Assembly: GCA_030427385.1 (NCBI GenBank) | Contig: JAUHWR010000001.1 | Location: forward strand, 1,544,042 to 1,608,041 | Direction of reading: 5' to 3' | Length of the DNA stretch: 64,000 bases | DNA from: Alphaproteobacteria bacterium | Lineage (GTDB): Bacteria; Pseudomonadota; Alphaproteobacteria; Micavibrionales; Micavibrionaceae | Shown here: positions 1 to 64,000 of the stretch, in pieces | Numbering within the stretch: position 1 is the stretch's first letter | Layout of the letters: the number at the start of each line of letters is the position of its first letter | Made by a program: the position numbers and the translations under genes | Notes under the pieces: generated by a model | What the model saw: the letters and a program-made list of their open reading frames with translations, nothing else | The model's database searches: none | Told to the model about the DNA's origin: nothing

Positions 1-88
1 CATAGGGGGTCATCTGATTATCTTGGGCGTAAGTCGCGCTAAACGGCAATAGAAATGTAAATGCAGTGGTGAGGAGGAGTTTTTTCAT
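1..88 (-). CDS. 5' end of a secreted or periplasmic protein; partial, runs off the left edge
   Basis: The reverse strand from ATG (86-88) reads MKKLLLTTAFTFLLPFSATYAQDNQMTPY, a Sec-type signal peptide. An AAGGA SD lies about 10 nt upstream. Only 29 codons are visible. Confidence 0.35.
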   Translation of the reverse strand, partial: MKKLLLTTAFTFLLPFSATYAQDNQMTPY

Positions 89-162
89 TTGAGAATAGTC
101 CTTATTGAAATTTATACTCCTTTTAATCTACGCCAAGATAAAGATCTTTCAAGAGCGGATTG

Positions 163-1251
163 TCATGTACCTAAATCAAAATTTGCATCAGGGATGAATG
201 TTTCCAAAATGGTTGTTTCGTCATTGCCTATTCTCAGCTCAACCTGACGCGGCACATGACGCGAGCATAAACTTGTGAAAGCGACAGATAAATCTTCGCG
301 CGCCTTTAGGATTTTATCTTTAAAACTGACTTCCGACGAAACGGGATCAAATAATAGGGTTACGTTATCGTCATTAAAGATAGCGCCTGCCTTGTATTTC
401 ATAAAATTGATCATTATCAGACCCGCGCGATCCGCGTATTTTTCACGCTGGATTCCGCCGCCGCCAATACAGGAATGGTCGCCATCAAAGGGAATAATCG
501 TATGGTCAATATCATAATGCGGAGGGAATTCCATTTCCAAATGTTTATACAGTCCGCGCGTTTCATCTTTGGCAATAATCTCCGTACAAGAGCGCGTGCC
601 GCGCGGCAATTTAGAATTATGAAGTTCGAGCGGGCTTTGCGCCTGCGCGGCGTTATTGAACGGCTCAAAGGCTGTATTATTTACAAATGAGGCCACGGGA
701 TCAAAAGCAAATAAATGAAATTCAGGTTGCCGCGTTAAGCTGTTTTCGGCGCGGAAGGCCTCCATGTCATATGCTGATGGCTTTGAATGAGAGAGGTAAA
801 TCTCTTCATAAATCTGTTTTACAACGGACATTTTTTCCGCGCATGTTAGCGCTTCCTTGTCCTGTTGCTTTGCAAGCTTTGTAAAATCAATTATTCCGGC
901 CTTATGAAGCATCTTTTCCAAGACTAAGCCAATCACAAAGCCTCTACTGAAACCAACAATCGATACTTTAGGTGCAACTTCAGTCTGTTCGTTAGCAAAA
1001 TCACAAACATCTATATAGGATTGAAATAAAAGATCATGCGCGCCATATCCCCGCACTTGTGACATTGTTCTATGAAGAATTGTTCGTCCGGAAGATCCTA
1101 TACCGGGATAATAAATCGGGCGTTGTATGCCATCAGACTCATTTTCAATACTAGCCAAAGATTCATAAATCTTTCGACAATTCGATTTTGTATGTTCTTC
1201 CGCATGACGTCCTGTGCCGTCAAACAGAAGAATAAGATGAGCCTCCACCAT
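163..1251 (-). CDS. DUF2235-family alpha/beta hydrolase (Tle1-like phospholipase fold)
   Basis: Three family motifs in the expected order: N-terminal LILLFDGTGRH, then IYYPGIGSS, then the nucleophile-elbow-like GFSRGF. Confidence 0.7.
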   Translation of the reverse strand: MVEAHLILLFDGTGRHAEEHTKSNCRKIYESLASIENESDGIQRPIYYPGIGSSGRTILHRTMSQVRGYGAHDLLFQSYIDVCDFANEQTEVAPKVSIVGFSRGFVIGLVLEKMLHKAGIIDFTKLAKQQDKEALTCAEKMSVVKQIYEEIYLSHSKPSAYDMEAFRAENSLTRQPEFHLFAFDPVASFVNNTAFEPFNNAAQAQSPLELHNSKLPRGTRSCTEIIAKDETRGLYKHLEMEFPPHYDIDHTIIPFDGDHSCIGGGGIQREKYADRAGLIMINFMKYKAGAIFNDDNVTLLFDPVSSEVSFKDKILKAREDLSVAFTSLCSRHVPRQVELRIGNDETTILETFIPDANFDLGT

Positions 1252-1326
1252 CTTATGCCCTCTTTAAGATTAAATCTCGCAAACCTTATGACAGAGTATG
1301 ATCGATTCGTCTATATAAAAACGCCC

Positions 1327-3711
1327 TTAATTACGTAATGGCTTACCTTTTTCCAACATATGTTCAATACGCTCTAAGGTACCTTTATTATGCAGCAGGG
1401 CCATGAACTGATCGCGTTCCAGTTTCAGCAGATCATCTTCGGATATTGGCGTTGTCCAATCGGCCTTTTCACCGCCGGATAAGACTTTTGCCAAATGATC
1501 CGACACGACAATGTCATAATCCGTGGCTTTGCCGTTTTTGTGCAGATCAGATACCGCAAGGTTCAATGCCATTTTCCCGCTCTCACCCGGCAGTCGGATA
1601 TCAGTGCGTTTTTCAGGCGCCTGATAACCTTTTGCCATTTCTAAAGCGCGCTTTTTGGCATCATATAATAAGCGATCACGATTCATGGTGATCCCATCCG
1701 AATCACGGAAATATCCTATTTTTTGCGCCTCCGGGGCGGATTTGGCAACCGTTGCCACACCGATTAACTCAAATGCCTTGCGCACTGCGCCCATTGGGGT
1801 GGTATCAGGGGAAAACCATTGCGGATTATGCTGCGCCTTTTCACGTTCTTGAAAGCGCAATATCATTTCCTTGCAACCGCCCCAGCCAGGGATCACACCG
1901 ACCCCAACCTCGACTAAACCGCAATAAGTTTCTGAATGCGCCTGCACCGCATCAGCGTTTAGCAAAATCTCACAGCCGCCGCCAAAGGCAAAGCCACTCG
2001 GGGCGGAAACCACGGGAAAAGGCGCGAATTTAAGGCCGGTAAATATTTTCTGGCCGCGATCAATAAAGTCCTGCACTTGCGCCCACATGGCAATATTCAC
2101 CGAGAACAACGCTAAACCAAGATTAGCGCCGGCGGAAAAGTGCGAGCCTTCATTGTAAATCACGAGCCCCTTATAAGCGCTATCTTCTTTGCTCATCATT
2201 TTGGTTGTTTGTTCCAAGAGCTCAAAAATTTGCTCATCGAATGTATTCATTTTTGAATGCTTCTCAAAGCACAGAATCTGATCACCTATATCCCATACGG
2301 ATGCGGATTTGTTTGATAAGACCGGTTCTGAATTAAGCTTGATATCAGAAAGAAGCAGCACACCCTTCGGGCGTTCGACTTTATGATACTTACCGTCCGT
2401 GCCGAAATAATGCTGCGCGCCGTCAATCACCTTATAGAAGGTGCCGTCACCAACTTGCTGCAACAATTCGGGAATATCATATCCTTCTGCTGCAAGTTGA
2501 TCTGCGAACCATTTCGGGCCGAGCGCATCTATCATCTCGAATGGGCCCATCTTCCAATTACAGCCTAAATGCATCGCCTCATCAGCGCGAAAAACCGTAT
2601 CTGTTATTTCCGGCACCAAGGATGCAGCATAATGCAGTGTACGGCTTAGTACTTTCCATGCATATTGACCGCCGATATCATCGCTTTCGACAACGGCGCG
2701 CAAACCGGATCGGCCTGCATCTACGCTATCAAGCTTTGGTTTATCGGCGTCATGATATTGATCCTCAGAAAACTTATCTGCATGTAATGACAGCGCCTGT
2801 TTTTGTTTCTTACCTTTAGAAGCATCCGGATCCAGACGGTAAAACCCGCCCTTCCCTTTTCGTCCTGTATATCCTGCCTCTATCATTTGATGAATTACGG
2901 GATGATCGATATAAATCTTACGGTAGGCATCCTCCTTAGGCAGGGTCGATAACAAGCTTTCCGCCAAGTGCGGCATCAAATCAATCCCAATCAAATCAAG
3001 TAGACCAAAAACAGCGGTTTTTGGGATACCCACAGGCTTTCCCATTACAGCATCGGCGACCTCTATCGGAACATTATCTTTTATAGCAACATTAATCGCA
3101 TTTGTTAGGCAGAAAACAAGTAAACGATTGGCAATAAAGCCGGGCGTATCATTACATGGAACAACGCCCTTACCCAATTTCACATCGCAAAATTTAGTGA
3201 TTTCCTGCGCAGCATTTTTGCGCGTTTTATCGCCTGTCACAATTTCCATTAGGCGCATATAACGCGGCGGGTTGAAAAAGTGCGTGATTAAAAAATCTTC
3301 TTGAAACGCCGCGTCAAACCCCTTCGTTAGCAACTCCAAGGGGATCGTTGACGTGTTAGAAGAAACAATAGAACCTTTTTTGCGGTGCTTATTTATTTTC
3401 TCATATGTTGCATGTTTAATTTTTAAATCTTCCAGCACAACTTCAACAATCCAGTCACAATCGGCGATCAGGTTCATGTCATCCTCTAAATTACCAGGGG
3501 TAATTAATTTTGCATTGGATGGCAACATAAACGGCGCGGGATCTGCCTTTAGCATTTTCTGAATTGCGCCCTTAGCAATGGCGGAACGATCATCAGCATT
3601 TTTGGGAACGATATCCAACAATACCACAGGAATTCCCGCATTGGTGATTTGCGCGGCAATCCCGCTCCCCATTAATCCTGCGCCAATTACAGCTACTTTT
3701 TTGATGGTCAT
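1327..3711 (-). CDS. Fused 3-hydroxyacyl-CoA dehydrogenase / enoyl-CoA hydratase (FadN/FadB-type beta-oxidation enzyme)
   Basis: N-terminal Rossmann motif VAVIGAGLMGSGIAAQ. The C-terminal half has crotonase motifs (HFSAGANLG, FAFGGGCEILL). 794 aa, typical of the dehydrogenase-first fusion. Confidence 0.85.
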   Translation of the reverse strand: MTIKKVAVIGAGLMGSGIAAQITNAGIPVVLLDIVPKNADDRSAIAKGAIQKMLKADPAPFMLPSNAKLITPGNLEDDMNLIADCDWIVEVVLEDLKIKHATYEKINKHRKKGSIVSSNTSTIPLELLTKGFDAAFQEDFLITHFFNPPRYMRLMEIVTGDKTRKNAAQEITKFCDVKLGKGVVPCNDTPGFIANRLLVFCLTNAINVAIKDNVPIEVADAVMGKPVGIPKTAVFGLLDLIGIDLMPHLAESLLSTLPKEDAYRKIYIDHPVIHQMIEAGYTGRKGKGGFYRLDPDASKGKKQKQALSLHADKFSEDQYHDADKPKLDSVDAGRSGLRAVVESDDIGGQYAWKVLSRTLHYAASLVPEITDTVFRADEAMHLGCNWKMGPFEMIDALGPKWFADQLAAEGYDIPELLQQVGDGTFYKVIDGAQHYFGTDGKYHKVERPKGVLLLSDIKLNSEPVLSNKSASVWDIGDQILCFEKHSKMNTFDEQIFELLEQTTKMMSKEDSAYKGLVIYNEGSHFSAGANLGLALFSVNIAMWAQVQDFIDRGQKIFTGLKFAPFPVVSAPSGFAFGGGCEILLNADAVQAHSETYCGLVEVGVGVIPGWGGCKEMILRFQEREKAQHNPQWFSPDTTPMGAVRKAFELIGVATVAKSAPEAQKIGYFRDSDGITMNRDRLLYDAKKRALEMAKGYQAPEKRTDIRLPGESGKMALNLAVSDLHKNGKATDYDIVVSDHLAKVLSGGEKADWTTPISEDDLLKLERDQFMALLHNKGTLERIEHMLEKGKPLRN

Positions 3712-3766
3712 ATAAAGAACTCCTGCGTTTATCTGATTATAAATATAGCATAAAAATAGTTAACTT

Positions 3767-5944
3767 CTAACGCCCCTTTGCCCGCTCCACAGAAACGATC
3801 TCCGGTGTGGCACGTAAAGCCGCAATAATATTATGAAGATGCTTCGTATCCTGTACATAGACATCAAGCAGCATATCCCAGAAATCCAGCGAGCGATTGA
3901 CGATTTTTAGATTGGTGATATTACCGCCGCTTTTCCCGATCACGGTTGAAAGCGTGCCCAGCGCGCCGGTTGTATGAGAGAGCGTAATCTCCAACCGTCC
4001 GACATGGCTTTCCGCGCCTTCATCCTCATCACCCCATGATACATCAAGCCAGCGCTCTGGCGTATCGGCGAAAGTTTCCAGTGTTTCGCAATCAATCGTA
4101 TGGACGGTTACCCCCTTCCCGGTTGTCACAATCCCCACGATCCGATCCCCCGGCAACGGGTGACAACAACGTGCAAAATGCACGGCCATACCGGGGATAA
4201 GCCCCTTAATCGGCATAGGGCGCGATGATTTATCGGCAATTCTGGCGCCCGCATTGGCGACTTGCTCCAACGCCTCCCGCGCGCTCTGCGCTTGTTTAAA
4301 TTGCTCGGTTTGATGTCCCGGAAAAATGCTGCGGAAAACTTCACGGGCAACAATTAAACCAGATCCGATCTTTGCATAGACGTCGTCAATCTCCTCTGCC
4401 TTGTATTTTTCCATGACATTGGCAACGGCTTTTTCGGTAAATTCATAATCTTCGGCGCGGAATATTTTCTGCAGCATTGCTTTGCCAAGGATAATATATT
4501 CATCACGCTGTTGCTGGCGAATAAATTTGCGAATATGGGACCGCGCCTTGCCCGATGCCACAAAACGCTCCCAAGTGGGTGACGGGGTCTGGTTTTTGGC
4601 GGTGATGATATCGATCTGGTCACCATTTTGTATTTTGGTATTCAACGGCGCAATCCGCCCGTTAATTTTCGCACCAACACATTTATTCCCCACATCAGAA
4701 TGCACCGCATATGCAAAATCCACAGGGGTCGAACCCGTTGGCAATTCGATCAGATCGCCTTTCGGGCTAAAGACATAGACATGTTCTTGAAATAATTCCA
4801 GCTTCGTATTTTCAAGGAAATCTTCCGGTTTTTGTTCCTGATCCAGAATTTCAAGCAATTCGCGTAGCCAGCGATAATGGGTGGCATCCTTTTGATTGGC
4901 GCGCTTTTGACCGTCTTTATATGACCAATGCGCGGCAACGCCCAGTTCGGCTTCTTGGTGCATGGAATGAGTGCGGATTTGAATCTCAATCCGGTGGCGC
5001 ATCGGGCCGATAATCGTAGTGTGAATTGAGCGATAGCCATTCGGTTTCGGGGTCGAGATGTAATCCTTAAACCGTCCCGGAACAGTTGGAAATTCAGAAT
5101 GAATCACGCCAAGTGCATGATAACATTCACCGACATCCTCCACCTCGATACGAAATGCCATGATATCGGATAGCTGCTCGAAAGATACATTTTTACGCTG
5201 CATCTTTTTCCAAATGGAATAGCGTGTTTTCTCGCGGCCTGAAATTGACGGATTAAGATCATTTTTTTTGAAAATCAGCTTTAATTCCGCGATAATTTTA
5301 TCAACGGTGCCTGCCTCTTCCTTTCGCAGAAACATCAGACGGTTTGTGATGCTCTCCCGCGCTTCCGCGTTCAAATATGAAAAGGCAAGGTCTTCCAATT
5401 CCTCTTTAATGTTATGCGTGCCGATGCGTTCCGCCAGAGGGGCGTAGATTTCAAGTGTTTCACGCGCAATGCGCTTTTGCTTTTCCGGTTTATTGAAGTG
5501 ATGAAGCGTGCGCATATTATGCAAGCGATCCGCAAGCTTTACGAGTAGAACCCGAATATCTTCAGACATTGCCACAAGTAGTTTGCGGAAATTTTCGGCC
5601 TGCTTACCTTCAACGGTCTGGCTTTCGATTTTGTTTAGCTTACTGACCCCATTAACCAGCTCGGCAACTTCGGGACTAAATTTGGTTTTAAGATCATCAT
5701 ATGTGACCTCGGTATCTTCCAATGTATCGTGCAAAACTGCGGTTTGCAGCGTCGCCGTATCCATTTTCATTTCTGCCAGAATTTTGGCGACTTCTACGGG
5801 ATGGGTATAATATGGCTCACCGGAGGCTCTTGTTTGCCCGTCATGGGCTTGTTTGGCAAATTCAATAGCAGAATCCAACGCGACCAGATCTATGTCCGCG
5901 TTAAAAGCTTTCCATGTTTTGATGTCTTCGATTTCGTCAGGCAT
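3767..5944 (-). CDS. spoT: Bifunctional (p)ppGpp synthetase/hydrolase (RelA/SpoT homologue, Rsh)
   Basis: HD hydrolase motifs (YYTHPVEVA, HDTLEDT), synthetase motif RFKDYISTPKPNGYRSIHT, and TGS and ACT-like C-terminal regions. Lies immediately downstream of rpoZ, the conserved arrangement. Confidence 0.95.
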   Translation of the reverse strand: MPDEIEDIKTWKAFNADIDLVALDSAIEFAKQAHDGQTRASGEPYYTHPVEVAKILAEMKMDTATLQTAVLHDTLEDTEVTYDDLKTKFSPEVAELVNGVSKLNKIESQTVEGKQAENFRKLLVAMSEDIRVLLVKLADRLHNMRTLHHFNKPEKQKRIARETLEIYAPLAERIGTHNIKEELEDLAFSYLNAEARESITNRLMFLRKEEAGTVDKIIAELKLIFKKNDLNPSISGREKTRYSIWKKMQRKNVSFEQLSDIMAFRIEVEDVGECYHALGVIHSEFPTVPGRFKDYISTPKPNGYRSIHTTIIGPMRHRIEIQIRTHSMHQEAELGVAAHWSYKDGQKRANQKDATHYRWLRELLEILDQEQKPEDFLENTKLELFQEHVYVFSPKGDLIELPTGSTPVDFAYAVHSDVGNKCVGAKINGRIAPLNTKIQNGDQIDIITAKNQTPSPTWERFVASGKARSHIRKFIRQQQRDEYIILGKAMLQKIFRAEDYEFTEKAVANVMEKYKAEEIDDVYAKIGSGLIVAREVFRSIFPGHQTEQFKQAQSAREALEQVANAGARIADKSSRPMPIKGLIPGMAVHFARCCHPLPGDRIVGIVTTGKGVTVHTIDCETLETFADTPERWLDVSWGDEDEGAESHVGRLEITLSHTTGALGTLSTVIGKSGGNITNLKIVNRSLDFWDMLLDVYVQDTKHLHNIIAALRATPEIVSVERAKGR

Positions 5945-6028
5945 ATATTATAAAGGTACTCTAAAGAATTTAGAGTACCAGAATAATCGTTAATTTTCTA
6001 AGAAATTTGTTGAAAATACTGAATAAGA

Positions 6029-6439
6029 TTAAGCGTCGTCTTCAACTTCGCCGGCGACATCTTCTAAACCGGGGGCGTCATCTTCATTGTCAGCATCATC
6101 TGCGGCATCGGAGTCATCTGCCATATCTTCCAGAGCAGGCGCGCCCGCCATTTTTGCCCATTCTTCTTCGCCGTCCATCAAATCAATGACGGAATCATCT
6201 TCATCATCATTTTCAACGATTTTTTGATGGGTCTGGATTAATTCTTCCTTCATGACAGGAACAGATACAGTTTCTTCGGCAATTTCGCGCAGAGCCACAA
6301 CAGGATTTTTATCATTATCGCGCTCAATCGTCAGGGCCGCACCAGAGCCGATTTTACGAGCGCGTTGCGCCGCAACCATAACCAGTTCAAAACGGTTTTC
6401 GACTTTATCTACACAATCTTCGACAGTTACGCGTGCCAT
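6029..6439 (-). CDS. rpoZ: DNA-directed RNA polymerase subunit omega with a long acidic C-terminal tail
   Basis: [30 protein letters not shown] is the canonical omega N-terminus. I moved the start from the ORF-track 6499 to the ATG at 6437-6439, which has a GAAGGA SD. The tail is rich in D/E ([14 protein letters not shown]). Confidence 0.9.
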
Positions 6440-6507
6440 GGAATATCCTTCTTTTAATCTTGAAATAAGAGTTTTATAGTCTCGGTAGCAAAAGATCAAG
6501 TTTTTTC

Positions 6508-7290
6508 ATGGATATGAGTAAAAATAAGCCACCCCAAAACATCCTTATTTCCGGCGCCAGTAGCGGAATAGGCGCAGCGCTGGCGTTAGCTTATGCCAAA
6601 AAAGGGGTAACTTTGGGTTTAATCGGCAGGAACCAAGAGCGGCTTAATGCTATTGCGGGGCAATGCATAGTTCAAGGCGCAACCGCCTTAAGTTTACAAT
6701 CAGATATCCGCGATTATGAGGCAATTACTAAGTGGGCGCATGAATTCGACGAAGCGCATCCGGTCGATCTTATTATTTCAAATGCCGGAATATCCGCCGG
6801 AACAGGCAAAACTCAACAGAGCGAGCCCCTATCCGCAATACAAGACATATTCGATATTAATGTTATCGCCGCCATCCATTTCGGACAATGCCTATATGAG
6901 AAGATGGCAGCCCGCGGATATGGACAAATCGCTTTTACAGGCTCCATTGCCGGATTTCAGGGATGGCCGGGCGCGCCCGCCTATACCGCTTCGAAAGCAG
7001 CGATACATACCTATGCCGAAGCATTAAGATTGCTCAGCGCGCCGCATCACATAAAAGTCAATATTATTGCCCCCGGCTTTGTCAAAACCAATATGACAGA
7101 TCAAAATGATTTTCCGATGCCTTTTCAGCTATCTGCGGAATCGGCAGCCAAAAGAATCATGGGCGGCCTCACAAAAAATAAACGTTATATTATTTTTCCA
7201 CGGCGCATGTACTTGATTTCGTTTATTTCACGTATTTTACCTGAATTTTTATTACTACAGATTGCAAAACGTGTTTCCGGAAAAAAATAA
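6508..7290 (+). CDS. Short-chain dehydrogenase/reductase (SDR) family oxidoreductase
   Basis: Cofactor motif ISGASSGIGAALA, NAG motif, and catalytic YTASKAA (YxxxK). Confidence 0.85.
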   Translation: MDMSKNKPPQNILISGASSGIGAALALAYAKKGVTLGLIGRNQERLNAIAGQCIVQGATALSLQSDIRDYEAITKWAHEFDEAHPVDLIISNAGISAGTGKTQQSEPLSAIQDIFDINVIAAIHFGQCLYEKMAARGYGQIAFTGSIAGFQGWPGAPAYTASKAAIHTYAEALRLLSAPHHIKVNIIAPGFVKTNMTDQNDFPMPFQLSAESAAKRIMGGLTKNKRYIIFPRRMYLISFISRILPEFLLLQIAKRVSGKK

Positions 7291-7404
7291 TTATAGTTTT
7301 TTGTAAAATTATAGTTTTATTGAAATAATATTTCGATTATCTTTAAAAAAGAGGTGATTTGAAATAAAGTTACCCATGTAACCCCTAACCAGATTATTTC
7401 TGAT

Positions 7405-7701
7405 ATGACTATTTTTGAAAACCATCAGAGCCTGAAGAGAGTAACAACACTTTTGAAAGCTGTCGCAAATGAGAAGCGTTTAAAAATTCTTTGCGTATTA
7501 AGTAATGGTGAAAAAAGTGTGGGCACGTTAGAAACATTAATCGATCTGAGCCAATCAGCTTTATCACAACATTTGGCGCGCCTAAGACGTGATGAAATTG
7601 TTGAGACCCGGCGTGATGCGCAAACTATTTATTATTCAATTGCAGATCAAAATGTCATTAATTTAGTAGAGCATGCCTGTCGGTTGGTTAAAACAGTTTA
7701 A
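7405..7701 (+). CDS. ArsR/SmtB-family winged-helix transcriptional regulator
   Basis: 98 aa. LKAVANEKRLKILCVL...SVGTLETLIDLSQSALSQHLARLRRDEIV...YYSI matches the ArsR HTH core. Confidence 0.85.
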   Translation: MTIFENHQSLKRVTTLLKAVANEKRLKILCVLSNGEKSVGTLETLIDLSQSALSQHLARLRRDEIVETRRDAQTIYYSIADQNVINLVEHACRLVKTV

Positions 7702-7705
7702 AATA

Positions 7706-8839
7706 TTAAGAAACCAACAGCTCTTCATATACATCTAATGTCCGCTCCATCATTAACTCTTTTGAGAAATGATGCGCGGCATTTGCCATGCCTTTGGTTG
7801 ACATGATCGCCCGATCTTTGGGGGACATGGCCAATACTTTTTCAATTGCTTGGGCGAGCTCTTTTGCACTGCCGGGCCTTACAAGATATCCTGTCTCTCC
7901 CGGAATAATCGTTTCACGCGCACCGCCGTGATTTGTGGCAATGATCGGGCATCCCATTGCTTGTGCCTCCACCGGGACACGCCCGAACCCTTCCGGATCT
8001 ATTGATGCGGACACCACAATATCCGCCATCATGTAAGCCGCCGGCATATCATCACAATGATCAATAGTGCGTACACGTTCCCCCAGATTTTTGGATGTAA
8101 TCAATGTCTCCAATTCGCGGCGATATTCCCGTCTGCCTTGATCTGAACCGATCATTACACAATAGATATCTTTATCCCGTACAAGTGAAATTGCCTCAAT
8201 TAAAACATGATGCCCCTTCCATCTGGTCAGGCGCCCCGGCATTAAAATAATGCGCCCGCCTTCCGGTATCCTCCATAGCTTCAAAAGATCAATCATCGTT
8301 TTGGGGCCAAGCATTTTGGGATGGAATTTTTCAATCTGAATACCACGGGGAATGATACGTAAACGGTCATCCCCCACCGCATAATATTTGCGTAGATAAT
8401 CAGCAACATAATGCGAGATAGCAATCACACGCTCGCCCTGTGCCATCACGCTATTATATTTTTTTTTCACATCCCCATTAAAATTATACGGCGCATGGCA
8501 CGTGGTCATAAAATGCGTTTTTGTGCCCCGACATGCTTTTATACAGCTCCATGCGGGGGCGCGGCTGCGTGCATGGACGATGCTAACCTCTTCTTTTTTT
8601 ATAATTCTTTTTAAACGCGCCGCATTGCGCATAATTGTCAGGGGGTTTTTGGAATGCACAGGCATGTCAATATGTTCGGCGCCAAATCTGGACAGCTCCG
8701 ATACGCGATGCCCTCCATTTGAGACGATAATCGCGCGGGCGCCGCTTTTAACAAGTGTTTCTGCAACGTCAATACATCCCTGCTCTGCGCCGCCGGCACC
8801 AAGTTCTGGAATGACCTGCATAATTACGGGTTTTTTCAT
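7706..8839 (-). CDS. Glycosyltransferase, GT-B fold (GT4 family)
   Basis: N-terminal PELGAGGAE motif and C-terminal EGFGRVPVEAQAMGCPIIATNHGGARE (the E-x7-E region). The ORF-track start at 8848 is a GTG; the ATG at 8837-8839 (MKKPVIMQV) is preferred. Confidence 0.8.
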   Translation of the reverse strand: MKKPVIMQVIPELGAGGAEQGCIDVAETLVKSGARAIIVSNGGHRVSELSRFGAEHIDMPVHSKNPLTIMRNAARLKRIIKKEEVSIVHARSRAPAWSCIKACRGTKTHFMTTCHAPYNFNGDVKKKYNSVMAQGERVIAISHYVADYLRKYYAVGDDRLRIIPRGIQIEKFHPKMLGPKTMIDLLKLWRIPEGGRIILMPGRLTRWKGHHVLIEAISLVRDKDIYCVMIGSDQGRREYRRELETLITSKNLGERVRTIDHCDDMPAAYMMADIVVSASIDPEGFGRVPVEAQAMGCPIIATNHGGARETIIPGETGYLVRPGSAKELAQAIEKVLAMSPKDRAIMSTKGMANAAHHFSKELMMERTLDVYEELLVS

Positions 8840-8866
8840 GTGAAACACACCAACATAGGTAAGATA

Positions 8867-9253
8867 CTATCTTCTTTTATATTCAAACTTCTTTTTACCG
8901 CCATCACGTTCACGACCCAAGCCACCCTTTTTAGATTTAGGTGCGAACTTACTGGCGCTTAAAGAGGACATTGCCCGTATAACAATAACAAAGAAAAGTA
9001 TGGTTGCCCCAAGGATTAAAGCAATTACCAGTGCCGGGAGAGATAGAACAGGCACCACATATTGCACCCACTTTTCTTCACCAATCTGGTCAAACGCATA
9101 TTTATGAGTATCCGGAGAGTAATGTTCCCATAGCCAACCAAGATCAGTAAATTTAAAGCCTTCATCCTGATTCTCGTAATAGACATAAAGATCATATCCC
9201 ACTGCGGCGAATGCCGGAATGAGTAATAAGAAAATTAATAGCCCTTTATTCAT
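8867..9253 (-). CDS. Small membrane protein of unknown function (two predicted TM helices, basic C-terminal tail)
   Basis: Hydrophobic segments LLIFLLLIPAFAAVG and LPALVIALILGATILFFVIVI, then a K/R-rich tail. Sits 18 bp upstream of the GT4 gene on the same strand. Confidence 0.5.
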   Translation of the reverse strand: MNKGLLIFLLLIPAFAAVGYDLYVYYENQDEGFKFTDLGWLWEHYSPDTHKYAFDQIGEEKWVQYVVPVLSLPALVIALILGATILFFVIVIRAMSSLSASKFAPKSKKGGLGRERDGGKKKFEYKRR

Positions 9254-9344
9254 GATATATCCGTTTTTTTATTTGACTTATAATTTATCAGGGAAAATCC
9301 AGATCGCCAATGCTATTTATTAAATCTTATAATTAAGAGAAGTC

Positions 9345-9373
9345 TTGCGCTTTTTATTTTATATTTGTATGGT
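9345..9373 (+). promoter_or_regulatory. Possible sigma70-type promoter for tRNA-Ser
   Basis: TTGCGC (9345-9350), a 17-nt spacer, then TATGGT (9368-9373), ending 14 nt before the tRNA 5' end. Pattern match only. Confidence 0.3.
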
Positions 9374-9387
9374 CTGAAAAATTAAAA

Positions 9388-9478
9388 GGTGTCGTGGCCG
9401 AGTGGCTGAAGGCGCACGCTTGGAAAGCGTGTTTACGTTAATCGCGTAACGTGGGTTCGAATCCCACCGACACCGCCA
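9388..9478 (+). tRNA. tRNA-Ser (anticodon GGA), class II with a long variable arm and an encoded CCA
   Basis: Acceptor GGTGTCG/CGACACC. Anticodon stem CACGC/GCGTG with loop TTGGAAA. T-arm GTGGG-TTCGAAT-CCCAC. Long variable arm, discriminator G, then CCA. Confidence 0.9.
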
Positions 9479-9707
9479 TTTGATATCAAATTATCGTTTA
9501 AAATCAATAGAATCTGTCTTGTTATTTTGATCTCTGTTCTCGGTTGTGTGTTACAAACTGTGATACAAAATTACCAAAAGAGTTCCCTCCTACCTCTATC
9601 TTCGGGAACGGGAAATCGATGAAAAACTAGAGATTGATTATCCAAATGACGGAATTTCCTCTTTTGTACATAGACGTTAAAAGTGTGTGTCATTATACTG
9701 ATTTGCG

Positions 9708-12700
9708 ATGCTTTTATATAATAAAGGAAATTTAGGAAAATTAAGTGGGACGCTTAAACTAGCTGTGCCGATAATGTTTATCCTGTTTTCTATGGTTCTT
9801 GGGAGTTCGTTGGGTGTTGCCGGAACCAATTCACTTGAAGACGAATTGACTGCCCGGCAGGCGACGCAAACGCATAAGCTGCTGAATGCCTTTGAGGCAA
9901 TGCGTTCGGTTGGCGAAGCGTCGAATGCCGGCGTTGGGGCGGGCACGGAAACGGCGAGACAAGCTTGTTCGGCGTTACAGGATCAAGGTAGCCGTGTTTT
10001 AGGTGATGCCTTAAAAGAAGCCTTTTATAAAAATTTGATTACGCCGTCTTACCTTGCGGGATTTGAGGATACGTTGATTTCGCAGGGGCAATCGGGTTTG
10101 TCGCAGGCTTTGCGGATGAGCTGTGCCGCTCTGCGAGGGGAAGAGGCCGGGGGCGGTGCAAATCTTTTTGATACAGAAAATTTAAAGCGTATGGGCATTG
10201 CACTTGCTTTGGATCAGGGTGAACATACGATCAAATCCATGGCCGCGCCGTTTGTAGAACGCATTGAATTGGAAACCGGCTATGACGATGGCGTTTTTAT
10301 GTGGGAGGCTTTGACTGTAGTGCCTTTATGGGAGAACGGGAAAGACCATCTCTTCACCCAACTTTCCTGGCTGCACGATACGGAAGATGGCGATACGCTC
10401 AATGCAGGCTTGGCCTGGCGGCGATTGAATGAGAATAAGACAATGGTATATGGCGTGAATGCTTTCTTCGATCATGCGGCGCGCAAGAACCATAACCGGG
10501 CCAGCATCGGCGCGGATGTGCAGACTTCGACGCTTGGGTTATCTACCAATAAATATATTCCGCTTTCAAGCTGGAAAGGTTTGAATGTTTATCAGGAGGA
10601 GCGTGCGGCATCGGGATGGGATCTGGAGCTACAGGGGCGCCTTCCTGAATTTCCAGAATGGCAGGCAAACTTGAAGGGCTATGGTTGGTCCTCAAATTAT
10701 GAGGGCTGGTCGGAAGACATTTTGGGCTATGATACTACTCTGCAGTGGAGCCCCGTTAATATTTTGCAAGTCGAGGCGGGTGTGCGCAATGAACAAAGCG
10801 CTGACCCAGACTATCACGCAGCGTTGCGACTGGTTTACCGGTTTGGTGAAAATGTTGAGCGTGCCTGGGATAAGCCTGTTCGCCTCGCCAGCATGGAAGA
10901 GCGCGTCTATGATAAAGTGCGCCGAGAGAATAAAATCCGTACTGAACGCAGAACTAAAGATGAGTTCTTTGTCACTGTAATTGAAAGCGCCGGATCGAAC
11001 AGCGCCAACACAGAAGAAGGAGATATCGCTTTATCTGCTGGCGTAGGGCTGCCAATGCCCTTTACTTTGAACGTGAGTCCCTTAGTTGGATCAATCGCCC
11101 GTCTGGAATTTAGGGATAATGCCCTTTTAACTGTGGGTGCAGGTAGTCAGGTTCGTGTAGAGGCCAAGACGATCACATTGTTGTCCGGCGTACTGCAATA
11201 TGTCTCAGGCACACAGAACGTAACACTGGCTGCGCCGGGAGCCACGGTCACCCTACTTGGGACAGATGTAGATCTCTCAACGAACGGCACAACCTCTGTC
11301 TTACGTGTTCGTGACGGATCAGCCATATTGGCGGGCACATCATCGGGAAATGCCACATTGAATGCGGGTGAGGCGGCAGAGAGCGTAAGCGGTACAGTCG
11401 GCACCCTCATCAGCGCCTCTGCCGTTTATATCAGCCATACGGATGAAATCAGCGCAAAAATTGACCGCGTGGCCAGTGCGCTCATAGGCGTGAAAGTTGC
11501 GCCGTATCCGGCGGGAGCTCCTGTTCTCACAACGCAGGCCACGGCAAGCGGTGAGACCATGACCATCAGCCTAACCTTTAATGACGTGGTTAACGTGGCA
11601 GGGGGGCCTCCACAACTCACGCTGGATATCGGCGGTATAACGCGTACTGCGACTCTCTCCGGCGGCTCAGGCAGCAAAACACTGACCTTTAATTACACAT
11701 TGGTTGGAGCCGATGCGGGAGCCACGTCCATCACCGTTAATGGCTTTAATAATAATGGCGCAACCATAACAGGCAATGGCGGCAAAATCGCCATCACCAC
11801 GATCGCTGATACTGTGCTGGGTGAAGGCGCAACCCTCACGGAAACGATCGCCTTAGCCCTCGACTTCGTTAATAATCTTTTCTCCTTGAACGGGACATCC
11901 TACGGCTCCTTCACCGCCATTCCCGGCGCAACATTTTCTCGCGCAACGCCGGCAACAACTTATGCCGAGGACTCAAGCGGCAACCTCGTCGCCTTCGCCG
12001 CAAACACTCCTAGAATTACCGATAAAGGACTGTTGGTTGAGGGAACTAAAGAGAATTTAGCCCTATACAGCAACGATTTTAATCAGACAGGGTGGGCTCG
12101 CTTTAATGTAACTGCTTTACCAAACTCTACTTTGGCCCCCGATGGAACGATGAGTGCCTATAAAATAGTTGAAAATACAACAGTTGGAACCCAGCATTGG
12201 ATAGCACGCACAGGTATTAATGTTGTGTCGGGGCAAAAATACGTCATAAGCATCTTTGTGAAACCTGCCGAACGTACAGCTTTTAATATGTTTGGTTCAG
12301 GAATTTTCCCTCAAAGCGCAGCCTTTAACCTTTCCACGGGAACAATAACCTCTTCTTCTGCCCCTGCAACTATCAAACCTTACGCAAATGGATGGTATCG
12401 TTGTACTTTATTACTTACCGCTGGAAGTACTGGTAGTGCAAGCGCATATGTAGCACAACTCAATAATCCTACTGGAACATACACAGGCGATGGAACCTCT
12501 GGTCTATTCATCTGGGGAGCTCAAGTAGAGCAAGCCTCCTTCGCTTCCTCTTATATCCCAACCGCCGGGGCAAGCGTAACGCGGAGTAAAGACGACCCCA
12601 GAATAACAGGAATGAGCATTCTTCCTGACTATACGGCTTATGCTGAATTTGAATATCGTTCAGAATCTAGTCGTAATAGCAGTCGTCTTTTAGGATTGCA

Positions 12701-13040
12701 GCCTACGGCGGGAAGAAATGCTGTATCGCCGCTCACTTCAACAACACTTGCCCATACTGCTTTTAATACGATTGATGGAAATACAGCGGCTGCGAATGGT
12801 ATAAATCAATCAATTCGTAAACTTGCAGGAATTTCAACGACGTCACCACAATCTCGCCGAATAGTTGCTGATGGCGGGACTGTCGTTGGTGATGGTGGAT
12901 TTACACCTTTAACATCGGTTTTATTTATAGGAAATGAAAATGCTGGCGCAGCAAATTATATTGAAACATATCTGCGCAGCCTAAAAATCTACCCCACTGC
13001 CAAAACCGATGCCGAGCTTCAGGCTCTGACCGCGCCTTAA
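9708..13040 (+). CDS. Inverse autotransporter (intimin/invasin-type beta-barrel) whose passenger has FecR-like, Ig-like and phage/GTA spike-fibre-like plus LamG-like domains
   Basis: Signal-like N-terminus. The IAT beta-domain pattern spans about 10200-10900 (VVPLWENGKDHLFTQLSWLHD...LNAGLAWRRL...GVNAFFDH...ASIGADVQ...NKYIPLS...ASGWDLELQG...LRLVYRFG). The C-terminal LLVEGTKENLALYSNDFNQTGWARFNVTALPNSTLAPDGTMSAYKI...GLFIWGAQVEQASFASSYIPT resembles phage/GTA head-spike or tail-fibre domains as I recall them. Confidence 0.7.
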   Translation: MLLYNKGNLGKLSGTLKLAVPIMFILFSMVLGSSLGVAGTNSLEDELTARQATQTHKLLNAFEAMRSVGEASNAGVGAGTETARQACSALQDQGSRVLGDALKEAFYKNLITPSYLAGFEDTLISQGQSGLSQALRMSCAALRGEEAGGGANLFDTENLKRMGIALALDQGEHTIKSMAAPFVERIELETGYDDGVFMWEALTVVPLWENGKDHLFTQLSWLHDTEDGDTLNAGLAWRRLNENKTMVYGVNAFFDHAARKNHNRASIGADVQTSTLGLSTNKYIPLSSWKGLNVYQEERAASGWDLELQGRLPEFPEWQANLKGYGWSSNYEGWSEDILGYDTTLQWSPVNILQVEAGVRNEQSADPDYHAALRLVYRFGENVERAWDKPVRLASMEERVYDKVRRENKIRTERRTKDEFFVTVIESAGSNSANTEEGDIALSAGVGLPMPFTLNVSPLVGSIARLEFRDNALLTVGAGSQVRVEAKTITLLSGVLQYVSGTQNVTLAAPGATVTLLGTDVDLSTNGTTSVLRVRDGSAILAGTSSGNATLNAGEAAESVSGTVGTLISASAVYISHTDEISAKIDRVASALIGVKVAPYPAGAPVLTTQATASGETMTISLTFNDVVNVAGGPPQLTLDIGGITRTATLSGGSGSKTLTFNYTLVGADAGATSITVNGFNNNGATITGNGGKIAITTIADTVLGEGATLTETIALALDFVNNLFSLNGTSYGSFTAIPGATFSRATPATTYAEDSSGNLVAFAANTPRITDKGLLVEGTKENLALYSNDFNQTGWARFNVTALPNSTLAPDGTMSAYKIVENTTVGTQHWIARTGINVVSGQKYVISIFVKPAERTAFNMFGSGIFPQSAAFNLSTGTITSSSAPATIKPYANGWYRCTLLLTAGSTGSASAYVAQLNNPTGTYTGDGTSGLFIWGAQVEQASFASSYIPTAGASVTRSKDDPRITGMSILPDYTAYAEFEYRSESSRNSSRLLGLQPTAGRNAVSPLTSTTLAHTAFNTIDGNTAAANGINQSIRKLAGISTTSPQSRRIVADGGTVVGDGGFTPLTSVLFIGNENAGAANYIETYLRSLKIYPTAKTDAELQALTAP

Positions 13041-13308
13041 AATGTATGGCCTTTGCCACGCATCAGTCATGTAATATATTTATTGTGTCTTTTCAGACTT
13101 ATGTCCATTATCAGTCCGTTTAAATATTACAAAGCATGAACTAAAATAATCACGCTTACAGTAATAAGGTATTTATAAAATTAATGGAAAGTGTCATTTT
13201 TTATAGCGTGCGATCGATCATAAAAGAACGGTTACAAAGTGTATTGTAATTAAAAAACGTGATTTGAAATCTACTCATCATCTTGCTTTCCTTCAATTCG
13301 CCGCCTGT

Positions 13309-16300
13309 TTACTGACAATATTTGATATTATAGGAGCATAGATCATACAGGTCGATGATGGGTTGTTCTATTTCCATGAGGTTTGCTTCTACTAGGCGGA
13401 CGCCTCCATCTTTCTCAAAGCTTAAATCCTTAACGCCATGGCCGTTACGATGGACCACATAAGGTGGTTCTTGTGATGCGTTGCTCTCGGAATATTGGGC
13501 AGGTGAGAAGATATATCCAGTATTTCCCATTTGCCAATAATTAGTGATTTGCGTTTGGTATTCAACGGTTGAGCTTAACTGTTGAGAGGGAGAGGGCATG
13601 GCCAAAATTCCCGGCGCAAACGTAAAATCATATCCGATTAAACTTAAAAGAGAGCCTTCGGTCCCATTAATACGATAATTTCCCGACGCTTGTCTTGATT
13701 TGCTAAAGGACGGCAGGCCGCTCAAAATTGAGGATAGTGTATCTCCGCTTTCCAACCCTGAGACTGTATAAGTAAAGCTGTCATAGGTCGGATTGAAGGT
13801 ATTTAATATAACATCATCGGCTGTAAACGTCAGGGACGGCCGGTAAGCATATAGGAATAAATCGCCGGTTTGGGTGATCGAGAGCGGGGGATTAGTAGTA
13901 TAGCTGCGATTGTAATAATGCGGCGCGTTTAAGCCATTTTTTATTGTGGTTGACGGGCCATCTGTATAAACAAGATATCGTCCAGCCCCGGCATCAATCG
14001 CCGCCATGCCGCCGTTATTCGTAAAACCGTTTGAGACCAAAACCACGCTATTACCAGCGCCCGTGGCCGATACTGCGCCATTAAGAGTCATATCGCCATT
14101 GGCAATCATGGATAAAGAAGTACCCACATCCACCGCACCATCAATTGTGAAATGTCCGCCAAGCAAGCGCACGTTATTCGCGGTGATCCCCGTGAAGTCC
14201 ACACTATCAATATGAACCGCGCCGGCGTGGGCGGAACCAATCGTTACATCCCCCCCAATAGTAAATTGCGCCAATTCTGAATCAGTGATATTCAATGTGC
14301 CTGCACCACCGCCCACACCAATGCTCGTGCCCGATGTGCGGTTTTTGATGGTGAGGTTGCCAAGGGTTTCAATTTTAGAACCTGTTTCATCAAAATCCCA
14401 ATTATCAGCTATCAGTGTAATATTTCCAGAGGCCAAGCTTCCTGCCGTATCTTCACCAATTTCAACACCAGATATCGTTTGTATATCAGTTCCGCCTTCT
14501 GAGCGGCCTTCAATCGTAATGCTCGATGATCCGTCAGATACAACCTCAGCATTGTTTATAAAAACACCAGGTTCGGCACTCATCGTAATACCAAGCAGGC
14601 TAATATCTCCACTTGTGGATTGAAATTTGCTACCACCATTTTGAAGATTCATCCCTGCCCCTCTTTTCGCTATTCCGGTCATAAAAAGATCACCTGAATT
14701 CGTCACAATTGCGGATGAGGCGTTAGTCAAAATACCAGAATTATTCGTATTTGCTCCGTCACCTGACTCTTGACCAACCAAGATCACATCACCGGAGTCA
14801 TTTTCAATTCTAGCAGTAAACAAGTAAATGCCGTGATTTGCGCCGCCCACCCCGAATGAATTTCCGTGCACATTGATATCGCCCGCCGTCGAATTGACAT
14901 TGGCAGATGATTTTATATAAGTACCGTGATTGTAGTTACCCCCCACACCCCCGTTACCAGTGATTGCAATCGCACCATCAACAGATGATATTTCAGTGCC
15001 GCTATCGGTCATATAAACCCCGTAATTGTCCGTCGTTCCATTGCCGCCAGTCCCATTGAGGGTGATTGTTCCCGCATTCGCGCCCGCTCCGGTTGAGTTT
15101 ACATCCGAACCCGCGGCCAAATGGACGCCATAATTAAAATTACCAGATCCGTTTCCTGTTCCAGTTAAACGGATATCACCACTGGCAGATGTAACAATTG
15201 AATTTGAATTCAGCGATACACCATAATTGTAGCCAACGGCATCACCACCTGTTCCAGTGATCGTAATATTACCGCTGTCCGATGTAATAGACGGCGTATC
15301 ATTTATATATGTTCCAATATTGAATGATCCAGTATCACCACCAATTCCATTAAATGTAATATTGCCTGATGTTGTGGTTAATGTCGTTCCACCAGTTGTA
15401 TAGACACCATAGGTATTATCTGTCGCCCCATTTCGACCATGTCCATTAACCGTAATATCACCTGCGCCTGTATTGATATCAACGTTATCAAGTTTTAATC
15501 CGACATTGTAAGAAGAATTACCATAGGCCGCCGTGGTTAATGGGTTTGCCCCGCCACCTGCGATAAAATCTCCTCCGTTTGTTGAGATATTAGCGTTAAG
15601 AATTTGAATCGCGCCATTTTGATCCGCATCACGGTCGGCGTTAAGGATGATATCGCCATTTGACGTGACATGTTCATTAATTGAAATATTGCTGTCCGAT
15701 TTAATATTGATCGCCCCCCCTGATTGCAGGGTTGCATTATTCGCCATGACAAAATCATCAACGGTGATATCGATATTTCCGCCTGCAGTAATTGCGGCGC
15801 TGCCATCCTCCATATTCAGGCGCGTATCACCTGTGATGGTGATATTGCCCGTATTGGCATGGCCAATCCGGCTAATGCTGGCGGGATTACTTTGTTCCCA
15901 CAGGCGTATTGCGTCCGCCGTGCCGTTGGTGCCTTTATCATGTGTGATTGTAATGTCACCACCGCCTGTGGCCTGTATCAGACTTGTGCCATTACTTAAG
16001 CTTAGTCCTTGAGAATTGGCAGTTCCTTGGTTAGTGGTGTTGATCACAATGTCTCCATCACCGATCGTTTCGATGGTCGCGGAACTATAAAATCTTAAGA
16101 TACCCTCGCCTGCAGTACTTGGTGTAAACAAATCCAAGGTAATGTCACCATCATCCGCACGGATCAGGCCACCATTATTCATCCTAAGGCCACCGTTTTG
16201 GTATCCACCAATGCCGCCAGTAGAATAAATATTAATGGCAGAACTGCCGCTACCAATAATATTTCCAAAGTTATATGTGCCGTAATTAAAACTTCCCGAC

Positions 16301-19300
16301 CCGCGCCCTTGGGCCGTAATATCTATCGTGCCACCATTGCTTGTGATATTATCACCTGAGGACGCGATATATATACCGTAATTACTTTGCCCACCATTCC
16401 CACCAGTCCCATTTAAAGTAATGTTTCCTGTTGTGGTTGTAAGATCTGCATTAATATAAATCCCGTAATTATCATCGCCAGTATCTTCGCCTTCACCGCG
16501 GATAGTAATGTCCCCAATCCCCGTTGTGATCGTACTGTTATTGATATGTACACCTCTATCATACACACCATCCTGCCCCGCATGTGCCGCCGTAGTAAGA
16601 GGATTAGCGCCACCCCCGGCGATAAAATCGCCGCCATTGGTGGTGATTGTTGCGTTACTAATGCTAATGGCACCATCTTGAGTAGAATTACTGTCGGCAT
16701 TTAAGATAATGTCACCGTTGGATGACATGACAGAATTTTGAATGTCGATATTACTGTTTGAAATCAAATCAATTGTACCAGCAGAGGTGAGATCAGCATC
16801 AATATTTATAGCATCCCAGCCAACATTTCCCGCTGTCCCGCTTTCCATCCGAAGACTGGCACCATCTGTAGTGGTAAAAGTATCCGCAACGGTAATCGTG
16901 GCATCACTACCAGTATTCAAAAAATTAACATCATCGGAGAAGCTAACTGCACCTGTAATGTTTATGGCTTCGGTATATATATTCGATCCAAAGGTGATGG
17001 AATTAAACCCATCCTGTATAGTACCAAGTTCATCCGATGTCATCTGCCAATCATGCCCTGCCGATGTGCCTCCAATTTCCATGGCTTCGTTTTGATCACC
17101 TTCTAAGAAAATAAGGCTTGAAGAGCCATCGACATTTCCTGAAATAGATGATGTGGAATCAAAACTAATTTGTTCACTTTCTAAAGTTATATCACCGTTT
17201 GAATGTAATACTGAATTTGCAAGTAATTCTATCTTGGTACCACCGCTATGCGCACCAGCGTCGATGTTTATATTACCACCTGCATGAATGGAAGAATTTG
17301 CTTTAAGACTAAAACTTTGAGCTATCTGAGAAAAAGTAAAATCTCGTCCTACATTAACATCACCTGTTATACCAAAATTATTTGCCACATCAATGATGAA
17401 GTCTCTACCAACATTAATTGTTCCCGAAGAAATTCCGAGCCCTGGATTAGAGATGATAGTTAAATCCCGCGCGATATTTAGGTCTGCCGTAACATGGACA
17501 CCATTATAACCATGAATGCCCGGTGGATTTGCTCTACCATATATATATAAATCTGCGTTATCTATTGTTGTAATAGCGGCGTTTATATCTATAGGTGCCG
17601 TTACAGAACCACTGTTATTTATAAATTGTATATAATCAGAAAACGTAACTGTTTCATTTACTGCTGTTGTTGCTCTGTGAGCATTCCCACCAATTAAAAT
17701 CGAATTCCAACCGTCATCAAGGAACGCGAGCTCTGCCGCTGTTAGGTTAAGATCATTTGCATCGGTTGAGCCGATCTCAATCTCTTGATTTACATTGGCG
17801 CTTGTCAGTTGGATATCACCCGATCCTCTCAGGCTTGCACCGATATCAATTTCATCGGCCTTTAGGGTTATATTGCCACTGCCACTATTCAATTGAGCGG
17901 TTGTGGTTATTGTACCGCCTGCCGCGGTTTCCAATCGGATGTCACTGCCGTTTGCGGCAACCACTGTTAAACCCGTTAAATCGATATCACCACCTGACAC
18001 CATCGTTATATCACCTGATGCACCAAACGTATTAATCCGTCCGCCAGACACGCTTATAATATCGCTGTTCATGGTGGTGAGCGTGAGGGATTTATTACTG
18101 GCAAGATTCATTGTATCGCCCTGCAAATCAAGGGTGATGGTGTCTGTTGCTTGTAAGTCAATATTCGCCGTTTGTGATAATTTTTCCAAATACCGTGTGC
18201 TAAAGGTGCCAAAGCCATTCGTGGCGTCCATTGCCTCTGCGGCCTCGGTTCCTGCCCCTGCAATCGGGTCAAGATCTAAGTAACCCTGAGAAGATAGATG
18301 TTGGTTAATTAATAAAGTTTCATCCGCATTTAAAACTCGCCCATATAAGATTGAGGAATAATATTTATTAGCAAAACTGTTACCATATCCCGTTAGACGA
18401 TAATTTTTATCACCTGAATTTTGATCTATAAGAGAATTTTCACTGACAACATTTGTTCCATTAATGTCGATGTTATAAGTATCTGCAATTTCCGAACGAT
18501 ATGCCGATAGGATCGACTTCCCACTATATGATACTCCCGAGCCTTGGTCAGCTTTGGCAAAATCTCTGTATCGTAAAGTTCCTGTATTTGAATTTATAAA
18601 ATAATTACTATTTATATTGACTATAGTTCCACCGGCAGCGTAATGATCGATCGTTTCGACTGTAACAATATGGCTCATTTCGCTAGGATCAAACCCAGTT
18701 ACAGTCCCTGACAGAGAATCTGTGACCAGAAACGATGGCCCACTATGCCTTAATCTAATACCGTCTGATGTATATAAAGGCATTTCGTCTTCATTAATCT
18801 GGCTTAGGTCACTTGTGGCGGCTTTATCAGTCCACTCGGAAACAAGGCCTCGCCTAAGGGTGTCTGTTGCATATGTCGAGGTGAGTGTTTCTGCAACGGT
18901 GATGGTGGTGCCGGCAATGGCGGTGATTGTATATGTATCATCCCCAAGTGTATTGGCCGTGGTGATTGCGCCTTGTGCGCCCAACCTTATTCTGGCACCC
19001 ACTTGTAATTGACCAGACACATCCGCACTTGTGGTAATTGTATTTGTTCCAATCGATCCGCCGGCCGTCGCCCCGCCAAGTGCGTCTGTAGAGTATGTCA
19101 GTTCAATCGTTGCCTCATCCGCCGCATCCAGCCATAGGTCGAGGTCTGATGCAAGGTCAATGCTTGTCCCATCGGTTGACACATAGTCAGGACCAATCGT
19201 ACCGGAGGCATCGCCGTAAATCGTTATATCCGCAGGGTCAAGAAGGTATGTTCCCTTATTGTATCCACCTGCGGCAGCGGATAAATCGGCAAAACCATTG

Positions 19301-20592
19301 GCACGCAGGTTTTCCTTACCAGATGTTTCTAAGAACCCCCCATTGCCGGATTGAAGGCCGCCGCGCGCCAGAACGAGACCATTAAAATCTGTTGTGTGAT
19401 CACTCCAAAAAATCGTGCGCCCGCCGTCGCCATGAATTAAACCATCATTAAGAGTCAGGGCGTTTGCATCCACATATAGTGTCTGCGCCCTTAGGGTATC
19501 CCTGGTGCCCAAATAATCACCGCCAATCTTAATTGAACCGCCGCCGCGCGAAGAATCCGCCAAGAATGCGTCTGCAGTTTTGACCTGCTTATCCGCCGTC
19601 ATGGTTGCGGTATCAAGCTTTTCTTCAGATACTAGCGCGTTAGACGTACCGCTCGCATCTATTACAGAGCCCGCAGCAATTACAATATGCTGCCCCAAGA
19701 CACTGATTTGTCCGCCCTGTGTTTGGTTTTTGCGCCCGGAGGCATCTAAAATAGCGCGATTTATACTCATGCCGCTATCAGCGCCTCCCAGAATTATCTT
19801 ACCGCCGACATGATTCATGGATTGGGCTTCAATGATGCCACTATTATCAACAATGGAATCAAGCAGAGATCGGGCATGACCCGCCGTGAGCGCGACTATA
19901 CCGCCTTCGGCGCTTATCCGTCCTGTATTGGTGGCAAGCTTGCTGGCTTGCTCATCACTCACCGCCACCTTCAATAAACCATCACCCGCCATATCAAGTG
20001 TAAAAGTATCCGCCGCCGCCAGTTGTATCTGGCCTAGCTTTGCCTGAATCACGCCGTGATTTTCAACATGCGGAGCCACAAAATTGACTAACCCTGCTTC
20101 TTTGGCTGTGATTGATCCATGATTAATAATTGCACTTTCAGGCCTACCGGCCTGCTTAAATGCTAATTTTCCATTCATAAAATCATCATTATCAATGTCG
20201 GCTGTGCTCACCGTGAGTGATCCGACATCAACTGCAGCGCCCGCCCCAAACACCACCCCGTTCGGGTTTACCAACATGACATGACCGTTGGCGATTAAGC
20301 GTCCATCTATCTGTGAAGGTTTAACATCCTGAATTCGGTTTAAAGCCATCGCGCCAGTGGATGGCTGGTGAAACTCTACATGCTCTTGCGATGTCACATC
20401 AAAACTGCGCCAATCTAAGATCACTTTATCGCTATGCTGATGAATATCTGTCTTTGTCCCATTCTGACTGATATTTGCAGCGCCGCCAATAATTTGACCG
20501 CCTTGCGGCGCGGCCATGACTTTACCTTCCATCACCCCAAGAGCAATAGTTGCAACTGATGTCATCAAAAAATACTGGGATTTCCGAAACAT
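13309..20592 (-). CDS. Filamentous-haemagglutinin-family large exoprotein (TpsA) with an N-terminal TPS domain, beta-helix repeats, a LamG-like insertion and a C-terminal MBG-like domain
   Basis: TPS/haemagglutination-activity domain at about 20110-20510 (ILDWRSFDV...ALNRI...IDGRL.ANGHVMLVNPNGVVFG). Hundreds of G/N/T-rich beta-helix repeats follow. An MBG-like segment (SGNYRINGTEGSLLSLIGYDFTFAPGIL) lies at about 13610-13860. Confidence 0.85.
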   Translation of the reverse strand: MFRKSQYFLMTSVATIALGVMEGKVMAAPQGGQIIGGAANISQNGTKTDIHQHSDKVILDWRSFDVTSQEHVEFHQPSTGAMALNRIQDVKPSQIDGRLIANGHVMLVNPNGVVFGAGAAVDVGSLTVSTADIDNDDFMNGKLAFKQAGRPESAIINHGSITAKEAGLVNFVAPHVENHGVIQAKLGQIQLAAADTFTLDMAGDGLLKVAVSDEQASKLATNTGRISAEGGIVALTAGHARSLLDSIVDNSGIIEAQSMNHVGGKIILGGADSGMSINRAILDASGRKNQTQGGQISVLGQHIVIAAGSVIDASGTSNALVSEEKLDTATMTADKQVKTADAFLADSSRGGGSIKIGGDYLGTRDTLRAQTLYVDANALTLNDGLIHGDGGRTIFWSDHTTDFNGLVLARGGLQSGNGGFLETSGKENLRANGFADLSAAAGGYNKGTYLLDPADITIYGDASGTIGPDYVSTDGTSIDLASDLDLWLDAADEATIELTYSTDALGGATAGGSIGTNTITTSADVSGQLQVGARIRLGAQGAITTANTLGDDTYTITAIAGTTITVAETLTSTYATDTLRRGLVSEWTDKAATSDLSQINEDEMPLYTSDGIRLRHSGPSFLVTDSLSGTVTGFDPSEMSHIVTVETIDHYAAGGTIVNINSNYFINSNTGTLRYRDFAKADQGSGVSYSGKSILSAYRSEIADTYNIDINGTNVVSENSLIDQNSGDKNYRLTGYGNSFANKYYSSILYGRVLNADETLLINQHLSSQGYLDLDPIAGAGTEAAEAMDATNGFGTFSTRYLEKLSQTANIDLQATDTITLDLQGDTMNLASNKSLTLTTMNSDIISVSGGRINTFGASGDITMVSGGDIDLTGLTVVAANGSDIRLETAAGGTITTTAQLNSGSGNITLKADEIDIGASLRGSGDIQLTSANVNQEIEIGSTDANDLNLTAAELAFLDDGWNSILIGGNAHRATTAVNETVTFSDYIQFINNSGSVTAPIDINAAITTIDNADLYIYGRANPPGIHGYNGVHVTADLNIARDLTIISNPGLGISSGTINVGRDFIIDVANNFGITGDVNVGRDFTFSQIAQSFSLKANSSIHAGGNINIDAGAHSGGTKIELLANSVLHSNGDITLESEQISFDSTSSISGNVDGSSSLIFLEGDQNEAMEIGGTSAGHDWQMTSDELGTIQDGFNSITFGSNIYTEAINITGAVSFSDDVNFLNTGSDATITVADTFTTTDGASLRMESGTAGNVGWDAINIDADLTSAGTIDLISNSNIDIQNSVMSSNGDIILNADSNSTQDGAISISNATITTNGGDFIAGGGANPLTTAAHAGQDGVYDRGVHINNSTITTGIGDITIRGEGEDTGDDNYGIYINADLTTTTGNITLNGTGGNGGQSNYGIYIASSGDNITSNGGTIDITAQGRGSGSFNYGTYNFGNIIGSGSSAINIYSTGGIGGYQNGGLRMNNGGLIRADDGDITLDLFTPSTAGEGILRFYSSATIETIGDGDIVINTTNQGTANSQGLSLSNGTSLIQATGGGDITITHDKGTNGTADAIRLWEQSNPASISRIGHANTGNITITGDTRLNMEDGSAAITAGGNIDITVDDFVMANNATLQSGGAINIKSDSNISINEHVTSNGDIILNADRDADQNGAIQILNANISTNGGDFIAGGGANPLTTAAYGNSSYNVGLKLDNVDINTGAGDITVNGHGRNGATDNTYGVYTTGGTTLTTTSGNITFNGIGGDTGSFNIGTYINDTPSITSDSGNITITGTGGDAVGYNYGVSLNSNSIVTSASGDIRLTGTGNGSGNFNYGVHLAAGSDVNSTGAGANAGTITLNGTGGNGTTDNYGVYMTDSGTEISSVDGAIAITGNGGVGGNYNHGTYIKSSANVNSTAGDINVHGNSFGVGGANHGIYLFTARIENDSGDVILVGQESGDGANTNNSGILTNASSAIVTNSGDLFMTGIAKRGAGMNLQNGGSKFQSTSGDISLLGITMSAEPGVFINNAEVVSDGSSSITIEGRSEGGTDIQTISGVEIGEDTAGSLASGNITLIADNWDFDETGSKIETLGNLTIKNRTSGTSIGVGGGAGTLNITDSELAQFTIGGDVTIGSAHAGAVHIDSVDFTGITANNVRLLGGHFTIDGAVDVGTSLSMIANGDMTLNGAVSATGAGNSVVLVSNGFTNNGGMAAIDAGAGRYLVYTDGPSTTIKNGLNAPHYYNRSYTTNPPLSITQTGDLFLYAYRPSLTFTADDVILNTFNPTYDSFTYTVSGLESGDTLSSILSGLPSFSKSRQASGNYRINGTEGSLLSLIGYDFTFAPGILAMPSPSQQLSSTVEYQTQITNYWQMGNTGYIFSPAQYSESNASQEPPYVVHRNGHGVKDLSFEKDGGVRLVEANLMEIEQPIIDLYDLCSYNIKYCQ
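14605..16722 (-). repeat. Diverged internal tandem duplication (two units of 1059 bp / 353 aa) inside the TpsA gene
   Basis: (S/T)SNGDIILNAD...(D/N)GAI.I.NA.I(T/S)TNGGDFIAGGGANPLTTAA occurs twice. The Ser codons are at 16720-16722 and 15661-15663, exactly 1059 bp apart. Both copies are followed by G.G.....NYG(I/V)Y periodic repeats. Confidence 0.75.
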
Positions 20593-20740
20593 AACCCTAT
20601 AAGGATACCTGATTTAGCTTAAAGAACTATAAAAAATTATTTAATCAAGCCGTTCATAGAATGAAAAATATCACTTTTTGTTCGCATCGCAATTTATTTG
20701 GCATGATTTTTTTTTAAGAATATAGTTGCTTGTTGATAGC

Positions 20741-20775
20741 GAAAAAAAACGACCGAGGAAATAACTCTCGGTCGT
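20741..20775 (-). terminator. Rho-independent terminator downstream of the 542-aa gene
   Basis: Perfect 9-bp stem ACGACCGAG / CTCGGTCGT (20749-20757 / 20767-20775). It is followed on the transcribed (minus) strand by a T8 run (A8 at 20742-20749 on the plus strand). Confidence 0.75.
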
Positions 20776-20847
20776 TAAGAATTCATGGGTATGACCATGA
20801 TGGTTTAATAATCTTAAAAGAAAATTTATTTAAGATATGAAGGCATC

Positions 20848-22476
20848 TTATCCCCAGTAAGGACTAGTATCCATGCCTGTTAAGACATATGTATCATTAT
20901 TATCATAATCACCTGTTAAGGCCAGAACGTCTAGATCTTCTCTCGTGTGTATTACCTCCTCATCAGTCGCTTGACCTTCTTGTGCCATTGCACGGTCTTC
21001 ATCTAAACGTAAAGCGACAGGGTCTGTGCCGTTATAAGATGAAACAGCGCCAAAGAATTTAGTCGATAAGCCATTATCACCAAATTCAAAGCCATCACCG
21101 ATTTGGCTCCATTCATGCGTTAAGCTTTTTCCATAGGATTCAGCCGTAAAATTGTAACCATTATTTACGCCGCTGCCTTGCTCAATCGCAATCCATGCGA
21201 CTTCTGCTGTGTCATTCGGGTCTAGCTCACGCCCTTCACTTTCAATTTTGAAATCAAACCCGTCTTTGCCAGTTTTTACAGATTCTTGTCTTACGATCTT
21301 AAAGCCGTCGTCCGTACTGCTTTGGATTTGCGTTAGGACGATTGGGCGCTCAGAGAACGGAGTGTTAAACGTAATGCCATGCATGTAGTCTGCAAAATCA
21401 ACAGTTGTTGTGCCGACCTCTACTTTTGTTCCATCATCAAGCGTGAAGTTACCAGTATAAGTAGCCATATAGTTAACTTGTTCTGTCACATGATATCCAT
21501 CTAGATAATCAGCTTCTTGTAATATGATATCAAAGCTGCTGCCTGGGAAGTTTTCATAGTTTTCAACATTTTGGATCTTTGGTGTCGCCATATGTGACCC
21601 ATTAAAGCTAGCCAATGTTGTGAAAATGACAAGATCTTCTTCTCTAAAGTTTGTAGTTAGATTTACAGCAGTAGAATTATGACTAAGTTCAATAGAACCA
21701 AATTCTATGACCGTCTTGCCTTCCGGCTCTGGCTTCAACCAATCTTCGGCTAAAGTTGACTGAAGATATGAAAAATGACCTTCATCCAAAACATCATTAT
21801 ACTGAACAACTTTTTCGATTTCGCCTTTGAATTTTGAACCAGTTGCACGCTCATTATTTACAAGTGTAGTTTGTGCCACGCGGCCAACACCAATATCATC
21901 ACCATGTGCATATAAACGGCCAACACCAGTTTGGATGTCATCAACCAATTCTCCGTTCAAATATAGCTGCGCACTGCCTGTATTGGCATCATTACCATCC
22001 AGAACCAGTGTGGTTGTGTATTCTTTATTCGCTTCGATTTCAACGGAAAGCTCTTTATAGCCCCAATTACCTTCAGCTTTATTCCAGAACCCGGCAGTCA
22101 TTACACCGTTTTCGATTGAAATACTTAAACCGCGTGTAATACCGCCCTGTTCATACATAACTTGCGTTGATTCAATATCATCACCGGTTTTTAATTCCAT
22201 TGCATGTGTTTTTTGCAAGTAAGTGCCAGTGTTAATTTCCTGACTATCCGGAACAGAATGAGCGTTTACGCCGTCGATTAGAAACAGGACAGGCTGGGGC
22301 AATTTTGCCGCCACCGCCGTAGGAGCCGTCAAGAAATCAAATCTATCTGAATCCGTATCAAAGATTCCCTCTAAACCGGAATTTTTGATATTTAGCAGGT
22401 CATGCTCATCTCTTGGGAGCACACTGCTCATTCCCGTATTGGTTGTTAATGAATTACGTGTTAATGTAGTCGTCAT
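20848..22476 (-). CDS. Secreted-type protein with no Sec signal: LamG-like jelly-roll followed by three tandem beta-sandwich-like repeats; paralogue of the C-terminal third of the 1478-aa protein
   Basis: LamG-like core YEQGGITRGLSISIENGVMTAGFWNKAEGNWGYKEL...LYLNGELVD...FKGEIEKVVQYNDVLDEGHF. Then three repeats, each ending in an h-T/E-E-V-x-Y/H-x-A-x-E/T-x-G motif. AGAGGT SD. Aligns by eye along its length with residues about 950-1478 of the neighbouring gene product. Confidence 0.6.
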   Translation of the reverse strand: MTTTLTRNSLTTNTGMSSVLPRDEHDLLNIKNSGLEGIFDTDSDRFDFLTAPTAVAAKLPQPVLFLIDGVNAHSVPDSQEINTGTYLQKTHAMELKTGDDIESTQVMYEQGGITRGLSISIENGVMTAGFWNKAEGNWGYKELSVEIEANKEYTTTLVLDGNDANTGSAQLYLNGELVDDIQTGVGRLYAHGDDIGVGRVAQTTLVNNERATGSKFKGEIEKVVQYNDVLDEGHFSYLQSTLAEDWLKPEPEGKTVIEFGSIELSHNSTAVNLTTNFREEDLVIFTTLASFNGSHMATPKIQNVENYENFPGSSFDIILQEADYLDGYHVTEQVNYMATYTGNFTLDDGTKVEVGTTTVDFADYMHGITFNTPFSERPIVLTQIQSSTDDGFKIVRQESVKTGKDGFDFKIESEGRELDPNDTAEVAWIAIEQGSGVNNGYNFTAESYGKSLTHEWSQIGDGFEFGDNGLSTKFFGAVSSYNGTDPVALRLDEDRAMAQEGQATDEEVIHTREDLDVLALTGDYDNNDTYVLTGMDTSPYWG

Positions 22477-22789
22477 AGTTACCTCTATTTTTAAAGTTTT
22501 GGTTAAAGTTGGTTTTTTGTTAAATAAAACCTATTTTAAAGTCAAGTTAGTTTCTTTTTTTCATAATTTTGGGGATTTTTCCCACTAGACATAAGAAGCT
22601 TTAAAATGAAACTAGACGACATTTTATTATAGAATTTTGTTATAAAATTTCTAATTATACTTGTTATAAAAAATTTTCAGAAAATAGATTTTTTGAAAAT
22701 TTTTTTATTTTTTTTGAAATTTGATCATTCTAATCGTTAAAAATGATTACTTATGTATTCATCACGTTGTTTTAATGAATGTGTGGAGA

Positions 22790-22834
22790 CAAAAAAATAT
22801 CCCCGAAATCTATCAAAATAGATTTCGGGGATAT
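22790..22834 (-). terminator. Rho-independent terminator downstream of the 1478-aa gene
   Basis: Perfect 16-bp inverted repeat ATATCCCCGAAATCTA / TAGATTTCGGGGATAT (22797-22812 / 22819-22834) with a 6-nt loop. A T7 run follows on the minus strand. Confidence 0.85.
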
Positions 22835-22879
22835 TAAAATTATGACTTAAAAAGTTACTTTGATCTACTAAACATAAAA

Positions 22880-25800
22880 TCAGATTATGCTTGAAGTGTC
22901 CGTTCCCGTTAATAGACCCGCCCCTTCAATCGCAAAAATATCCATCACTTCATTGGTGTGTACGACTTCATTATCATGAGATCTGTCCTCTTGAATCATC
23001 ACATCAACGCCATTTTTCTGTAGATTATCAATACGAGCAACGGATGTATCTGTGCCGTTTGTCGTTGAAATCTGCGCCAAAAGCTGTGGTAAGCTATCAA
23101 ATTGGTCATTGAAGACGATATCTTCCCAATTGTGATCAAATCGCTGACCTGTGTGCTTGGCAAAGAAATCATGGCCATTTGCACTGCCGGCTCCTTGTTC
23201 GATGGCAAAATAGCCGATTGTTTCGGATAAATGCATGCCACCATTTGAGGCTTCTTCTTCTTGCATTGCCAGATTAAATCCATCATTCCGGGCATCATCA
23301 TGACGTGTGGTCACAAAAGCCGCCCCGTTATTTGTCTGAACTTGTGAGAAGATCGCAGGCGTGTAGTTAAAGTGGGTATCAAAGTTAATATTGTTCCAAC
23401 CACCGCTTGTTAGTAGAGGACTATCAATTGTTCCCACTTCCAATCTTGTGCCATCATCCAGAGTCCAGCTACCTTTTTCAACAACGATATAGCTGAATGT
23501 TTCTGTTGTGTGGCTCTGATCAAGATAATCGGCTTCTTGGGCATAAAGTGTGAAGCTGTCATTTTGTATATCTGTTATACGTGCAACAGCCATTTCCTCA
23601 CCGTTATGTGATGTCATCGTCGCAAAGACCACGGGGTTATTAAAGTGATTCTTTAAACTAACCGTTACTTCGTTGTGATTCGCATTAACGCTGCCGAACT
23701 CCATGATATAGGGCGCTTCGGGTGGCACTGTCTCATCAGATTTTTCTTCCGGCAGCCAATCTTTCGCTAAGCTGTCATTGAATTTTCCCAACTCCTCGCC
23801 CTTAAGCGCAGCGTTGAAATGTGCAAGCTTTTCAATTTTACCGGTAAAGTCCGTAGACCCTCTTACGGTTTGATTATTAATCAGCGTATCACCAGCAATT
23901 TGTCCAATGCCGATATCACCTGCATGCTCATATAACTTGCCGATCCCGCCTACGGTATCAACTTTTTGACCATTTAAGTAAAGAGAGGCAGTGCCCTTTT
24001 CATTATTAGTGCCGTCTAGAATAAATGTCGCCGTATATTTGGTATTGGCGGAAATATTTACGTCCAGCTCTTTATAATTCCAATTTGTTTCGGCTTTATT
24101 CCATGCTGCGGCAAAAAGCTTTCCGTCTTCAATGAAGAGATTGAAACCGCGCGTTGCGCCGCCTTGTTCATAAATCACTTGTTGTTTATTCACATTGGCA
24201 CCTGTTTCAAATGCAATAGCCTGTGTTTTACCAAGACTATCACCCAGATTAATGCCTTTGGCATCGGCCATGCCATCAATCTTCACACCATTTCGCAAGG
24301 CGTAAATAGGATCAACTGGCTTAGCTTCCGGAGTTATTGGCGTATTATCTTCGTCTGTATCAGTAAGCGCGGCAGATACTTTTAGCTGGACCGTAGCGGT
24401 ATCACTTTCGCCGCGTCCATCTATTACACTGTAGCCAAAGAAATCATTACCAACAAAATTTGCCTTGGGTGTGTATGTGAAATCACCATTCTTACTCAGA
24501 ATAACTTTCCCGCCCATTTCCGTCGTAATGGTTCCGGCTATAACTTCTAAATTATCGCCATTTGAATCTGTATCATTCCCTAAGACATTCTCACCCTTTA
24601 AGATGTTACCCTCAATGGCATTAAAGCTATCATTTTGGGCATTAGGTGCGACATTTTTAGATTCCGTCGGTATCGGACCGGAAACCAGACTGACATTAAT
24701 ACCTTTTTCAATCAGAACATCCTGACCACCCGCAACTTTTGATTTATAAAAACCATATGTTACGCCATCAATGGTTCTGTTATTTTGGAATGTTGAATTC
24801 GCCAAAGATACGCTATCGCCTTTTTCACCTTGAACCATCAAGGTTTCACCATTATCAGAAATTCTGAGCGCGCTGTTCAAAAGGAGCTTATTATTCGCCA
24901 AGTTCCTAAGGTCGATTGTTTCCACGCCAGAGACCACAGCACCGCCGATTGCAAAATCGAGTTCGTCGCTATTTTGGTAAGCAAGGCGAATGGTGTCATG
25001 ACCGCTACCGCCATCAATAATGGTATCATTTGCATCAACCACCATGATGTCATTGCCGGCATTGCCGTATAGCTGGTCAGCGCCGTTTCCGCCGTGAAGG
25101 GCATCATTGCCATCGCCGCCGCGCAATATATCATTACCGCCATTACCTATCAGGACGTCTTCTTCGACAGTGCCTTGTAAGACATTATTGCTATTATTGC
25201 CTTCACGATGGACACCTTGTAGGAATGTTCCCGCATCACGATTTTCATTGACCCATGGGGTTTCCTGATTAAGGTCCTCGATGAAGTCAAAGCGGGATGT
25301 ATTGGCATTTGCCTCATTCTGCTCCCCGACATATTTTAGTGATCCGAAGCGTCCTTGATAATCTTTATGGTGGTGAATTTCGCCGCCGCCATTTTTAATC
25401 CAAGCATCGAACCATGACTCATAGATACTTTCCATCGCGGGAGAATCATAAAGGTAATTCAGGAATGGCTTGAATGCGCCATCAACCTTGGCATTGCGAT
25501 ATTTACCCCATTGCGCCTGAGATATATGTTGTCCGCCTTCATACATCAGAAGATCAAGATTATAGTTTTCGGCCTTGTTACCTTGTTGGATGAAACGCGC
25601 TTGCATATCTGTTTCCAGATCTTTGTGTAAAGCCCGCACGATCAATGTGCCATCCGCGATTAATTCATTAATCGATTTATTCACAATTCCATCAAATTCA
25701 AGAACTGTTCTGAACGCATTACCAGTATTAAAACGCATCTTCAAAACAGAATTTCCGCCTTCTTTTTCTAATCTGACGTAATTATGCACATCGGAGCCGA

Positions 25801-27316
25801 ATAACGTTTCGGCCTTAGGATTTTCAACCCATGAACCGTTTTTGATTTTTTGAAAAAGAGCATTATTATTTTTGGCAATTGCATCATATACATCAATCGT
25901 CAAATCTTTTGAATATTTAACATTTTCAATGACTCTGTTCGCATTAACGGTGCCATTTGAATTAAATACATTTTCAGGAAGATCAATGTAGTTCTTTGAT
26001 TCTAGACTGGCTGATAAGTAATGGGCAATAAGCTCAGCAGCTTTCACATTGCCGTATGTTTTTGCCATATGTGTCATCAAATCAACATCAACGCCGCCCA
26101 ATGTACCGCCAAAATATCCGCCAACGGCCAGAGAATCCATTACAGAAGCCGGATTAATGTATCCAGATGGATCTGATAATTTCCATAGCTTTCCGGTTAA
26201 TAACACATCCGTTGATGCCGGATCATTCGAGGACGCGCCCATGACATTAATTAGGCGGGCATCTGCATTTGCGGGATCATTATTTTCAAAAACATTTTGA
26301 AAAATTTTGCCTATTTGCGTGCTCCGCATCGCAGAGAATTCCGCCCATGCTGTTTTCCCGTTATATTGCGGCATATCGCCCCAAAGTTTTTTCGCCTGTG
26401 TCTGCGCATATGTATTTGTATCAAAGATACCGTTCCACATCTCATTGCCAAGCTCGACATAGACTTTCAAGCGTGGATCCAGATTTTGCTCTATGTAACG
26501 CGCCATCCCAAGCGCAAATTCGTCTGAAGAGTTAATTGGAATATTAATCCAGGCATCCGTTCCGGTTTTATTTGCCAAGGCGACAATAATATCAATCGGA
26601 ATACCATTGCGATCAACATCACCCGCAGTTCCCAAATTATAAGAATAATAATCAAGGCCGTCTCTTTCTGCGAAGGAATCTTCGGCGTAATCCAGAATTC
26701 TATTGCCTTCCATCCATTGCATATATCGAATTGAGCGGAAATCCTGTACCAGATCAATATATTCAGGTGTGAATATTTCACCGGCTTCAAATTCCTGCAT
26801 ATGATCTTCATGCACGATTTTAATATTGCGGATGTAATCGCCGTTATTATTTGTATCGGTTGCTTTGATGGTGATATCAAGCGGCTGATTATTCACGTTA
26901 TAATCAAATTCCAAAATGGTTTTACCATTTATTTTAACATTTCGCATCGCAAAACCGCCGCCGCCGCCGTGAACGATATCAATCGTTCCGGTGCCTTCGA
27001 CGATCATGTAATACTTGCCTTCGTAATTCTTGGCGTTATCTGCTTCTGAGGAATACCACATAGTTTTAGTGGAAATCGTTCCGGCTTTTCCACCGCTCAC
27101 GGGGAGTGATTTCGGCCAGCCATTTTCATCAAGATTCAGTTTGTGAAAACTGGTTCCATTTGAGGAGTTCCAGTTTTGAGCCTCCTTCATCCTGTCTATA
27201 AATGCGCCAAATGTATCCGCGCCCCATTTTAAAGGGTTGGTGGTATTAACACCTGATGATGGATTTATTAAACCTGTGGCTTCAAGGCCGTTTTGAACGG
27301 TATTTCCTGTTGGCAT
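22880..27316 (-). CDS. Large multidomain exoprotein: clan GH-A-like TIM-barrel glycosidase, RTX Ca-binding repeats, a cadherin/VCBS-like domain, a LamG-like domain and a triple beta-sandwich repeat
   Basis: Candidate acid/base motif VELGNEMWN (about 26431-26457) and nucleophile motif LMYEGGQH (about 25521-25550). Four GGxGxD nonapeptides (GGNDILRGGDGNDALHGGNGADQLYGNAGND, about 25040-25150). A VCBS/cadherin-like segment (NAQNDSF...GNDTDSNGD...FTYTP...) lies at about 24380-24660. No Sec signal peptide. AGAGGGA SD. Confidence 0.7.
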   Translation of the reverse strand: MPTGNTVQNGLEATGLINPSSGVNTTNPLKWGADTFGAFIDRMKEAQNWNSSNGTSFHKLNLDENGWPKSLPVSGGKAGTISTKTMWYSSEADNAKNYEGKYYMIVEGTGTIDIVHGGGGGFAMRNVKINGKTILEFDYNVNNQPLDITIKATDTNNNGDYIRNIKIVHEDHMQEFEAGEIFTPEYIDLVQDFRSIRYMQWMEGNRILDYAEDSFAERDGLDYYSYNLGTAGDVDRNGIPIDIIVALANKTGTDAWINIPINSSDEFALGMARYIEQNLDPRLKVYVELGNEMWNGIFDTNTYAQTQAKKLWGDMPQYNGKTAWAEFSAMRSTQIGKIFQNVFENNDPANADARLINVMGASSNDPASTDVLLTGKLWKLSDPSGYINPASVMDSLAVGGYFGGTLGGVDVDLMTHMAKTYGNVKAAELIAHYLSASLESKNYIDLPENVFNSNGTVNANRVIENVKYSKDLTIDVYDAIAKNNNALFQKIKNGSWVENPKAETLFGSDVHNYVRLEKEGGNSVLKMRFNTGNAFRTVLEFDGIVNKSINELIADGTLIVRALHKDLETDMQARFIQQGNKAENYNLDLLMYEGGQHISQAQWGKYRNAKVDGAFKPFLNYLYDSPAMESIYESWFDAWIKNGGGEIHHHKDYQGRFGSLKYVGEQNEANANTSRFDFIEDLNQETPWVNENRDAGTFLQGVHREGNNSNNVLQGTVEEDVLIGNGGNDILRGGDGNDALHGGNGADQLYGNAGNDIMVVDANDTIIDGGSGHDTIRLAYQNSDELDFAIGGAVVSGVETIDLRNLANNKLLLNSALRISDNGETLMVQGEKGDSVSLANSTFQNNRTIDGVTYGFYKSKVAGGQDVLIEKGINVSLVSGPIPTESKNVAPNAQNDSFNAIEGNILKGENVLGNDTDSNGDNLEVIAGTITTEMGGKVILSKNGDFTYTPKANFVGNDFFGYSVIDGRGESDTATVQLKVSAALTDTDEDNTPITPEAKPVDPIYALRNGVKIDGMADAKGINLGDSLGKTQAIAFETGANVNKQQVIYEQGGATRGFNLFIEDGKLFAAAWNKAETNWNYKELDVNISANTKYTATFILDGTNNEKGTASLYLNGQKVDTVGGIGKLYEHAGDIGIGQIAGDTLINNQTVRGSTDFTGKIEKLAHFNAALKGEELGKFNDSLAKDWLPEEKSDETVPPEAPYIMEFGSVNANHNEVTVSLKNHFNNPVVFATMTSHNGEEMAVARITDIQNDSFTLYAQEADYLDQSHTTETFSYIVVEKGSWTLDDGTRLEVGTIDSPLLTSGGWNNINFDTHFNYTPAIFSQVQTNNGAAFVTTRHDDARNDGFNLAMQEEEASNGGMHLSETIGYFAIEQGAGSANGHDFFAKHTGQRFDHNWEDIVFNDQFDSLPQLLAQISTTNGTDTSVARIDNLQKNGVDVMIQEDRSHDNEVVHTNEVMDIFAIEGAGLLTGTDTSSII

Positions 27317-27585
27317 ATTAGTCCCTCTATTTTTTTGACGTTCTTATTGAAAGCGAACATCTTATTTATTAACTGTATTTATATTTATTATTGGAAATTC
27401 ACAACAGGCAAAATGGATAATTTTGTTTTTATTTTTTGGCGCTGTGAACTCATCTCCATATAATCATGTTATAATTTTTCATAAAATTAAGTCAAATTTT
27501 AATGAAAACTTAATACTTTTTCATGAAAAATAAGCAGTTAGAGGATTTATAAATGCAAGCGGGACTCTAAAGAGCCATCTTTTGC

Positions 27586-28341
27586 TTAGTTCACGAGCTG
27601 GTTACTATTTTGAATATACATCTGGATGGCGCCTGCCTGTCTTTCAGATAATATAATGTCATATTCGTTTGCATGACGCCCTGAAAAATTATCATAGTTT
27701 AAATAGGCAAAGGGTACATAAAATTCATTTTGATCCGCTCTGAATATAACATGCTCGATTTTACCGTTAAAATACGTCACGGATAAAACATTTCCGACCT
27801 CGCCGCGATCGGGATCAAGTATTGTGCTGCCCGGAAGCTGTCTTACACTGATTAAATCAGTCAAATTATCTTCTAAATTTGTTTGTAGCGGGATTTCCAA
27901 AAAATCACCAACGGGCATATTCACCATTACCGGATCATCATTTTTCAATTGACCTACGTCTGAAAAAGGAAGAAGACGGAGGCCTTTTGCCGAATCATCA
28001 AATTCCTCAACTGAAATCCATTCGATTTGACCGTTTATGCGATCGATATAAACATCATATAACGTCCCGATTACTGTCCCATTTGCCGCATAAACAGTTT
28101 GCCCCAAAATTTGTGTGTCATCTTTAAGTTGGTCTTGCTGATCCGGGAGAGATTGGGCGGATGCCAACCTGTAGTCAGCCGCCTTTAGAGGCAATTCATT
28201 TTGCTGGCTTTCAACTGTTTGGTAAGTAAAAAAATATAAGGGAATGCCAAGCAGTATAACAATTGCAATCATGCCAAAGGCAATTCCAGCCATTGGTGAT
28301 CTGCGTCTTTTTTCAATGGTAATGTCGTATTCTTCCTGCAT
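27586..28341 (-). CDS. Membrane-anchored protein with two PRC-barrel domains
   Basis: N-terminal TM helix (MAGIAFGMIAIVILLGIPLYFF). PRC-barrel-like segments VYAANGTVIGTLYDVYIDRINGQIEWISV and ILDPDRGEVGNVLSVTYFNGKIEHVIF. Confidence 0.65.
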   Translation of the reverse strand: MQEEYDITIEKRRRSPMAGIAFGMIAIVILLGIPLYFFTYQTVESQQNELPLKAADYRLASAQSLPDQQDQLKDDTQILGQTVYAANGTVIGTLYDVYIDRINGQIEWISVEEFDDSAKGLRLLPFSDVGQLKNDDPVMVNMPVGDFLEIPLQTNLEDNLTDLISVRQLPGSTILDPDRGEVGNVLSVTYFNGKIEHVIFRADQNEFYVPFAYLNYDNFSGRHANEYDIILSERQAGAIQMYIQNSNQLVN

Positions 28342-28402
28342 GGTAATAGTCCCTTCTGTGATGAGAGCAAATCAAGATCATTGCTCTTTCTGATATAAGA
28401 AC

Positions 28403-28435
28403 AATCCAGATAGACTATTAAAGCCTGTCTGGATT
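28403..28435 (-). terminator. Possible terminator hairpin downstream of csbD
   Basis: AATCCAGA / TCTGGATT 8-bp stem (28403-28410 / 28428-28435), extendable with one mismatch. A moderately U-rich stretch follows on the minus strand. The loop is large, so this is weak. Confidence 0.3.
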
Positions 28436-28479
28436 GAACTAGGTTTACGTCGATCTGACATAAATTAATAAAGCTGAAA

Positions 28480-28683
28480 TTAAGCGGCTTTAGTTCTTTC
28501 CCATTCAGAGACCTGCTTTTCAGCTTCGTCCTGAGCAACGCCGTAGCTTTCCTGAATTTGGCCAACCAACTTTTTGCGGTTACCTTCAATTTGATCTAAT
28601 TGATCATCTGTTAGCTCACCCCATTTTTCCTGAATGGTGCCTTTTAGTTGTGTCCAGTTTCCTTCAATAATATCCTTGTTCAT
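28480..28683 (-). CDS. csbD: CsbD-family general stress protein
   Basis: 67 aa. [41 protein letters not shown] is the CsbD signature. Confidence 0.9.
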
Positions 28684-28718
28684 AATTTTTCCTTTCTTTT
28701 GAAGTTGAAGTTTAATGG

Positions 28719-29453
28719 TTAATCTTTGACGACATCTTTATATGTCTTAAACGTCGCCGCTTGTTCTGCTGTCATTTGGAAGTTCAAGTCTTCCTCATGA
28801 CGGACAACCTTTAAATCGTTGTAATTAAGGGCCACTTCATCACCGCCGAAACCAAGGGTTTGGTTAAATGACACGATGATCTGATCACCTTCGCCATTAC
28901 CAGATAATGAAACGTCTTCCACGCTTGCGATAACTTCGCCGGCCTGATCAATAATGTTGCCTTCCAATAACTCAGCAACACTAAATCCATTACTGGGGAT
29001 GACCTTTACAGTGTCGCTGTAATCTTCACGGTCATATGAGAAGGCCGCCGCTTGATCGATATTTTCTTCAGATATGTCGGCAATCACATTGCCATCTTCA
29101 TTAATCTCAGATAATACGCTGAATTCGAATGCAACAGTCTTACCTAACCCCGTGAAATCACCATCGGCCAAAATAACCATTATGGGGGCGCCTTCACGAT
29201 TTAAGATTACGTCGCTAACTTTGGCGATGCGCTCATCTGCTTTGTTATAAACAACCTTACCAATTAGGTCGGTGGCAAGAGATCTCTCATTGATCTTAAT
29301 CACGCCGACATGCTCCGCTGGCTGTGATTTAGAATCCAAGTGAAGTTCTTTTTTTACTACAACGCTATCTTCGGTTGTTGCTGCACTTACCGCAGTACCC
29401 ATTAGCATTGTACCAGCAGCAAATGCGAAAAGTGGTATAAATTTATGTTTCAT
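28719..29453 (-). CDS. Periplasmic PRC-barrel domain protein (two domains) with a signal peptide
   Basis: Signal peptide [24 protein letters not shown]. Segments [31 protein letters not shown] and [30 protein letters not shown] are PRC-barrel-like. AAGGAGAA SD. Confidence 0.7.
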
Positions 29454-29482
29454 GATTCTTCTCCTTATTTTTATGCTTCACC

Positions 29483-29507
29483 AACTAACTTAGGGGTGCG
29501 AAGTTCC
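29483..29507 (-). promoter_or_regulatory. Candidate EcfG-type (alphaproteobacterial general stress sigma factor) promoter for the PRC-barrel/csbD transcription unit
   Basis: The minus strand reads GGAAC (complement of 29503-29507), then a 16-nt spacer, then AGTT. The consensus is GGAAC-N16-17-CGTT. The box ends about 30 nt upstream of the ATG at 29453. Confidence 0.5.
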
Positions 29508-29517
29508 ATATTATTTT

Positions 29518-29790
29518 TTAACAAACTAACAATTTCGGGGTTTGGCTTTTTGTAGATTTGATATCTATACGATCAAACTTACCTGCTCTTAATTCTATCT
29601 TTTTTTGGATGTCATGCAGGTCCGTTAGTAGATCAGATACGTCATTATTGCCGTTCTTTTCATCCAAGTCTTTTGCTTCGATAATCAAAACATTATGAAC
29701 TGAATTTTTACTTCCGACTTCTTCTTTCATATACATCGAATTAATAAGTGGGTGGGGAATGCCTTTTATTCTTCTTGGTATTGCTAACAT
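29518..29790 (-). CDS. Hypothetical 90-aa protein
   Basis: An AAGGAGA SD sits 5 nt upstream of the ATG at 29788-29790 (MLAIPRRIKG...), so the ORF-track start at 29856 was shortened. No recognisable motifs. Confidence 0.4.
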   Translation of the reverse strand: MLAIPRRIKGIPHPLINSMYMKEEVGSKNSVHNVLIIEAKDLDEKNGNNDVSDLLTDLHDIQKKIELRAGKFDRIDIKSTKSQTPKLLVC

Positions 29791-29958
29791 TTTTATCTCC
29801 TTGGGTTCGTGTTGATAATAAAAAGATAGCTCCTGCTTGTTGCTACATTGCGTCATGGTTGTTTCTTTTTGGAAAAATTTTGTTTCTGTTTTGTAACAGC
29901 GGCTTCGACATTTTTTTCACGTCATATAGGGCACTATATTTATAGTGAGCAGAAATAT

Positions 29959-29984
29959 GGAACGAAACCATCGGACGATGTGTT
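29959..29984 (+). promoter_or_regulatory. Candidate EcfG-type promoter for the EF-hand protein gene
   Basis: GGAAC (29959-29963), a 17-nt spacer, then TGTT (29981-29984), about 33 nt upstream of the ATG at 30017. Confidence 0.4.
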
Positions 29985-30016
29985 TAATAACCATAACTAA
30001 TCAGGAGATTGATAAC

Positions 30017-30556
30017 ATGAAAAAGAATTTACTATTAAGTACAGCCTTTGCTTTATTTATATATGCACCGGTTTCACATGCGGAGACTTTAAAAACAGAA
30101 ATTTATACCCAGCCAGTGGTTGTGGACAATGTTCGCACGATTAAATTTTCAGATTTCGATATAGATAAAGACGGATTTTATACCAAAAAAGAAGTTGGCA
30201 AGAAATTGTTTCAAGTATTCGATCGCGATGGCAACGAAGTTATAGATAACAATGAATGGGATATGACGAGTGTTTATACAATCACGCCCATGGAAAAAGA
30301 AGTATACAAATTTTTAGATAAGAATGATGACGGTTACACAGATTCATCATCATATACTTATGAAACATTCTTTGCGGAATCCGGTTTGGCTCATTTTGAC
30401 CATAATAAAGACGGCCTGTCCCCGAAAGAATTTATCGGGGTAAATTTCCAAAGTTTGGATGATAACGATGATGGCATTATTCAAATTGAGGAATGGGAAG
30501 AGGCATATGAAGATAGAAACCGTCCGGAAGCGGCAGAGCAAGAACGGTATAATTAA
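30017..30556 (+). CDS. Secreted EF-hand calcium-binding protein (about five DxDxDG loops)
   Basis: The start was moved to MKKNLLLSTAFALFIYAPVSHA (signal peptide, AGGAGA SD). EF-hand loops: DIDKDGFYTKKE, DRDGNEVIDNNE, DKNDDGYTD, DHNKDGLSPKEF, DDNDDGIIQIEE. Confidence 0.8.
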   Translation: MKKNLLLSTAFALFIYAPVSHAETLKTEIYTQPVVVDNVRTIKFSDFDIDKDGFYTKKEVGKKLFQVFDRDGNEVIDNNEWDMTSVYTITPMEKEVYKFLDKNDDGYTDSSSYTYETFFAESGLAHFDHNKDGLSPKEFIGVNFQSLDDNDDGIIQIEEWEEAYEDRNRPEAAEQERYN

Positions 30557-30629
30557 ATTATAAAAAGCTTTAATTCCGCCGGAATAAACGTTATCTATCA
30601 TATGGTTAAACCCATATACGGATAGAAGC

Positions 30630-31661
30630 ATGCTGGTCACAATCGCGTTGAATAACTATAATTATGAATCTTATATCAAAGAGGCGATAGACAGCGCATT
30701 AAACCAGACCTATCCGTTTATTCAGGTGGTGGTGGTTGATGACGGATCAACCGATGGATCACGCGCAATTATTGAATCTTACGGGGATAAAATTACCGCG
30801 ATTTTTAAGGATAATCAGGGGCAAGTAAGCGCCGTTAATAGAGGATGGGAAGAAGCCAAGGGAGAGATTGTGCTATTTTTGGATTCTGATGACGTTTTAT
30901 TCCCCGACACCATTCAAAAATGCGTTGATGTCTATAATAACGGCGATTACATTAATGTTTATTATATGATGGATAAGGTTGACAAACAGCGTAACCCCAA
31001 GGGCGATGTCACGCCGGATCAGGGTTATAGCGAAACACCACCTTTGGAAGATATGCGCAAATGGGGATATTATGCTTGTCCGCCAACATCGGCTCATACT
31101 TTTAAGAAAGAATATTTAGACAAAGTTATGCCCATCCCCCTTCGATCTGTAGGAGAGGAAGATGACGAAGTTCCCACAGATTCTTATTTATCGACTTATG
31201 CCGCTTTTATGGGGAATTTGTTTTTTATTCCTGAAGTTCTTGCCCATTACAGACTTCATGGAAATAACAAAGGCAGTTTGAGAAATAACTTTTCAAAACA
31301 CAAATTAAGACGCATGTTTATGCGTGATGTGCGTAGAGAATGGCTTCAAGTCGATTATTGCCGTAAACATAACATCGAGATTAAAGAGGATCGCGTATCC
31401 TTTAATCCGATTTATATTAAACACCGTTTTTTATCTTATCGCTTATTTCCTGAAGGGCATCCCATCGCCGGTGATACCTTTTCGTATTTGCTTAAACGGG
31501 GAATCCAATCAGGATATGTTTACCCGTATTTATCGCTGCGAAAAAGAGTGCTTCATTACGTAATGATACTGGTCATCGCCTTCATGCCCATCAGTATTAT
31601 AAAATACATATTGGATAAATATTACATTAGCTCCTACCAGTCCGCAGAAGACCGTCTATAG
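30630..31661 (+). CDS. Glycosyltransferase family 2
   Basis: VTIALNNYNYESYIKEAIDSALNQTYPFIQVVVVDDGSTDGS and the DSDD (DxD) motif. C-terminal hydrophobic helix. Confidence 0.8.
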   Translation: MLVTIALNNYNYESYIKEAIDSALNQTYPFIQVVVVDDGSTDGSRAIIESYGDKITAIFKDNQGQVSAVNRGWEEAKGEIVLFLDSDDVLFPDTIQKCVDVYNNGDYINVYYMMDKVDKQRNPKGDVTPDQGYSETPPLEDMRKWGYYACPPTSAHTFKKEYLDKVMPIPLRSVGEEDDEVPTDSYLSTYAAFMGNLFFIPEVLAHYRLHGNNKGSLRNNFSKHKLRRMFMRDVRREWLQVDYCRKHNIEIKEDRVSFNPIYIKHRFLSYRLFPEGHPIAGDTFSYLLKRGIQSGYVYPYLSLRKRVLHYVMILVIAFMPISIIKYILDKYYISSYQSAEDRL

Positions 31662-31664
31662 GGC

Positions 31665-33551
31665 TTATTTTATAAAGTTATAGAACATATTTGGAATATA
31701 AAAACGTTTCTTATTTAGAATAAATCCGATGAGATTAATGTGATTTCTATCAGTTCTGGAGATAGCGGCCTGTACCACGGGATATCGTGTCCGTTCGGCT
31801 TCGATCATAAATATAGACATATCGGCAAAACTGTTAATACGTGTACTGATCGGATCGTTAATTAAATTGCTGGATGTGATAAAAACAAGATCAAAATTTT
31901 TGCTGATTTGTGCAAAGACACCTTCCTTGATCATGCGGTTTTTATACTCGCCAAAAGATAAGAAGTATAACGCAGGAGGAAATGAAGCCTTAGTTGTTGC
32001 GGTATGCAAGTCAATCTCTTCCGCCTCAAAATAAGTAAGTTTCGTATCATCAATTACCAAAATGCGTAGATCCGTACGTGATACAGACAAATAATTTGCC
32101 AGATTAAATACAAGTGTGCTGGTCCCTTCATTTTGATTACAGCTGGTAACAGAAATAATCTTTGAATCCGCTTCTTTTTTTGTATTGATTTCCTGTACCA
32201 AAAATTCAAGATCATTCACAGGTAACTTTGATTTATGTCTTTTCTGGAATCTATCAATATACATATAGCTGGCGAGCAGAGGCGCTTTAAATAAATGCGA
32301 AATCTGGTCGGCGGCAACAATGCGCGTATCCATCAACTCAGAAATGATGGCAATTGCGCCGCCGATACAAGCGGCAAGAACAACCGATAATAATAAAATC
32401 AGCTTTTTATTCGGTTTGGCGGGGCGAACAGGAACGCTTGGCTTTTCAATCAAAGCAATTTGCGTAATTTTTCTCTTATTCAGATCCTCATTCACTTCAG
32501 CGGCCTGCATGCGCGAAAGCGCGCGTTCATATGCCGCCTCTTTCAGATCCACATTGCGCCTCAAGATATCATATTGCGATTTATAAGCGTTCATTTTCGC
32601 AATTTGCATATCCAAATCTGCAAGCTTATCCTGTAGCGCCCCCGTAGAGCGTTTAAGATTTCCGATCTCGGCGCGAAGATTTTCCCTGACCTTTTGAACG
32701 ACATCGCTACGCTCATTATAGGTCAAAAGCAATTCTTGCTCCTGTGAGCGTAATTCACTAATGCGTTTTTGTGCCTCATCCAAAGCCGGAAAAGGAACCC
32801 CCTCCCCCCCATCAGTCTTTTTGGCGGGAAGCGGAAGAGATGTGCCGCTTTTTTCACTATAGGTTGTTAAGTACTCAGTGATATCACTGCGTTTATTTAA
32901 AAGAATCGTAATTTCTTCATCAATCGAGGTCACGCCAGAAGTGTCTTTAAAATCGAGCAATTCTTTATTTGCTTTTTGCAAATCATCTAAAGACTTATCT
33001 GTTTGTTCACGGATAATATCTGTTTGGGCATTATTAAAGAACTCTGATTGGCGCTCTATGAATAAGGCCACATGCTTTTCGAGTAACTCAAGTGCTATTG
33101 TCGGATTTTTATGATAGACCCCAACATCAATGATGCCTGCGCTGCTGGAGGGGATTGTTTGAAGATCTTCCATATAATTTAAGATGGCACGATCCATTTT
33201 CTTCTGTGGATTTGAATCTTTTGTGTCGAGTAAATGAGGGTAAATCTCGTCTAAGGAAAAGTTGCCTAATAATTGTTCAACCAAATCACGGCTGCGGAAA
33301 ATATTTAAATTTGATTGGATTAATCCCCTTTTTTCCTCGGCTGTCAGTTTAACGATTTGGTTTTGCGTAATTTCCGGGCGGGAATCCTGTTCAAATTGCA
33401 CCATGAACTTTGCCGCACTTAAAAAGACCGGTGTGCTGAGGAGAATATATAATAATGCCGCACTTACAATCGGAATGAATATAGCGAAAAATTTCCATTT
33501 TTGCCTGAAAGCGGCACGGAAAACACTTCTGGTATCCATCTTAATAATCAT
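31665..33551 (-). CDS. Polysaccharide co-polymerase (Wzz/GumC/ExoP family) with a degenerate BY-kinase-like C-terminal domain
   Basis: Wzz-type N-terminus (FRQKWKFFAIFIPIVSAALLYILLSTP), a long coiled-coil periplasmic region and a second TM. The C-terminal P-loop region reads SCNQNEGTST instead of GEGKST (32115-32132), and the Walker B Asp is lost (DLVFITSSN). The start is uncertain: TTG 33569, ATG 33551 or ATG 33539. Confidence 0.75.
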   Translation of the reverse strand: MIIKMDTRSVFRAAFRQKWKFFAIFIPIVSAALLYILLSTPVFLSAAKFMVQFEQDSRPEITQNQIVKLTAEEKRGLIQSNLNIFRSRDLVEQLLGNFSLDEIYPHLLDTKDSNPQKKMDRAILNYMEDLQTIPSSSAGIIDVGVYHKNPTIALELLEKHVALFIERQSEFFNNAQTDIIREQTDKSLDDLQKANKELLDFKDTSGVTSIDEEITILLNKRSDITEYLTTYSEKSGTSLPLPAKKTDGGEGVPFPALDEAQKRISELRSQEQELLLTYNERSDVVQKVRENLRAEIGNLKRSTGALQDKLADLDMQIAKMNAYKSQYDILRRNVDLKEAAYERALSRMQAAEVNEDLNKRKITQIALIEKPSVPVRPAKPNKKLILLLSVVLAACIGGAIAIISELMDTRIVAADQISHLFKAPLLASYMYIDRFQKRHKSKLPVNDLEFLVQEINTKKEADSKIISVTSCNQNEGTSTLVFNLANYLSVSRTDLRILVIDDTKLTYFEAEEIDLHTATTKASFPPALYFLSFGEYKNRMIKEGVFAQISKNFDLVFITSSNLINDPISTRINSFADMSIFMIEAERTRYPVVQAAISRTDRNHINLIGFILNKKRFYIPNMFYNFIK

Positions 33552-33565
33552 AGCTGTCTTTCCAA

Positions 33566-34294
33566 TCAATCGATTGTATAGGTTGCGTTAACACCCGGTG
33601 ATACAAACTGTTTAATCATTTGCTCATATTCTTCATATACCAATGCCGTATCGGTTTTTGGAACAAATACAACATCATAGGATGCCAATCTTGGGTCTTG
33701 GGTGACGTCACCGCCTTGAGTTGCGGCATAATAATTTGCCACAAAAGATTCTGGATTTTCCCCTTCACCTCTACGGATAATCAGGACTTTTTTATCCTGA
33801 CCTGAATTTTTGATGCCGCCGGCTCTTGCAATGGCCTGGGTCAAAGTCATCGGTTGACCAATTGTGACATACTCCCCCGGTGCATTAACTTCGCCGCTGA
33901 CATAAATACGCGTCGGCGCATATGAGCGTACAATAACAGAGAGCATTGGTTTATCTAATAATTCTGAATAAGCAAACTCAAGTAGCTCATTCACTTTTGA
34001 AACACTTAAATTATAAACCAGAATATCTCTGGCGATACTGGTTGAGATCATGCCATCGGGGCGCACAGATACGCTTTCATTCAATTCCGGGTTTAGGGGG
34101 AATTTAATATCCAACGTGTCACCCACCTGTAGCTTGTATAAAGGCAATTTTCCGGCGGGCTGTGCGATTGGTCTGATATTTGAAGGCGCCGTGGGAATAT
34201 CTTTGTAATTATTCCCCCCCGCACATCCGGTGACCACTATGACACATAGGAGCAATGCTATCTGATTGAAATAATTTCTAAAATACTTACTCAT
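33566..34294 (-). CDS. Polysaccharide export outer-membrane lipoprotein (Wza/GumB/ExoF family)
   Basis: The start was moved to MSKYF...LLCVIVVTGCAG (lipobox, AAGGA SD). Poly_export motifs YKLQVGDTLDIKF, VSVRPDGMIS, VSGEVNAPGEY and an SLBB-like C-terminus. Confidence 0.85.
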   Translation of the reverse strand: MSKYFRNYFNQIALLLCVIVVTGCAGGNNYKDIPTAPSNIRPIAQPAGKLPLYKLQVGDTLDIKFPLNPELNESVSVRPDGMISTSIARDILVYNLSVSKVNELLEFAYSELLDKPMLSVIVRSYAPTRIYVSGEVNAPGEYVTIGQPMTLTQAIARAGGIKNSGQDKKVLIIRRGEGENPESFVANYYAATQGGDVTQDPRLASYDVVFVPKTDTALVYEEYEQMIKQFVSPGVNATYTID

Positions 34295-34340
34295 ATCGGG
34301 TTCCTTCAAAATACGTATAAGTTTGATTGTTGTAATATGA

Positions 34341-35375
34341 TTATAGTGAGCTGTCACTTAATTTATCCTTACCGCTATAAATTGAGACGCCTTCCCAAAA
34401 TCCGCATGACCATCCCAAGTGCATGACCATCATCGCAAATCCGGACATAATAACGCGCCAATCCTTATGTTCATAAGATAAAAACAGCCCATAGCACAAG
34501 CATGCCAGTGACCAACTATAAAAGGGAATAAGAAAGAACGGATGAATAATTCCGAATAGCCCCACCAATAGCACAGGTAATATAAAGGCAGGGATCATTT
34601 GACGTGGTTTCGGGCGTATTTTGTGTTTAAAAATTGTTTTCGCGCGCCCTTTTCCAAAATTACTATATTGCTGAAACAATGACATAAATGATTTTCTGGG
34701 GAAGTAATCCAGATAAGTCTCGCCGGTTAGCCAAATTTTATGACCCGCCATAATGACCCGATGATCATATTCCGCATCTTCATTATGAGAGAAGCTCTCA
34801 TCATAGCCTCCTAACGATTTAAAAACATCTGTTTTAAACAAGGCATGATGACCATGATCGACCCATGACCCATTTTGACCCACTTGGCGATGTAAAGATC
34901 CGCCATTCCCCATTTTTGAATTTTGAGCAGCGGCAATGGCGATTTGAACGGGATTTTCACCGATACTATTCATGGACACCACAACGGATGCCGCTCCGGT
35001 TTTCTTTTGTTCCTCTATCAGAGTTTTGCAAAATCCATGCGGATAGCGGGCATGGGCATCAAGCCGAATAAGAAAAGGCGCCGCATCGCCAAATTTTGAT
35101 GCAACAAGGTTAATCGCCGCGCTTTGCAGGCGTTTTGGATTTAGCATTACCTCTATATTTTCATGATCATCCGCCAATGCTTTGGCGATCATATATGTAG
35201 AATCCTTACTTTGACCATCCACAATTACAATCATCACATTGATATCGGCTGACTCTGCTATAACTGAGGCAACGATATCTTTGATATATTTTTCTTCATT
35301 TAAACACGGGATCGCAATGACAGCATCATAAATGTGTGTCGCTTTATCTGAATCGATGTGATCTGAATTGTTCAA
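34341..35375 (-). CDS. Glycosyltransferase family 2 with a C-terminal membrane domain (ExoA-like)
   Basis: AVIAIPCLNEEKYI...VIVDGQSKDST, then three or four C-terminal TM helices. The apparent start is TTG with no clear SD, so the start is uncertain. Confidence 0.7.
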   Translation of the reverse strand: MNNSDHIDSDKATHIYDAVIAIPCLNEEKYIKDIVASVIAESADINVMIVIVDGQSKDSTYMIAKALADDHENIEVMLNPKRLQSAAINLVASKFGDAAPFLIRLDAHARYPHGFCKTLIEEQKKTGAASVVVSMNSIGENPVQIAIAAAQNSKMGNGGSLHRQVGQNGSWVDHGHHALFKTDVFKSLGGYDESFSHNEDAEYDHRVIMAGHKIWLTGETYLDYFPRKSFMSLFQQYSNFGKGRAKTIFKHKIRPKPRQMIPAFILPVLLVGLFGIIHPFFLIPFYSWSLACLCYGLFLSYEHKDWRVIMSGFAMMVMHLGWSCGFWEGVSIYSGKDKLSDSSL

Positions 35376-35389
35376 TAGAGTATTCAGCT

Positions 35390-36010
35390 TTAATAAGCGC
35401 CTTCGCGTTTGAGGACAACAAATATGGTTTTAAACATAATTTTGATGTCCGTTAAGATAGATAGATTATGTACATAAGCATTATCAAGTGTTACCCGTTT
35501 GTTATAACTGGCGTCACTTCTGCCGCTGACCTGCCATAAACCTGTTACCCCCGGTTTTACGGAGAAATAGTTTTTAATATCTTCATTATAATACTTAATT
35601 TCATCCGCGACAATCGGGCGTGGTCCGACCAAGCTCATTTCGCCAATTAAAACATTATATAATTGCGGCAGCTCATCAAGGCTGGTTTTTCTTAAAAAGC
35701 CGCCAATCGCTGTTATGCGGGGATCGTTTTTTAATTTATAGGACGCCTCCCATTCTGCTTTTGCTCTTGAGTCATTCGCTAAAAGCTGCGTTAAAATCTC
35801 TTGTGAGTTTGTGGCCATACTTCTAAATTTCCAACATTTAAAAGAGCGTCCATCTTTTCCCAGTCGCACATGTCCATAAAAAGCAGGGCCGCCATCTAGC
35901 CTAACTTTATATATAATAAATAAAAATAGTGGGCTGAATACGATTAACCCCAAAGTTGATCCAATGATATCCATAGATCTTTTTAAAAATTTAATAATAG
36001 TAGTCGACAT
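35390..36010 (-). CDS. Undecaprenyl-phosphate sugar phosphotransferase (bacterial sugar transferase; ExoY/WbaP C-terminal type), the priming enzyme
   Basis: DELPQLYNVLIGEMSLVGPRP and KPGVTGLWQVSGRSD motifs with a single N-terminal TM. The start was moved to the ATG at 36008-36010, which has a GGAGGA SD. Confidence 0.85.
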   Translation of the reverse strand: MSTTIIKFLKRSMDIIGSTLGLIVFSPLFLFIIYKVRLDGGPAFYGHVRLGKDGRSFKCWKFRSMATNSQEILTQLLANDSRAKAEWEASYKLKNDPRITAIGGFLRKTSLDELPQLYNVLIGEMSLVGPRPIVADEIKYYNEDIKNYFSVKPGVTGLWQVSGRSDASYNKRVTLDNAYVHNLSILTDIKIMFKTIFVVLKREGAY

Positions 36011-36224
36011 ATCTTCCTCCATTACGGCCTGTCTTTCATAAGCTTCCCCACACCGGTTGCCTTTCATAAGATAAGCGGATAAGTTGTTCAGCAGGCTTAC
36101 TTTTATTTATATTACTTTTTTATTATGTAATAAAAACCTGCCTTGCGGCGCAACAAAAAAGTTGTTTTATATAATAACTTCATTTAAATAGTCAATTTCA
36201 TTATAAAATGCAATAGGAAAATTA

Positions 36225-37364
36225 TTGAAAATAACTTATCTCGCTCATGATGTCTCTGATGCCGCTATCGCTAAGCGGACGGCCATGCTGTCTCAAGCGG
36301 GGACACAAATATATCTGGCTGGCTTTCGCCGCATTGCCGAGCCGATAGCCACATTACCGGGCGCAAGCAGTATCACCGATTTGGGACGAACACGTAATGC
36401 CAGCTTTATAAATCGGATAGTAGCAGTATTGAAAGTTCTTATACGGATATATTCCTATAAAGCTCTTTTCAAGGATGCGGATATCATCATAGCGCGCAAT
36501 TTGGAAATGCTGGTCATTGCCGTTACGGCCAAAGCACTTTTTTATCAAAAGAAAGCGCCGATTGTTATTTATGAATGTCTGGATATTCATAGAATGATGT
36601 TAAAAGAGAACATCGTCGGGAAAGTACTACGCGGTATTGAAGGATATTTAAGTCACAAAGCCGATGGCTTAATTACCAGCTCCCCCGCCTTTGTTAGTGA
36701 CTATTTTGAGCAAAAATCACGTGTAAACCTGCCTGTTAAATTGATTGAAAACAAAGTTTACATGAGCGCCCCATATACCCGCCGCGATAATTCAAATCTC
36801 AATATTGAAACTAATAACGTATGGAAAATTGGTTGGTTTGGTGTGTTACGGTGTCGACAAAGCCTGGCCATTTTGTCAAAAATGGCAGAACATAGCCACG
36901 GCAAAATCAAAGTTATTATACGGGGGAAACCCGCCTATGATCAAATTCCGGATTTTGATCATATTGTGAATAATACAGACGGGCTGGAATATAAAGGAAC
37001 ATATAAATATCCCGATGATTTAGCTGAGATATATGGTGACATTCACTTTAATTGGGCCATTGATAAGTATGAAGATGGGCAAAATTCATTATGGTTGTTA
37101 CCCAATCGTTTATATGAAGGAAGCCTGTATGGTGCCATTCCGGTTGCGGAAAAACATGTCGAAACGGGAGCCTATCTGGATAGGTACAATATCGGTGTCA
37201 CATTGCCGCAACCTTTGGATCATAATGCATTTGCTTTTTTTGATAAAATGACCACAGAGCGTTATAAGACACTTAAAGAAGGGCTTATGAGCCTGCCTGA
37301 TACCCATTGGATATTTCAACAAAAAGAATGTGATGACATACTCGCATGGATGAAAAGCTTATAA
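36225..37364 (+). CDS. Putative glycosyltransferase (GT-B-like); family not recognised
   Basis: 379 aa inside the EPS locus, TTG start with an AGGAAAA SD. It resembles uncharacterised exo/pss-cluster glycosyltransferases, but I cannot point to a diagnostic motif. Confidence 0.4.
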   Translation: MKITYLAHDVSDAAIAKRTAMLSQAGTQIYLAGFRRIAEPIATLPGASSITDLGRTRNASFINRIVAVLKVLIRIYSYKALFKDADIIIARNLEMLVIAVTAKALFYQKKAPIVIYECLDIHRMMLKENIVGKVLRGIEGYLSHKADGLITSSPAFVSDYFEQKSRVNLPVKLIENKVYMSAPYTRRDNSNLNIETNNVWKIGWFGVLRCRQSLAILSKMAEHSHGKIKVIIRGKPAYDQIPDFDHIVNNTDGLEYKGTYKYPDDLAEIYGDIHFNWAIDKYEDGQNSLWLLPNRLYEGSLYGAIPVAEKHVETGAYLDRYNIGVTLPQPLDHNAFAFFDKMTTERYKTLKEGLMSLPDTHWIFQQKECDDILAWMKSL

Positions 37365-37415
37365 TCTTTAGGGATTTATGCCTATCATTTTCAAAGGATT
37401 AAGATATAACACCCT

Positions 37416-38654
37416 ATGTTTTACAAATTGAGCAATGCCGGTTTAAGAATGGCGTCTTTAGGTATAAAAATGCTGTTTATGCTCTATATGGGGAAGTATT
37501 TGGGCTTATATGATTTGGGGACATATGGTCTTGTCGCCGCGATTGTGGCGTTGTCGATACCATTATTGGGAATGCAATTGGAATATGTGATCTCGCGAGA
37601 GATCATTGGTGAAAATGATGAACATCAGGCGATATTGCTTAAAGATGAATTGATTTTTTATATGTCCAATTATGGTTTTCTTATTTTTGGATGCATCATC
37701 TTATGGCCCGTTCTGGCGGATAGCTTTGACAGCAGCATTATAATTTACACATTGATTTTGTGTATTTTAGAGGGCATATCAACGCTTGCGACCGCAACTC
37801 TAACGTCATTGCAGCGCCCTATCATTGGCAATATTGTCTTCTTTATCCGTTCTTCATTATGGGTCATTCCGGTTGTCATTTTGGGTCTTATTGATGAAAC
37901 CTATAGAAACGTAGATATTATTTTTCAATTTTGGATTGGCGGCGCGCTGTTAAGTTTAGTATTTGCGGCTTTTATTTTGAAGTATTTGCCATGGATTAAG
38001 GCCTTTCAAGCCAAAACAGATTGGCGGCGCATTCTAAAAAATGTCAAAAAAGCTCTGCCTTTATGGGGCGCCGCAGTTTGTTTGGCGGGGGCGACCTATC
38101 TGGACCGTTTTGTGGTCGAAAGTTTTTTAGATCGTGAATTTGTGGGTATTATAAGTTTTTACAGCGCCTTTATCGTTGCCATTGCCGCCTTAACGGGCAG
38201 CAGTGTTTTCTCCTTCAGCTATCCCCGCATGATCGCTCTACATAAGGATGGAAATCATGCGGAGCTTTACGCTTTGACCAAATCCACAACCATACAGGCC
38301 GGCATTTGGGCGCTGGGATTATCGCTTATAATTGGGCTCTTTATACCCGTTTTAGGTGAGATGATCGGACGGCCGGAATTTGCAACCTATAAAGCTGTGT
38401 TTTACATTATGTTGCTCGGCGTGGTGATCCGCACCACCACGCAAAGTTTGCAATTTTTAAGCTATGCCCAACATGATGATTGGGTTGTATGGACCGGCAA
38501 TCTGGTTTTCCTACTCAGTTCATTATGTTCTGCACTGATTTTAATCCCGCTTTTAGGCTTCATTGGCGCGGGATATAGCGCGATTATATCCGCACTATGT
38601 TTAAGCCTGTGGCGATTATATTATATGAAGCCAGAACCCGCCGCCCCCGCCTAA
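37416..38654 (+). CDS. Polysaccharide flippase (Wzx / MOP superfamily)
   Basis: 412 aa with about 12 hydrophobic helices. The N-terminus (LRMASLGIKMLFMLYMGKYLGLYDLGTYGLV) is typical of oligosaccharide flippases. Confidence 0.7.
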   Translation: MFYKLSNAGLRMASLGIKMLFMLYMGKYLGLYDLGTYGLVAAIVALSIPLLGMQLEYVISREIIGENDEHQAILLKDELIFYMSNYGFLIFGCIILWPVLADSFDSSIIIYTLILCILEGISTLATATLTSLQRPIIGNIVFFIRSSLWVIPVVILGLIDETYRNVDIIFQFWIGGALLSLVFAAFILKYLPWIKAFQAKTDWRRILKNVKKALPLWGAAVCLAGATYLDRFVVESFLDREFVGIISFYSAFIVAIAALTGSSVFSFSYPRMIALHKDGNHAELYALTKSTTIQAGIWALGLSLIIGLFIPVLGEMIGRPEFATYKAVFYIMLLGVVIRTTTQSLQFLSYAQHDDWVVWTGNLVFLLSSLCSALILIPLLGFIGAGYSAIISALCLSLWRLYYMKPEPAAPA

Positions 38655-38659
38655 CAAAT

Positions 38660-41446
38660 TTATAATACATTAATCGGAGTGCCATTTCCGGCGGCCACAA
38701 TCACCGGCGTCATAACATCGGCAATGATTGATTGTCCCAATGCTGTCGGATGTGTTCCATCACTGAAATAATCTGTGTCCGTTGCGTCTGATAATTCATC
38801 TCTTAATCGTAAATCAACCACCGAATCCGCATGATCGTCCCATTCAGCGAGCATCAGGGCGCGAGCTTCGGAAATTCGTGTACTGAATTGCGCCGCAGTT
38901 AAACCAAAAGATGTTGTGCCTGTGATTTGGCTATCAAATGGGATCATGGCGATCACCGTCCATCCTGCTGATCGTCTTGCATCGCAATATGCCCAAAACC
39001 GATCAACGGCTATTCGTGACGTAACATCTTGGAAAAATAGTTCATTCCTGATTTCTAAAGCTGCCAAAACATTGGGACGTGTTTGTGATAATTGGCTATC
39101 AATTTGCGTCGCCGCATCCGAGCTCATATCCGTGGTAGTTTGCCCTGAAACAGAGACATTTTGCATAGTAATGCCCAATGCTCGCACATCTTGTGCAACT
39201 CTTGTGGGCCATGAATTAGCTTCGATATGTTGCGTAATTGAATTACCGTCCGCTATAAAATTCGCGCGTGTATTTATAGTCGGCGGAGCACTTTTATAAG
39301 GGTGGGAGATCGGCAGTAATGCTGTATATCCTGTTTTATGCGCTATGTAGCCTTCGGTGGCTTGCCTCAGATCATTGGATTCTATACTCGCAATTATAAA
39401 GGTGTTGATTGTCCCTCTTAGACCGATATTTTTAACGCTTGTATTTCCAATTATATTTGTAGAGGCAGAAAAGCCCGCTGATCCTGTATATGTACCGTCA
39501 ACTTCGCCGTTAATCAGCAAATCAACCCCGCCATTTGATTTTGTAATTTGAAGACCCGCAAGAACAGGAGTGTCAATTGCTAAGCTCGCGGCGCTGATCG
39601 CTCTTTGCGTTACGGCCTGTTGAGTTACACGTAGTTTTTCATCTGGGTTCACTTGGAAGTGAATCGCATTATTGCCACCGCCTGATATAGTTTTTGCATC
39701 CGCCGTATTATCAACTTTCAACAAAGATATAATCATTTGACGACTGAAAGAAATTGATTCATTAAGCGTAAGCGCGTCATCAGATTCAAAACGAACGCCG
39801 CCAATTACACCATCAAAACTTGTCGTACCGTAAGTCGGAATGTCCGTTCCCGAGGCCGTCCCACCATTAATGCCGTCCATTCCGTCCCAATCGGTTAATG
39901 ATGTGCCGTTTGTCGTGTCATCATTCGCTTCCAACCATAAAGTAATATATTGAGAATCTGAAGGGACCCAAACATTTGGAATTTCATCAAGCTGTGTTGG
40001 CGCGGTATTATTTTTAAGCACATTCCCGACCACATTCGTCATATAGCGGTAATAGGTTTGATATCCCGCAAAGCTTGGGTGAATACCATCATCGCTGATG
40101 ATGTCGCTATCATAGGTAAGCTCGTAATTTTGCAAGTAGGGCATGCCGTCCGCATGGCAATATTCGGGGGTGTTTTCTGCAAGCCATGGCGTGATAATAT
40201 TTTCATTATAGGGGCGTGATCCCAAATATTGGAAGCGCACACATGTGCCGTCTTTATCGCCTGTTTCGGGATCTGGTAAGGGGCGGTCATAGAAGGGGAT
40301 TTGTCCGAAGAACATTTTATGACCCGCCGTTGTAATGGCATTAAATATATAATCCAGATCATCGGCAAAGCCATCAATAAGGTTAGCCGCATTTCCATTT
40401 GGATCAAAGTAAGGGCGGGTTTGCGTGACGTTATTCGTGCCGATATACCCGATAAAGTATGTCGGATAGGCTTCGACGCTATGCCCGGATAAAATCGTAT
40501 CAATGGCATCGCGTAAATCTTCTGCGGTATCGCCGTTTGTGCCTTCCTCTGCTGTTTCAACATAGGCGCTCGCATCAATCGCGAAGGCAACATCCAAATC
40601 CATGGCGGAGCTATCATCTTGGGCGTCCCATATTCCTTGGGCGATGGAATCCCCTAATAAAACCGCTTTGAAGTCATATTGTTTATTTGTCCAGTTAGCG
40701 GCAATGTAGGTTGCCATCTGATCCATTTGCTCGCTGGTTAAGGCGGCATCATAAATCATTATCTCGCCATATTCGCCCTCAATTTGAAAGCTTGCGCCGG
40801 CTGTATGAGAGCCAAATATTAAATTCACGGCTTCGGCAGACTGCGCCCCGACTGTAATCGTGGTATCTGTCCATGTGCTTTCGCCGTCTTTTATGTAACT
40901 GGCTGTGAATGCCGATCCATCCCAATGCAGAGCAATCGCGGTTAGTGTATCGCTTACGCCTGTGACAAATGTTGTCGTCGTCCCGCCGCGCACACCGACT
41001 TTAATCTCTCCGCTTTCATAGGTGCATAACAGTTGTTTATTCCCAAAGGCGCTACTGGTTTTGGATAAGATCGTGCCATTACCGTTATACGTACCCACGC
41101 AGAAAATGGTAAAGGCATCCCCCGCATCGGCGAATAATGACGTATCGCCAAATGTGCCTGTGCCTGTATCTAGCTTACTGGAAGCATCATAGGCAACACG
41201 CAACATATGATTGCCCTTATCGGCATGGGTTAATTGCGCCCAGTTTGAGGTTAGGGTCGCATCATAGCCGTTGGCTGTTTTATCGGACAATCCCGTAATT
41301 GCAGGGGCAGTGCCGATCAAAGTTGATCTGTCCTCCGTGTTATAATGCGCTTGCAAATTTTCCGTGACGATTGCGTTTGTTACAATATTCAAATTTAGAG
41401 GACGCAAGCGTGTACCGCGCCCCAAACCAAGCGGTAATCCCAGCAT
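38660..41446 (-). CDS. 928-aa LamG - SGNH hydrolase - LamG - SGNH hydrolase protein with no Sec signal
   Basis: Two GDSL/SGNH block-I motifs (VLLGDSIAQG near 40650; FIADGNSITQH near 39240) and two block-V motifs (DDGIHPSFAGY; SDGTHPTALG). Two LamG-like jelly-rolls (EGEYGEIMIYDAALTSEQMDQMATYIAANW; ITLWLEANDD...). CAGGAG SD. Confidence 0.65.
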   Translation of the reverse strand: MLGLPLGLGRGTRLRPLNLNIVTNAIVTENLQAHYNTEDRSTLIGTAPAITGLSDKTANGYDATLTSNWAQLTHADKGNHMLRVAYDASSKLDTGTGTFGDTSLFADAGDAFTIFCVGTYNGNGTILSKTSSAFGNKQLLCTYESGEIKVGVRGGTTTTFVTGVSDTLTAIALHWDGSAFTASYIKDGESTWTDTTITVGAQSAEAVNLIFGSHTAGASFQIEGEYGEIMIYDAALTSEQMDQMATYIAANWTNKQYDFKAVLLGDSIAQGIWDAQDDSSAMDLDVAFAIDASAYVETAEEGTNGDTAEDLRDAIDTILSGHSVEAYPTYFIGYIGTNNVTQTRPYFDPNGNAANLIDGFADDLDYIFNAITTAGHKMFFGQIPFYDRPLPDPETGDKDGTCVRFQYLGSRPYNENIITPWLAENTPEYCHADGMPYLQNYELTYDSDIISDDGIHPSFAGYQTYYRYMTNVVGNVLKNNTAPTQLDEIPNVWVPSDSQYITLWLEANDDTTNGTSLTDWDGMDGINGGTASGTDIPTYGTTSFDGVIGGVRFESDDALTLNESISFSRQMIISLLKVDNTADAKTISGGGNNAIHFQVNPDEKLRVTQQAVTQRAISAASLAIDTPVLAGLQITKSNGGVDLLINGEVDGTYTGSAGFSASTNIIGNTSVKNIGLRGTINTFIIASIESNDLRQATEGYIAHKTGYTALLPISHPYKSAPPTINTRANFIADGNSITQHIEANSWPTRVAQDVRALGITMQNVSVSGQTTTDMSSDAATQIDSQLSQTRPNVLAALEIRNELFFQDVTSRIAVDRFWAYCDARRSAGWTVIAMIPFDSQITGTTSFGLTAAQFSTRISEARALMLAEWDDHADSVVDLRLRDELSDATDTDYFSDGTHPTALGQSIIADVMTPVIVAAGNGTPINVL

Positions 41447-41479
41447 GATGTTACTCCTGATAAAGTTGTGATTGAGAAT

Positions 41480-41514
41480 AAAAAAAAGCCATGATCCATG
41501 ATGGTCTCGTGGCT
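41480..41514 (-). terminator. Rho-independent terminator after the Cys-rich protein gene
   Basis: The minus strand reads AGCCACGA-N12-TCATGGCT (8-bp stem, one mismatch) followed by T8 (A8 at 41480-41487 on the plus strand). Confidence 0.6.
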
Positions 41515-41558
41515 TATGTTAGGATAATAATCCTATATATTTTTTATTTTGTCAAGTT

Positions 41559-41939
41559 TTATCTCTGTATTCTCTCATCATACTGATAGGGATTTTTGTC
41601 CTCTTCATCAACCTTGCGGTCTATACAGATTGATTGTCTGGCGGCGGCATCTTCATTGCATTGCGTGCGGTCGGTATAGCTGCAAAGCGCTAAAAGCGTG
41701 GAATCAATTATACAATATTTTTCCGCGCCAATATATCGTGGCTCAACATCCGGAGATAAAACACAATATGTATTATTGCGAAAATCAGCATCTTTACGAC
41801 AGCCCTGCGTATGATCATAAATACACTCGAAATAGGTGTTGTTCCGTAAAATACAAAATGGATAAGCGGCATTACCTGCCGCGGGGAACAGAATATACAA
41901 GCAGCTAAAAAATACTAAATAATACTTTAATTTTATCAT
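41559..41939 (-). CDS. Small secreted cysteine-rich protein with a tandem 4-Cys module (DUF3551-like)
   Basis: The start was moved to MIKLKYYLVFFSCLYILFPAAGNA (signal peptide), which avoids overlap with galE. Two repeats of a C-x(8-10)-C-x(7)-C-x(10-11)-C pattern: YPFCILRNNTYFECIYDHTQGCRKDADFRNNTYC and KYCIIDSTLLALCSYTDRTQCNEDAAARQSIC. Confidence 0.5.
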   Translation of the reverse strand: MIKLKYYLVFFSCLYILFPAAGNAAYPFCILRNNTYFECIYDHTQGCRKDADFRNNTYCVLSPDVEPRYIGAEKYCIIDSTLLALCSYTDRTQCNEDAAARQSICIDRKVDEEDKNPYQYDERIQR

Positions 41940-41959
41940 AATAACGCATAAGAGACGGG

Positions 41960-42964
41960 TTATAGACCCATAATCTTCTTTTTCCAATTAAGAGCGGAGG
42001 TTATAATCGTTTCTATACTATTATATTCCGGTGTCCAATCCAATGTCTTTAGGATTTTATCATTCGCCGCAATTAAGGCCGCGGGGTCACCTTCACGTCT
42101 TGGAGCTTGTGTGACGGAAAAATGATGTCCGGACACATTTTTAACCGCCTCAATAATCTGGCGGTTTGAATAGCCCTGACCATAACCGCAATTAAGTGCC
42201 AACGCTCCATTCACATCGCGGGTAATATTATATTTCAAAGCCGCAAGGTGTGCATTTACCAAATCATTAACATGAATATAATCACGCACGCACGTCCCAT
42301 CAATCGTATCATAATCCGTCCCAAAAATTGACATGCCGCTGCGAATGCCCAGAGCGGCTTCACAGGCTACCTCAATCAGATGGCGTGCTTTAAGGGAGTT
42401 TTGCCCTGTACGTTGCTGGATGTCTGCCCCCGCGACATTAAAATAACGCAACATTGTAATATTGACGTCGGGATATAAGCGCGCCAAATCCTCTAACATC
42501 CATTCCATAGCTAGCTTTGAGCGACCATAAGGATTAATCGGATTGTGCGGGTGATCTTCGGAGATCGGTAGAGATAGAGCCTCCCCATAAATCCCTGCGG
42601 AAGAAGAAAACACAATATTTTTGATGCCTTGCCGAAAGGCAAGATTAAAAAAGTTAAATGCAGATAGGGTATTGGCTTGATAATATAGATCAGGTTGCTC
42701 GATAGATTCCCCCACATAAATCAAACCCGCAAAATGAATGATGGCATCGATATCCTGATAGAGGGAAAACAAATCCTTCATGGCTGCCATATCGCCAATA
42801 TCCGCGCGGATAAAAGAAACATGCAAAGAATCGAAAAAATCTTCCGGCGCGCGGCTATTTGATAAATTATCAACGCCGATAACATCCTGCCCGGCATCAA
42901 GTAATGCCAAAACCATATGTTTGGCAATATAGCCGTTAGCGCCGGTGACTAAAACCTTTCCCAT
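41960..42964 (-). CDS. galE: UDP-glucose 4-epimerase
   Basis: VLVTGANGYIAKH Rossmann motif, catalytic YGRSK, 334 aa. Confidence 0.85.
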   Translation of the reverse strand: MGKVLVTGANGYIAKHMVLALLDAGQDVIGVDNLSNSRAPEDFFDSLHVSFIRADIGDMAAMKDLFSLYQDIDAIIHFAGLIYVGESIEQPDLYYQANTLSAFNFFNLAFRQGIKNIVFSSSAGIYGEALSLPISEDHPHNPINPYGRSKLAMEWMLEDLARLYPDVNITMLRYFNVAGADIQQRTGQNSLKARHLIEVACEAALGIRSGMSIFGTDYDTIDGTCVRDYIHVNDLVNAHLAALKYNITRDVNGALALNCGYGQGYSNRQIIEAVKNVSGHHFSVTQAPRREGDPAALIAANDKILKTLDWTPEYNSIETIITSALNWKKKIMGL

Positions 42965-42988
42965 AATAATCTATTAAATGAAAATGTC

Positions 42989-43882
42989 TTATGCCGCAAG
43001 CTTTAATTTCGATAATGCGTTAATGTGATTCGGCCCAACCCCGCAACATCCCCCTATGATGCTTGCCCCTGCGGAAATCCATTGCGCGGCGAATTCCTGA
43101 TAAGTTTGCGGCGTTATTTCAGAGCGTATCTCTTTTAAGCCGTCATTTGCCTGTTGTGTTTTTGAAATTGGAGTAAAAGCATTGGCGTACGCACCGCGAC
43201 GTATGGTGACATCACAATCTTGTAAAATTTGAAGTGCGGGTTGCATTTCTTCGGGTTGGCTGCAATTGAATAATACGCCTTCAAGATCATGATTTTTGAT
43301 AAATGTGGCGACATCTTCAATGGATTCACCCGCGCGCAATTGCGGCGGAATAGCTGTGTCCCCTTCACGATCTGTCAGGGTAAATGACATCCATTTTGGT
43401 TTGTTACTGCGCTGTAACGCTTTCATTACCGCTGCCGCTTCTTCTAGAGATGACATTGTTTCCACCAGCCAGAGATCACAATCAGATTCTTGTTCTTCTA
43501 TCAGGGGGCCATATAACGCGGCGGCTTTATATGCGGAAAAATAATCGGGGCGATAGGATCCGAATACCGGCGGGATGCATCCCGCAACCTTTACGGGGCT
43601 TGTGGCATCATTCGCCGCCTTGCGCGCTAGCTTTGCCGCCAAAGCTATTAGAGCCCTGCCCCCATTATCAAAGCGCTCTTGCCCGATATGAAAGGGGATG
43701 AGCGCGTAGCTATTTGTAGTAATGACATCCGCGCCCGCATCAATGAAAGCGCGATGCGCCTGTGATACAAAATCCGGGGCATCGATAAGGGCGGCTGCCG
43801 ACCATTCGGGTTGACGAAATGGCGCGCCCATGGATTGTAATAACCGCCCCATACCGCCATCCAAGATTAATAAATCTGACAT
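42989..43882 (-). CDS. Homocysteine S-methyltransferase family protein
   Basis: N-terminal LILDGGMGRLL, internal zinc-ligand Cys (AGCIPP) and C-terminal GGCCGVGPNHI. Confidence 0.8.
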   Translation of the reverse strand: MSDLLILDGGMGRLLQSMGAPFRQPEWSAAALIDAPDFVSQAHRAFIDAGADVITTNSYALIPFHIGQERFDNGGRALIALAAKLARKAANDATSPVKVAGCIPPVFGSYRPDYFSAYKAAALYGPLIEEQESDCDLWLVETMSSLEEAAAVMKALQRSNKPKWMSFTLTDREGDTAIPPQLRAGESIEDVATFIKNHDLEGVLFNCSQPEEMQPALQILQDCDVTIRRGAYANAFTPISKTQQANDGLKEIRSEITPQTYQEFAAQWISAGASIIGGCCGVGPNHINALSKLKLAA

Positions 43883-43885
43883 GTT

Positions 43886-45373
43886 CTATCCTTGTGTAAA
43901 TAATGATAAATAATTTGACCATTGCCCATATAATTCTGCGCTTTGATGTGCGCTCATTTTCGGTGCATACGTTCGATCCGGTTGCCAATGATTGGCAATA
44001 TCATCCAGACCGTCATACATGCCGACCGATAACCCCGCCAGATAGGCCGCACCAAGCGCAGTGGTTTCCGTGACCTTTGGCACATCAATCTGAATTTGTA
44101 AAATATCCGCCAAGAATTGGCAGACAAATTCATTCGCCACCAAACCGCCATCAACCCGTAGCCTATTCGCCTCAATACCTGCATCTGATCCCATTGCGGC
44201 GAAGAGGTCCATCGTTTGATAAGCCTGTGCCTCCAGAGCGGCACGGATAATATGGGCTTTATTTGCACCGCGGCTCAACCCCATAATTGCGCCGCGTGCG
44301 TCCGGTTTCCAATGCGGCGCGCCAAGTCCCGTAAAGGCAGGAATAAGGTAGACGCCATTATTATCCGTCACAGATTGTGCCAAATCTTGCGTTTCCGCCG
44401 CGTTTTTAACCAGTCCCAATTCATCGCGCAGCCATTGCACAATAGCACCCGCCATAAAGATCGAGCCTTCGATAGCATAGTTGATTTGTCCATCCAACCG
44501 ATAGGCGGGGGTAGTTAATAAACGGTTTTGGCTTTGTTTAAATTCTGCGCCAATATTCATTAACGCAAAACAGCCTGTGCCATAGGTTGATTTGATCATT
44601 CCTTTTTCAAAACATCCTTGCCCGATTAAGGCGGCCTGTTGATCCCCCGCGATTCCGCCAATCGGGATAGATAAACCAAATAAGGCAGGGTCAGTCACCC
44701 CAAAATCAGCAACATTGTCTTTAACATCCGGCAATATGGCAGCAGGAATATTGTAAATATTTAATAATTCCGCATCCCATTCTTGGGTTACGATATTATA
44801 AAGACCGGTTCGCGAAGCATTGGTAATATCAGTCACATGCTGCGCGCCGCCTGTTAAGTTCCAAACCAAGAAACTATCGATTGTACCAAATGCCAAATCA
44901 CCTTTTTGCGCTAACTGTGCGGTATGATCATCATGATCCAGAATCCATTTAATTTTGCTGCATGAAAAATACGGATCAATCAGTAGGCCCGTCTTTGCAG
45001 AAATCTGGCTTTCAAGCCCCTTATCCTTTAAAGTCTGGCAGTAATTTGCCGTTCTGCGATCTTGCCAAACGATCGCATTATAGACTGGCTTTCCGGTTGT
45101 TTTATCCCATAAAACCACGGTTTCGCGTTGGTTTGTAATACCGATTGCCGCAATTTGTTGTTCGGGATTTTTTTGCGACAGAACATTTTTGATCGTTTGA
45201 AGCGTATCACGCCAGATATCATTCGCATCTTGTTCGACCCATCCGGATTGCGGATAATGTTGTTTGAGCTCAATTTGGGAGGTATGAAGCGGGCGGGCAT
45301 CATGGGAAAATAATATGGCGCGGCTGCTGGTTGTGCCTTGATCAAGGGCGAGAATTAGCGGCTGTGTTGTCAT
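43886..45373 (-). CDS. glpK: Glycerol kinase
   Basis: LILALDQGTTSSRAILF, GITNQRETVVLWD and WILDH motifs. 495 aa. Confidence 0.95.
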   Translation of the reverse strand: MTTQPLILALDQGTTSSRAILFSHDARPLHTSQIELKQHYPQSGWVEQDANDIWRDTLQTIKNVLSQKNPEQQIAAIGITNQRETVVLWDKTTGKPVYNAIVWQDRRTANYCQTLKDKGLESQISAKTGLLIDPYFSCSKIKWILDHDDHTAQLAQKGDLAFGTIDSFLVWNLTGGAQHVTDITNASRTGLYNIVTQEWDAELLNIYNIPAAILPDVKDNVADFGVTDPALFGLSIPIGGIAGDQQAALIGQGCFEKGMIKSTYGTGCFALMNIGAEFKQSQNRLLTTPAYRLDGQINYAIEGSIFMAGAIVQWLRDELGLVKNAAETQDLAQSVTDNNGVYLIPAFTGLGAPHWKPDARGAIMGLSRGANKAHIIRAALEAQAYQTMDLFAAMGSDAGIEANRLRVDGGLVANEFVCQFLADILQIQIDVPKVTETTALGAAYLAGLSVGMYDGLDDIANHWQPDRTYAPKMSAHQSAELYGQWSNYLSLFTQG

Positions 45374-46868
45374 GACAAAGCTCCTTTACCAAGGTTGGAA
45401 TATGGTCTTCAAGCGCCTCTCTGGTTTGCGGGGAGATATGCAAACCGAGCTTAGAACGCCGCCATAAAATATCTTCTACGCTCCGCGCCCATTCCGCGCT
45501 GATAAGATAGCGAATTTCGGTCTCATATATGTGATCGCCAAAATGCTTGCCCAGATCATTTACATTTGAAGCGGTTTTTAGAATATCTTCAATTCTGCTG
45601 CCATAAGCGCGCGCATATCGGCGCAACATTTGCGGATCTGCCCAGGGATAATTTTGCTGTATTTGCTTAAAAAATGTTTCAAAATCCGCATCCTTAATTT
45701 GCCCCCCCGGTAATAAGGCGTTTTGCGTCCATTTATCTTTAATATGGGGAAAAAACGGTGCGATTTTAGTGATCGCCTGTTCGGATAATTTGCGGAACGT
45801 TGTAATTTTACCACCGAATATATTCAATAAAGGCGGACCAAAAGCGGTTTCCAAATCCAACTTATAATCACGCGTCACATTGGACAGGCTGTCATCACCG
45901 CTATCCAATAATGGTCGCACACCGCTATAATTCCAAACAATCTGGTCGGTGTTGGTTTGCTTGTCGAATGTACGGTTAACCGCATCACATAAATATTGCT
46001 TTTCATCATCCGATATCTCGGCATGACTTGGATCACCGTCATAGAGAGCGTCTGTCGTACCGATCAGGGTAAAATTACCCTCATACGGGATGGCAAATAC
46101 AATCCGCTGATCGGGTTGTTGCAAAATATAGGCATGATCGCCGTCATAAAGGCGCGGGATTATGATATGGCTGCCCTTTGAATAGCGTGTTTTGAGCGTA
46201 TCCGGTTGCTCAAGATGATTGTGATCAATAAATTGACGCACCCATGGCCCCGCCGCATTCACCACACATTTGGCCCCAACTTCAAAAATATCATTATTGT
46301 TACCTTTTAAAGATGCTTGCCAAATCTTGCCATCTGTTTTCAAGGACACGCATTCAGTGCGCGTTAAAATTTCAGCTCCCCGTTCGGCGGCATCTTTAGC
46401 GGACAAGACCACTAAGCGCGAATCTTCAACCCAGCAATCCGCGTAGGAAAATCCTTTTTTATACGAATTTTTTAAAGGCGCGCCTGCTTTGTTTTTGGAT
46501 AATTTCATTCCTTTGGAGCCAGGCAGAATTTCTCTCTTTCCCAAAAAATCATACAAATAAAGCCCAAGACGGATAAGCCAATAAGGGCGCAAATGCGGCT
46601 CATGGGGTAAGATAAATTGTAATGGCCAGATAATATGCGATGCACTGCGTAGTAAGCGCTCCCGCTCGGTTAGCGACTCTGCCACCAACTTGAAATCATA
46701 TTGTTCCAAATATCGCAGACCGCCATGAATTAATTTGGTGCTGGAGGAAGATGTAGCATTGGCAAGGTCATCTTTTTCAACTAGAAGAACGCTCAGTCCG
46801 CGTCCCGCCGCATCTCTGGCGATGCCGCATCCATTTACCCCGCCGCCAATTACAATCACGTCATACAT
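45342..46868 (-). CDS. glpD: Aerobic glycerol-3-phosphate dehydrogenase (FAD-dependent)
   Basis: MYDVIVIGGGVNGCGIARDAAGRG dinucleotide-binding motif and KLIHGGLRYLE. 508 aa. Its 3' end overlaps the glpK start by 32 nt. Confidence 0.9.
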   Translation of the reverse strand: MYDVIVIGGGVNGCGIARDAAGRGLSVLLVEKDDLANATSSSSTKLIHGGLRYLEQYDFKLVAESLTERERLLRSASHIIWPLQFILPHEPHLRPYWLIRLGLYLYDFLGKREILPGSKGMKLSKNKAGAPLKNSYKKGFSYADCWVEDSRLVVLSAKDAAERGAEILTRTECVSLKTDGKIWQASLKGNNNDIFEVGAKCVVNAAGPWVRQFIDHNHLEQPDTLKTRYSKGSHIIIPRLYDGDHAYILQQPDQRIVFAIPYEGNFTLIGTTDALYDGDPSHAEISDDEKQYLCDAVNRTFDKQTNTDQIVWNYSGVRPLLDSGDDSLSNVTRDYKLDLETAFGPPLLNIFGGKITTFRKLSEQAITKIAPFFPHIKDKWTQNALLPGGQIKDADFETFFKQIQQNYPWADPQMLRRYARAYGSRIEDILKTASNVNDLGKHFGDHIYETEIRYLISAEWARSVEDILWRRSKLGLHISPQTREALEDHIPTLVKELCHDNTAANSRP

Positions 46869-46971
46869 GATCTTAACTTAGCAGAAAATAGTGTGATTTC
46901 CAGAGATTATAAATATTCGTTTTTCCTCGCGACATATACGGCGCGGTCATTTAGATATCTTAAATCCTCAG

Positions 46972-49900
46972 CTAATCCATTAACGCTTGACGAAGCTTTG
47001 CCTGACGATTTTCGTGATACGTTAAGACATCTACAAAGGCGCTATTTACATCATATTGGCGCAATATATCCGCCTCATCAGAAATATCTTGGATATCGCT
47101 TATATCTTGTAAGAAGTCCATCGCTTCACGCATATTCGTATAACCGCCGGAATTATCAACATTTTCAAAAGAAACAACCTGCTTTTGAACTACCTCATCA
47201 TTATTTTGCGCTATAAATGGTATGGATAAATCAAGGCCTAAAATCTCTCGAATGCGATCCGTAGTATGATTGCGTAAAATTTGGTCGGTTTTGATTTCGA
47301 ATAAATCACGTTGACCAAAATTTCCTGTGATATCTGACAATAATAAATTACTATCGCGCACCGGCTCTTTTAAGCTCAGGAATTCAAGATCCGCGTGACG
47401 GCGTGTGCGCTCCGGCTCTATAAATCCTTCATTACTGAATTCGGCAATATCATTAATATCAATGGTGAAGGTTTGATCAAACGTATTGCCCTCCACATCC
47501 GTAACGCGAACAACAATGTCTATCGATGAGAATTCTTCAAAATCAAGCGCATTGCTTTGAAGCAATAACTGATCTCCTGAGATCATAAACATATTATCAG
47601 GATTCGTCATCAGCGTGTAACTCATCACGTCATTGGGCATATTCGCATCTGTTGCCGCAAGATTACCAACCAGTGTTTGTTCTTCGGAATTTTCATCTAT
47701 ATTCATGTTATCCAGCTCGATAACATCCGGCGCCACGTTATCTGTGACGTTAATCGTAAATATCTGATCAAATGTGCCGCCATTACCATCATCGGATCGA
47801 ACGGTCACGGAATGTGTGGCCTGTGATTCAAAATCAAGCGCGGCATTTAAAACAAGATTTCCACTGTCCAAAATGAATTTGCTGTCCGGATCGGCGATAA
47901 TGCTATAGGTGAAGCTATCCGCAGGAAGATCAGAATCCGTGGTAGATAGCGCGCCGATAATCGTGCCAATTTCAGATGTTTCCAATATATCAAGATTTGA
48001 AAGATCAATAGCTGTAGGTGCATCATTTTGCGGCGTTACGGTAATTGCGATGCTAGCCGTATCAGCAATTGCGCCATGTTCAAGACCATCAGCAAGGGAG
48101 ACATCAAAGCCGGCGGTGAGTGTCTCACTGCCATCATGAATGAATGCGACATCAGAATTTATAATATCCTGATACGTGAACGTATTTTGAGCAACGCCGC
48201 CAACTTCTATCGTGCCATTGGATATATTTGATGCAGTGAATGTAATGTCTGCATTTATATCATCCGGGTCAATTCCGCTTAAGTCTGTCGTGGTTAGAGT
48301 GTAGCTTGCGCCCTCATTCATGGCGATGGTTAAATCCCCCCCAATCACCGCGGAGTCATTTTGCGGGGTCACGGTAATATTGAACGTATCTGCCGCAAGG
48401 GTATTTGTCGCATCGCGCACTGTGAAATCAAAGCTATCCGTTGTTGTCTCACTGCCATTATGGACATATTGCACGCGCCCCGCCTGAATATCTGCCAAGG
48501 AGAAACTGGTAATTGCCACGCCTGCATTTGTGGAAAGCTGGAGACGGCCATTACTTAATGCGCCTGTCACATCAAAGATTACCGCGGCAGGCAGCGTATC
48601 AACATCCGATGTTGTTAGTGCCGCTGTTGTAATATCAATTGTGGCGCCCTCATTTAAGGTAATGCCATTATTTGTGGCCACGGCGGGCAGATCATCCACC
48701 GGAGTTACAGTTATGCTCATTACATCAGTATCTGCCACTGCGCCATGCTCCAATCCATCGGCGAGGGAGATATTAAATCCGGCGGTTACTGTCTCACTAC
48801 CATCATGGGTGAATGTAACATCGTTATCTATAATATTTTGGCGTGTGAATGTATTTTGCGTCACGCCGCCCACTTTAATAATGCCGTTTGATAATGCCGA
48901 AACAGTATAGGTAACATCGCCCGCGCCATCATCCGGATCAATCGCGCTCAAATCCGCGGTTGTGATTGTGACGCTATTACCTTCGATGACAGTCATGGAA
49001 AGATCGCCTGTAATGACCGCGCCATCATTTTGCGGTGTAATAACAATATTGAATGTGTCCGCCGCCAATGTGTTTGTTTCATCGCGCACTGTGAATGTGA
49101 AGCTATCTGTTGTTGTCTCGCTGCCATCATGGACAAATCGCACGCGCCCCGCATTGATATCCGCCAAAGAAAACGCCGTAATGGCAACACCCGGCGCAGT
49201 TGAGCGCTCTAAACGCCCATTTGCAGGCGAGGCCGTCACATCAAAAATCACTTTACGCGGTTCAGTATCAATATCCGTAGTGGTTAATTGTGCGTTGGAA
49301 ATAGTAACGGTTGCACCTTCATTTAAAGTTACGCCGTTATTGATGGCCGCGGTCGGTAAATCATCCACCGCATCAATGATAATATCAAAGCGCCCCGTAT
49401 CAGGAAGCGTGCCATTTTCCGTACCGTCAATGACAGATAGATCAAATCCCGCCGTTAATGTATCGCCGCCATCATGGATAAACGTTAGACGATTATTATC
49501 TATGTCATCCTGCGTAAAGGTTGTTGCCATGACGCCGTTAACTTCCAAATGGCCATTTTCAATGTTGGATGCGGTATATGTTAATCCGGTTCCGCTATCA
49601 TCCACATCCACTGTATTAATATGAACATTTGTCAGGTTCAGCGCACCGCCTTCATTCATGCGAACTTCATTTCCGCTTTCGTAAAAGTTAACATTGCGGA
49701 ACGTAATTGAGCTTGTCCCCGATGCATCATGATCCAGAACAAATACCATCTGGGTCATATTGCCGGTGTAATCCTGCCCGATCGGAATATCAAATCGCAC
49801 CCAGCCATCACCAGATTGATATGTACGGAATGTCTGATCCATACCTGACCATACTTGCGAGCCATATAATTGATATCCTAATACCCCGCCGCCAAAGCCG

Positions 49901-52900
49901 CTTGCATCATCAAAGCCAATCCCCACGATCTCTGCCGGATCATCCGTCTGAAATTCAAATGACAATACCGTATTTGCCGTTAAAGAATAGGGATATAGAA
50001 CACGCTTCCATGCATTACCACCAATCGTTAGTTCAGATCCATCTGCACTGACGGTTGCTGTAGCTGGCAAGCCGTTTTGCCCGTCTTGAAAAGCATCAAA
50101 GGCTTCTATTGTATAATCATTAAAATCGATAATATTCGGCGCGCCGTCATTTATCACCAGAGTCGGTGCTTCGTTAATCGGTGTCACATTGATTAAGAAC
50201 GTATCAGTATCAGGCGCCGCGCTGTTTTCGCCGCCATCGGCAACTTGAATATCAAACCCCGCAACAGTTGTTTCGCTATCATCATGTATAAACGTGACCA
50301 ATCCAGCATCCAGATCGGCCTGCGTGAACGTATTTTGTGTCACGCCGTTCACTTGAATTATTCCGTTACTTAGATTAGACGCGGTCCAATCCAAACCTGT
50401 TCCGAAATCATCGGGGTCAAAGGAATCCAACATGGTGGTATTTAAAACCAGCGTTGCGCCTTCATTCATGGTCGGCGCAGCATTGGTGGAAATTATAGGT
50501 GCATCATTAATGTTATCAACGCTCATGCTAAATGTACCTGAGGCAGTGCCCGCCCCATGCTCCCCGCCGTCAGCAATTGTAAAATCAAAACTAGCCGTCG
50601 TCGGAGGGCCGCTATGGCGGAAAGCAATTCGTGAATTATCAATATCATCCTGCGTAAAGCTGGTAATCGCCACATTCGGGTTTGAGACAAATTCAACTTG
50701 TCCGTTAACTGTCCCTGTTATGTTGAAATCCAGACCAATGCCGCTATCATCCGGATCAGCGGCGCGCAAAACAGCATTTTTAATTAAGACAATGCTGTTC
50801 TGATTTACAGAGGAACCAAGATTTAAACCAATCGTCGGGGCATCATTCACCGCAATTTTTGTCAGGTTAATCGTAGCACTATCGGGGACAGCGCCATGCT
50901 CCCCGCCATCTGCCACGCTCACATCGAATTGTGCATTTCCTTCATTGCCATCATGACGAAACACAACCCGATTTGCATTTAAATCGGCTTGGGTAAACGA
51001 AAGGATCGGCACACCCGGATTAGTCGAAAGCTCCACAAAGCCATTTGTGATATTGGATAGTGTATAAGTAAGACCTGTGCCGCTATCATCCGGATCAGTC
51101 GTATTTAAAATTGCGGTTGTAATGGTTACGGTTTGACCTTCGACCACGCTGACGGGCGCATTTGTTGTGATGATCGGCGTATCATTTAACGGCGTTCTGG
51201 TAAGGGTGAATGTCCCCGTAGCGGGTACGGCGCTATCCTCCCCGTCATCCGCCAAAGAAAAGTCAAAGCTGCCATTGGCTTCTGCGCCGTCATGGATAAA
51301 GACAACCCGGTTATTATTGACATCATCTTGCGTAAATGTTGTGGATGTTACGCCGTTGACCTCTATGTGGCCATTTGCAATCGAACTGGCAGTATACGTT
51401 AATTGATCTGGTGTATCCGTTACATCTGTATCGGTTGAATCCAGCATTGCTTGGGATATGCCAATGCTACCCCCTTCCAACACAGTTGCGCCGGTATTGG
51501 TTATGATAGAGGGACCATAATTTACATCCGTGATCACAATATTAAAGGTGTTTCCTGATACTGTCTCCCCACCATCAGTTACACTGAAATCAAAACCATC
51601 GGACAAAGTCTGCGATCCGTCATGGATATAAACTACGCGGTTATTTTGTATATCATCAAGCGTGAAGCGTGAAATTTCATAACCGGGGTAAGTTGTTAAC
51701 TCAATACGGCCATTGACCGGCTTGCTTTCCATTCTAAAAATTGTATCGCTCGCCACATTATCAATATCGCTTATATTCAACTCCGCAATCGTAATCGGGG
51801 TTGTGGCCCCTTCCAGAACATTTAACGGGTTGTTATGTGTGATGGTAAAATCATCGTTAAAGTTAATAGTAATATCAATTTCCGCAAATTTCCCGCCAAC
51901 GGCTTCAGTGGCGCGAATGGTCAAAATGTAGCTATCTGTTACAGTTGCATTCAGATTTGTGGTATCCAGAATTCGTAATTCACCTGTCAGTGTATCAATC
52001 TCAAATATACCATCGCCATTTCCCGCCTGAACCGAATAGTTTAACACGCCGCCTTCGGGGTCAATCCCCTTCACAAACCCAACAGAATCGCCAACATTAA
52101 TGTCCGATCCATCAGGGTTGGAATGGCTGAGTGTATAAGTATCATTATTGATAACATCCTTGCCCTCCCACTCCACGACTGAATATCGCGAACTGCCATT
52201 ATTATCGTCATACCACAGGTCATTATTGTTCATCAGCGCATAGTTTGCGCCTGTACCGCTATTTGGCTCTGATCCGTTCCAGTTATTATAAAATGCACCA
52301 TTATCTACATTACCATTTCGCACAATTTGCATACCGGCTTCGGGGCCCGCCATCCAATACCACTCCCCTTCATTGCCGGAATCACTGGCGGCAATCCATG
52401 AATGTGTTGATGTCATCTGATCTACGAATGATTGCTCCGCAGCCGATGTGATGGTGACCAAATGCCCGCTTTGGCCAAAAAGAAGCTGCGTTTCCGCAAA
52501 TGATAACGCATCATCAAAAGACCTGTTTGTGGTGATCTCTTTACAAAAATTCCCTGTTGCCGCACTGTAATAAACACCAAAATAAGTTGTTTCAACAACT
52601 GCTTCCGCCGTCAGAAGGGGCGCTTCATCGATATCGGTGATGTTAATAACAACATTCCTGTCGGTATATTTTGATAAAGCATTGTCATCATAAGCGCGTA
52701 TACGAATGGTATATTGATTATCACGGTCATAATCCAATAACGTATTATTCGCAATTTCAATTAAACCCGTCGTTGCATTAATTTTGAATACATTATCGTT
52801 ATTACCGCTTACGATTGAATAGGTGCGCGTATCCCCTTCTGCATCTGTCGTTACAACCGTGCCGACATCATCATTAACACTCGCATTTTCGGCAATGGAA

Positions 52901-55530
52901 AAAGGGCCATAGCTTGTAAAAACCGGCGCCGTATTTTCAAGTGCATCCAGAATATTGATGGTATAGGTCTGATCATCAAAAAGTAACCCCGGCCCATTAT
53001 CCGTCGCACGTACATCCAATGTATATGATCGTATTCCCAATTCGTAATCAATTGAGCTGTTATCAATAATTTTAATTTCACCTGTGGCGCTATCAACCGA
53101 GAAAATGCCCACGCCCGTGCCACCGGTAATAGTATATGTCAGGCTTTGCCCAACATCCGGATCATATCCCGCCACATGCCCGATTTGATCATTATTCGGG
53201 GTTAATTCCGACATTTCAATGACACGGTCAGAACCGGTTTCCTTTAGTTCCTTAATTTTCAAATTATCGATGCCGAACGCTTCATTATTAAGATCATTTG
53301 TATTCAAGTTTGAACCAAAACCTAATTTAAAGGAGCTATCCGTATTCTTAATGGTTAAAGAATATCTGACGATCTGGTCCTGATAAGAGGTGTTATAAGT
53401 AATAAAGCCGATATCATCGGTTAATTCCTGTACGCGATATGTCACATCGCCAAATGTGCCACCCACTTCCCGATCATAAGTCGTGCGATTATAAATATCA
53501 TTGTTTAAAACCTGTGTATCATTAATAAACAGGTAAAATCTCTCGTTTTCCCAACTATCAAGCTCATAAAAATCAAACTCAATTGTGATATATTCCTGAT
53601 CACCGGACAGGGCGAATGTTTGAAATAATTCTTGATCGCCCGCAACGTGAACATTTCTGCCAAATCTGCCCCAAAACTGCGATAACGTGGCATCGGTTGA
53701 TGTTGTATTATTATTCCAACCTGATGCGCCGCCTTCAAAATCCTCATCATATATAGTTACTTCTTCCAATAAAACCGGCGCGGTATTGACGGTATTGACC
53801 CGGATATCATAGGTCTGTCCCGCAATCGTGTTGGTACCGTCATACAGGCTGAAGATAAATTGATCATCAGATCCGATCATGCTGTCATATGTGATTGAAC
53901 CAACATCTAAATCATTCTGTGTAAATGTATCCCCAAGCCCCAAAGCGACCCCGTCTTTGTAGATCGTGCCAAAAGAAACATTGCCGGTAATGGTGTAAAT
54001 CAAGGCGGAGGAGCTATCATCAATATCTGTGGCAATTAATTTGGTATTTAACTCACCTGGATCAAGCGGAAAATCATAGACAATAAAATCACTATCAATG
54101 GTGCCCTGAAAGGCCGTTGTTCCGTTCGCACTGCCGTTAAAACCGCCATAAGACCCACCGCCAACAACCCCGATGCCGCCGTCATTACCACCGGATAAAT
54201 CGGCTGTGTCCGTATATCCTGTTAAAGAGGCTTCGGCCGTTCTGCCATAAGAAAACCAATCAAAGTTTCCTGCTTGACGGTAATGCATTCTGATTTCGTT
54301 TGATTGCACATCAACTTCAACAACTACCGCATACTGCGTAGAGTTAGCCAAAGCCGCCCCAGAGGATAAAACGGGAGTATTAGAGGCCGCACCTGAATAC
54401 CAGACCAATTCGTTTGCGCTATTAAGATAGAGCCCTATTCCGCGACCTGATCCGCCATCTTCAAACAGAACTTGTCCGGGATTTGCCGCGTAATTAGTTG
54501 CCGCCGTTGTAAAAATAAGTGTGAACTGGCTGCTTTGACCATCTATCAAACCCTGATTTGTGCCATATGATCCAACCCCGCTTTCGCGATATTTTTCAAT
54601 GCCAAATGTGCTGGCATCGCCGCCGAGTGAGACGGAAAAGCCAAGCGAGACATCCGCGCCGTTATTGGTGACAATTATCGGTGCTTCATCAACCGGCGTA
54701 ACATCAATCGAAAATGTCTGCGCGGTTACTGTGTCTGTCCCATCCGTAATTGTAAAATCAAATGAATCCGATATGGTTTCGGAATCATCATGCACATATT
54801 GCACACGGTTATTATTAAGATCATCCAGTGAAAAAGACGTAATCGCAACGCCGGTATTTGTGCTCAGCTCTATGCGGCCATTTATGGTTGTACTTGTGAT
54901 ATTAAAGATTACTTCTGTATCCGTATTATCTGGATCGCTTACGCCCAACATCGCCGAAGTGATCGTTGCCGTACTACCTTCAAGAAGGCTGAGCGGTGTG
55001 TTTGTATCTACGCTTGGCGCTTCATTTTGAGCAACAACTGTCACACTGATATCTTCGGAAAAATACGCCCCTAGAGAGAAATTTATCGTACGGTTAAGCG
55101 TTGGGCTATCTGAGCTATTTTGATAAGTTATATTTTCTATCAAGCGTTCAATTGCCGCTTTGGACGCATTAATATTTAAATCAAAGACCAAATCCAAGCC
55201 GTTTGTTCCGTTTGAAGAAACCGTGGCAATCAATACGCCCTCAAAAGTCACGTTCGCTCCATCGAAACCGATTTGACCTGCGCCCGTGCCTTCATCATTT
55301 AAAGTTAATTGGTCTTCCGCGCCGCCCGTCGTTGATATCGTTAGCGCATCACCATCAAAATCGGTTGTTGTGCCTGAGATAGTAACGTCTGAATCAAGTA
55401 TTTGCGGAGTTGCATTGGCATCATTTTCCGCCATAACAGTTGTTGTCGTCAACGCCCCCAAAGAAGCATCCAACATCACGCGCTTTTCCAGCGCCATGAG
55501 GGTCAATCTCTTTTTTCGGATCCCTGACAT
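46972..55530 (-). CDS. Giant (~2850 aa) mosaic adhesin with about 20 cadherin-like/Ig-like ~105-aa repeats, classical cadherin repeats, LamG, two jelly-roll/CBM-like domains and a C-type lectin domain; no Sec signal, no RTX
   Basis: Recurrent repeat ...NEGA...I....L...D.D......F......NG..........IT.F...D.....V.F.HDGSE....F.F...DG. LamG at about 54100-54560. Jelly-roll at about 53250-53760. CTLD at about 52160-52560 (HSWIAASDSGNEGEWYWMAG...YNNWNGSEPN...WYDDNN...VVEWEG). CBM-like domain at about 49670-50140. Classical cadherin repeats at about 47440-48040 and 52590-53000. The ORF-track start at 55539 is a TTG; the ATG at 55528-55530 has a GGAAAGG SD. Confidence 0.85.
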   Translation of the reverse strand: MSGIRKKRLTLMALEKRVMLDASLGALTTTTVMAENDANATPQILDSDVTISGTTTDFDGDALTISTTGGAEDQLTLNDEGTGAGQIGFDGANVTFEGVLIATVSSNGTNGLDLVFDLNINASKAAIERLIENITYQNSSDSPTLNRTINFSLGAYFSEDISVTVVAQNEAPSVDTNTPLSLLEGSTATITSAMLGVSDPDNTDTEVIFNITSTTINGRIELSTNTGVAITSFSLDDLNNNRVQYVHDDSETISDSFDFTITDGTDTVTAQTFSIDVTPVDEAPIIVTNNGADVSLGFSVSLGGDASTFGIEKYRESGVGSYGTNQGLIDGQSSQFTLIFTTAATNYAANPGQVLFEDGGSGRGIGLYLNSANELVWYSGAASNTPVLSSGAALANSTQYAVVVEVDVQSNEIRMHYRQAGNFDWFSYGRTAEASLTGYTDTADLSGGNDGGIGVVGGGSYGGFNGSANGTTAFQGTIDSDFIVYDFPLDPGELNTKLIATDIDDSSSALIYTITGNVSFGTIYKDGVALGLGDTFTQNDLDVGSITYDSMIGSDDQFIFSLYDGTNTIAGQTYDIRVNTVNTAPVLLEEVTIYDEDFEGGASGWNNNTTSTDATLSQFWGRFGRNVHVAGDQELFQTFALSGDQEYITIEFDFYELDSWENERFYLFINDTQVLNNDIYNRTTYDREVGGTFGDVTYRVQELTDDIGFITYNTSYQDQIVRYSLTIKNTDSSFKLGFGSNLNTNDLNNEAFGIDNLKIKELKETGSDRVIEMSELTPNNDQIGHVAGYDPDVGQSLTYTITGGTGVGIFSVDSATGEIKIIDNSSIDYELGIRSYTLDVRATDNGPGLLFDDQTYTINILDALENTAPVFTSYGPFSIAENASVNDDVGTVVTTDAEGDTRTYSIVSGNNDNVFKINATTGLIEIANNTLLDYDRDNQYTIRIRAYDDNALSKYTDRNVVINITDIDEAPLLTAEAVVETTYFGVYYSAATGNFCKEITTNRSFDDALSFAETQLLFGQSGHLVTITSAAEQSFVDQMTSTHSWIAASDSGNEGEWYWMAGPEAGMQIVRNGNVDNGAFYNNWNGSEPNSGTGANYALMNNNDLWYDDNNGSSRYSVVEWEGKDVINNDTYTLSHSNPDGSDINVGDSVGFVKGIDPEGGVLNYSVQAGNGDGIFEIDTLTGELRILDTTNLNATVTDSYILTIRATEAVGGKFAEIDITINFNDDFTITHNNPLNVLEGATTPITIAELNISDIDNVASDTIFRMESKPVNGRIELTTYPGYEISRFTLDDIQNNRVVYIHDGSQTLSDGFDFSVTDGGETVSGNTFNIVITDVNYGPSIITNTGATVLEGGSIGISQAMLDSTDTDVTDTPDQLTYTASSIANGHIEVNGVTSTTFTQDDVNNNRVVFIHDGAEANGSFDFSLADDGEDSAVPATGTFTLTRTPLNDTPIITTNAPVSVVEGQTVTITTAILNTTDPDDSGTGLTYTLSNITNGFVELSTNPGVPILSFTQADLNANRVVFRHDGNEGNAQFDVSVADGGEHGAVPDSATINLTKIAVNDAPTIGLNLGSSVNQNSIVLIKNAVLRAADPDDSGIGLDFNITGTVNGQVEFVSNPNVAITSFTQDDIDNSRIAFRHSGPPTTASFDFTIADGGEHGAGTASGTFSMSVDNINDAPIISTNAAPTMNEGATLVLNTTMLDSFDPDDFGTGLDWTASNLSNGIIQVNGVTQNTFTQADLDAGLVTFIHDDSETTVAGFDIQVADGGENSAAPDTDTFLINVTPINEAPTLVINDGAPNIIDFNDYTIEAFDAFQDGQNGLPATATVSADGSELTIGGNAWKRVLYPYSLTANTVLSFEFQTDDPAEIVGIGFDDASGFGGGVLGYQLYGSQVWSGMDQTFRTYQSGDGWVRFDIPIGQDYTGNMTQMVFVLDHDASGTSSITFRNVNFYESGNEVRMNEGGALNLTNVHINTVDVDDSGTGLTYTASNIENGHLEVNGVMATTFTQDDIDNNRLTFIHDGGDTLTAGFDLSVIDGTENGTLPDTGRFDIIIDAVDDLPTAAINNGVTLNEGATVTISNAQLTTTDIDTEPRKVIFDVTASPANGRLERSTAPGVAITAFSLADINAGRVRFVHDGSETTTDSFTFTVRDETNTLAADTFNIVITPQNDGAVITGDLSMTVIEGNSVTITTADLSAIDPDDGAGDVTYTVSALSNGIIKVGGVTQNTFTRQNIIDNDVTFTHDGSETVTAGFNISLADGLEHGAVADTDVMSITVTPVDDLPAVATNNGITLNEGATIDITTAALTTSDVDTLPAAVIFDVTGALSNGRLQLSTNAGVAITSFSLADIQAGRVQYVHNGSETTTDSFDFTVRDATNTLAADTFNITVTPQNDSAVIGGDLTIAMNEGASYTLTTTDLSGIDPDDINADITFTASNISNGTIEVGGVAQNTFTYQDIINSDVAFIHDGSETLTAGFDVSLADGLEHGAIADTASIAITVTPQNDAPTAIDLSNLDILETSEIGTIIGALSTTDSDLPADSFTYSIIADPDSKFILDSGNLVLNAALDFESQATHSVTVRSDDGNGGTFDQIFTINVTDNVAPDVIELDNMNIDENSEEQTLVGNLAATDANMPNDVMSYTLMTNPDNMFMISGDQLLLQSNALDFEEFSSIDIVVRVTDVEGNTFDQTFTIDINDIAEFSNEGFIEPERTRRHADLEFLSLKEPVRDSNLLLSDITGNFGQRDLFEIKTDQILRNHTTDRIREILGLDLSIPFIAQNNDEVVQKQVVSFENVDNSGGYTNMREAMDFLQDISDIQDISDEADILRQYDVNSAFVDVLTYHENRQAKLRQALMD
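48028..49365 (-). repeat. Near-exact tandem duplication (two units of 669 bp / 223 aa, each a two-domain unit) inside the adhesin gene
   Basis: The units begin at DDLPTAAINNG (first Asp codon at 49363-49365) and DDLPAVATNNG (48694-48696), exactly 669 bp apart. Long identical DNA runs occur, for example CATCGCGCACTGTGAA in both copies (near 48410 and 49080). Confidence 0.85.
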
Positions 55531-55610
55531 CAATAACAACCTTTCCGTCTTCTATTAAGTGTAATCGGATTTGGTTAAGAACTCTTAAAATTTTCAATAG
55601 TATCAGCAAT

Positions 55611-57032
55611 TTAATGCGTCATGACGATATCTCTCGCTAATGTATTTTGAAAGGTTGCATAGGCATCTTGCAGATCCGTTAACGATTGGTAATAAGATAT
55701 TTTTTTAGATTGCGCCTGCATCTTACGGATAAAAGCATCCTGTTTTGTTTCAAACCCAACGCCTGATTTCTTTTCCAGCGCATAAGCCATGAATTTTTCA
55801 TTCTCATATTCTTTCTGGCGATCACGCGTTAATTGATAAAAATAATCCAGCCTTTGCCGCGCCAAATGTACCTGTGTCATTACCGCCAAAGTCAATGATA
55901 ACCGCTTGGCGTTATCTATCTCCATTTGGTTTTTCGCCCCGCGCTTACGAAGGGGATAAGTAATCAGAGCAGATAAGTTTTGCTGCAAGGATAACGTGAA
56001 ACTGCCCCATTGATTTTGTCTTAAAAAATCGTTGCCATCGCGATTAATGCCAAATAATAATTCCGCGCCCGGAACGGTGCGAATGATTTCCTCGCGTAAG
56101 TTTTGTAAATTCACATCCCGCTGCAATACTTGTTCACGTATCTCAGGACGATTTTTAATTGCCTCTGCTTCAAGAGTTTCTATATCTTCCGCCAGAAGTG
56201 CCTTCACCTCTTTCGATGGTATCCGCATATCTTCGCTTAGTTTCAGATTGATATTTTGCGGATAAGATAACAGGCTTTTCAACTCGGTCATCGCCAGAGA
56301 AATCTGGCTTTGAGAGTTACGAAGCGCGGTAAGTGATTCTTGGATATCCTGTTCCATATCTCCTAATACTTCACGTGAAAGTAGCTTTTTATTCTCTGCG
56401 GTTTTTATATTTTGAAGCAATTCCTGCGCTTGGCGAAAAATAGCATCGCTTTCCTTTTCAGTTTTTTGTGCGGCGAGCGCACGGTAATAAGCGGCATAAA
56501 TATCCTTTTGAATATTCTGGACGACTTTATTATAACGCTCTATCGCTATTTTTTGCTGCGCTTTTGCATTTTGTGCCTGAGACACCGCCAATAATATATT
56601 TAACGTTGTCCAGTTCACGCTTAAATCTTGGGTATCCCGAAAGGACTGGGTTGAATATGATGGCTCTAATGATTGGGTATTTGTTAAAACTGACCGGCTA
56701 GACGCCGCGCCCTTATTGGATCGCCCAATATAGCTCGCATTTAAGTTTAAAGATGGTAGCGCATTCATTCTGGCCAGATCAATCTGGTCTTCGGCGGCCA
56801 GAGTTTCTAATGCGGCAACATATGCATCTAAATTCTTTTCTGCGCCGCGCCTTAAGGCATCATTCAAGGTTAGATGAATTGTTTGATGTTGAAAATCATC
56901 AAATCCCAATGCCTTTTGATCTTGCGCTAATACATCAATATGCTGCGCGCTATCCATCTCCGTTGGAGTTGTAGTACAACCGCACAAAAGGACAAAACCG
57001 CCAAGAAACATTAATTTTAAGTTGGGTATCAT
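55611..57032 (-). CDS. TolC-family outer-membrane channel lipoprotein
   Basis: Lipobox LLCGC. Two-fold repeated coiled-coil/beta architecture typical of OEP proteins (473 aa). Its start overlaps the upstream gene's stop (ATGA at 57029-57032). Confidence 0.8.
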   Translation of the reverse strand: MIPNLKLMFLGGFVLLCGCTTTPTEMDSAQHIDVLAQDQKALGFDDFQHQTIHLTLNDALRRGAEKNLDAYVAALETLAAEDQIDLARMNALPSLNLNASYIGRSNKGAASSRSVLTNTQSLEPSYSTQSFRDTQDLSVNWTTLNILLAVSQAQNAKAQQKIAIERYNKVVQNIQKDIYAAYYRALAAQKTEKESDAIFRQAQELLQNIKTAENKKLLSREVLGDMEQDIQESLTALRNSQSQISLAMTELKSLLSYPQNINLKLSEDMRIPSKEVKALLAEDIETLEAEAIKNRPEIREQVLQRDVNLQNLREEIIRTVPGAELLFGINRDGNDFLRQNQWGSFTLSLQQNLSALITYPLRKRGAKNQMEIDNAKRLSLTLAVMTQVHLARQRLDYFYQLTRDRQKEYENEKFMAYALEKKSGVGFETKQDAFIRKMQAQSKKISYYQSLTDLQDAYATFQNTLARDIVMTH

Positions 57033-59158
57033 GAGATCACATCACTTTCCGGTAAAATAATAGAATAAGCCCATATTAATATCTGGACAATGGGGGCGAT
57101 TTTTTCCCCCGACATCATGACCTTGCCTGTTGCGGCAAAAGGTACATCCGACACATCTGGGGTTAAGGTTACTTTATACAAAGTTTGGCGCGGAACGATG
57201 CGCTCTTCTTCATATCCATTTGTGAAAAACTCACTATAGATAGAACCGCCATAGAGTGAGGATAATTCCTTTTTATCCAGACTGCTTATGTTTGTTTGCT
57301 CAATGTCTTGTACTTTTACGGGGATGGTATCAGCAAGAGCATAATCTGCCCGAAAACTCCCTTTTGTACCCGCCTTCAATCTTTCAAATTGCTGCTCTGT
57401 GACATAAGCACTTACTTTATAAACTTGTGGCTTTATGAGGCGAAATAGTAATTTTTCTTGTCCGACATATAGACCTTCATGCAAATCTTCGGCGCCGTCT
57501 TTAATAATACTGTCATAGGGCGCTTTAATAACAAGCTGTTCCTTTTTCACCTCGAAGGAGGATACTTTTAGTGATAATTCTTTGATTTCATTTTCTAATT
57601 GATCCAGATCCTCCCGCAGCAATGCCGCATCTGTTTGGCGGCGTCTCTTGATTTTCTCCAATTCCTGTAGCGAATTTTTGGCGATATTATAATCGCGTTC
57701 CAATTCTTCTGATTGCATGTAAATTAAGACTTCACTGGCTTTGACCATACGGTTTTCCGTGACATTTAAAGAGATAATTTGCGCAGGATATGGTGCATAA
57801 ATATCGCGATATTCCGCAGCATGAATTAAAGCGGGAATTTGCATACGCATATTTAAGGGAATAAATAATAAACACAAAGCGCATGCAAATAATAGAACGC
57901 TTATTTTGCCTCTCGCATGGATAAGAATGTCTTGCCTGCGAGTCGCCCATATTTTGAGCTCCGATAAGATGGGCTTACCTATAAACCACAGCAATTCAAT
58001 GCCCATAAGAATTAACCCAAGCGGCTTTGGGAATAACACATATACCAAATACGCAATCCCCAAAAATAGGAAGAAACGATAAATCAAAATGGCCCAGCCA
58101 AAGATGATAAAAAACTTTATTTTTTCTGGCCGCCCATATTCCGGGCACTCATCTTTCCATCCGAATAATGTTTTACGCAAAGCCCAGCGCGCACAGGCAA
58201 AAGAGCGTGCATGAAGGTTTTCTATGCTGAGCATATCGCTTAAAATGAAATATCCATCAAAGCGCATTAGCGGGTTTAGGTTAATCAATAATGAGCCGAT
58301 AAGTGAGATACTCACGATACTAAAAGCAATACTCTGCAATGTGCCGGGCGCGGAAAAATTCCAAATTAACAGAAAAATAGAGGCGAGCATTAATTCAATG
58401 CGTATCCCGGCAAGACCAATTTCAATCTTTTCTTTCTTAGAAGCCAAATGCCAGGCGGCCGTGGTTTCTGTGTAAAATACCGGATACATCACCATAAAGG
58501 CAATGCCCATATGCGGTACCTTTAACCCATATTTATGCGCAGTATATGCATGTCCAAGCTCATGAAATAATTTGATAATTGTAAATATTATGGCGATCAT
58601 CATTGCACCTTCTGCACTGAATAAGTCCATAAAAGTATGGATAAATTCATCCGCGCGCCCCAATGTCATGATCACGCCCAATATCAATAATAAAACACTA
58701 AAAAACGTTGCTTCTCTGGAGAATAAAAAAGCAAGATACGGATACGTCGCCTTTAAGAAATTTTGCGGGCGAAATATGGGCAAAGAAAAAAATAAATATT
58801 TATGAACCAGTTCAGATAATAACGATTTTTCTTTTTGGGGCGGGGTAAGGGGCAGCCCGTCTGTTTCTAAAATTAATCCATGTTGATTTAGAAATAACAA
58901 CAATTCCTTAAAAACATCCGTCTCCGGCTCCAGAGTGGTTTGATTATGTAGTAAAGACGCAAGATCATCATATGTTTCACAAAATGAAAAGCGGGACAGA
59001 TATTCAAATTCAACCCAGCCAATTTGAAAATATTGATGGGAAACGGGATGATATAACCGCCAGAATGGCTGCCCATCCTCATCAATGCCGCCCTTTATTA
59101 ACTTCAAATCCGGACTAAGGCGGGGTATTTTTGTATCGGCGCTTACCTCGAACATCAT
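57029..59158 (-). CDS. Fusion protein: cytoplasmic PqqD/RRE-like N-domain, polytopic S2P/M50 zinc metalloprotease, and HlyD-type membrane fusion (periplasmic adaptor) domain
   Basis: HELGH at 58550-58564 and NLNPLMRFDG at 58253-58282 (S2P HExxH and NxxPxxxxDG motifs) sit inside hydrophobic helices. At least six TM segments. The C-terminal 260 aa have a coiled coil (EELERDYNIAKNSLQELEKIKRRRQ...) plus beta-barrel segments typical of MFPs. Confidence 0.75.
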   Translation of the reverse strand: MMFEVSADTKIPRLSPDLKLIKGGIDEDGQPFWRLYHPVSHQYFQIGWVEFEYLSRFSFCETYDDLASLLHNQTTLEPETDVFKELLLFLNQHGLILETDGLPLTPPQKEKSLLSELVHKYLFFSLPIFRPQNFLKATYPYLAFLFSREATFFSVLLLILGVIMTLGRADEFIHTFMDLFSAEGAMMIAIIFTIIKLFHELGHAYTAHKYGLKVPHMGIAFMVMYPVFYTETTAAWHLASKKEKIEIGLAGIRIELMLASIFLLIWNFSAPGTLQSIAFSIVSISLIGSLLINLNPLMRFDGYFILSDMLSIENLHARSFACARWALRKTLFGWKDECPEYGRPEKIKFFIIFGWAILIYRFFLFLGIAYLVYVLFPKPLGLILMGIELLWFIGKPILSELKIWATRRQDILIHARGKISVLLFACALCLLFIPLNMRMQIPALIHAAEYRDIYAPYPAQIISLNVTENRMVKASEVLIYMQSEELERDYNIAKNSLQELEKIKRRRQTDAALLREDLDQLENEIKELSLKVSSFEVKKEQLVIKAPYDSIIKDGAEDLHEGLYVGQEKLLFRLIKPQVYKVSAYVTEQQFERLKAGTKGSFRADYALADTIPVKVQDIEQTNISSLDKKELSSLYGGSIYSEFFTNGYEEERIVPRQTLYKVTLTPDVSDVPFAATGKVMMSGEKIAPIVQILIWAYSIILPESDVIS

Positions 59159-59161
59159 GGG

Positions 59162-60493
59162 CTATACCCCCAACATACTACGCAGCGTGATTAACGGTCT
59201 GCGCAAGATTTTATAGATCAAGATAGTGCGTTGCCCATTAATTTTGGCAACACCTTTCCATCCGATGCGTATGTCCGCATCCTTATCATTTAAAAGCGCG
59301 CGGATTTTATAAGTTAGCAATCCATCAGCATCCGCACTGGCCTGATAACCTATGGTATCTATTGACGCGGCATAATTCACCAAAGGCGTGGCATTAGGAA
59401 AGAAGGAAATGTCTGCCTCTTCTCCCACTGGCAACATTGATTGCAAGGGAATACGAATTAAAAGCTCAACCTCGGCGGGATCGGCAATCTGCATGATGGG
59501 TTGTCCTGTCCGCACCGGTTTATTTTTCAAATCATTTTTATCGGCAAAGATAGCTATGCCGGCACGCGGCGCTTTAATGACGGCTTTGTCTAGTTGAGTT
59601 TTCGCATAATCCGCTTCGATCTCTTTGGTTTTAATCTCTGATAACAGACGATGCAGTTCCGTCTTTTTTTCAGGGCTTGATAAAACTTCTCTCTGTAATC
59701 GGGAAAGGCGGCTCAAAGACGCCCTATAAGCTTCCGAAGATGTGTCTGCTTGCAAAGTCAAAGAGTCCAAATCCATTTCTGCCACGGGCATGTTTTCGTC
59801 AACCTTGGAACCCGGATTAATCAGAACATTATTTAATATACCGTCAAATGGCACGCTGACGGTCATCGAGGATACCGCAATGACTTCGGCGGGCGCGCTG
59901 ATTGTTAATCTGACAGGTAGAAATGCAAGTAAACATAATATAATCCATATATATTTTCGATATGGCTTTACCTTGTCGGATAAAGGTAGAAAATCACGCT
60001 TATCTTTAACGCGGTTCAAAACCATGGCGCGCGTATAGTAAAATGATAATTCGTTTAAAATATGTGTATCGGCCTCACTTAATGGCGCTTCACGTTCCAG
60101 CCACAGACCGCCTAAAATTTGTTGATCTTCGCCGTATTTAAAAAATACAATTGAGGCATTCGGCGCGGAATATCCCAGCCATTCTTTAGTTTCCTCCTCT
60201 GATAATCCTGATAATTCAATGGGATGTATAATATCATCGACCTGGGAGCCTTTGATCTCTTTTTGCAAAACATCCTTCAGCCATATTCCGTGTGGGCCAT
60301 TAGGGTCAAGTACAGCATTGCCAGAAATGTTATGCAGATTGACCGTCTTACCACTCACCGTCCAAAAAACTGCCCTTCTGTAATCGACAATTTTTTTAGA
60401 GACATTTACCGCTAGAAAGCCGAGTTCCTTTAATGACGTCGTTTCCAGAGCCTGTTTTTGGATTTGGAGCAATAGCAGCGCCTTATCCATCAT
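59162..60493 (-). CDS. HlyD-type membrane fusion protein with an N-terminal cytoplasmic GAF-like domain
   Basis: About 175 aa of soluble N-domain ending ...QILGGLWLEREAPLSEADTHILNELSFYYTRAMVL (GAF-like by eye). One TM helix (YIWIILCLLAFLPV). Then lipoyl-like, coiled-coil and beta-barrel MFP segments (VIKAPRAGIAIF...VRTGQPIMQIADP). Confidence 0.65.
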   Translation of the reverse strand: MMDKALLLLQIQKQALETTSLKELGFLAVNVSKKIVDYRRAVFWTVSGKTVNLHNISGNAVLDPNGPHGIWLKDVLQKEIKGSQVDDIIHPIELSGLSEEETKEWLGYSAPNASIVFFKYGEDQQILGGLWLEREAPLSEADTHILNELSFYYTRAMVLNRVKDKRDFLPLSDKVKPYRKYIWIILCLLAFLPVRLTISAPAEVIAVSSMTVSVPFDGILNNVLINPGSKVDENMPVAEMDLDSLTLQADTSSEAYRASLSRLSRLQREVLSSPEKKTELHRLLSEIKTKEIEADYAKTQLDKAVIKAPRAGIAIFADKNDLKNKPVRTGQPIMQIADPAEVELLIRIPLQSMLPVGEEADISFFPNATPLVNYAASIDTIGYQASADADGLLTYKIRALLNDKDADIRIGWKGVAKINGQRTILIYKILRRPLITLRSMLGV

Positions 60494-61736
60494 TTGCCCC
60501 TGTTTGCACTGCTTGCTTCATTTTACTTAAACGTCTGTTATTTTGCATTTGTAAGGCAGTTTGCTCCTTTTGCGTTTCCAAATATCCTAGAATGCCCTGA
60601 TCACGGATTTTCAATGCGTTCACTTCAACCAGACCGCTCATCCCCGGTAATAACGGATCATTATACCCCTTTAGCGCCGCGCTCATTTGAATAGATTGAC
60701 TGACGGGGTCAACTTCACCGTAAATCTTTGTTATCTCTGCCTGATAAATTTCTCCTGTTTCGGATACTTTGACGCTCAATGGCGCGCCGATATTCACATA
60801 GCGCAACCATTTTGAGGGTAGAATAAACTGGACATCTAATTGATCGCGTGAAGCAATTTCCATTAAAACACGATCTGTGCGTGTATATTCCTGGGGATTT
60901 GCCAGGCGATTCGTGACACGCCCATCATAGGATGCGCGAATGATGCAAGCATCCATTTGAGATTTTAGCGTGCTATTTTGCGCTGTGGTTTTTTGTTCCT
61001 CAACCTTCAGCTCTTGCTGTTCCAGATCCGAAATAATATCAAGCTTGAACAGCTCTTGCCCTTGTTTTACACGTTTTTTTGCCAGATTTTCAGCCGCCTC
61101 AATTGCCGCGATTTCATCATTAAGATTTTGACAATCATACGTCAGCAAAATATCACCCGCCTGAAACACATCGCCATTATCAACATAAATATGCTCGATT
61201 TTGCCATCGCGGCTGCTGGAAATAACCGTCATTTTTTGCGGCACTAACACGCCTTCAACGCGCAAGATTTCGTCTTCTATATCATAGCGATATGACATCG
61301 GTTCAGATATAACAACGCCCTTGGGCGGCTCCTTGCGTTTGACAATAATACCATCGGTGCTTTCTTGATCATCCTGTGCAAGTTTATGCGGCGCAGAATC
61401 CGTAATTGTTTGTAATTCCTGTACATGCAAGATAGGGGCATGATCATGATTTCCAGAGCTAGGCTCAATATCCTGTAATGATACCCAAGAGCTGATATCA
61501 GGTTTTGCGAATAATCCTTGCGGGATTTGTACGGAAAAATTTAATTTTGATTGCCAATAGGTACTGGTTTCCTGAAACAGTTCCACAAATTCTTTGCCAT
61601 TGGGCAAGCCTACTTCTGGGATATAGCTCTTCGAAGCTTCCTGACGTTCGGTAACATAAAAAAATCCGCCACCTGCAAAAATACAGATGATCAGCCCCGT
61701 AAGGAGTATCCCGAATGTTTTTCTCTTCATTAACAT
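60483..61736 (-). CDS. HlyD/RND-adaptor-type membrane fusion protein
   Basis: N-terminal TM helix (FGILLTGLIICIFAGGGFFYV). Lipoyl-like VDNGDVFQAGDILLTYD, a coiled-coil hairpin, then IIRASYDGRVT... and GMSGLVEV. The start is uncertain (TTG 61742, ATG 61736 or ATG 61730). Overlaps the next gene by 11 nt. Confidence 0.75.
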   Translation of the reverse strand: MLMKRKTFGILLTGLIICIFAGGGFFYVTERQEASKSYIPEVGLPNGKEFVELFQETSTYWQSKLNFSVQIPQGLFAKPDISSWVSLQDIEPSSGNHDHAPILHVQELQTITDSAPHKLAQDDQESTDGIIVKRKEPPKGVVISEPMSYRYDIEDEILRVEGVLVPQKMTVISSSRDGKIEHIYVDNGDVFQAGDILLTYDCQNLNDEIAAIEAAENLAKKRVKQGQELFKLDIISDLEQQELKVEEQKTTAQNSTLKSQMDACIIRASYDGRVTNRLANPQEYTRTDRVLMEIASRDQLDVQFILPSKWLRYVNIGAPLSVKVSETGEIYQAEITKIYGEVDPVSQSIQMSAALKGYNDPLLPGMSGLVEVNALKIRDQGILGYLETQKEQTALQMQNNRRLSKMKQAVQTGANDG

Positions 61737-61840
61737 AACCAAGCAGACATGCCCAAGTGAATGGAATAGACTTTTCCACTTTTTATAATAAAGTAAAAAT
61801 CAAGACTGCGGAACGAAAAATCTAAAAAAACGATATTTTT

Positions 61841-63250
61841 CTAAGCTTTAATGCTGAATTGATTCGTTTTTTTACGGCAAATTGATTGGCACCAGAAATG
61901 CACGCTTGCCCCCGCAAGTACATTCACCCCGGCGATCGCCACAAATAATCCGGTAACGCCATAGTAAAAATGCCCGATATAGATGGCGGGAATCATAAGG
62001 AAAACCATCTTTACGACAATCATAACAAACGATAAATGCGGCATGCCCATGGCATTGAATGCCGATGCCCACCCATTCACCAAGTTTGAAAAAGCATAGG
62101 TCAGCGGCACAATCATAAAAAACAAGACAACATAATTGATAACGCCTTGGCCTTGTTGAAATAACGCGCCAATCTGTTCACCGAATATTAATAAAATTAA
62201 GGCCACTATCATCGAATAAATAACGGAAAACCCAATCGCCAGTCGCAGGGTTTCATTAACGCGGTCCATTTTTTTTGCGCCAAAATTCTGTCCTATAATT
62301 GGCGCCATGCCAACGGCAACACCCATAATTACTATAAATGCGAATGCCTCTATACGGCTGACAATGCCAAAAGCCGCAACGGCCTCAAGGCCAGATTTCG
62401 CCAAAAGTGTAATAATCAGCGCATTCACAACCGGCTGGATAGAATTCGTCAAACCCGCCGGAAGTGCAATAAATAACAACCTTTTGGCACTATCCCAAAA
62501 TAACTCAAAGCGTATGAGCTGCTGAAAGCAAATCAGGTTTTTTTTAACATATAGAACGTATAGCCCCGCGCACATAGCCGCGGCATTGGCAATGACGGTG
62601 GCAATCGCCGCGCCCTGAATTTCCAATCGTGGGAATCCCCATAATCCAAAAATCAATAATGGGTCCAAAATAATATTAACAACCGCAACAACCGTCATAA
62701 TTATTGCGGGCGTAAAAGCGTCCCCACTGGCACGAATGGCTGAATTGCCAACAAGAGGTATTGTTATAAAAACCACGCCTGCATACCAAACCGTCATGTA
62801 ATTAATCACTAATGGTAAGAGGTCCGGGTCTGCGCCCATTAATGTAAATAACCCGTTTTGTGACCAAAGTCCGATCCCCGCCAAAACTAAAGACAGCAAT
62901 AAAACCAGTAATAACCCTTGTGATGTAACGCGTTGCTGCACCTCGCGATTCCCCTCCCCGATCAGGCGAGATACCACGCTGGACATGGCGATGCCAAAGC
63001 CCATGACAAAGCTGAAGATCATATAGGTAATCGGGAATGTAAAGGTAACTGCGGCTAATTCCTCGGTGCCGAGTAACCCGATAAAATACATATCCACCAA
63101 CTGAAATGAAATAATCGCCCCGATCCCCCACATCATTGGCACTGATAAACGGGTTAAATGGGATTTAATTGCGCCCTTGGTTAAATCGCCCTTATTTTTA
63201 TAATGGGCAGGAATGTCGGCATCATCATCAAGGGCGGGCTCAGAACTCAT
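61841..63250 (-). CDS. MATE-family efflux transporter
   Basis: 12-TM protein. LTRLSVPMMWGIGAIISFQLVDMYFIGLLG is typical of the MATE N-terminus. The start was moved to the ATG at 63248-63250 (MSSEPALDDD...), which removes an improbable 72-aa extension that would run into the purL promoter region. Confidence 0.8.
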   Translation of the reverse strand: MSSEPALDDDADIPAHYKNKGDLTKGAIKSHLTRLSVPMMWGIGAIISFQLVDMYFIGLLGTEELAAVTFTFPITYMIFSFVMGFGIAMSSVVSRLIGEGNREVQQRVTSQGLLLVLLLSLVLAGIGLWSQNGLFTLMGADPDLLPLVINYMTVWYAGVVFITIPLVGNSAIRASGDAFTPAIIMTVVAVVNIILDPLLIFGLWGFPRLEIQGAAIATVIANAAAMCAGLYVLYVKKNLICFQQLIRFELFWDSAKRLLFIALPAGLTNSIQPVVNALIITLLAKSGLEAVAAFGIVSRIEAFAFIVIMGVAVGMAPIIGQNFGAKKMDRVNETLRLAIGFSVIYSMIVALILLIFGEQIGALFQQGQGVINYVVLFFMIVPLTYAFSNLVNGWASAFNAMGMPHLSFVMIVVKMVFLMIPAIYIGHFYYGVTGLFVAIAGVNVLAGASVHFWCQSICRKKTNQFSIKA

Positions 63251-63332
63251 GAGATAGGTATAGAAGTTTTTTCTGTCGATGAAAACAAAGAAAAGGCTTT
63301 TCCTTCCTATTGTTTCGATTGTATAAAACCAT

Positions 63333-64000
63333 ATGACACAAAATGCCCTGAAATCATCCGCCGCCACAATCCATGAGCCTGAAGTAACCTTTGAGCTTGC
63401 CAAAGGATATGGATTAAGCCGTGAAGAATATGACCTCATCTTAAATCGTTTAGAGCGCACGCCCACCCATACCGAAATAGGAATATTTTCAGTAATGTGG
63501 TCAGAGCATTGCTCCTATAAAACATCACGCATGCACCTTAAAACGCTGCCCACTAAGGCACCTTGGGTCATTCAAGGGCCGGGGGAAAATGCCGGAGTTA
63601 TTGATATCGGCGATAATCAGGCCGCCATATTTAAAATGGAATCTCATAATCACCCTTCTTATATTGAACCCTATCAAGGTGCAGCCACTGGCGTGGGCGG
63701 TATTATGCGCGATGTCTTTACAATGGGCGCACGCCCAATTGCGAATTTAAATGCGCTGCGTTTTGGGGATCCCTCCCATCCTAAGACACGGCATTTAATC
63801 AACGGGGTTGTCGCCGGAATTGCTGGATATGGCAATTGCATGGGCGTACCAACTGTTGGCGGAGAAACTCAATTTGACAGCAGTTATAACGGAAATATCC
63901 TTGTTAATGCCATGACTGTAGGTATTGCCGAACAAGATAAAATATTTTATGCACGCGGTGCATCCGTGGGTCAGCCGGTGGTTTATGTCGGGTCAAAAAC
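63333..64000 (+). CDS. purL: Phosphoribosylformylglycinamidine synthase subunit PurL (5' part, runs off the right edge)
   Basis: My own translation from the ATG at 63333 gives [66 protein letters not shown]...[12 protein letters not shown]...[27 protein letters not shown]. This is the canonical PurL N-terminus. It is absent from the ORF track because no stop codon lies within the window. Confidence 0.9.

Follow-up and report, generated by a model that had tools for sequence, protein, structure and literature searches.

Does a bacterial secretion scaffold here carry, at its outer end, the receptor-binding module of a virus? The question is raised by a gene at positions 9708–13040 (+ strand) of the window, that is, the whole 64,000-nucleotide stretch of DNA that was analyzed, for which the original prediction had described an outer-membrane barrel of the intimin/invasin type fused to a fiber-like domain of phages or GTAs. 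Based on profile searches and structural models, the gene probably encodes a type Ve (inverse autotransporter) surface adhesin, the tip of which would bind polysaccharide on other cells. We found no paper in the literature describing an inverse autotransporter combined with a phage-type lectin tip.

Architecture of the protein

According to the ORF listing and its translation, the reading frame is uninterrupted over 1110 codons, and both tblastn and blastn indicated a single copy in the genome. The parts of the protein are given in Table 1. The n-region of the signal peptide is basic (K6, K11, K17) and is followed by the hydrophobic run LAVPIMFILFSMVLGSSLGVAG with a 21-residue core, as read from the translation. 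The helical domain behind it did not match any Pfam profile, LysM included, and contains two cysteines, C87 and C139, in QAC...CAAL motifs that are conserved in the family consensus.

Table 1 Features of the gene and of the encoded protein (positions in the window).
Feature	Residues	Position	Strand	Basis and remarks
tRNA-Ser(GGA)		9388–9478	+	ARAGORN; 230 bp upstream of the gene; context, outside the protein
Inverse autotransporter CDS (predicted)	1–1110	9708–13040	+	Single ORF; stop codon 13038–13040
Probable Sec signal peptide	~1–39	9708–9824	+	Read from translation
Periplasmic N-terminal helical domain (predicted)	40–177	9825–10238	+	Model helices, low pLDDT (45–58)
12-strand beta-barrel and conserved pore-threading linker (RVYDKVRRENKIR)	178–408	10239–10931	+	Pfam IAT_beta; model
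FecR-like beta domain of the passenger (stalk)	412–567	10941–11408	+	Pfam FecR below cut-off; model
Ig-like beta-sandwich (aa 601–705) and connector to the tip (until aa 740)	601–740	11508–11927	+	Model
Tip part 1: N-terminal strands and spike-fiber core jelly roll	741–963	11928–12596	+	NF048003; Rcc01080
Tip part 2: C-terminal LamG/ConA-like jelly roll	964–1110	12597–13037	+	Fold matches

The barrel, which had been predicted at about 10200–10900, was recovered by the Pfam profile IAT_beta at aa 178–408 with E = 3.4e-42 and 145.4 bits, compared with a cut-off of 22.3 bits. Its model consists of 12 strands over aa 185–378 with pLDDT >90, and Foldseek superposed it on invasin (4e1t) and intimin (4e1s) at TM 0.87 and an rmsd of 2.4 Å. 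The barrel sequence also matched invasin 4e1t (E = 4.6e-13) and intimin 4e1s, linker motif included; the linker EERVYDKVRRENKIR aligns with ESRYNLVDRNNNIV of invasin. The order of the parts is inverted, with the barrel (aa 178–380) N-terminal and the passenger (aa 412–1110) C-terminal. Taken together, the barrel profile, the modeled 12-strand fold, the inverted order and the signal peptide place the predicted protein among the inverse autotransporters.

Two further parts of the passenger had been foreseen, and both were found. In the FecR-like segment, expected at about 11070–11390, Pfam FecR matched aa 460–538 slightly under its 24-bit cut-off (22.4 bits, E = 1.7e-4), and support came from the fold: the region aa 412–567 was modeled confidently (pLDDT ~90), and the full-length model matched the FecR-family PupR domain 6ovk_R over 124 columns (Foldseek, E = 3e-5, rmsd 3.1 Å). 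Precomputed annotations of PF04773 are also present on several family members. For the Ig-like domain, expected at about 11480–11800, aa 606–705 were modeled as a confident beta-rich domain (pLDDT 80–90); at the sequence level the Pfam search gave only a weak match to BatD (E = 0.05).

In comparison with intimin and invasin (4e1s, 4e1t; PF11924; PMC4943183), the order of signal peptide, periplasmic domain, 12-strand barrel, linker and C-terminal passenger is the same, and in both cases an Ig-containing stalk carries a lectin-type binding domain as the last part of the passenger. However, the Pfam search of the ORF detected no LysM domain, no Big_1/Big_2 repeats and no C-type-lectin Intimin_C tip, and the NCBIfam equivalogs for intimin, invasin and SinH scored 49–68 bits against cut-offs of 508–2400. 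Judged by its domains (LysM, Big_1/Big_2, and an Intimin_C or invasin D5 tip), the predicted protein is thus outside the intimins and invasins in the strict sense. It has instead a FecR-like stalk domain and a phage-type tip of two jelly rolls, and its host is a small-genome environmental alphaproteobacterium-like organism rather than an enteric pathogen.

The tip and its probable ligand

From about 11930 (aa 741) onward, the original prediction had recognized a fiber-like module. The NCBIfam model NF048003 (GTA_spike_fiber) matched aa 776–960 over positions 1–181 of its 182 (E = 5.5e-46, 157.4 bits, cut-off 36 bits), the RcGTA head-spike fiber Rcc01080 (PDB 6tb9) aligned to aa 743–963 (E = 4.4e-34), and PHROG 5939, annotated "tail protein", matched aa 617–1108 with profile positions 264–761 of 801 (E = 7.1e-52). 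Annotated phage tail fibers were among the tblastn matches to the tip, including that of RcapMu with 39% identity. The E-values of the barrel and tip matches exclude chance. The tip model (370 aa, two jelly rolls) had a pLDDT of 86.5 and a pTM of 0.86, with pLDDT 93–98 in the first part, and matched ConA-like lectin and tail-fiber proteins in BFVD (TM 0.84, rmsd 2.7 Å, E = 1e-23). Tip folds superposed on phage proteins at TM 0.78–0.84, and at TM 0.84 over the full length. In the PDB, the fold matches were baseplate proteins of phages Pa193 and E217, the laminin LG4-5 pair, a sialic-acid-binding CBM40 and pentraxins. Both halves of the proposed fusion, the barrel and the phage/GTA fiber, were therefore matched by profile, by sequence and by fold.

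The family alignment contains five invariant tip columns (R769, N783, G813, E941, R959) and the conserved motifs APDGT, GNGWYRC and WGAQxE...SYIPT. All invariant residues are kept in the tip studied here; they look structural and are uninformative on specificity. The second jelly roll ends in a YPxxxTxAELQALT strand-helix, and the C-terminal end of the tip is reached by 66 of the 128 tip homologues. The head-spike-fiber domain is absent from Pfam and counts 33,533 cluster representatives; a Pfam search of the 42 top tip representatives returned CBM_4_9 and CBM26 only. When the other tip-bearing proteins were searched with a barrel HMM built from the family of the ORF, none of the 276 matched.

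The tip shares with Rcc01080/GhsB (6tb9; NF048003; PMC7296036, PMC10218006) a homologous domain and the motifs APxGTM, GNGWYRC, WGAQxE and SxIPT. Rcc01080, a particle protein of 325 aa, works as a single subunit on a flexible attachment, and its N-terminal I/L-G repeat anchors it in a pentameric spike base carried by the capsid. In contrast, no (I/L)G repeat occurs anywhere in the 1110-aa protein; 740 autotransporter residues precede the domain, the anchor is an outer-membrane barrel, and an additional C-terminal jelly roll of ~150 aa is present. By sequence, the protein has the domain of a GTA head-spike fiber and not its I/L-G repeat, and the GTA_TIM and HK97-type capsid models gave no sign of a GTA or phage particle in its genome. 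With the phage proteins of PHROG 5939 (the RcapMu tail fiber, the tail fibers of the E. coli phages EdH4, NBEco002 and rolling, and the baseplate proteins Pa193 gp46/E217 gp45), it has the whole Ig and double-jelly-roll unit (aa 617–1108) in common, and the C-terminus is distal in both. There the unit belongs to virion structural modules, whereas here it is the passenger of a cellular secretion system.

The RcGTA fiber, with one subunit per spike, binds capsular polysaccharide (PMC7296036, PMC10218006); its binding site is unmapped, and only residues 2–10 are resolved in the PDB entries (PMC7296036). Because the tip is homologous to this fiber and to the receptor-binding ends of phage tail fibers, its ligand is probably a surface polysaccharide of another cell, an extrapolation from one studied homologue that aligns over ~220 residues. 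The protein would be exported to the periplasm by its Sec signal peptide, the N-terminal barrel would insert into the outer membrane, and the passenger, as in the rest of the family, would be threaded outward through it. The modeled stalk, made up of the FecR-like and Ig-like domains, would then hold the two-jelly-roll lectin module at its far end, where it could tether the cell to another bacterium by binding the latter's capsule, LPS or EPS. Such a graft appears workable, as the distal binding end is the C-terminus in phage fibers and inverse autotransporters alike, and the head-spike-type module functions as a monomer.

A very unlikely alternative is that the tip acts catalytically, as a polysaccharide depolymerase or glucanase displayed on the surface, and is not a lectin. 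Its fold does lie within the ConA-like lectin/glucanase superfamily, and depolymerases are frequent among phage receptor-binding proteins. However, a motif scan of the tip revealed no GH16-type ExDxxE and no E-x-D-x(1-2)-E, the fold matches are binding modules (CBM40, pentraxin, laminin LG, and CBM_4_9, the last matching weakly on relatives), and the studied homologue binds its polysaccharide and does not degrade it.

A cellular parallel for a binding tip is provided by the MAT (mosaic adhesive trimer) fibers of Bdellovibrio bacteriovorus, which are described as cell-surface adhesins built as chimeric, phage-like fibers with diverse tips, one member binding surface glycans of a particular prey (PMC10769870). 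They are named as trimers and include a group with an S74 domain (PMC10769870), whereas the protein at 9708–13040 would be anchored by a single inverse-autotransporter barrel and matched no S74 domain in Pfam.

Origin and exchange of the tip

The gene is cellular and not viral: its neighbors are a tRNA, TpsA, an RTX/cadherin protein and housekeeping genes, with no phage genes seen, and the GTA_TIM and HK97-type Phage_capsid models found nothing in the complete genome (2.19 Mb, rated 100% complete), the capsid search covering the HK97 type. On its left side, a block of genes for very large exoproteins is bounded by the tRNA-Ser, and no repeat of the 3' end of this tRNA was detected nearby. A GT4 glycosyltransferase upstream of the gene looks like housekeeping context, because it is conserved beside SpoT in a relative. 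In an 87% SpoT relative, synteny extends to a 128-aa gene, exactly where the contig ends; an 84% relative is rearranged, and the orthologue locus in a Rhodospirillales MAG showed no synteny outside the gene. Promoter and terminator scans were not above shuffled expectation. A donor copy within the genome was sought with NF048003, with tblastn of six protein segments and with blastn, all of which returned only the gene itself, and no stretch of the gene recurs in the genome as a template-like DNA repeat of the kind expected of a diversity-generating retroelement acting on the tip.

Of the capture from a (pro)phage or GTA that was originally proposed, the phage origin is supported, and a donor resident in this genome is not. 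Since the tip is single-copy and the GTA_TIM and HK97-type capsid models found nothing, a phylogeny against prophage or GTA copies of the same genome was impossible. The architecture is common to 12 alphaproteobacterial proteins. In the stalk tree, the fiber-tipped members form one clade (97/100), and the sister stalks carry Lcl/DUF1566 tips. In the tip tree, the cellular inverse-autotransporter tips form one clade (100/95), and the sister clade and the checked outgroups lie in phage genomes; the direction read from this tree rests on midpoint rooting and four sampled phage contexts. At one phage locus (L008) the tip gene is in a tail module, where it follows the tape-measure gene and the large tail genes downstream of that gene, and at another (L009) it is inside a podophage-like structural block. 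Capture of the tip from a phage is supported by the tip tree. The capture is an old one that a small alphaproteobacterial family has in common; it did not happen in this gene alone. The tip would have been acquired once, in the ancestor of this family, and later exchanged between stalks. The GC3 of the stalk is 0.54, and at the junction it drops to the 0.33 of the tip; the step is also present in relatives, where it is weaker, and may be a family-wide property rather than a sign of recent exchange in this gene.

It has to be considered whether the tip is left over from a structural gene of a prophage or GTA that became fused by accident to an adhesin gene, giving a product that is non-functional or not made. 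Such an event could leave the sharp GC3 drop at the junction and the position beside a tRNA, a common insertion point. We consider it highly improbable: the frame is intact over its whole length, the fusion is conserved among ~12 diverged proteins (31–58% identity), the tip retains the family-invariant residues and folds confidently, and the genome has neither GTA_TIM or HK97-type capsid matches nor a second copy. Conservation suggests purifying selection and expression across the family.

Identity between family members was distributed unevenly over stalk and tip. P0007 and P0009 are 90% identical in the stalk and 53% in the tip, while P0009 and P0010 are 70% identical in the stalk and 75% in the tip; by these comparisons, tips are exchanged between near-identical stalks in the manner of phage receptor-binding proteins. 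Tips that diverge this fast and are swapped are more in keeping with a foreign target that varies than with a self polysaccharide. This bears on a rather unlikely reading of the same architecture, in which the tip binds the capsule or exopolysaccharide of its own cell for matrix retention, or for self-aggregation and biofilm formation. In its favor, the capsule bound by the studied homologue is that of the producing species, the GT4 glycosyltransferase is upstream, though apparently housekeeping, and inverse autotransporters such as FdeC (PMC4943183) and YeeJ promote biofilm. Besides the much faster divergence of tips than of stalks, it is disfavored by the neighborhood, where no capsule locus could be identified. 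Phage protection, by a displayed module that occupies or masks the cell's own glycan receptor, is hardly credible, even though the tip has homologues among phage adsorption modules and defense-type reuse of phage parts is common; no defense genes were seen among the annotated neighbors, and display on a long stalk is more typical of outward reach than of masking. An adhesin directed at other cells is thus our preferred reading.

Split loci and significance of the family

At two split loci (L007 and L012), the same stalk and head families are found as in the ORF, where stalk and head are instead one polypeptide. The stalk gene of the split loci ends at an 'APY...YEP' motif, and each head has a signal peptide of its own. 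The free-standing heads align to aa 618–1108 of the 1110-aa protein, starting at about aa 618 (P0036 and P0037 from aa 620 and 618, respectively). The nearest described analogue is the inverse-autotransporter translocator ZirT/ZirS of Salmonella (PMC4943183). A more elaborate possibility, which we find unlikely, is that the family consists of modular stalks with exchangeable heads, that split heads dock by completing the Ig domain, and that the host is a Micavibrio-like epibiotic predator whose head recognizes a prey glycan. In such docking, the 'APY...' motif encoded last in the stalk would be the first strand of the Ig domain and the head would supply the rest; if this modular reading is true, the fused protein would be Rosetta-stone evidence for head-stalk docking. 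Among the SpoT matches listed, the only relatives that carry an organism name are Micavibrio sp. MAGs (~72–73% identity), and the 2.2-Mb genome is rich in giant adhesins. The fused form lends independent support to the idea of related loci building stalks and heads from separate genes.

To our knowledge, inverse autotransporters have been studied almost exclusively as Big-domain virulence adhesins of enteric pathogens. The protein described here shows this scaffold for secretion equipped, in environmental Alphaproteobacteria, with a receptor-binding module of phages, and its family evolves like phage host-range proteins, with a conserved stalk and fast-changing, swappable tips. We know of no experimental structure for the body of the very abundant head-spike-fiber domain, of which this protein would be a tractable, monomeric and cell-anchored version. 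Should the host prove to be a predator or epibiont, this adhesin would be a concrete candidate for the means by which it selects the cells to which it attaches. The bacterium appears to reuse the host-recognition part of a virus as a grappling hook of its own.

Domain architecture and predicted structure

The gene at 9708-13040 (+) is an uninterrupted frame of 1110 codons. Profile searches placed an inverse autotransporter (IAT, type Ve) barrel, a FecR-like segment and an Ig-like domain, together referred to here as the stalk, ahead of a C-terminal spike-fibre module, the tip (see table). This is the order that the original prediction had read from the sequence, and its four nucleotide ranges proved accurate to a few dozen bases. 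The NCBIfam equivalogs for intimin, invasin and SinH gave barrel-level scores only, far under their cut-offs. Among PDB sequences, the top match was the RcGTA head-spike fibre Rcc01080 (6tb9; aa 743-963, E=4.4e-34), followed by the invasin barrel 4e1t (E=4.6e-13) and then by phage tail fibre gp17 (9occ) and the Pa193 and E217 baseplate proteins. The Rcc01080 match, together with the curated NCBIfam domain model and the PHROGs family, bears out the claimed phage/GTA fibre-like module.

A full-length AlphaFold2 model, based on an alignment of 35 family sequences, contained a barrel, a beta-rich domain and an Ig-like domain, and the tip core was likewise confident; the first roughly 180 residues were helical with low model confidence. 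In Foldseek searches against the PDB, the model matched the invasin and intimin barrels (TM 0.87, rmsd 2.4 A, E about 1e-16) and the C-terminal domain of the FecR-family protein PupR (6ovk_R, E=3e-5). The barrel type that had been claimed is thus found in both profile and model, the FecR-like segment is backed by a sub-threshold Pfam match and a fold match, and the Ig-like domain by a modelled fold and a weak Pfam match. The periplasmic domain (window 9825-10238, aa 40-177), helical in this low-confidence part of the model, carries two family-conserved cysteines (QAC...CAAL) and is not of the LysM type; it may serve in peptidoglycan binding or in dimerisation.

Refolding of the tip alone (aa 741-1110) on 71 sequences gave a pLDDT of 86.5 and a pTM of 0.86. 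A comparison with predicted viral structures aligned the entire tip with "Concanavalin A-like lectin/glucanase" proteins from uncultured tailed phages (TM 0.84, rmsd 2.7 A, E=1e-23), and proteins annotated as tail fibres in the E. coli phages EdH4, NBEco002 and rolling superposed at TM about 0.8, in good agreement with the predicted kinship to phage fibres. Fold matches in the PDB were Pa193 gp46, E217 gp45, the laminin LG4-5 pair, the sialic-acid-binding CBM40 and pentraxins. Based on these matches, the modelled tip is a pair of ConA/LamG-type jelly rolls with a lectin-like fold. A GH16-type catalytic motif is absent from the tip sequence, as is the capsid-docking I/L-G repeat.

Features of the window protein, its upstream tRNA and the two split loci
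Feature	Position	Source	Details
IAT_beta	aa 178-408	Pfam	E=3.4e-42, 145 bits vs 22.3-bit cut-off
FecR	aa 460-538	Pfam	E=1.7e-4, sub-threshold
BatD/Ig-type	aa 610-691	Pfam	weak match
NF048003 "GTA_spike_fiber"	aa 776-960	NCBIfam curated domain model	E=5.5e-46, 157 bits vs 36
phrog_5939 "tail protein"	aa 617-1108	PHROGs	E=7.1e-52
12-strand barrel	aa 185-378	AlphaFold2 model	pLDDT above 90
Beta-rich domain	aa 412-567	AlphaFold2 model	pLDDT about 90
Ig-like domain	aa 606-705	AlphaFold2 model	pLDDT 80-90
tRNA-Ser(GGA)	starts 9388		230 bp upstream of gene 9708-13040
Split locus L007	5772-12897	JGI metagenome 3300056626, contig Ga0558126_00169	851-aa stalk ORF, then three same-strand head genes
Split locus L012	7001-11208	GCA_021208225.1, JAJOJX010000012.1	stalk gene and 555-aa head

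Genomic setting and carrier organism

The 2.19-Mb genome that holds the window consists of three contigs and is rated 100% complete. It contains the spike-fibre domain once, in gene 9708-13040, all of whose protein segments and DNA are single-copy, and it gave no match to the GTA_TIM or HK97-type Phage_capsid models. The gene is cellular and belongs to neither a phage nor a GTA. To its left lie the tRNA and housekeeping genes encoding a GT4 glycosyltransferase, an ArsR regulator, an SDR and SpoT; its right-hand neighbours encode a TpsA of 2427 aa (convergent), a protein of 542 aa and an RTX/cadherin protein of 1478 aa. Hence, next to a tRNA, the gene is the first of a series encoding very large surface proteins, and at window positions 9388-27316 the tRNA is directly followed by four very large exoprotein genes including the IAT. 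No Omp85-type partner of the TpsA was detected among the annotated flanks, and no integrase, attachment-site repeat or repeat of the tRNA 3' end was found around the block. A contig with an 87% identical SpoT (L015) is syntenic as far as a 128-aa gene, where it ends. The sole other IAT of the genome (L002; G000:C1:1020181-1023816, minus strand; IAT_beta E=2e-10) has, as judged by eye, a right-handed beta-helix-like passenger followed by a LamG-like module, with no detectable similarity to the stalk or tip of the window protein.

The SpoT beside the gene was 84-87% identical to proteins from metagenome bins and about 72-73% identical to those of two MAGs labelled Micavibrio sp. (genomes about 2.1-2.5 Mb), the only organism names among the matches listed. 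M. aeruginosavorus is an epibiotic predator with a 2.48 Mb genome, whose lectin-bearing RTX proteins have been proposed as prey-recognition factors (PMC3189940). From this one protein and the loose MAG labels, the host could conceivably be a Micavibrio-like predator.

Stalk family with fused and split heads

Residues from about 20 to 735 are common to 27 proteins (34-58% identity) in a database of 5.8 billion. Twelve of these, the window protein counted, end in a spike-fibre tip (tip identity 31-48%), nine carry PF07603 (Lcl_C/DUF1566) in its place (P0015, P0016, P0018-P0024), and three appear truncated; the NCBIfam adhesin_Lcl model was matched by seven family members. Members with names come from Hoeflea algicola, a Rhodospirillales MAG and an Alphaproteobacteria MAG, and their annotation goes no further than "inverse autotransporter beta domain-containing protein". 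In a maximum-likelihood stalk tree, every fibre-tipped member fell into a single clade (97/100), with the Lcl-tipped members below. Locus L013 resembles a fused member with a LamG_3 tip that is interrupted by a frameshift or a 4-nt overlap.

Stalk and head also occur as separate genes. P0037, the second-closest free-standing relative, lies directly behind the 851-aa ORF of split locus L007, whose product is a stalk belonging to this family. The product of each L007 head gene combines a signal peptide with an Ig-like domain and a head, which is of the spike-fibre type in two and LamG_3 in the third. Further downstream in L007, an RND pump gene lies in six pieces, and the contig may carry frameshifts. 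In split locus L012, the stalk gene is apparently frameshifted near its end in the MAG, giving a 715-aa product whose Cys/Trp/Gln/Arg-rich tail is seemingly out of frame; the frame seems to resume in a 134-aa ORF ending '...GLYEPN'. The L012 head, which has a signal peptide of its own, can be aligned with residues 613-1108 of the window protein. Closest of the free-standing relatives is P0036 (48% identity; L006:4042-5589), a lone head with signal peptide, Ig and spike-fibre domains between secE-nusG and leuS on a bacterial chromosome; no IAT was found within the 13.6-kb L006 locus.

Without their signal peptides, the separate heads begin to align at aa about 618 of the window protein, in the second strand of its Ig domain. 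The stalks of the split loci terminate in "...APYIVSVTPPANATYEP" (L007) or "...GLYEPN", and these ends ('APY...YEP' motif) match the first-strand segment "APYPAGAPVLTTQ" just before the Ig domain of the window protein. The pattern of stalk ends and head starts agrees with a docking in which separate heads may attach to the stalk via a split Ig domain. The window protein joins such a pair covalently and, in the Rosetta-stone sense, lends the putative docking indirect support.

Origin, exchange and proposed role of the tip

The domain that forms the tip is highly abundant and carried by phages. Among 1.84 billion cluster representatives, 33,533 matched it at E<=1e-3 and 3,856 at E<=1e-30, tandem copies (3-16 each) being frequent; P0156-P0190 are giant proteins of 2,000-6,800 aa with up to 16 tandem matched stretches. 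Pfam has no model for the domain and gave only weak CBM_4_9 and CBM26 matches. The first 220 residues of the tip match annotated phage tail fibre or tail proteins of RcapMu (39%), RcWaterboi, and Nonlabens, Rhizobium, Azospirillum and cyanophages. Full 370-residue coverage was reached in metagenomic proteins located within genuine phage structural modules, such as P0039, which comes after the tape-measure gene and two further large tail genes of a temperate siphovirus, and P0042, within a podovirus-like capsid/adaptor block. The barrel of the window-protein family was present in none of 276 other tip-bearing proteins collected; the peculiarity is the anchoring of the tip, not the tip domain.

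In a midpoint-rooted tree of 71 tips, one clade (100/95) comprised the 12 IAT tips and the two cellular free-standing proteins P0036 and P0037. Its sister clade (100/99 for the pair) includes P0152 and P0155, both encoded on phage contigs with an HNH-interrupted terminase, and the remaining two context-checked phage proteins branch further out. The original prediction had suggested capture from a (pro)phage or GTA; the topology fits a single capture of the tip from phage, subject to midpoint rooting and the few phage contexts sampled. In the phages with sister-clade tips, an HNH/NUMOD4 homing-endonuclease gene interrupts that for the large terminase (L010:10856-12670; L011:10491-11782), and L010 also contains a GcrA-like gene.

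Stalk and tip have discordant histories within the family: P0007 and P0009 share 90% identity over the stalk and 53% beyond it, and for P0009 and P0010 these numbers are 70% and 75%. Hence, tips move between stalks. Third-position GC of gene 9708-13040 was 0.54 at aa 178-740 (top 5% of genome windows) and 0.33 at aa 741-1110 (bottom 8%), with the step located at aa about 750-780. Between the Ig domain and the adjacent tip core the step was about 0.23, above the genome 99th percentile of 0.164 for adjacent 140-codon windows. A weaker drop is also present in relatives, and the step is therefore read as a sign of a foreign, exchangeable tip and not as proof of a recent event.

A full-text literature search found no publication joining inverse autotransporters with gene transfer agents, and only unrelated general reviews linking inverse autotransporter passengers and tail fibres. 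In term searches of the 2016 family survey, passages on passengers dealt with repeats of Big domains, the lectin tip of intimin and translocators of the ZirT type, and phage, FecR and Alphaproteobacteria were not mentioned (PMC4943183). The nearest concept is the Bdellovibrio MAT fibres, chimeric phage-like fibre proteins named as trimers (PMC10769870). What appears to be new is a predicted type Ve adhesin with a phage/GTA receptor-binding tip, whose family exchanges tips and occurs in fused as well as split form.

The barrel, linker, order of parts, stalk domains, lectin-like tip and homology of the tip to a polysaccharide-binding fibre were all computed for the window protein. In type Ve proteins, as described in the survey, the C-terminal passenger is exported through or with the barrel and is surface-exposed (PMC4943183). 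The RcGTA head-spike fibre is capsule-binding (PMC10218006) and a single subunit with N-terminal anchoring (PMC7296036, PMC10218006). Such a graft would be workable because the binding end is C-terminal in both phage-type fibres and IATs and the tip module would be monomeric. Displayed in this way, the tip of the window protein would bind the cell-surface polysaccharide of another cell.

Follow-up and report, generated by a model that had tools for sequence, protein, structure and literature searches.

To our knowledge, all well-studied giant adhesins of Gram-negative bacteria with a long calcium-dependent stalk and inserted sugar-binding modules use type I secretion (T1SS), relying on an ABC pump and on an RTX signal at the C-terminus. 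The adhesin discussed here is encoded in a window of 64,000 nucleotides (the whole stretch of DNA analysed) and resembles the members of this class (LapA-LapBCE, SiiE-SiiCDF, MpIBP, and MhLap) in being giant, acidic, and cysteine-poor, in its Ig/cadherin-like stalk with such inserted modules, and in the HlyD-type adaptors and TolC-type channel encoded next to it. It differs from them in lacking RTX nonapeptides, a T1SS C-terminal domain, a BapA-prefix module, and a neighbouring ABC transporter; in carrying a conserved N-terminal tag; and in having its lectin modules toward the N-terminus, while RTX adhesins place their adhesion domains C-terminally (Vance et al. 2019, PMC6650083).

Two other described groups resemble the locus in other respects. 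The giant proteins with an LEPR-XLL motif (NF012209, often with DUF4347) share with the adhesin the class of motif after basic residues, the giant repetitive build, and the neighbouring cassette, whereas the adhesin is devoid of DUF4347 and ends in a three-motif module specific to its own family. Kamneva, Poudel and Ward (2015) described a T1SS-like module consisting of GAF-HlyD, M50-HlyD, and HlyD/biotin-lipoyl proteins, a secondary SecA_DEAD protein, and sometimes an outer-membrane efflux protein (OEP); the SecA-like ATPase was proposed as its motor, its role was given as unknown, and no cargo was named (PMC4452313). The operon upstream of the adhesin likewise combines an M50-HlyD fusion with an OEP and two other HlyD proteins, but no secondary SecA_DEAD gene occurs at the locus or elsewhere in the genome. 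A literature search for mechanistic work on LEPR-XLL, DUF4347, or adhesin export by site-2-protease/HlyD/TolC systems found none. We consider it rather probable that the locus encodes a giant cadherin/lectin adhesin of non-RTX type that carries the N-terminal tag and is the dedicated cargo of the pump-less operon upstream.

Modules of the giant adhesin

The region 46972..55539 (-) is a single open reading frame opened by an in-frame TTG at 55539. The ATG at 55530 likely is the start codon, as the first-pass annotation had it, since the N-termini of homologues and a Shine-Dalgarno-like site (GGAAAGG, 9 nt upstream of the ATG) agree on this position. The gene and its modules between the two termini are:

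46972..55530 (-): gene of the giant adhesin, coding for 2,852 aa when read from the ATG at 55530; the coordinates include the stop codon
54715..55002 (-): Cadherin_3 repeat 1 (Pfam)
54052..54702 (-): candidate ConA-like (LamG/pentraxin/CBM40-type) jelly-roll, aa 280-496 (AF2 model and Foldseek)
53812..54051 (-): Cadherin_3 repeat 2 (Pfam)
53206..53802 (-): all-beta module (the second jelly-roll), aa 580-778, shared by 22 of some 40 homologues
52645..53202 (-): pair of classical Cadherin repeats, aa 780-965 (Pfam)
52135..52587 (-): C-type lectin domain (CTLD), Pfam stretch aa 1023-1121 (Pfam Lectin_C, PDB matches)
50206..52101 (-): one Cadherin and five Cadherin_3 repeats, aa 1147-1778 (Pfam)
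49672..50196 (-): "CBM-like" module, aa 1782-1956, retained by 30 of some 40 homologues
47461..49671 (-): five Cadherin_3 and two Cadherin repeats, aa 1957-2693 (Pfam)

The whole chain is very acidic (422 D+E against 105 K+R), contains one cysteine, and shows no hydrophobic or transmembrane-like segment in a hydropathy analysis of the entire protein. Enzymatic or toxin domains were detected neither by Pfam nor by NCBIfam; the full-length NCBIfam scan returned a weak tandem-95 match alone, and no N-terminal retention module of the BapA-prefix type. Seventeen repeats are of cadherin type, 12 of them Cadherin_3 (743 bits over 12 stretches) and five Cadherin (141 bits over five stretches), both families passing the Pfam gathering score; the repeats of the first-pass annotation are thus real, their number being 17 and not the "about 20" given there. 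With their DxNDxP-type calcium linkers they would form a stalk that is interrupted by lectin-type heads. One two-domain unit was duplicated recently (aa 2067-2271 against 2290-2494, with 73% and 67% identity). An explanation by tandem-repeat DNA was rejected: TRF found none in the gene, and the protein repeats are only 25 to 55% identical, save for this one duplicated pair. The order of modules is kept across about 40 homologues, in which presence or absence varies for the second jelly-roll and the CBM-like module only; the adhesin is therefore a mosaic in the sense of having many modules, but not in that of recent shuffling.

The best-defined head is the CTLD, which passes the cut-off of Pfam Lectin_C (PF00059; 22.6 bits) both within the whole protein (31.4 bits) and when scanned as a fragment (36.5 bits), and whose family profile matches animal CTLDs in the PDB (E 5.5e-11). 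Like the recognition domains of the animal C-type lectins (MBP-A, SP-D, CD23, DC-SIGN, langerin), it has a WIGL-like core and carries EPN in the same place. Unlike them, it is without the four disulfide cysteines (an alignment of 13 sequences has no conserved Cys column), WYD stands for WND, and the mid-loop Glu position is occupied by Ala/Asn. Among the homologues EPN is conserved, with QPD in one (L024), and a full WND is found in two (L023 and L043). To call the domain a canonical eukaryote-type CTLD was an overstatement, because the disulfide cysteines are gone and the calcium site is partly altered; its assignment as a CTLD holds.

For aa 280-496, annotated earlier as a LamG jelly-roll, sequence profiles fail: no Pfam family matched at E<=1 (the adhesin and two divergent homologues), no LamG-type family was found by PDB sequence, and the sole match among PDB sequences is an archaeal pilin (E 3.7e-4). 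The AF2 model of this segment (pLDDT 74.9, pTM 0.76) is matched by Foldseek to CBM40, a trans-sialidase lectin, pentraxins, and laminin LG4-5 (probability 1.00, E 2e-5 to 1e-3), with TM values of about 0.45 to 0.56 against these ConA-like structures. The model thus supports a ConA-like beta-sandwich of the LamG/pentraxin kind, at the level of fold only. Two further assignments were not confirmed. The second jelly-roll (aa 580-778) has no family by Pfam, NCBIfam, or PDB-sequence search, and its predicted structure is all-beta at low confidence (pLDDT 50.9), with weak fold matches to lectin/CBM/MAM-type sandwiches only (best E 9e-3). The "CBM-like" domain, placed at about 49670-50140, matched nothing by Pfam, PDB phmmer, or PDB profile search, divergent homologues included. 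When the LamG-like, second jelly-roll, and CBM-like modules were compared by hhalign, the shared VTPVNDAP linker alone was aligned.

Given its cadherin repeats, its lectin-type modules (at least two, namely the CTLD and the ConA-like fold), and its lack of RTX repeats, the protein is sensibly read as a glycan-binding adhesin with sugars as its putative ligands. The earlier proposal of a surface adhesin with several glycan-binding modules is supported for these two; the CBM-like module and the second jelly-roll are taken as two more putative beta-type heads that match no known family.

N-terminal leader and C-terminal module

Both ends of the adhesin carry conserved elements, as follows:

55405..55530 (-): N-terminal leader MSGIRKKRLTLMALEKRVMLDASLGAL..., in which the tag comes after a basic stretch
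55462..55491 (-): LEKRVMLDAS tag, residues 14-23 from the ATG, motif L-E-[PK]-R-h-h-h-D-[GA]-[AS]
55006..55404 (-): N-module, aa 46-178, a beta-type domain (unmodelled) that recurs within many other giants
46975..47454 (-): C-terminal module peculiar to the family, aa 2696-2855, three conserved motifs with variable acidic spacers between them
47236..47286 (-): C-terminal motif 1, DQILRNHTTDRIREILG (family consensus FYGE..GQILRENTT)
47092..47145 (-): C-terminal motif 2, GYTNMREAMDFLQDISDI, a candidate amphipathic helix
46975..47040 (-): C-terminal motif 3, with which the chain ends, AFVDVLTYHENRQAKLRQALMD (consensus in the family F.DVLTYHEQR..KLR.AL)

The tag LEKRVMLDAS is a Pro-to-Lys variant of the LEPR-XLL motif. 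A 60-aa fragment scanned against NCBIfam reaches 14.0 bits with NF012209 (E 0.028), and stays under the cut-off of 17 bits because Lys replaces Pro. In 45 distinct giants adjoining M50-HlyD genes the L, E, R, and D of the tag are invariant, with K for P in 12 of the 45. By its sequence, then, the adhesin belongs to the giant proteins that start with an LEPR-XLL-type tag, and it is the only tagged open reading frame in its own genome. A Sec signal was considered and rejected: hydropathy over 15 residues peaks at 1.19 within the first 60 aa, and the leader is judged not to be of Sec type because charged residues lie inside this weakly hydrophobic stretch.

A net charge of -15 over the last 156 aa bears out the acidic C-terminus (last ~150 aa) noted before; the "DISDIQDISDEADI repeats" once seen there amount to a single short local duplication in a poorly conserved acidic spacer. 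Motif 2 is strongly amphipathic, with a hydrophobic moment of 0.49 (above the 99th percentile for the adhesin). No NCBIfam family (E<=10), no Pfam family (E<=1), and no known sorting domain matched these 156 aa, and the C-terminal segment has no match among PDB sequences. Throughout the 2,855 aa of the reading frame no GGxGxD/N nonapeptide occurs (regex GG.G.[DN]), and HemolysinCabind is absent from the Pfam matches. The first-pass annotation had stated as much about the nonapeptide and had found no canonical RTX/T1SS signal; we agree on both counts, as the C-terminus matches no family and is unlike the VCA0849-type C-termini of the T1SS substrates of the same genome. The adhesin thus is not an RTX/T1SS adhesin by any sequence criterion applied here, though a cryptic C-terminal signal may escape sequence analysis. 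The C-terminal motif is confined to one small family (eight matches in 1.84 billion representatives), and the tag is present in every full-length protein that has the C-terminal module. Giants of other lineages have hydrophobic C-termini.

The upstream cassette and its distribution

Directly upstream and on the same strand lies an operon of export-type genes:

55611..57032 (-): outer-membrane factor of TolC type whose signal resembles that of a lipoprotein; 80 bp lie between its stop and the adhesin start downstream
57029..59158 (-): intramembrane HExxH (M50) protease fused to an HlyD-type adaptor
59162..61742 (-): two further HlyD-type adaptors of 443 aa and 419 aa, the 443-aa one with a long N-terminal cytoplasmic domain

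The cassette contains no ABC, RND, or MFS pump, and an ABC gene likewise is missing from 85 related loci. Over these 85 loci the cassette order is conserved, with the fusion present in 83, the second HlyD in 81, the first HlyD in 76, and the OEP in 62. The same arrangement of cassette and giant is found in relatives whose fusion proteins are 45 to 61% identical. Among cultured isolates the cassette occurs, for example, in Sphingorhabdus, Erythrobacter, Methylobacterium, and Kistimonas. Eighty loci were inspected for cargo around the M50-HlyD fusion: a tagged open reading frame of at least 1000 aa adjoins it in 34, a giant one with an off-locus start in 20 more, and each of these giants has 0-1 RTX-like matches, RTX repeats proper being absent from all of them. 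The co-occurrence of tag and cassette spans phyla. Two distant tagged giants have no cassette within 10 kb. In its own genome the pairing is one to one, a single fusion gene and a single tagged open reading frame standing 80 bp apart on the same strand, and the adhesin most likely is the dedicated cargo of this TolC/HlyD/M50 operon, as far as gene order and sequence can tell.

The M50 part of the fusion keeps both HExxH and NxxPxxxxDG and matches the models of the daptide (NF041824) and YydH/LiaK (NF058609) leader peptidases with E values of 4e-40 and 3e-13, below the equivalog cut-offs. Among named families, the daptide/epipeptide leader peptidases come closest to the fusion. It resembles the M50-type leader peptidases of RiPP systems in these model matches and in having both catalytic motifs, and differs from them in its putative substrate, a protein of 2,852 aa and not a short peptide, and in its fusion with a periplasmic adaptor. 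The resemblance suggests the recognition and removal of an N-terminal leader. Neither a PqqD/RRE nor a GAF signature was found by Pfam in the N-domains of the fusion and of the 443-aa adaptor (a 180-aa domain); the Methylomonas counterpart of this adaptor does carry GAF.

Two candidates for the missing energiser were rejected. A neighbouring MATE gene is present at only two of the 85 loci, those of the two nearest relatives, and a second SecA is excluded as motor since the genome holds a single housekeeping SecA (943 aa). A SecA-like gene occurs at one of the 85 loci, that of Methylomonas. Three canonical T1SS loci are encoded in the genome, all away from the adhesin locus; two of them adjoin adhesin-type substrates with VCA0849-type C-termini (one substrate also having a BapA-prefix-like N-terminus), and the third adjoins a protein of 845 aa. 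The genome (2.19 Mb) is rich in giant surface proteins, flippase-like and galE-like genes related to polysaccharides lie near the adhesin locus in the window, and the MAGs that are most closely related carry the labels Micavibrio or Pseudobdellovibrionaceae.

Proposed export of the adhesin and alternative explanations

The first-pass annotation, which noted neither the LEKRVMLDAS tag nor the ABC-less operon upstream, had left the export route open; together the two point to a specific alternative. The cytoplasmic face of the protease-adaptor fusion would recognise the N-terminal tag, which probably is cleaved there; the unfolded chain would move through the conduit of adaptors and TolC-type channel; and the cadherin repeats would fold upon binding extracellular calcium. 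With lectin heads in the N-terminal 40% of the protein (the lectin modules occupy aa 280-1135 and 1782-1956 of 2,852) and a conserved, family-specific module at the C-terminus, we infer that the adhesin is held at the cell by its C-terminus and that this end lies nearest the cell, the reverse of the situation in RTX adhesins. It is this placement of modules, together with the hydrophobic C-termini in other lineages, that suggests the direction of transport and the C-terminal retention. Taken in full, the proposal would amount to an undescribed, ABC-less but TolC-dependent route, in which the M50-adaptor fusion both recognises and cleaves the N-terminal leader, the N-terminus leaves first and possibly during translation, calcium-driven folding contributes part of the force, and the C-terminus serves as tether, with a polarity opposite to that of all RTX adhesins. 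In this complete form it is offered tentatively, as an idea that may well need revision. Several points speak against export by the cassette: no energy source is encoded in it, the tag falls short of the NF012209 cut-off, the two distant tagged giants stand without a cassette, Pfam found no PqqD/RRE-like domain that could read the tag, and the conserved motif at the C-terminal end lies where T1SS signals do.

An energiser is missing from 84 of the 85 cassettes, which is in keeping with an explanation that we consider unlikely, namely that the cassette only matures or regulates the adhesin (through leader removal, release, or inner-membrane quality control), and that translocation is powered by an unlinked transporter docking on the three adaptors, or by SecA. 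In RiPP systems the M50 relatives serve as leader peptidases while export is left to separate proteins (YydH with YydIJ), as this explanation would have it. The Methylomonas version of the cassette includes a SecA-like ATPase, a motor of the kind proposed by Kamneva et al. 2015 (PMC4452313). A pure peptidase, however, would have no need of the adaptors and the TolC-type channel, whose order relative to the protease is conserved; moreover, the genome has its single SecA, and the adhesin lacks a Sec-type hydrophobic signal.

That the adhesin is an atypical T1SS substrate, with a cryptic non-RTX C-terminal signal read by a canonical ABC/MFP/TolC system while the cassette does something else, appears quite improbable. 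T1SS signals show little conservation and are found at the very C-terminus, and it is there that the adhesin has its conserved motif (F.DVLTYHEQR..KLR.AL) following an acidic stretch; C-terminal export by another system is therefore possible, and the three canonical T1SS loci of the genome and the absence of a motor from the cassette agree with it. Yet two of these three loci already adjoin an adhesin-type substrate of their own, whose VCA0849-type C-terminus is quite different, RTX repeats are absent, no model of a T1SS C-terminal domain was matched, and the C-terminal motif is limited to its small family while tag and cassette occur together across phyla. Very improbable, finally, is a protein that is not strictly an adhesin (a released matrix or S-layer-like protein with lectins for the cell's own exopolysaccharide, or a contact-dependent prey or host factor): the adjoining polysaccharide-related genes, the labels of the nearest relatives, and the many giant surface proteins of the genome would fit it, but no enzymatic or toxin domain was detected, the combination of extender repeats and lectin heads is an adhesin architecture (PMC6650083), and the taxonomic label of a MAG is a poor guide to its lifestyle.

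Read as the tagged, non-RTX cargo of the pump-less operon, the adhesin would be a clean example of a widespread second class of giant adhesins, marked by an N-terminal tag, the lack of RTX repeats, and an adjoining operon without a pump. Its disulfide-free bacterial CTLD, with homologues that alternate between EPN and QPD, would offer a natural system for the study of sugar specificity. In so small and simple a genome, where cassette and tagged cargo are both single and the three canonical T1SS loci can serve as internal controls, it should be directly testable which machine exports the adhesin and which end of the protein is involved.

The giant adhesin gene and its modules

The giant adhesin is encoded by a single very long ORF (46972..55539, minus strand of the window). 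The ATG at 55530 proposed by the first-pass annotation is its best start, fitting both the N-termini of about 40 homologues, which read M-x-(basic)-x-L-x-I-x-x-LEKR[LV]M[LF]DASLG, and a GGAAAGG site 9 nt upstream. The public gene call (P0004, 2,841 aa) begins later, at MALEKR (window 55489-55497), and thus cuts the leader, removing the basic part that all homologues keep. From the ATG the protein counts 2,852 aa, with one Cys, 422 Asp+Glu versus 105 Lys+Arg, and no hydrophobic segment over its whole length. Its module map was drawn with our own iterated HMMs.

Modules of the giant adhesin (minus strand; residues counted from the TTG opening the ORF; basis in parentheses)
aa 4-45: leader
aa 46-178 (window 55006-55404): N-module, without Pfam model
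aa 180-275: Cadherin_3 (iterated HMMs)
aa 280-496: 'LamG' module (AF2 model and Foldseek)
aa 497-576: Cadherin_3 (iterated HMMs)
aa 580-778: second beta module (structure model and fold search)
aa 780-965: two Cadherin repeats (iterated HMMs)
aa 985-1135: C-type lectin domain, CTLD (Pfam; family profile versus PDB)
aa 1147-1225: Cadherin (iterated HMMs)
aa 1236-1778: five Cadherin_3 repeats (iterated HMMs)
aa 1782-1956: 'CBM-like' module
aa 1956-2494: five Cadherin_3 repeats (iterated HMMs)
aa 2522-2693: two Cadherin repeats (iterated HMMs)
aa 2696-2855: C-terminal module (family alignment)

In Pfam, Cadherin_3 (743 bits, 12 stretches) and Cadherin (141 bits, 5 stretches) are accompanied by overlapping Cadherin_4 and Big_9 matches. 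Most repeats are only 25-55% identical in pairs, and TRF finds no DNA-level tandem array in the gene; a two-domain Cadherin_3 unit (aa 2067-2494, window 48058-49341) has been duplicated recently, with copies 73% and 67% identical. The protein had been described as a mosaic. It is indeed multi-module, but the module order is constant in about 40 homologues (CTLD in 40, LamG-like module in 37, CBM-like in 30, second module in 22), so that the mosaic is an old family architecture with few gains or losses. The N-module recurs within many unrelated giant proteins, one of which reaches 643 bits from multiple copies, and has the look of a repeat domain not yet described, with ITYxNxSDxP as its signature.

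The CTLD scores 31.4 bits with Lectin_C in the full protein (Pfam cut-off 22.6) and 36.5 bits as a fragment. Its phmmer matches are CLEC4F, collectin placenta 1, langerin, CD23, MBP, and DC-SIGN, and a profile of its 13-sequence family aligns with CD23, MBP, and SP-D in the PDB (E 5.5e-11) across the WIGL-like core and the EPN...WND region. A genuine CTLD it therefore is by Pfam and profile, but hardly the canonical one first supposed: WYD stands for WND, Ala/Asn occupies the Glu position, and the 13-sequence alignment has no conserved cysteine column, which makes this a disulfide-free bacterial CTLD, in keeping with a protein that has to pass the envelope in unfolded form. Within that alignment EPN is nearly invariant; one homologue, from a related cassette locus (L024:10808-11266), carries QPD in its place, and two (L023:8396-8836 and L043:14499-14927) have the complete WND plus the canonical mid-loop Glu. 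The EPN/QPD switch among homologues argues, at the level of sequence, for a sugar site in use, and would represent a natural specificity switch inside one adhesin family.

The 'LamG' segment has no Pfam match and no PDB-sequence match to a LamG-type family, divergent homologues included. Its AF2 model (10 sequences; pLDDT 74.9, pTM 0.76) is matched by Foldseek to CBM40 sialic-acid modules, trans-sialidase lectin domains, pentraxins, and laminin LG (E 2e-5 to 1e-3, TM 0.45-0.56). The jelly-roll proposed earlier thus survives as a predicted ConA-like lectin-type fold, though outside the LamG sequence families. For the second beta module the model was poor (pLDDT 50.9), with sugar-binding and MAM-type sandwiches as weak fold matches (best E 9e-3), and none of the sequence methods used found relatives of the 'CBM-like' module outside the family. 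These three modules are mutually unrelated save for a common linker.

C-terminus, N-terminal tag and neighbouring cassette

As the first-pass annotation had it, the protein lacks GGxGxD: a search of its entire length for GG.G.[DN] returned zero occurrences. Neither NCBIfam (E<=10) nor Pfam (E<=1) has a family matching the last 156 aa, and the C-terminal module has no PDB relative. A search of 1.84 billion representative proteins with the last 166 aa gave only 8 matches, each at the C-terminal end of its target. In the family alignment, variable acidic spacers set apart three conserved motifs.

Conserved motifs of the C-terminal module (family alignment)
Motif 1: FYGE..GQILRENTT
Motif 2: YTNIRE.L.FL
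Motif 3, extreme end: F.DVLTYHEQR..KLR.AL

In the giant adhesin the second motif is strongly amphipathic (moment 0.49). The DISDIQDISDEADI repeats noted earlier do lie in this module, but in a non-conserved spacer between motifs. The first-pass observation was largely right, and its reading as a non-RTX, glycan-binding adhesin was right in spirit, but incomplete on the export route, having missed the tag and the neighbouring genes.

The tag, LEKRVMLDAS, occupies residues 14-23 from the ATG; the LEPR-XLL model (NCBIfam) gives 14 bits, just below its cut-off of 17. Four genes in the same direction, here called the cassette, end 80 bp upstream of the adhesin gene.

Genes of the cassette
419 aa: HlyD-type adaptor
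443 aa: adaptor with a long N-domain
709 aa (57029..59158, minus strand): fusion of an HExxH intramembrane protease (M50) and an HlyD-type adaptor
473 aa: TolC-type lipoprotein (OEP)

The fusion's protease part is matched by the models for the daptide leader peptidase (E 3.8e-40) and YydH/LiaK (E 3.1e-13), both below the equivalog cut-offs, and HExxH and NxxPxxxxDG are invariant across fusion homologues of 24-61% identity. No ABC, RND, or MFS gene occurs in the cassette, and a PqqD/RRE-like tag-reading domain has no Pfam support. A MATE gene upstream (window 61841-63466) is conserved in the two nearest relatives only (2/85 loci) and is probably not a general part of the system.

Occurrence of cassettes and giants

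An alignment of four fusion proteins, scanned against one genome per species, retrieved 365 relatives. The 80 loci kept from these come from Alphaproteobacteria, Nitrospirales, Sphingomonadaceae, Kistimonas, Methylococcaceae, and others; the nearest belong to MAGs labelled Alphaproteobacteria or Micavibrio. In 34 of the 80, the tag stands within the first 150 residues of an ORF of at least 1000 aa; a further 20 have a giant ORF starting beyond the locus edge, five a giant ORF without tag, and 21, mostly short contigs, no giant ORF. None of the giants of these loci has RTX repeats. Across the 45 distinct tagged giants compared, the tag's L, E, and R are invariant, and so is the Asp four residues past R, which the search pattern had not demanded. 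Cassette order is fixed (OEP in 62/85 loci, HlyD1 in 76/85, second HlyD in 81/85, fusion in 83/85), and direct homologue look-ups in close relatives give the same cassette-giant arrangement. Two distant tagged giants have no cassette inside 10 kb, so the link between tag and cassette is strong, not absolute at that range. In Methylomonas sp. OY6 (L012:1975-3972) the cassette is joined by genes for a 665-aa SecA-like ATPase and two HDOD proteins; by tblastn this SecA-like gene occurs at that locus only (1/85).

The C-termini of cassette-linked giants are lineage-specific and of two classes: a soluble acidic tail with a short helix at the end, or a hydrophobic helix with W..FDPLPVL and then a charged tail behind it. 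The latter, unlike the soluble C-terminus of the giant adhesin's family, looks like a membrane anchor or sorting signal. Such ends (W..FDP[LI]P[VI]L) are frequent: L026-L037, L053 (Nitrospirales), and proteins P0052, P0071, and P0079.

The organism's own genome (2.19 Mb) serves as an internal control. It contains exactly one fusion gene and one SecA, and among its ORFs of 300 aa or more exactly one, the giant adhesin, has the tag within residues 1-60. Its three canonical T1SS loci all lie away from the giant adhesin: two adjoin adhesin-type substrates (2,161 aa and 1,079 aa, the latter also with a BapA-prefix-like N-terminus) with VCA0849-type C-termini, and the third an 845-aa protein. The substrate C-termini bear no resemblance to that of the giant adhesin. 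The genome also encodes three TpsA-like giants, as well as several more proteins longer than 2,000 aa (T1SS and giant loci on its contig: 42810-54626; 671196-683054; 2018959-2026794; 101152-105906; 1557350-1564633; 2117744-2125774), a surface-protein investment unusually heavy for its size. In the window, positions 10001-12000, with 52% GC against about 43% elsewhere, may hold an rRNA or other conserved RNA gene.

Export route and polarity

The giant adhesin combines a calcium-linker cadherin stalk and lectin-type heads, free of RTX repeats, with a tag of a cross-phylum class at its N-terminus, and has in cis a pump-less TolC/adaptor/protease operon with which it occurs one-to-one in its genome. 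On balance we consider it rather probable that the cassette exports the giant adhesin and that the tag is the export address. Less firmly, the M50 domain may remove the tag, as RiPP leader peptidases do with their leaders. The chain may exit N-terminus first, with the C-terminal module as the cell-proximal end, as suggested by the tag being the sole element common to all cassette-linked giants against lineage-specific C-termini, by the anchor-like class among these, and by the position of the lectin heads within the first 40% of the chain. In RTX adhesins, by contrast, the N-terminus is held at the cell and the adhesion domains lie beside the C-terminal signal (PMC6650083). The main weakness of the export reading is the absent energy source; the driving force could possibly come from folding driven by extracellular calcium or from an unlinked partner.

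A gene row of GAF-HlyD, M50-HlyD, HlyD, secondary SecA_DEAD, and sometimes OEP was described by Kamneva, Poudel and Ward in 2015 as T1SS-related and of 'completely unknown' role (PMC4452313); their paper has no named cargo and nowhere uses the words giant, adhesin, or cadherin. LEPR-XLL receives passing mentions only in the literature searched. The giant adhesin differs from known giant adhesins in being leader-tagged, RTX-free, cassette-linked, and reversed in module polarity, and the small genome of its host makes the question of its export directly testable.

Follow-up and report, generated by a model that had tools for sequence, protein, structure and literature searches.

In the window, that is, the whole stretch of 64,000 nucleotides analysed here, we detected a cassette of four genes beside the gene of a giant cadherin-repeat protein. 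The cassette encodes two membrane-fusion proteins (MFP-A and MFP-B), a fusion of an M50 protease with a third MFP (M50-MFP) and a TolC-like lipoprotein. Based on the gene content and order, the domain identities, the intact catalytic motifs, the membrane topology and the pairing of the cassette with an N-terminal motif of the giant, all of which were observed, we propose that the cassette is an N-terminal-leader-dependent machine for the export or display of the adjoining giant adhesin, working without an ABC, RND or MFS pump, a reading we hold to be fairly probable. The presence of a LEPR-XLL-type motif on the giant and the pairing of motif and cassette are new in this analysis, and we found no publication describing the system.

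If this proposal is true, the LEPR-XLL tag, which marks some proteins that rank among the largest known from bacteria, gains a function, and the conserved pairing of tag and machine would explain the export of LEPR-XLL giants. It would also add a TolC-based pathway with no need for an ABC, RND or MFS pump, and site-2 proteases and PqqD-like recognition domains, possibly also SecA paralogues, would acquire a new role.

Table 1. Features of the cassette and the adjoining giant gene (positions in the window)
Feature	Position	Strand	Basis
MFP-A, plain MFP (periplasmic adaptor)	60483..61736	-	HlyD_3, HlyD_D23, RND_mfp
MFP-B, GAF-like adaptor, 443 aa	59162..60493	-	HlyD_3, AlphaFold2
M50-MFP fusion, 709 aa	57029..59158	-	Pfam, NCBIfam, AlphaFold2
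RRE-like (PqqD-like) winged-helix domain, residues ~12-97	58868..59125	-	AlphaFold2 topology, collinear homologue
M50/S2P membrane domain, residues 113-437	57848..58822	-	Peptidase_M50, conserved motifs
Periplasmic MFP part, residues 438-709	57032..57847	-	HlyD_3, PDB profile match
TolC-like outer-membrane factor, lipoprotein, 473 aa	55611..57032	-	OEP, lipobox
Giant cadherin-repeat protein, 2852 aa from ATG 55530	46972..55530	-	Pfam
LExR ('LEPR-XLL'-type) motif LEKRVMLDA, residues 14-22	55465..55491	-	Motif search
Giant C-terminal non-repeat module, last ~165 aa	46975..47469	-	Blocks common to 13 same-clade giants

Organization and domain architecture of the cassette

According to the ORF calls, all genes lie on the minus strand in the order MFP-A, MFP-B, M50-MFP, TolC-like lipoprotein and giant. 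The MFP-A and MFP-B genes overlap by 11 nt (60483-60493), a gap of 3 nt (59159-59161) separates MFP-B from M50-MFP, and the latter shares an ATGA overlap with the TolC-like gene (57029-57032). Between the cassette and the giant gene lie 71 nt (TTG start) or 80 nt (ATG start), in which no terminator-like site was detected. These coordinates confirm the four co-directional, coupled genes and their junctions as described in the sequence-only reading of this DNA, together with its giant of about 2850 aa starting 71-80 bp downstream on the same strand. The HMM searches (Pfam and NCBIfam) agree with its identification of three MFPs, an M50 protease and an outer-membrane factor, and its statement that the operon holds no ABC, RND or MFS gene also stands, as Pfam found none among the operon genes. 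A MatE antiporter gene (61841-63466, same strand), located 98 nt upstream, had been overlooked; it is kept only in the 61%-identical relative and for that reason we place it outside the system.

MFP-A (ORF 60483-61742; 419 aa from TTG, with an ATG at 61736) matches HlyD_3 (2.2e-17) and HlyD_D23 (6e-13) in Pfam, and scores 110.8 bits with TIGR01730 RND_mfp, above the cut-off of 94.9. It has a single N-terminal TM anchor (residues 10-28), and its gene is the second of the cassette in most loci. In MFP-B, a GAF-like domain on the cytoplasmic side (residues 1-135, nt 60089-60493) leads via a long helix and a TM segment (182-200) into a periplasmic MFP (residues 193-441) whose alpha-hairpin is 30 residues long; the protein matches HlyD_3 in Pfam at 1.2e-7. 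In its AlphaFold2 model (pLDDT 94.6), the order of alpha and beta elements is of the GAF type. The Pfam GAF profile gave no match on the MFP-B of the window. Among 89 homologues GAF matched 7 (best 1.2e-5) and GAF_2 matched 9, which, together with the modelled topology and the GAF match of the sister-system adaptor (see below), indirectly suggests that the N-terminal domain is GAF-like. The Foldseek matches of MFP-B were dominated by the MFP part, and the best PDB match by profile was the fused TriAxB structure (6vej, 4e-12). Both modelled MFPs, i.e., MFP-B and M50-MFP, have hairpins of the TolC-docking type.

The M50-MFP fusion combines a cytoplasmic winged-helix/RRE-like domain, a 7-TM M50 domain and a periplasmic HlyD-type MFP (AlphaFold2 pLDDT 93.9); it has 7 hydrophobic segments, and this topology places the N-terminal domain on the cytoplasmic and the MFP on the periplasmic side of the membrane. 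Its relatives at E<=1e-30 number 3,099 cluster representatives, of which the best 150 are all about 700 aa long and collinear. The sequence-only reading had named such fusions as auto-annotated YydH-like or PqqD-like, and the relatives are indeed labelled 'putative peptide zinc metalloprotease' or 'PqqD family'.

The RRE-like domain has a beta3-alpha3 order, with strands at 19-25, 31-37 and 42-46 followed by helices at 48-55, 63-73 and 80-92. The fusion is collinear (E=3e-40) with a distant homologue in which residues 37-101 are recognized as Pfam PqqD (26.8 bits, threshold 23.4), and hhalign aligned the RRE-like domain to the PqqD domain of this homologue with E=5.8e-4 over 88 columns. The PqqD profile matched neither the window domain nor any of 30 homologues, and hhalign against a single, approximate PqqD sequence gave no significant match. 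We propose that this domain is a leader-binding module.

The fusion protein has the HExxH and NxxPxxxxDG motifs and the polytopic core of site-2 (M50) proteases. HELGH lies at 199-203 (nt 58550-58564) and NLNPLMRFDG at 293-302 (NPLMRFDG, residues 295-302, at nt 58253-58276), and all 119 sequences compared share H199, E200, H203, N293, P296, D301 and G302. Peptidase_M50 matched the window protein at 5.7e-6 with 26.3 bits, just under the gathering score of 27.2, and the E. coli homologue with 34.7 bits, while mjS2P (3b4r) matched the domain at 0.004. Its closest protease families cut the leaders of RiPPs, namely the daptide protease (daptide_HExxH, NF041824; 3.8e-40, 138.2 bits, below the equivalog cut-off of 300) and YydH/LiaK (NF058609; 3e-13, 50 bits, below the equivalog cut-off of 225), and with these scores the domain is related to both families and a member of neither. 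The periplasmic MFP part (HlyD_3 5.5e-10, alpha-hairpin at 484-540) had its best PDB profile match in HlyD of the HlyB/D complex (8dck, 3e-17), and its top Foldseek matches were MacA, EmrA, ZneB and MexA. The TolC-like protein matches OEP in two stretches (2.4e-19) and carries a signal peptide with the lipobox LCG/C; a lipobox is present in 54 of 71 homologues, and the gene stands first or last in the cassette in nearly all loci.

The giant protein and its pairing with the cassette

The giant ORF spans 46972-55539, and its product matches Cadherin_3 twelve times (6.6e-229) as well as Cadherin, Cadherin_4, Big_9 and Lectin_C. It had been described as free of a Sec signal and of RTX repeats, and both points hold: averaged over 19 residues, Kyte-Doolittle hydropathy nowhere reaches a mean of 1.6, the N-terminus included, and the number of GGxGxD repeats is zero. 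As it has no hydrophobic core and the window has no SecA-like ORF, we rejected the giant as a Sec or accessory Sec substrate. We propose that it is the substrate or partner of the cassette.

The N-terminus of the giant reads MSGIRKKRLTLMA-LEKRVMLDAS, in which the LExR motif is preceded by the basic stretch RKKR; the motif occurs once in the window in a six-frame search. The LEPR-XLL profile (NF012209) scores 13.8 bits on this giant against a cut-off of 17, and relatives carry the canonical LEPR[ILV][ML][FL]D or FEPRVLLSAD. A logo from 53 distinct N-termini yields the consensus L-E-x-R-h-h-h-D-[AG]. Only its L, E, R and D are invariant, the first three being set by the search pattern, which leaves the invariance of D as the independent observation; these residues alternate with hydrophobic positions, like a beta-strand read from one face. 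We propose that the motif is a targeting and cleavage leader. Some giants that start with LEPR-XLL rank among the largest proteins of bacteria, for example the Chlorochromatium symbiosis proteins of 20,000-36,000 aa, which 'lack known signals for transport' (2026 preprint, 10.64898/2026.03.19.712371).

The C-terminus ends in ...YTNMREAMDFL...FVDVLTYHENRQAKLRQALMD. The blocks G..Q...FY, QILRE.TT, YTNLR.AL.FL and FVDV[LM]TYHE.RQ..LR.AL are kept there in 13 same-clade giants, and the giants of the Nitrospira type end in a hydrophobic hairpin, PAW[RQ]HFDPLPVL and a basic cluster. The C-terminal module is a candidate stopper, anchor or second signal; the element common to all giant clades is the N-terminal one.

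We surveyed 87 loci from several phyla, found via M50-MFP and containing 8055 ORFs. The cassette is kept in nearly all of them, which answers the question raised by the sequence-only reading of whether the M50-MFP fusion occurs together with two more MFPs and a TolC-like protein. Its adjacency to the adhesin is likewise conserved, with an adjoining large ORF bearing the N-terminal motif in 52 of the 87 loci; in another 14, the adjoining ORF exceeds 1400 aa and runs over the locus edge at its 5' end. The motif was found in no other ORF of these loci, being confined to large adjoining ORFs and never seen on small ones. Two loci with full flanks (L018 and L084) have no adjoining giant. The giant adjoins the cassette in relatives of 61, 44, 41 and 39% identity, in which the gene order and the domain sets of the giants differ, and the two stay neighbours, despite reshuffled gene order and strand, down to 20% identity. 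For the reverse search, 120 metagenome stretches, most of them short, were collected with a DNA pattern for LEPRIMFDGAA alone; a motif ORF was present in 116, and among these at least one cassette gene was found in 45 and the complete cassette in 7.

The cassette is also present in E. coli and Citrobacter plasmids, Cupriavidus metallidurans CH34 and Azospirillum brasilense, and its occurrence on such plasmids and in the last two, tractable organisms makes direct testing feasible. The five-gene block occurs in 24 of 5,426 complete E. coli genomes, and in the plasmid-borne E. coli copy the giant gene and the cassette form a single unit in which no ABC gene lies. The ORF order in the unannotated record of C. 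metallidurans CH34 is giant, OEP, MFP-A, MFP-B and M50-MFP.

Energy source, proposed mechanism and alternative readings

No ABC signature was found inside the cassette in any of the 87 loci, nor an ABC, RND or MFS gene, and a single locus has an ABC-like ORF of ~600 aa within 10 kb. A co-inherited, dedicated ABC or RND gene, which would have spoken against the sequence-only reading, was looked for, and none lies inside any of the 87 cassettes. Similarly, no pump gene is annotated in the E. coli and A. brasilense cassettes, among the large ORFs of the window neither an ABC exporter nor SecA was detected, and no other linked export route was seen in >200 loci. The four-gene cassette contains no known protein-conducting channel, and conduction of 300-kDa chains is not known for S2P domains. 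A SecA gene, of the housekeeping type, adjoins a window-type cassette once (L073), and beyond it these cassettes have no linked ATPase. A classical RTX protein, for which no ABC gene is linked, is also encoded in the window (22880-27316), and because of this protein a T1SS ABC transporter is probably encoded elsewhere in the genome.

A distant sister system, found in Pseudosulfitobacter, Oceanicola, Roseomonas and Mesorhizobium, consists of a giant of 8,223-12,869 aa, followed by a GAF-MFP and a true PqqD-M50-MFP and then by a truncated SecA-like ATPase, a paralogue of 653-660 aa. Its adaptor scores 26.9 bits with GAF (gathering score 22.4), and the single giant N-terminus that was read contains ...FEPRVLLSADL. 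The wing/scaffold domain (SecA_SW) gave no match in the Pseudosulfitobacter paralogue, the one that was scanned, and is not among the Pfam matches on record for the paralogues of the other three genera. Since the sister system carries an ATPase, which belongs to the SecA family and is no ABC transporter, the machine is probably energised rather than passive, and a SecA-type ATPase is our lead for the energy source.

The earlier idea of a leader-recognising machine gains direct support from the common N-terminal motif of the giants and from the beta3-alpha3 domain at the start of the fusion, which scores as PqqD in the collinear homologue. In the scheme that we propose, binding, cleavage, transport direction, stoichiometry and energy source are what we infer. 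The giant would be made without a Sec-type signal, with the basic stretch and the following L-E-x-R-h-h-h-D-[AG] as its leader. The PqqD/RRE-like winged-helix domain of M50-MFP may bind this leader in the cytoplasm and hand it to the site-2-type metalloprotease, the active site of which is predicted near the cytoplasmic face of the 7-TM domain and which would remove it. The periplasmic portions of all three adaptors (MFP-A, MFP-B and the one within the fusion) might build a tunnel docked on the TolC-like lipoprotein. The giant chain would then leave N-terminus first, its Ca-binding cadherin repeats folding outside, and the C-terminal module would stay behind as a stopper or anchor, resulting in surface display. 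The motor would probably be the housekeeping SecA in the window type and the dedicated truncated paralogue in the sister system, and folding outside might help. Against leader-first export, the conserved C-terminal modules could be T1SS-like signals, in which case transport would run the other way round. Further points against the scheme are that PqqD and GAF do not match the window proteins and Peptidase_M50 stays just under its gathering score, that the cassette offers no known protein-conducting channel and no linked ATPase, that the RTX protein makes a T1SS ABC transporter elsewhere probable, and that L018 and L084 have no adjoining giant.

Overall, the system could represent a new class of Gram-negative secretion for giants, defined by a LEPR-XLL-type leader and a core of an RRE-S2P protease-adaptor fusion and a GAF-adaptor (with a third adaptor in the window type), occurring in two forms, with a TolC-like channel or with a truncated SecA-like motor, and powered by a SecA-type ATPase together with folding outside the cell in place of an ABC transporter. 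We put this broader claim forward tentatively, giving it slightly less than even credence.

The cassette might instead serve retention and release, with the giant exported by another route, its N-terminus held at the inner membrane and in the MFP-TolC duct, and M50 cleavage of the LExR leader, perhaps gated by a GAF ligand, setting the adhesin free in a LapA/LapG/LapD-like logic built from other parts. The fusion of the protease to an adaptor, the sensor-type GAF-like domain facing the cytoplasm and the conserved C-terminal modules of the giants, which could be true secretion signals, fit this scenario, and LapA-type adhesins remain tethered by their N-terminus in a TolC-like channel (10.64898/2026.03.19.712371). 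We nevertheless regard it as unlikely, considering that the >200 loci offer no other linked export route to a giant without Sec signal and RTX repeats, and that an N-terminus held in the cytoplasm by the RRE-like domain would require the inner membrane to be crossed at the same complex. Moreover, the addition of a SecA-like motor to the same two proteins in the sister systems points to transport and not just release, and the C-terminal hydrophobic hairpin of the Nitrospira-type giants would be awkward for C-terminus-first export.

A split type I system, in which an unlinked ABC transporter supplies the energy and reads the C-terminus while the cassette contributes adaptors, TolC-like channel and accessory protease, appears improbable to us. 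The likeness of the fusion's MFP part to HlyD, the clade-specific conserved C-terminal modules and the probable existence of an unlinked T1SS ABC transporter for the RTX protein of the window argue for it. However, genes for the ABC transporter and MFP of a T1SS are normally linked and form a specific pair, whereas an ABC gene is absent from all 87 cassettes (a single locus has an ABC-like ORF within 10 kb) and from the five-gene block of the E. coli plasmid; the universally conserved element is N-terminal and not C-terminal, and it is SecA, not an ABC transporter, that was added in the sister system. That the cassette has nothing to do with the giant, and is a nearby exporter of small RiPP-like peptides, an efflux system or a module for signalling by regulated proteolysis, seems very improbable. 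S2P proteases have their classical role in signalling, and small RiPP precursors are the substrates of the named protease families closest to the fusion, yet the cassette comes without sigma/anti-sigma genes and RiPP-modifying enzymes, and both the restriction of the LExR motif to large adjoining ORFs and the persistence of the adjacency through rearrangement argue against this reading.

Comparison with known systems

The T1SS for giant adhesins (LapA/LapBCE, SiiE/SiiCDF, MpIBP) resemble the cassette in having an HlyD-like adaptor and a TolC-like channel beside a giant adhesin with Ca-binding repeats and no Sec signal; both probably form one continuous duct across the envelope and probably keep the adhesin on the surface by a terminal module. 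In contrast to these systems, the cassette has three different adaptors instead of one, no ABC transporter and an S2P/M50 protease as its only polytopic inner-membrane module, its proposed signal is the N-terminal LExR motif and not an uncleaved C-terminal one, and the giant of the window lacks RTX repeats. The cassette has the HlyD-type MFP and TolC-type factor of type I secretion, but membership was rejected, as the dedicated ABC transporter and GGxGxD repeats are absent. The same applies to the RND, MacAB and EmrAB efflux pumps, since Pfam found no energised inner-membrane transporter among the operon genes, and to Lap-type retention, for which Pfam and NCBIfam gave no LapG or LapD match on the operon and flanking genes.

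TriABC-OpmH likewise brings different adaptors together in one TolC-type assembly, and its TriAxB is the best solved-structure match of MFP-B; it differs in exporting small molecules with an RND transporter, whereas the cassette has three adaptor types and no transporter. As TriABC uses two MFPs, the rule of one MFP per system given in the sequence-only reading was too absolute. Accessory Sec (SecA2/SecY2), which serves giant serine-rich adhesins of Gram-positive bacteria, is comparable to the sister system only; there, too, a dedicated SecA paralogue accompanies a giant adhesin whose N-terminal signal is unusual. Unlike this Gram-positive pathway, the sister system occurs in Gram-negative hosts, lacks SecY2 and Asp proteins, and combines its SecA paralogue (no wing/scaffold match in the one scanned) with adaptors and an S2P protease, and the cassette of the window has no SecA gene of its own.

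PCATs and bacteriocin exporters resemble the proposed machine in outline, as their export apparatus carries a fused protease that recognises an N-terminal leader and takes it off. The PCAT protease is a cytoplasmic C39 cysteine protease fused to an ABC transporter and acts on a peptide cargo, whereas that of the cassette is a membrane-embedded M50 metalloprotease fused to an adaptor, with a proposed cargo protein of 300 kDa to 1.3 MDa. The M50 RiPP leader peptidases (YydH/EpeP/LiaK and daptide MpaP) differ in lacking an MFP domain, in belonging to Gram-positive RiPP clusters and in their small-peptide substrates. They are the closest named relatives of the protease domain, and those with PqqD-like elements share with the fusion an N-terminal domain in the same position, PqqD-like in the collinear homologue. 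For one of them, EpeP, a dual role in cleavage and export of its peptide has been proposed (PMC10885120).

Gene layout and domain content of the cassette

The ORF calls agree with the layout proposed in the sequence-only reading, i.e., four minus-strand genes at the same positions, joined by an 11-nt overlap, a 3-nt gap and an ATGA overlap. The first ATG of the giant follows 80 nt past the OMF stop codon, and a terminator scan detected no terminator-like site in this gap. Taken together, promoter and terminator scans gave no signal above shuffled controls, and the tRNA was the sole Rfam match. The upstream MatE-family antiporter was considered as the missing pump and rejected, since its gene recurs solely in the closest relative, 61% identical (locus L001), and it is probably a neighbour rather than part of the system. 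Its listed ORF is apparently over-extended at the 5' end, the homologue alignment beginning at residue 73.

MFP-A is an ordinary adaptor with a single N-terminal transmembrane (TM) segment, matching HlyD_3 (2e-17) and, above cut-off, RND_mfp among the Pfam/NCBIfam profiles. MFP-B matches HlyD_3 (1e-7) after a 170-residue cytoplasmic region and a single TM segment. The order of helices and strands in this region is GAF-like (AlphaFold2, pLDDT 94.6), GAF profiles match only 7-9 of 89 MFP-B homologues, and the nearest solved structure to MFP-B is TriAxB (6vej, 4e-12). The 709-aa M50-MFP fusion was modelled with a pLDDT of 93.9 (AlphaFold2) and consists of three parts; considering its odd number of TM segments, the first domain is cytoplasmic and the adaptor periplasmic. 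The catalytic residues are intact, HELGH and NLNPLMRFDG being invariant in 119 homologues. The protease part is nearest to RiPP leader peptidases, with 138 bits for the daptide protease model and 50 bits for YydH/LiaK, both far under the equivalog cut-offs, and the adaptor part is closest to HlyD (8dck, 3e-17). The last of the four proteins belongs to the OEP-family channels (2.4e-19) and carries a lipobox, as do 54 of 71 homologues. NCBIfam release 20.0 holds a specific model for none of the four proteins. Foldseek with full-length models returned only adaptor structures among the 50 matches listed and was uninformative for the N-terminal and protease domains.

Features of the window and of related loci, with positions in nucleotides unless residues are indicated
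Sequence	Feature	Position	Strand	Remarks
Window	MFP-A gene	60483-61742 (ATG 61736)	minus	
Window	MFP-B gene	59162-60493	minus	
Window	M50-MFP gene	57029-59158	minus	
M50-MFP	Part 1	residues 19-92		beta3-alpha3 winged-helix domain (AlphaFold2)
M50-MFP	Part 2	HELGH 199-203; NLNPLMRFDG 293-302		seven TM segments
M50-MFP	Part 3	from residue 436; hairpin 484-540		periplasmic adaptor
Window	OMF lipoprotein gene	55611-57032	minus	
Window	Giant ORF	46972-55539	minus	ORF call; first ATG at 55530
Window	MatE-family antiporter gene	61841-63466	minus	98 nt upstream of cassette, same strand
Window	1478-aa ORF	22880-27316	minus	RTX nonapeptide repeats, Cadherin_5, Big_9
Window	542-aa ORF	20848-22476	minus	adjoins 1478-aa RTX ORF
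Window	Inverse autotransporter	9708-13040	plus	IAT_beta 3e-42
Window	Two-partner-secretion exoprotein, 2427 aa	13309-20592	minus	TPS domain 7e-34
Window	Tle1-like phospholipase domain protein	163-1251	minus	
Window	Exopolysaccharide cluster	30630-38654		glycosyltransferases, Wza-like Poly_export/SLBB, GNVR chain-length protein, Bac_transf priming transferase, flippase
Window	Two PRC-barrel proteins	27586-29453		
Window	tRNA	9388-9475	plus	
Pseudosulfitobacter plasmid NZ_CP085155.1 (L212)	Sister operon	43731-88342		
A. brasilense L209	Two-gene giant	583-2979 = NZ_CP032347.1 515582-517978		4-nt overlap
E. coli MS 115-1 plasmid NZ_CP146666.1 (L211/L213)	Five-gene block	123597-143348		
Nitrospira L028	DUF3467 gene	5544-5972		opposite strand to cassette
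Nitrospira L029	DUF3467 gene	5546-6049		opposite strand to cassette
Nitrospira L047	DUF3467 gene	1840-2229		opposite strand to cassette
Methylobacter L073	Housekeeping secA	4144-6867		directly 3' of M50-MFP gene

The tagged giant and its pairing with the cassette

The giant contains twelve Cadherin_3 domains together with Cadherin, Cadherin_4, Big_9 and C-type lectin domains, and the GGxGxD repeat is absent from it. Over all 2852 residues, no 19-residue stretch reaches a mean Kyte-Doolittle hydropathy of 1.6, and the protein thus lacks a Sec-type signal core as well as a membrane anchor. The N-terminal sequence of the giant, MSGIRKKRLTLMA-LEKRVMLDAS, holds the single occurrence in the window of the motif L-E-x-R-h-h-h-D-[AG]; the 24-residue 'LEPR-XLL' model of NCBIfam scores 13.8 bits on it, against a cut-off of 17.

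The M50-MFP family is large and uniform, with 3,099 cluster representatives at E<=1e-30, the best 150 of which are all approximately 700 aa long and collinear. Of 600 pattern-matching stretches listed from GTDB species-representative genomes, at least 574 encode a relative. Four relatives (61, 44, 41 and 39% identity) are all accompanied by adaptors, an OMF and an adjoining giant cadherin-type protein, with gene order and the other domains of the giants varying among them. A survey of 87 loci, based on our ORF calls and on phmmer, covered Nitrospirota, Campylobacterota, Alpha-, Beta- and Gammaproteobacteria and Bdellovibrio-like MAGs. Nearly all of these loci contain the OEP, MFP-A, MFP-B and M50-MFP cassette, within which Walker A and the ABC signature never occur together in one ORF. 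Tag and machine are paired in these genomes: a large ORF with the motif near its N-terminus adjoins the cassette in 49 of the 87 loci, and in 3 more after relaxing the regular expression or the start-codon call. In 14 further loci, the neighbour of the cassette is an ORF of more than 1400 aa that runs off the locus at its 5' end; of the loci left, most have a flank shorter than 5 kb on one side. Among loci with full flanks, the giant is absent beside the cassette only in L018 and L084, and the motif was seen in no other ORF among 8055 scanned. Several loci have one cassette flanked by two LEPR giants.

The logo of 53 distinct N-termini reads h-h-[APS]-L-E-[PKS]-R-[ILV]-[ML]-[FL]-D-[GA]-[AS] and has basic residues in front of it. 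Its invariant E, R and D alternate with hydrophobic positions; because the search pattern itself specified L, E and R, the invariance of D alone is an independent observation. The C-termini differ between groups. Giants of the window's clade end in a helical module with the blocks YTNLR.AL.FL ... FVDV[LM]TYHE.RQ..LR.AL, unlike the Nitrospira-type giants (L019, L021, L025, L029, L032, L049), in which a conserved hydrophobic hairpin, ...GFVAW[IL]LR[SG]G.LL....L...PAW[RQ]HFDPLPVL, precedes a basic cluster and then an acidic tail about 40 aa long.

In a reverse search that did not depend on the cassette, LEPRIMFDGAA was turned into a degenerate DNA pattern, and metagenome contigs yielded at least 120 stretches matching it. 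Among the matches listed, at least one cassette gene was detected in 45 of 116 stretches with a motif ORF and the complete cassette in 7, even though most of these stretches are too short to span a giant gene, which limits how fully the association can be quantified. Giants of about 3000 aa of the 'RRTMMALEPR' class that could be traced to their end are followed by OEP, MFP-A and MFP-B (L110, L127, L173). Giants of a marine class (QLHIQLLEPRIMFDGAAIY and YPLMKVLEPRIMFDGAAIF; L099, L107, L159, L177, L075, L076) have an OEP-like gene beside the giant start, unusually long (650-815 aa) and mostly divergent from the giant; in Pelagibacter (L075), the adaptors come after the giant instead.

Cultured hosts were found by tblastn against plasmids and chromids. 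In Azospirillum brasilense, a DUF4347 protein starts ...MALEPRFMFDAAGA; an Ig-like giant and TolC come next, and then three genes annotated as adaptors. The giant is annotated there as two overlapping genes, one for a DUF4347 protein of 798 aa that carries the LEPR leader and one for an Ig-like protein of 3383 aa. This reflects either a real split or a frameshift. DUF4347 has no match in the giant of the window. Cupriavidus metallidurans CH34 has the whole block (NC_007974.2, about 2137400-2154450), with a giant starting ...TLALEPRLLYDAAAG, and Variovorax paradoxus gave a full-length tblastn match for M50-MFP. On plasmids of E. coli and Citrobacter, the giant is Ig-like, 4459 aa long and starts MTTIKNRRLRPRAHRFALESRQLFDGAA; TolC comes next, and after it an adaptor and two successive HlyD genes. 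In E. coli, 24 of 5,426 complete genomes have this copy, for the most part on plasmids, with 4 chromosomal places. This five-gene block lies on IncF-type plasmids with IS elements on its flanks, and its giant in E. coli MS 115-1 begins ...FALESRQLFDGAA.

Sister operons and the N-terminal domain of the protease fusion

A distant M50-MFP homologue of Pseudosulfitobacter is collinear with the protein of the window at 20% identity (E=3e-40, residues 29-676 vs 33-685) and comes after a 12,737-aa giant with the N-terminus ...ETFEPRVLLSADL. Its residues 37-101 score 26.8 bits on Pfam PqqD, above the threshold of 23.4, and the adaptor encoded before it exceeds the GAF threshold (26.9 bits vs 22.4). 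After it comes the gene of a SecA paralogue of 660 aa (SecA_DEAD 7.5e-99, SecA_PP_bind, P-loop_SecA). A wing/scaffold match is absent from this paralogue, the one scanned. Searching from it, we found three more genomes, Oceanicola granulosus, Roseomonas sp. and Mesorhizobium (61, 54 and 52% identity), all of which keep the order giant, optional DUF3467, GAF-adaptor, PqqD-M50-adaptor and SecA paralogue, with giants of 12,869, 8,223 and 9,435 aa. Overall, the sister operons (L212, L215, L216, L217) range over Rhodobacterales, Roseomonas and Mesorhizobium, with giants of 8,223-12,869 aa and SecA paralogues of 653-660 aa, and no OMF gene was called in the surveyed stretch. In these operons, evolution has thus coupled the adaptor-protease pair to a polypeptide-translocating ATPase.

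For the N-terminal domain of the window's fusion protein, PqqD was not detected with Pfam on 30 homologues, in a PDB profile search, or by hhalign against one approximate PqqD sequence. Aligned by hhalign with the PqqD domain of the sister system, the domain gave E=5.8e-4, and it is through this distant homologue solely that it appears tied by homology to PqqD-like recognition elements.

Three Nitrospira cassettes have, some 4 kb upstream, a gene for DUF3467, a small protein that also occurs in the SecA-type sister operons; synteny within the lineage or a common accessory factor could explain this. In Methylobacter, as a single case, the housekeeping secA adjoins the M50-MFP gene; this is probably chance, and is mentioned in view of the sister-system SecA paralogue.

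A putative export route, its rivals and the surroundings of the operon

Leader binding, cleavage, transport direction, stoichiometry and energy source are inferred, and the best-supported reading runs as follows. On the cytoplasmic side, the RRE-like domain would bind the giant's leader, the M50 protease would cut the leader off, and the chain would enter, N-terminus first, a duct of three adaptor kinds and the OMF lipoprotein. The cadherin repeats would fold with Ca2+ outside the cell, and the C-terminal module may be a stopper or anchor. A precedent is the M50 protease EpeP, proposed to cut and export its own substrate (PMC10885120). As for the energy source, the leading candidate is SecA, as a dedicated paralogue in the sister system and as the housekeeping protein here, where the window itself gives no sign of a SecA role.

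The same genes could encode a Lap-like device that retains and releases the giant, which would fit the GAF-like sensor and the C-terminal modules of the giants but requires an unseen export route, and we consider this reading unlikely. A split type I secretion system (T1SS), whose ABC transporter is encoded elsewhere, is somewhat less probable still. In its favour, the 1478-aa RTX protein of the window has no ABC gene linked to it. Against it, no cassette surveyed has a linked ABC gene, the mobile block of E. coli lacks one too, and the element conserved throughout lies at the N-terminus. It is very improbable that the cassette is unrelated to the giant with which it is paired.

The cassette shares the adaptor-TolC duct with T1SS and tripartite pumps but lacks the energised transporter that defines each of them. 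The proposed export route is closest in logic to PCAT, given the proposed leader and the fused protease, and is perhaps like accessory Sec systems in its motor. LEPRxLL-tagged giants have been reported to lack transport signals of known type (2026 preprint, 10.64898/2026.03.19.712371). Our full-text literature search, whose coverage excludes most subscription journals so that absence is no proof, returned no description of the system, and reviews of tripartite pumps and adaptors leave protease fusions unmentioned. Within the limits of this literature, we rate the system as a new kind.

No ABC or MFP gene lies beside the 1478-aa and 542-aa ORFs, and a classical T1SS is thus probably encoded elsewhere. 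No TpsB gene was seen beside the 2427-aa exoprotein. Together with the inverse autotransporter and the Tle1-like protein, this exoprotein forms part of a cluster of surface and secreted proteins in the window. The 1478-aa and 542-aa ORFs have similar C-terminal tails (...EV[VI]HT.E..D[IV].A[IL].G...).
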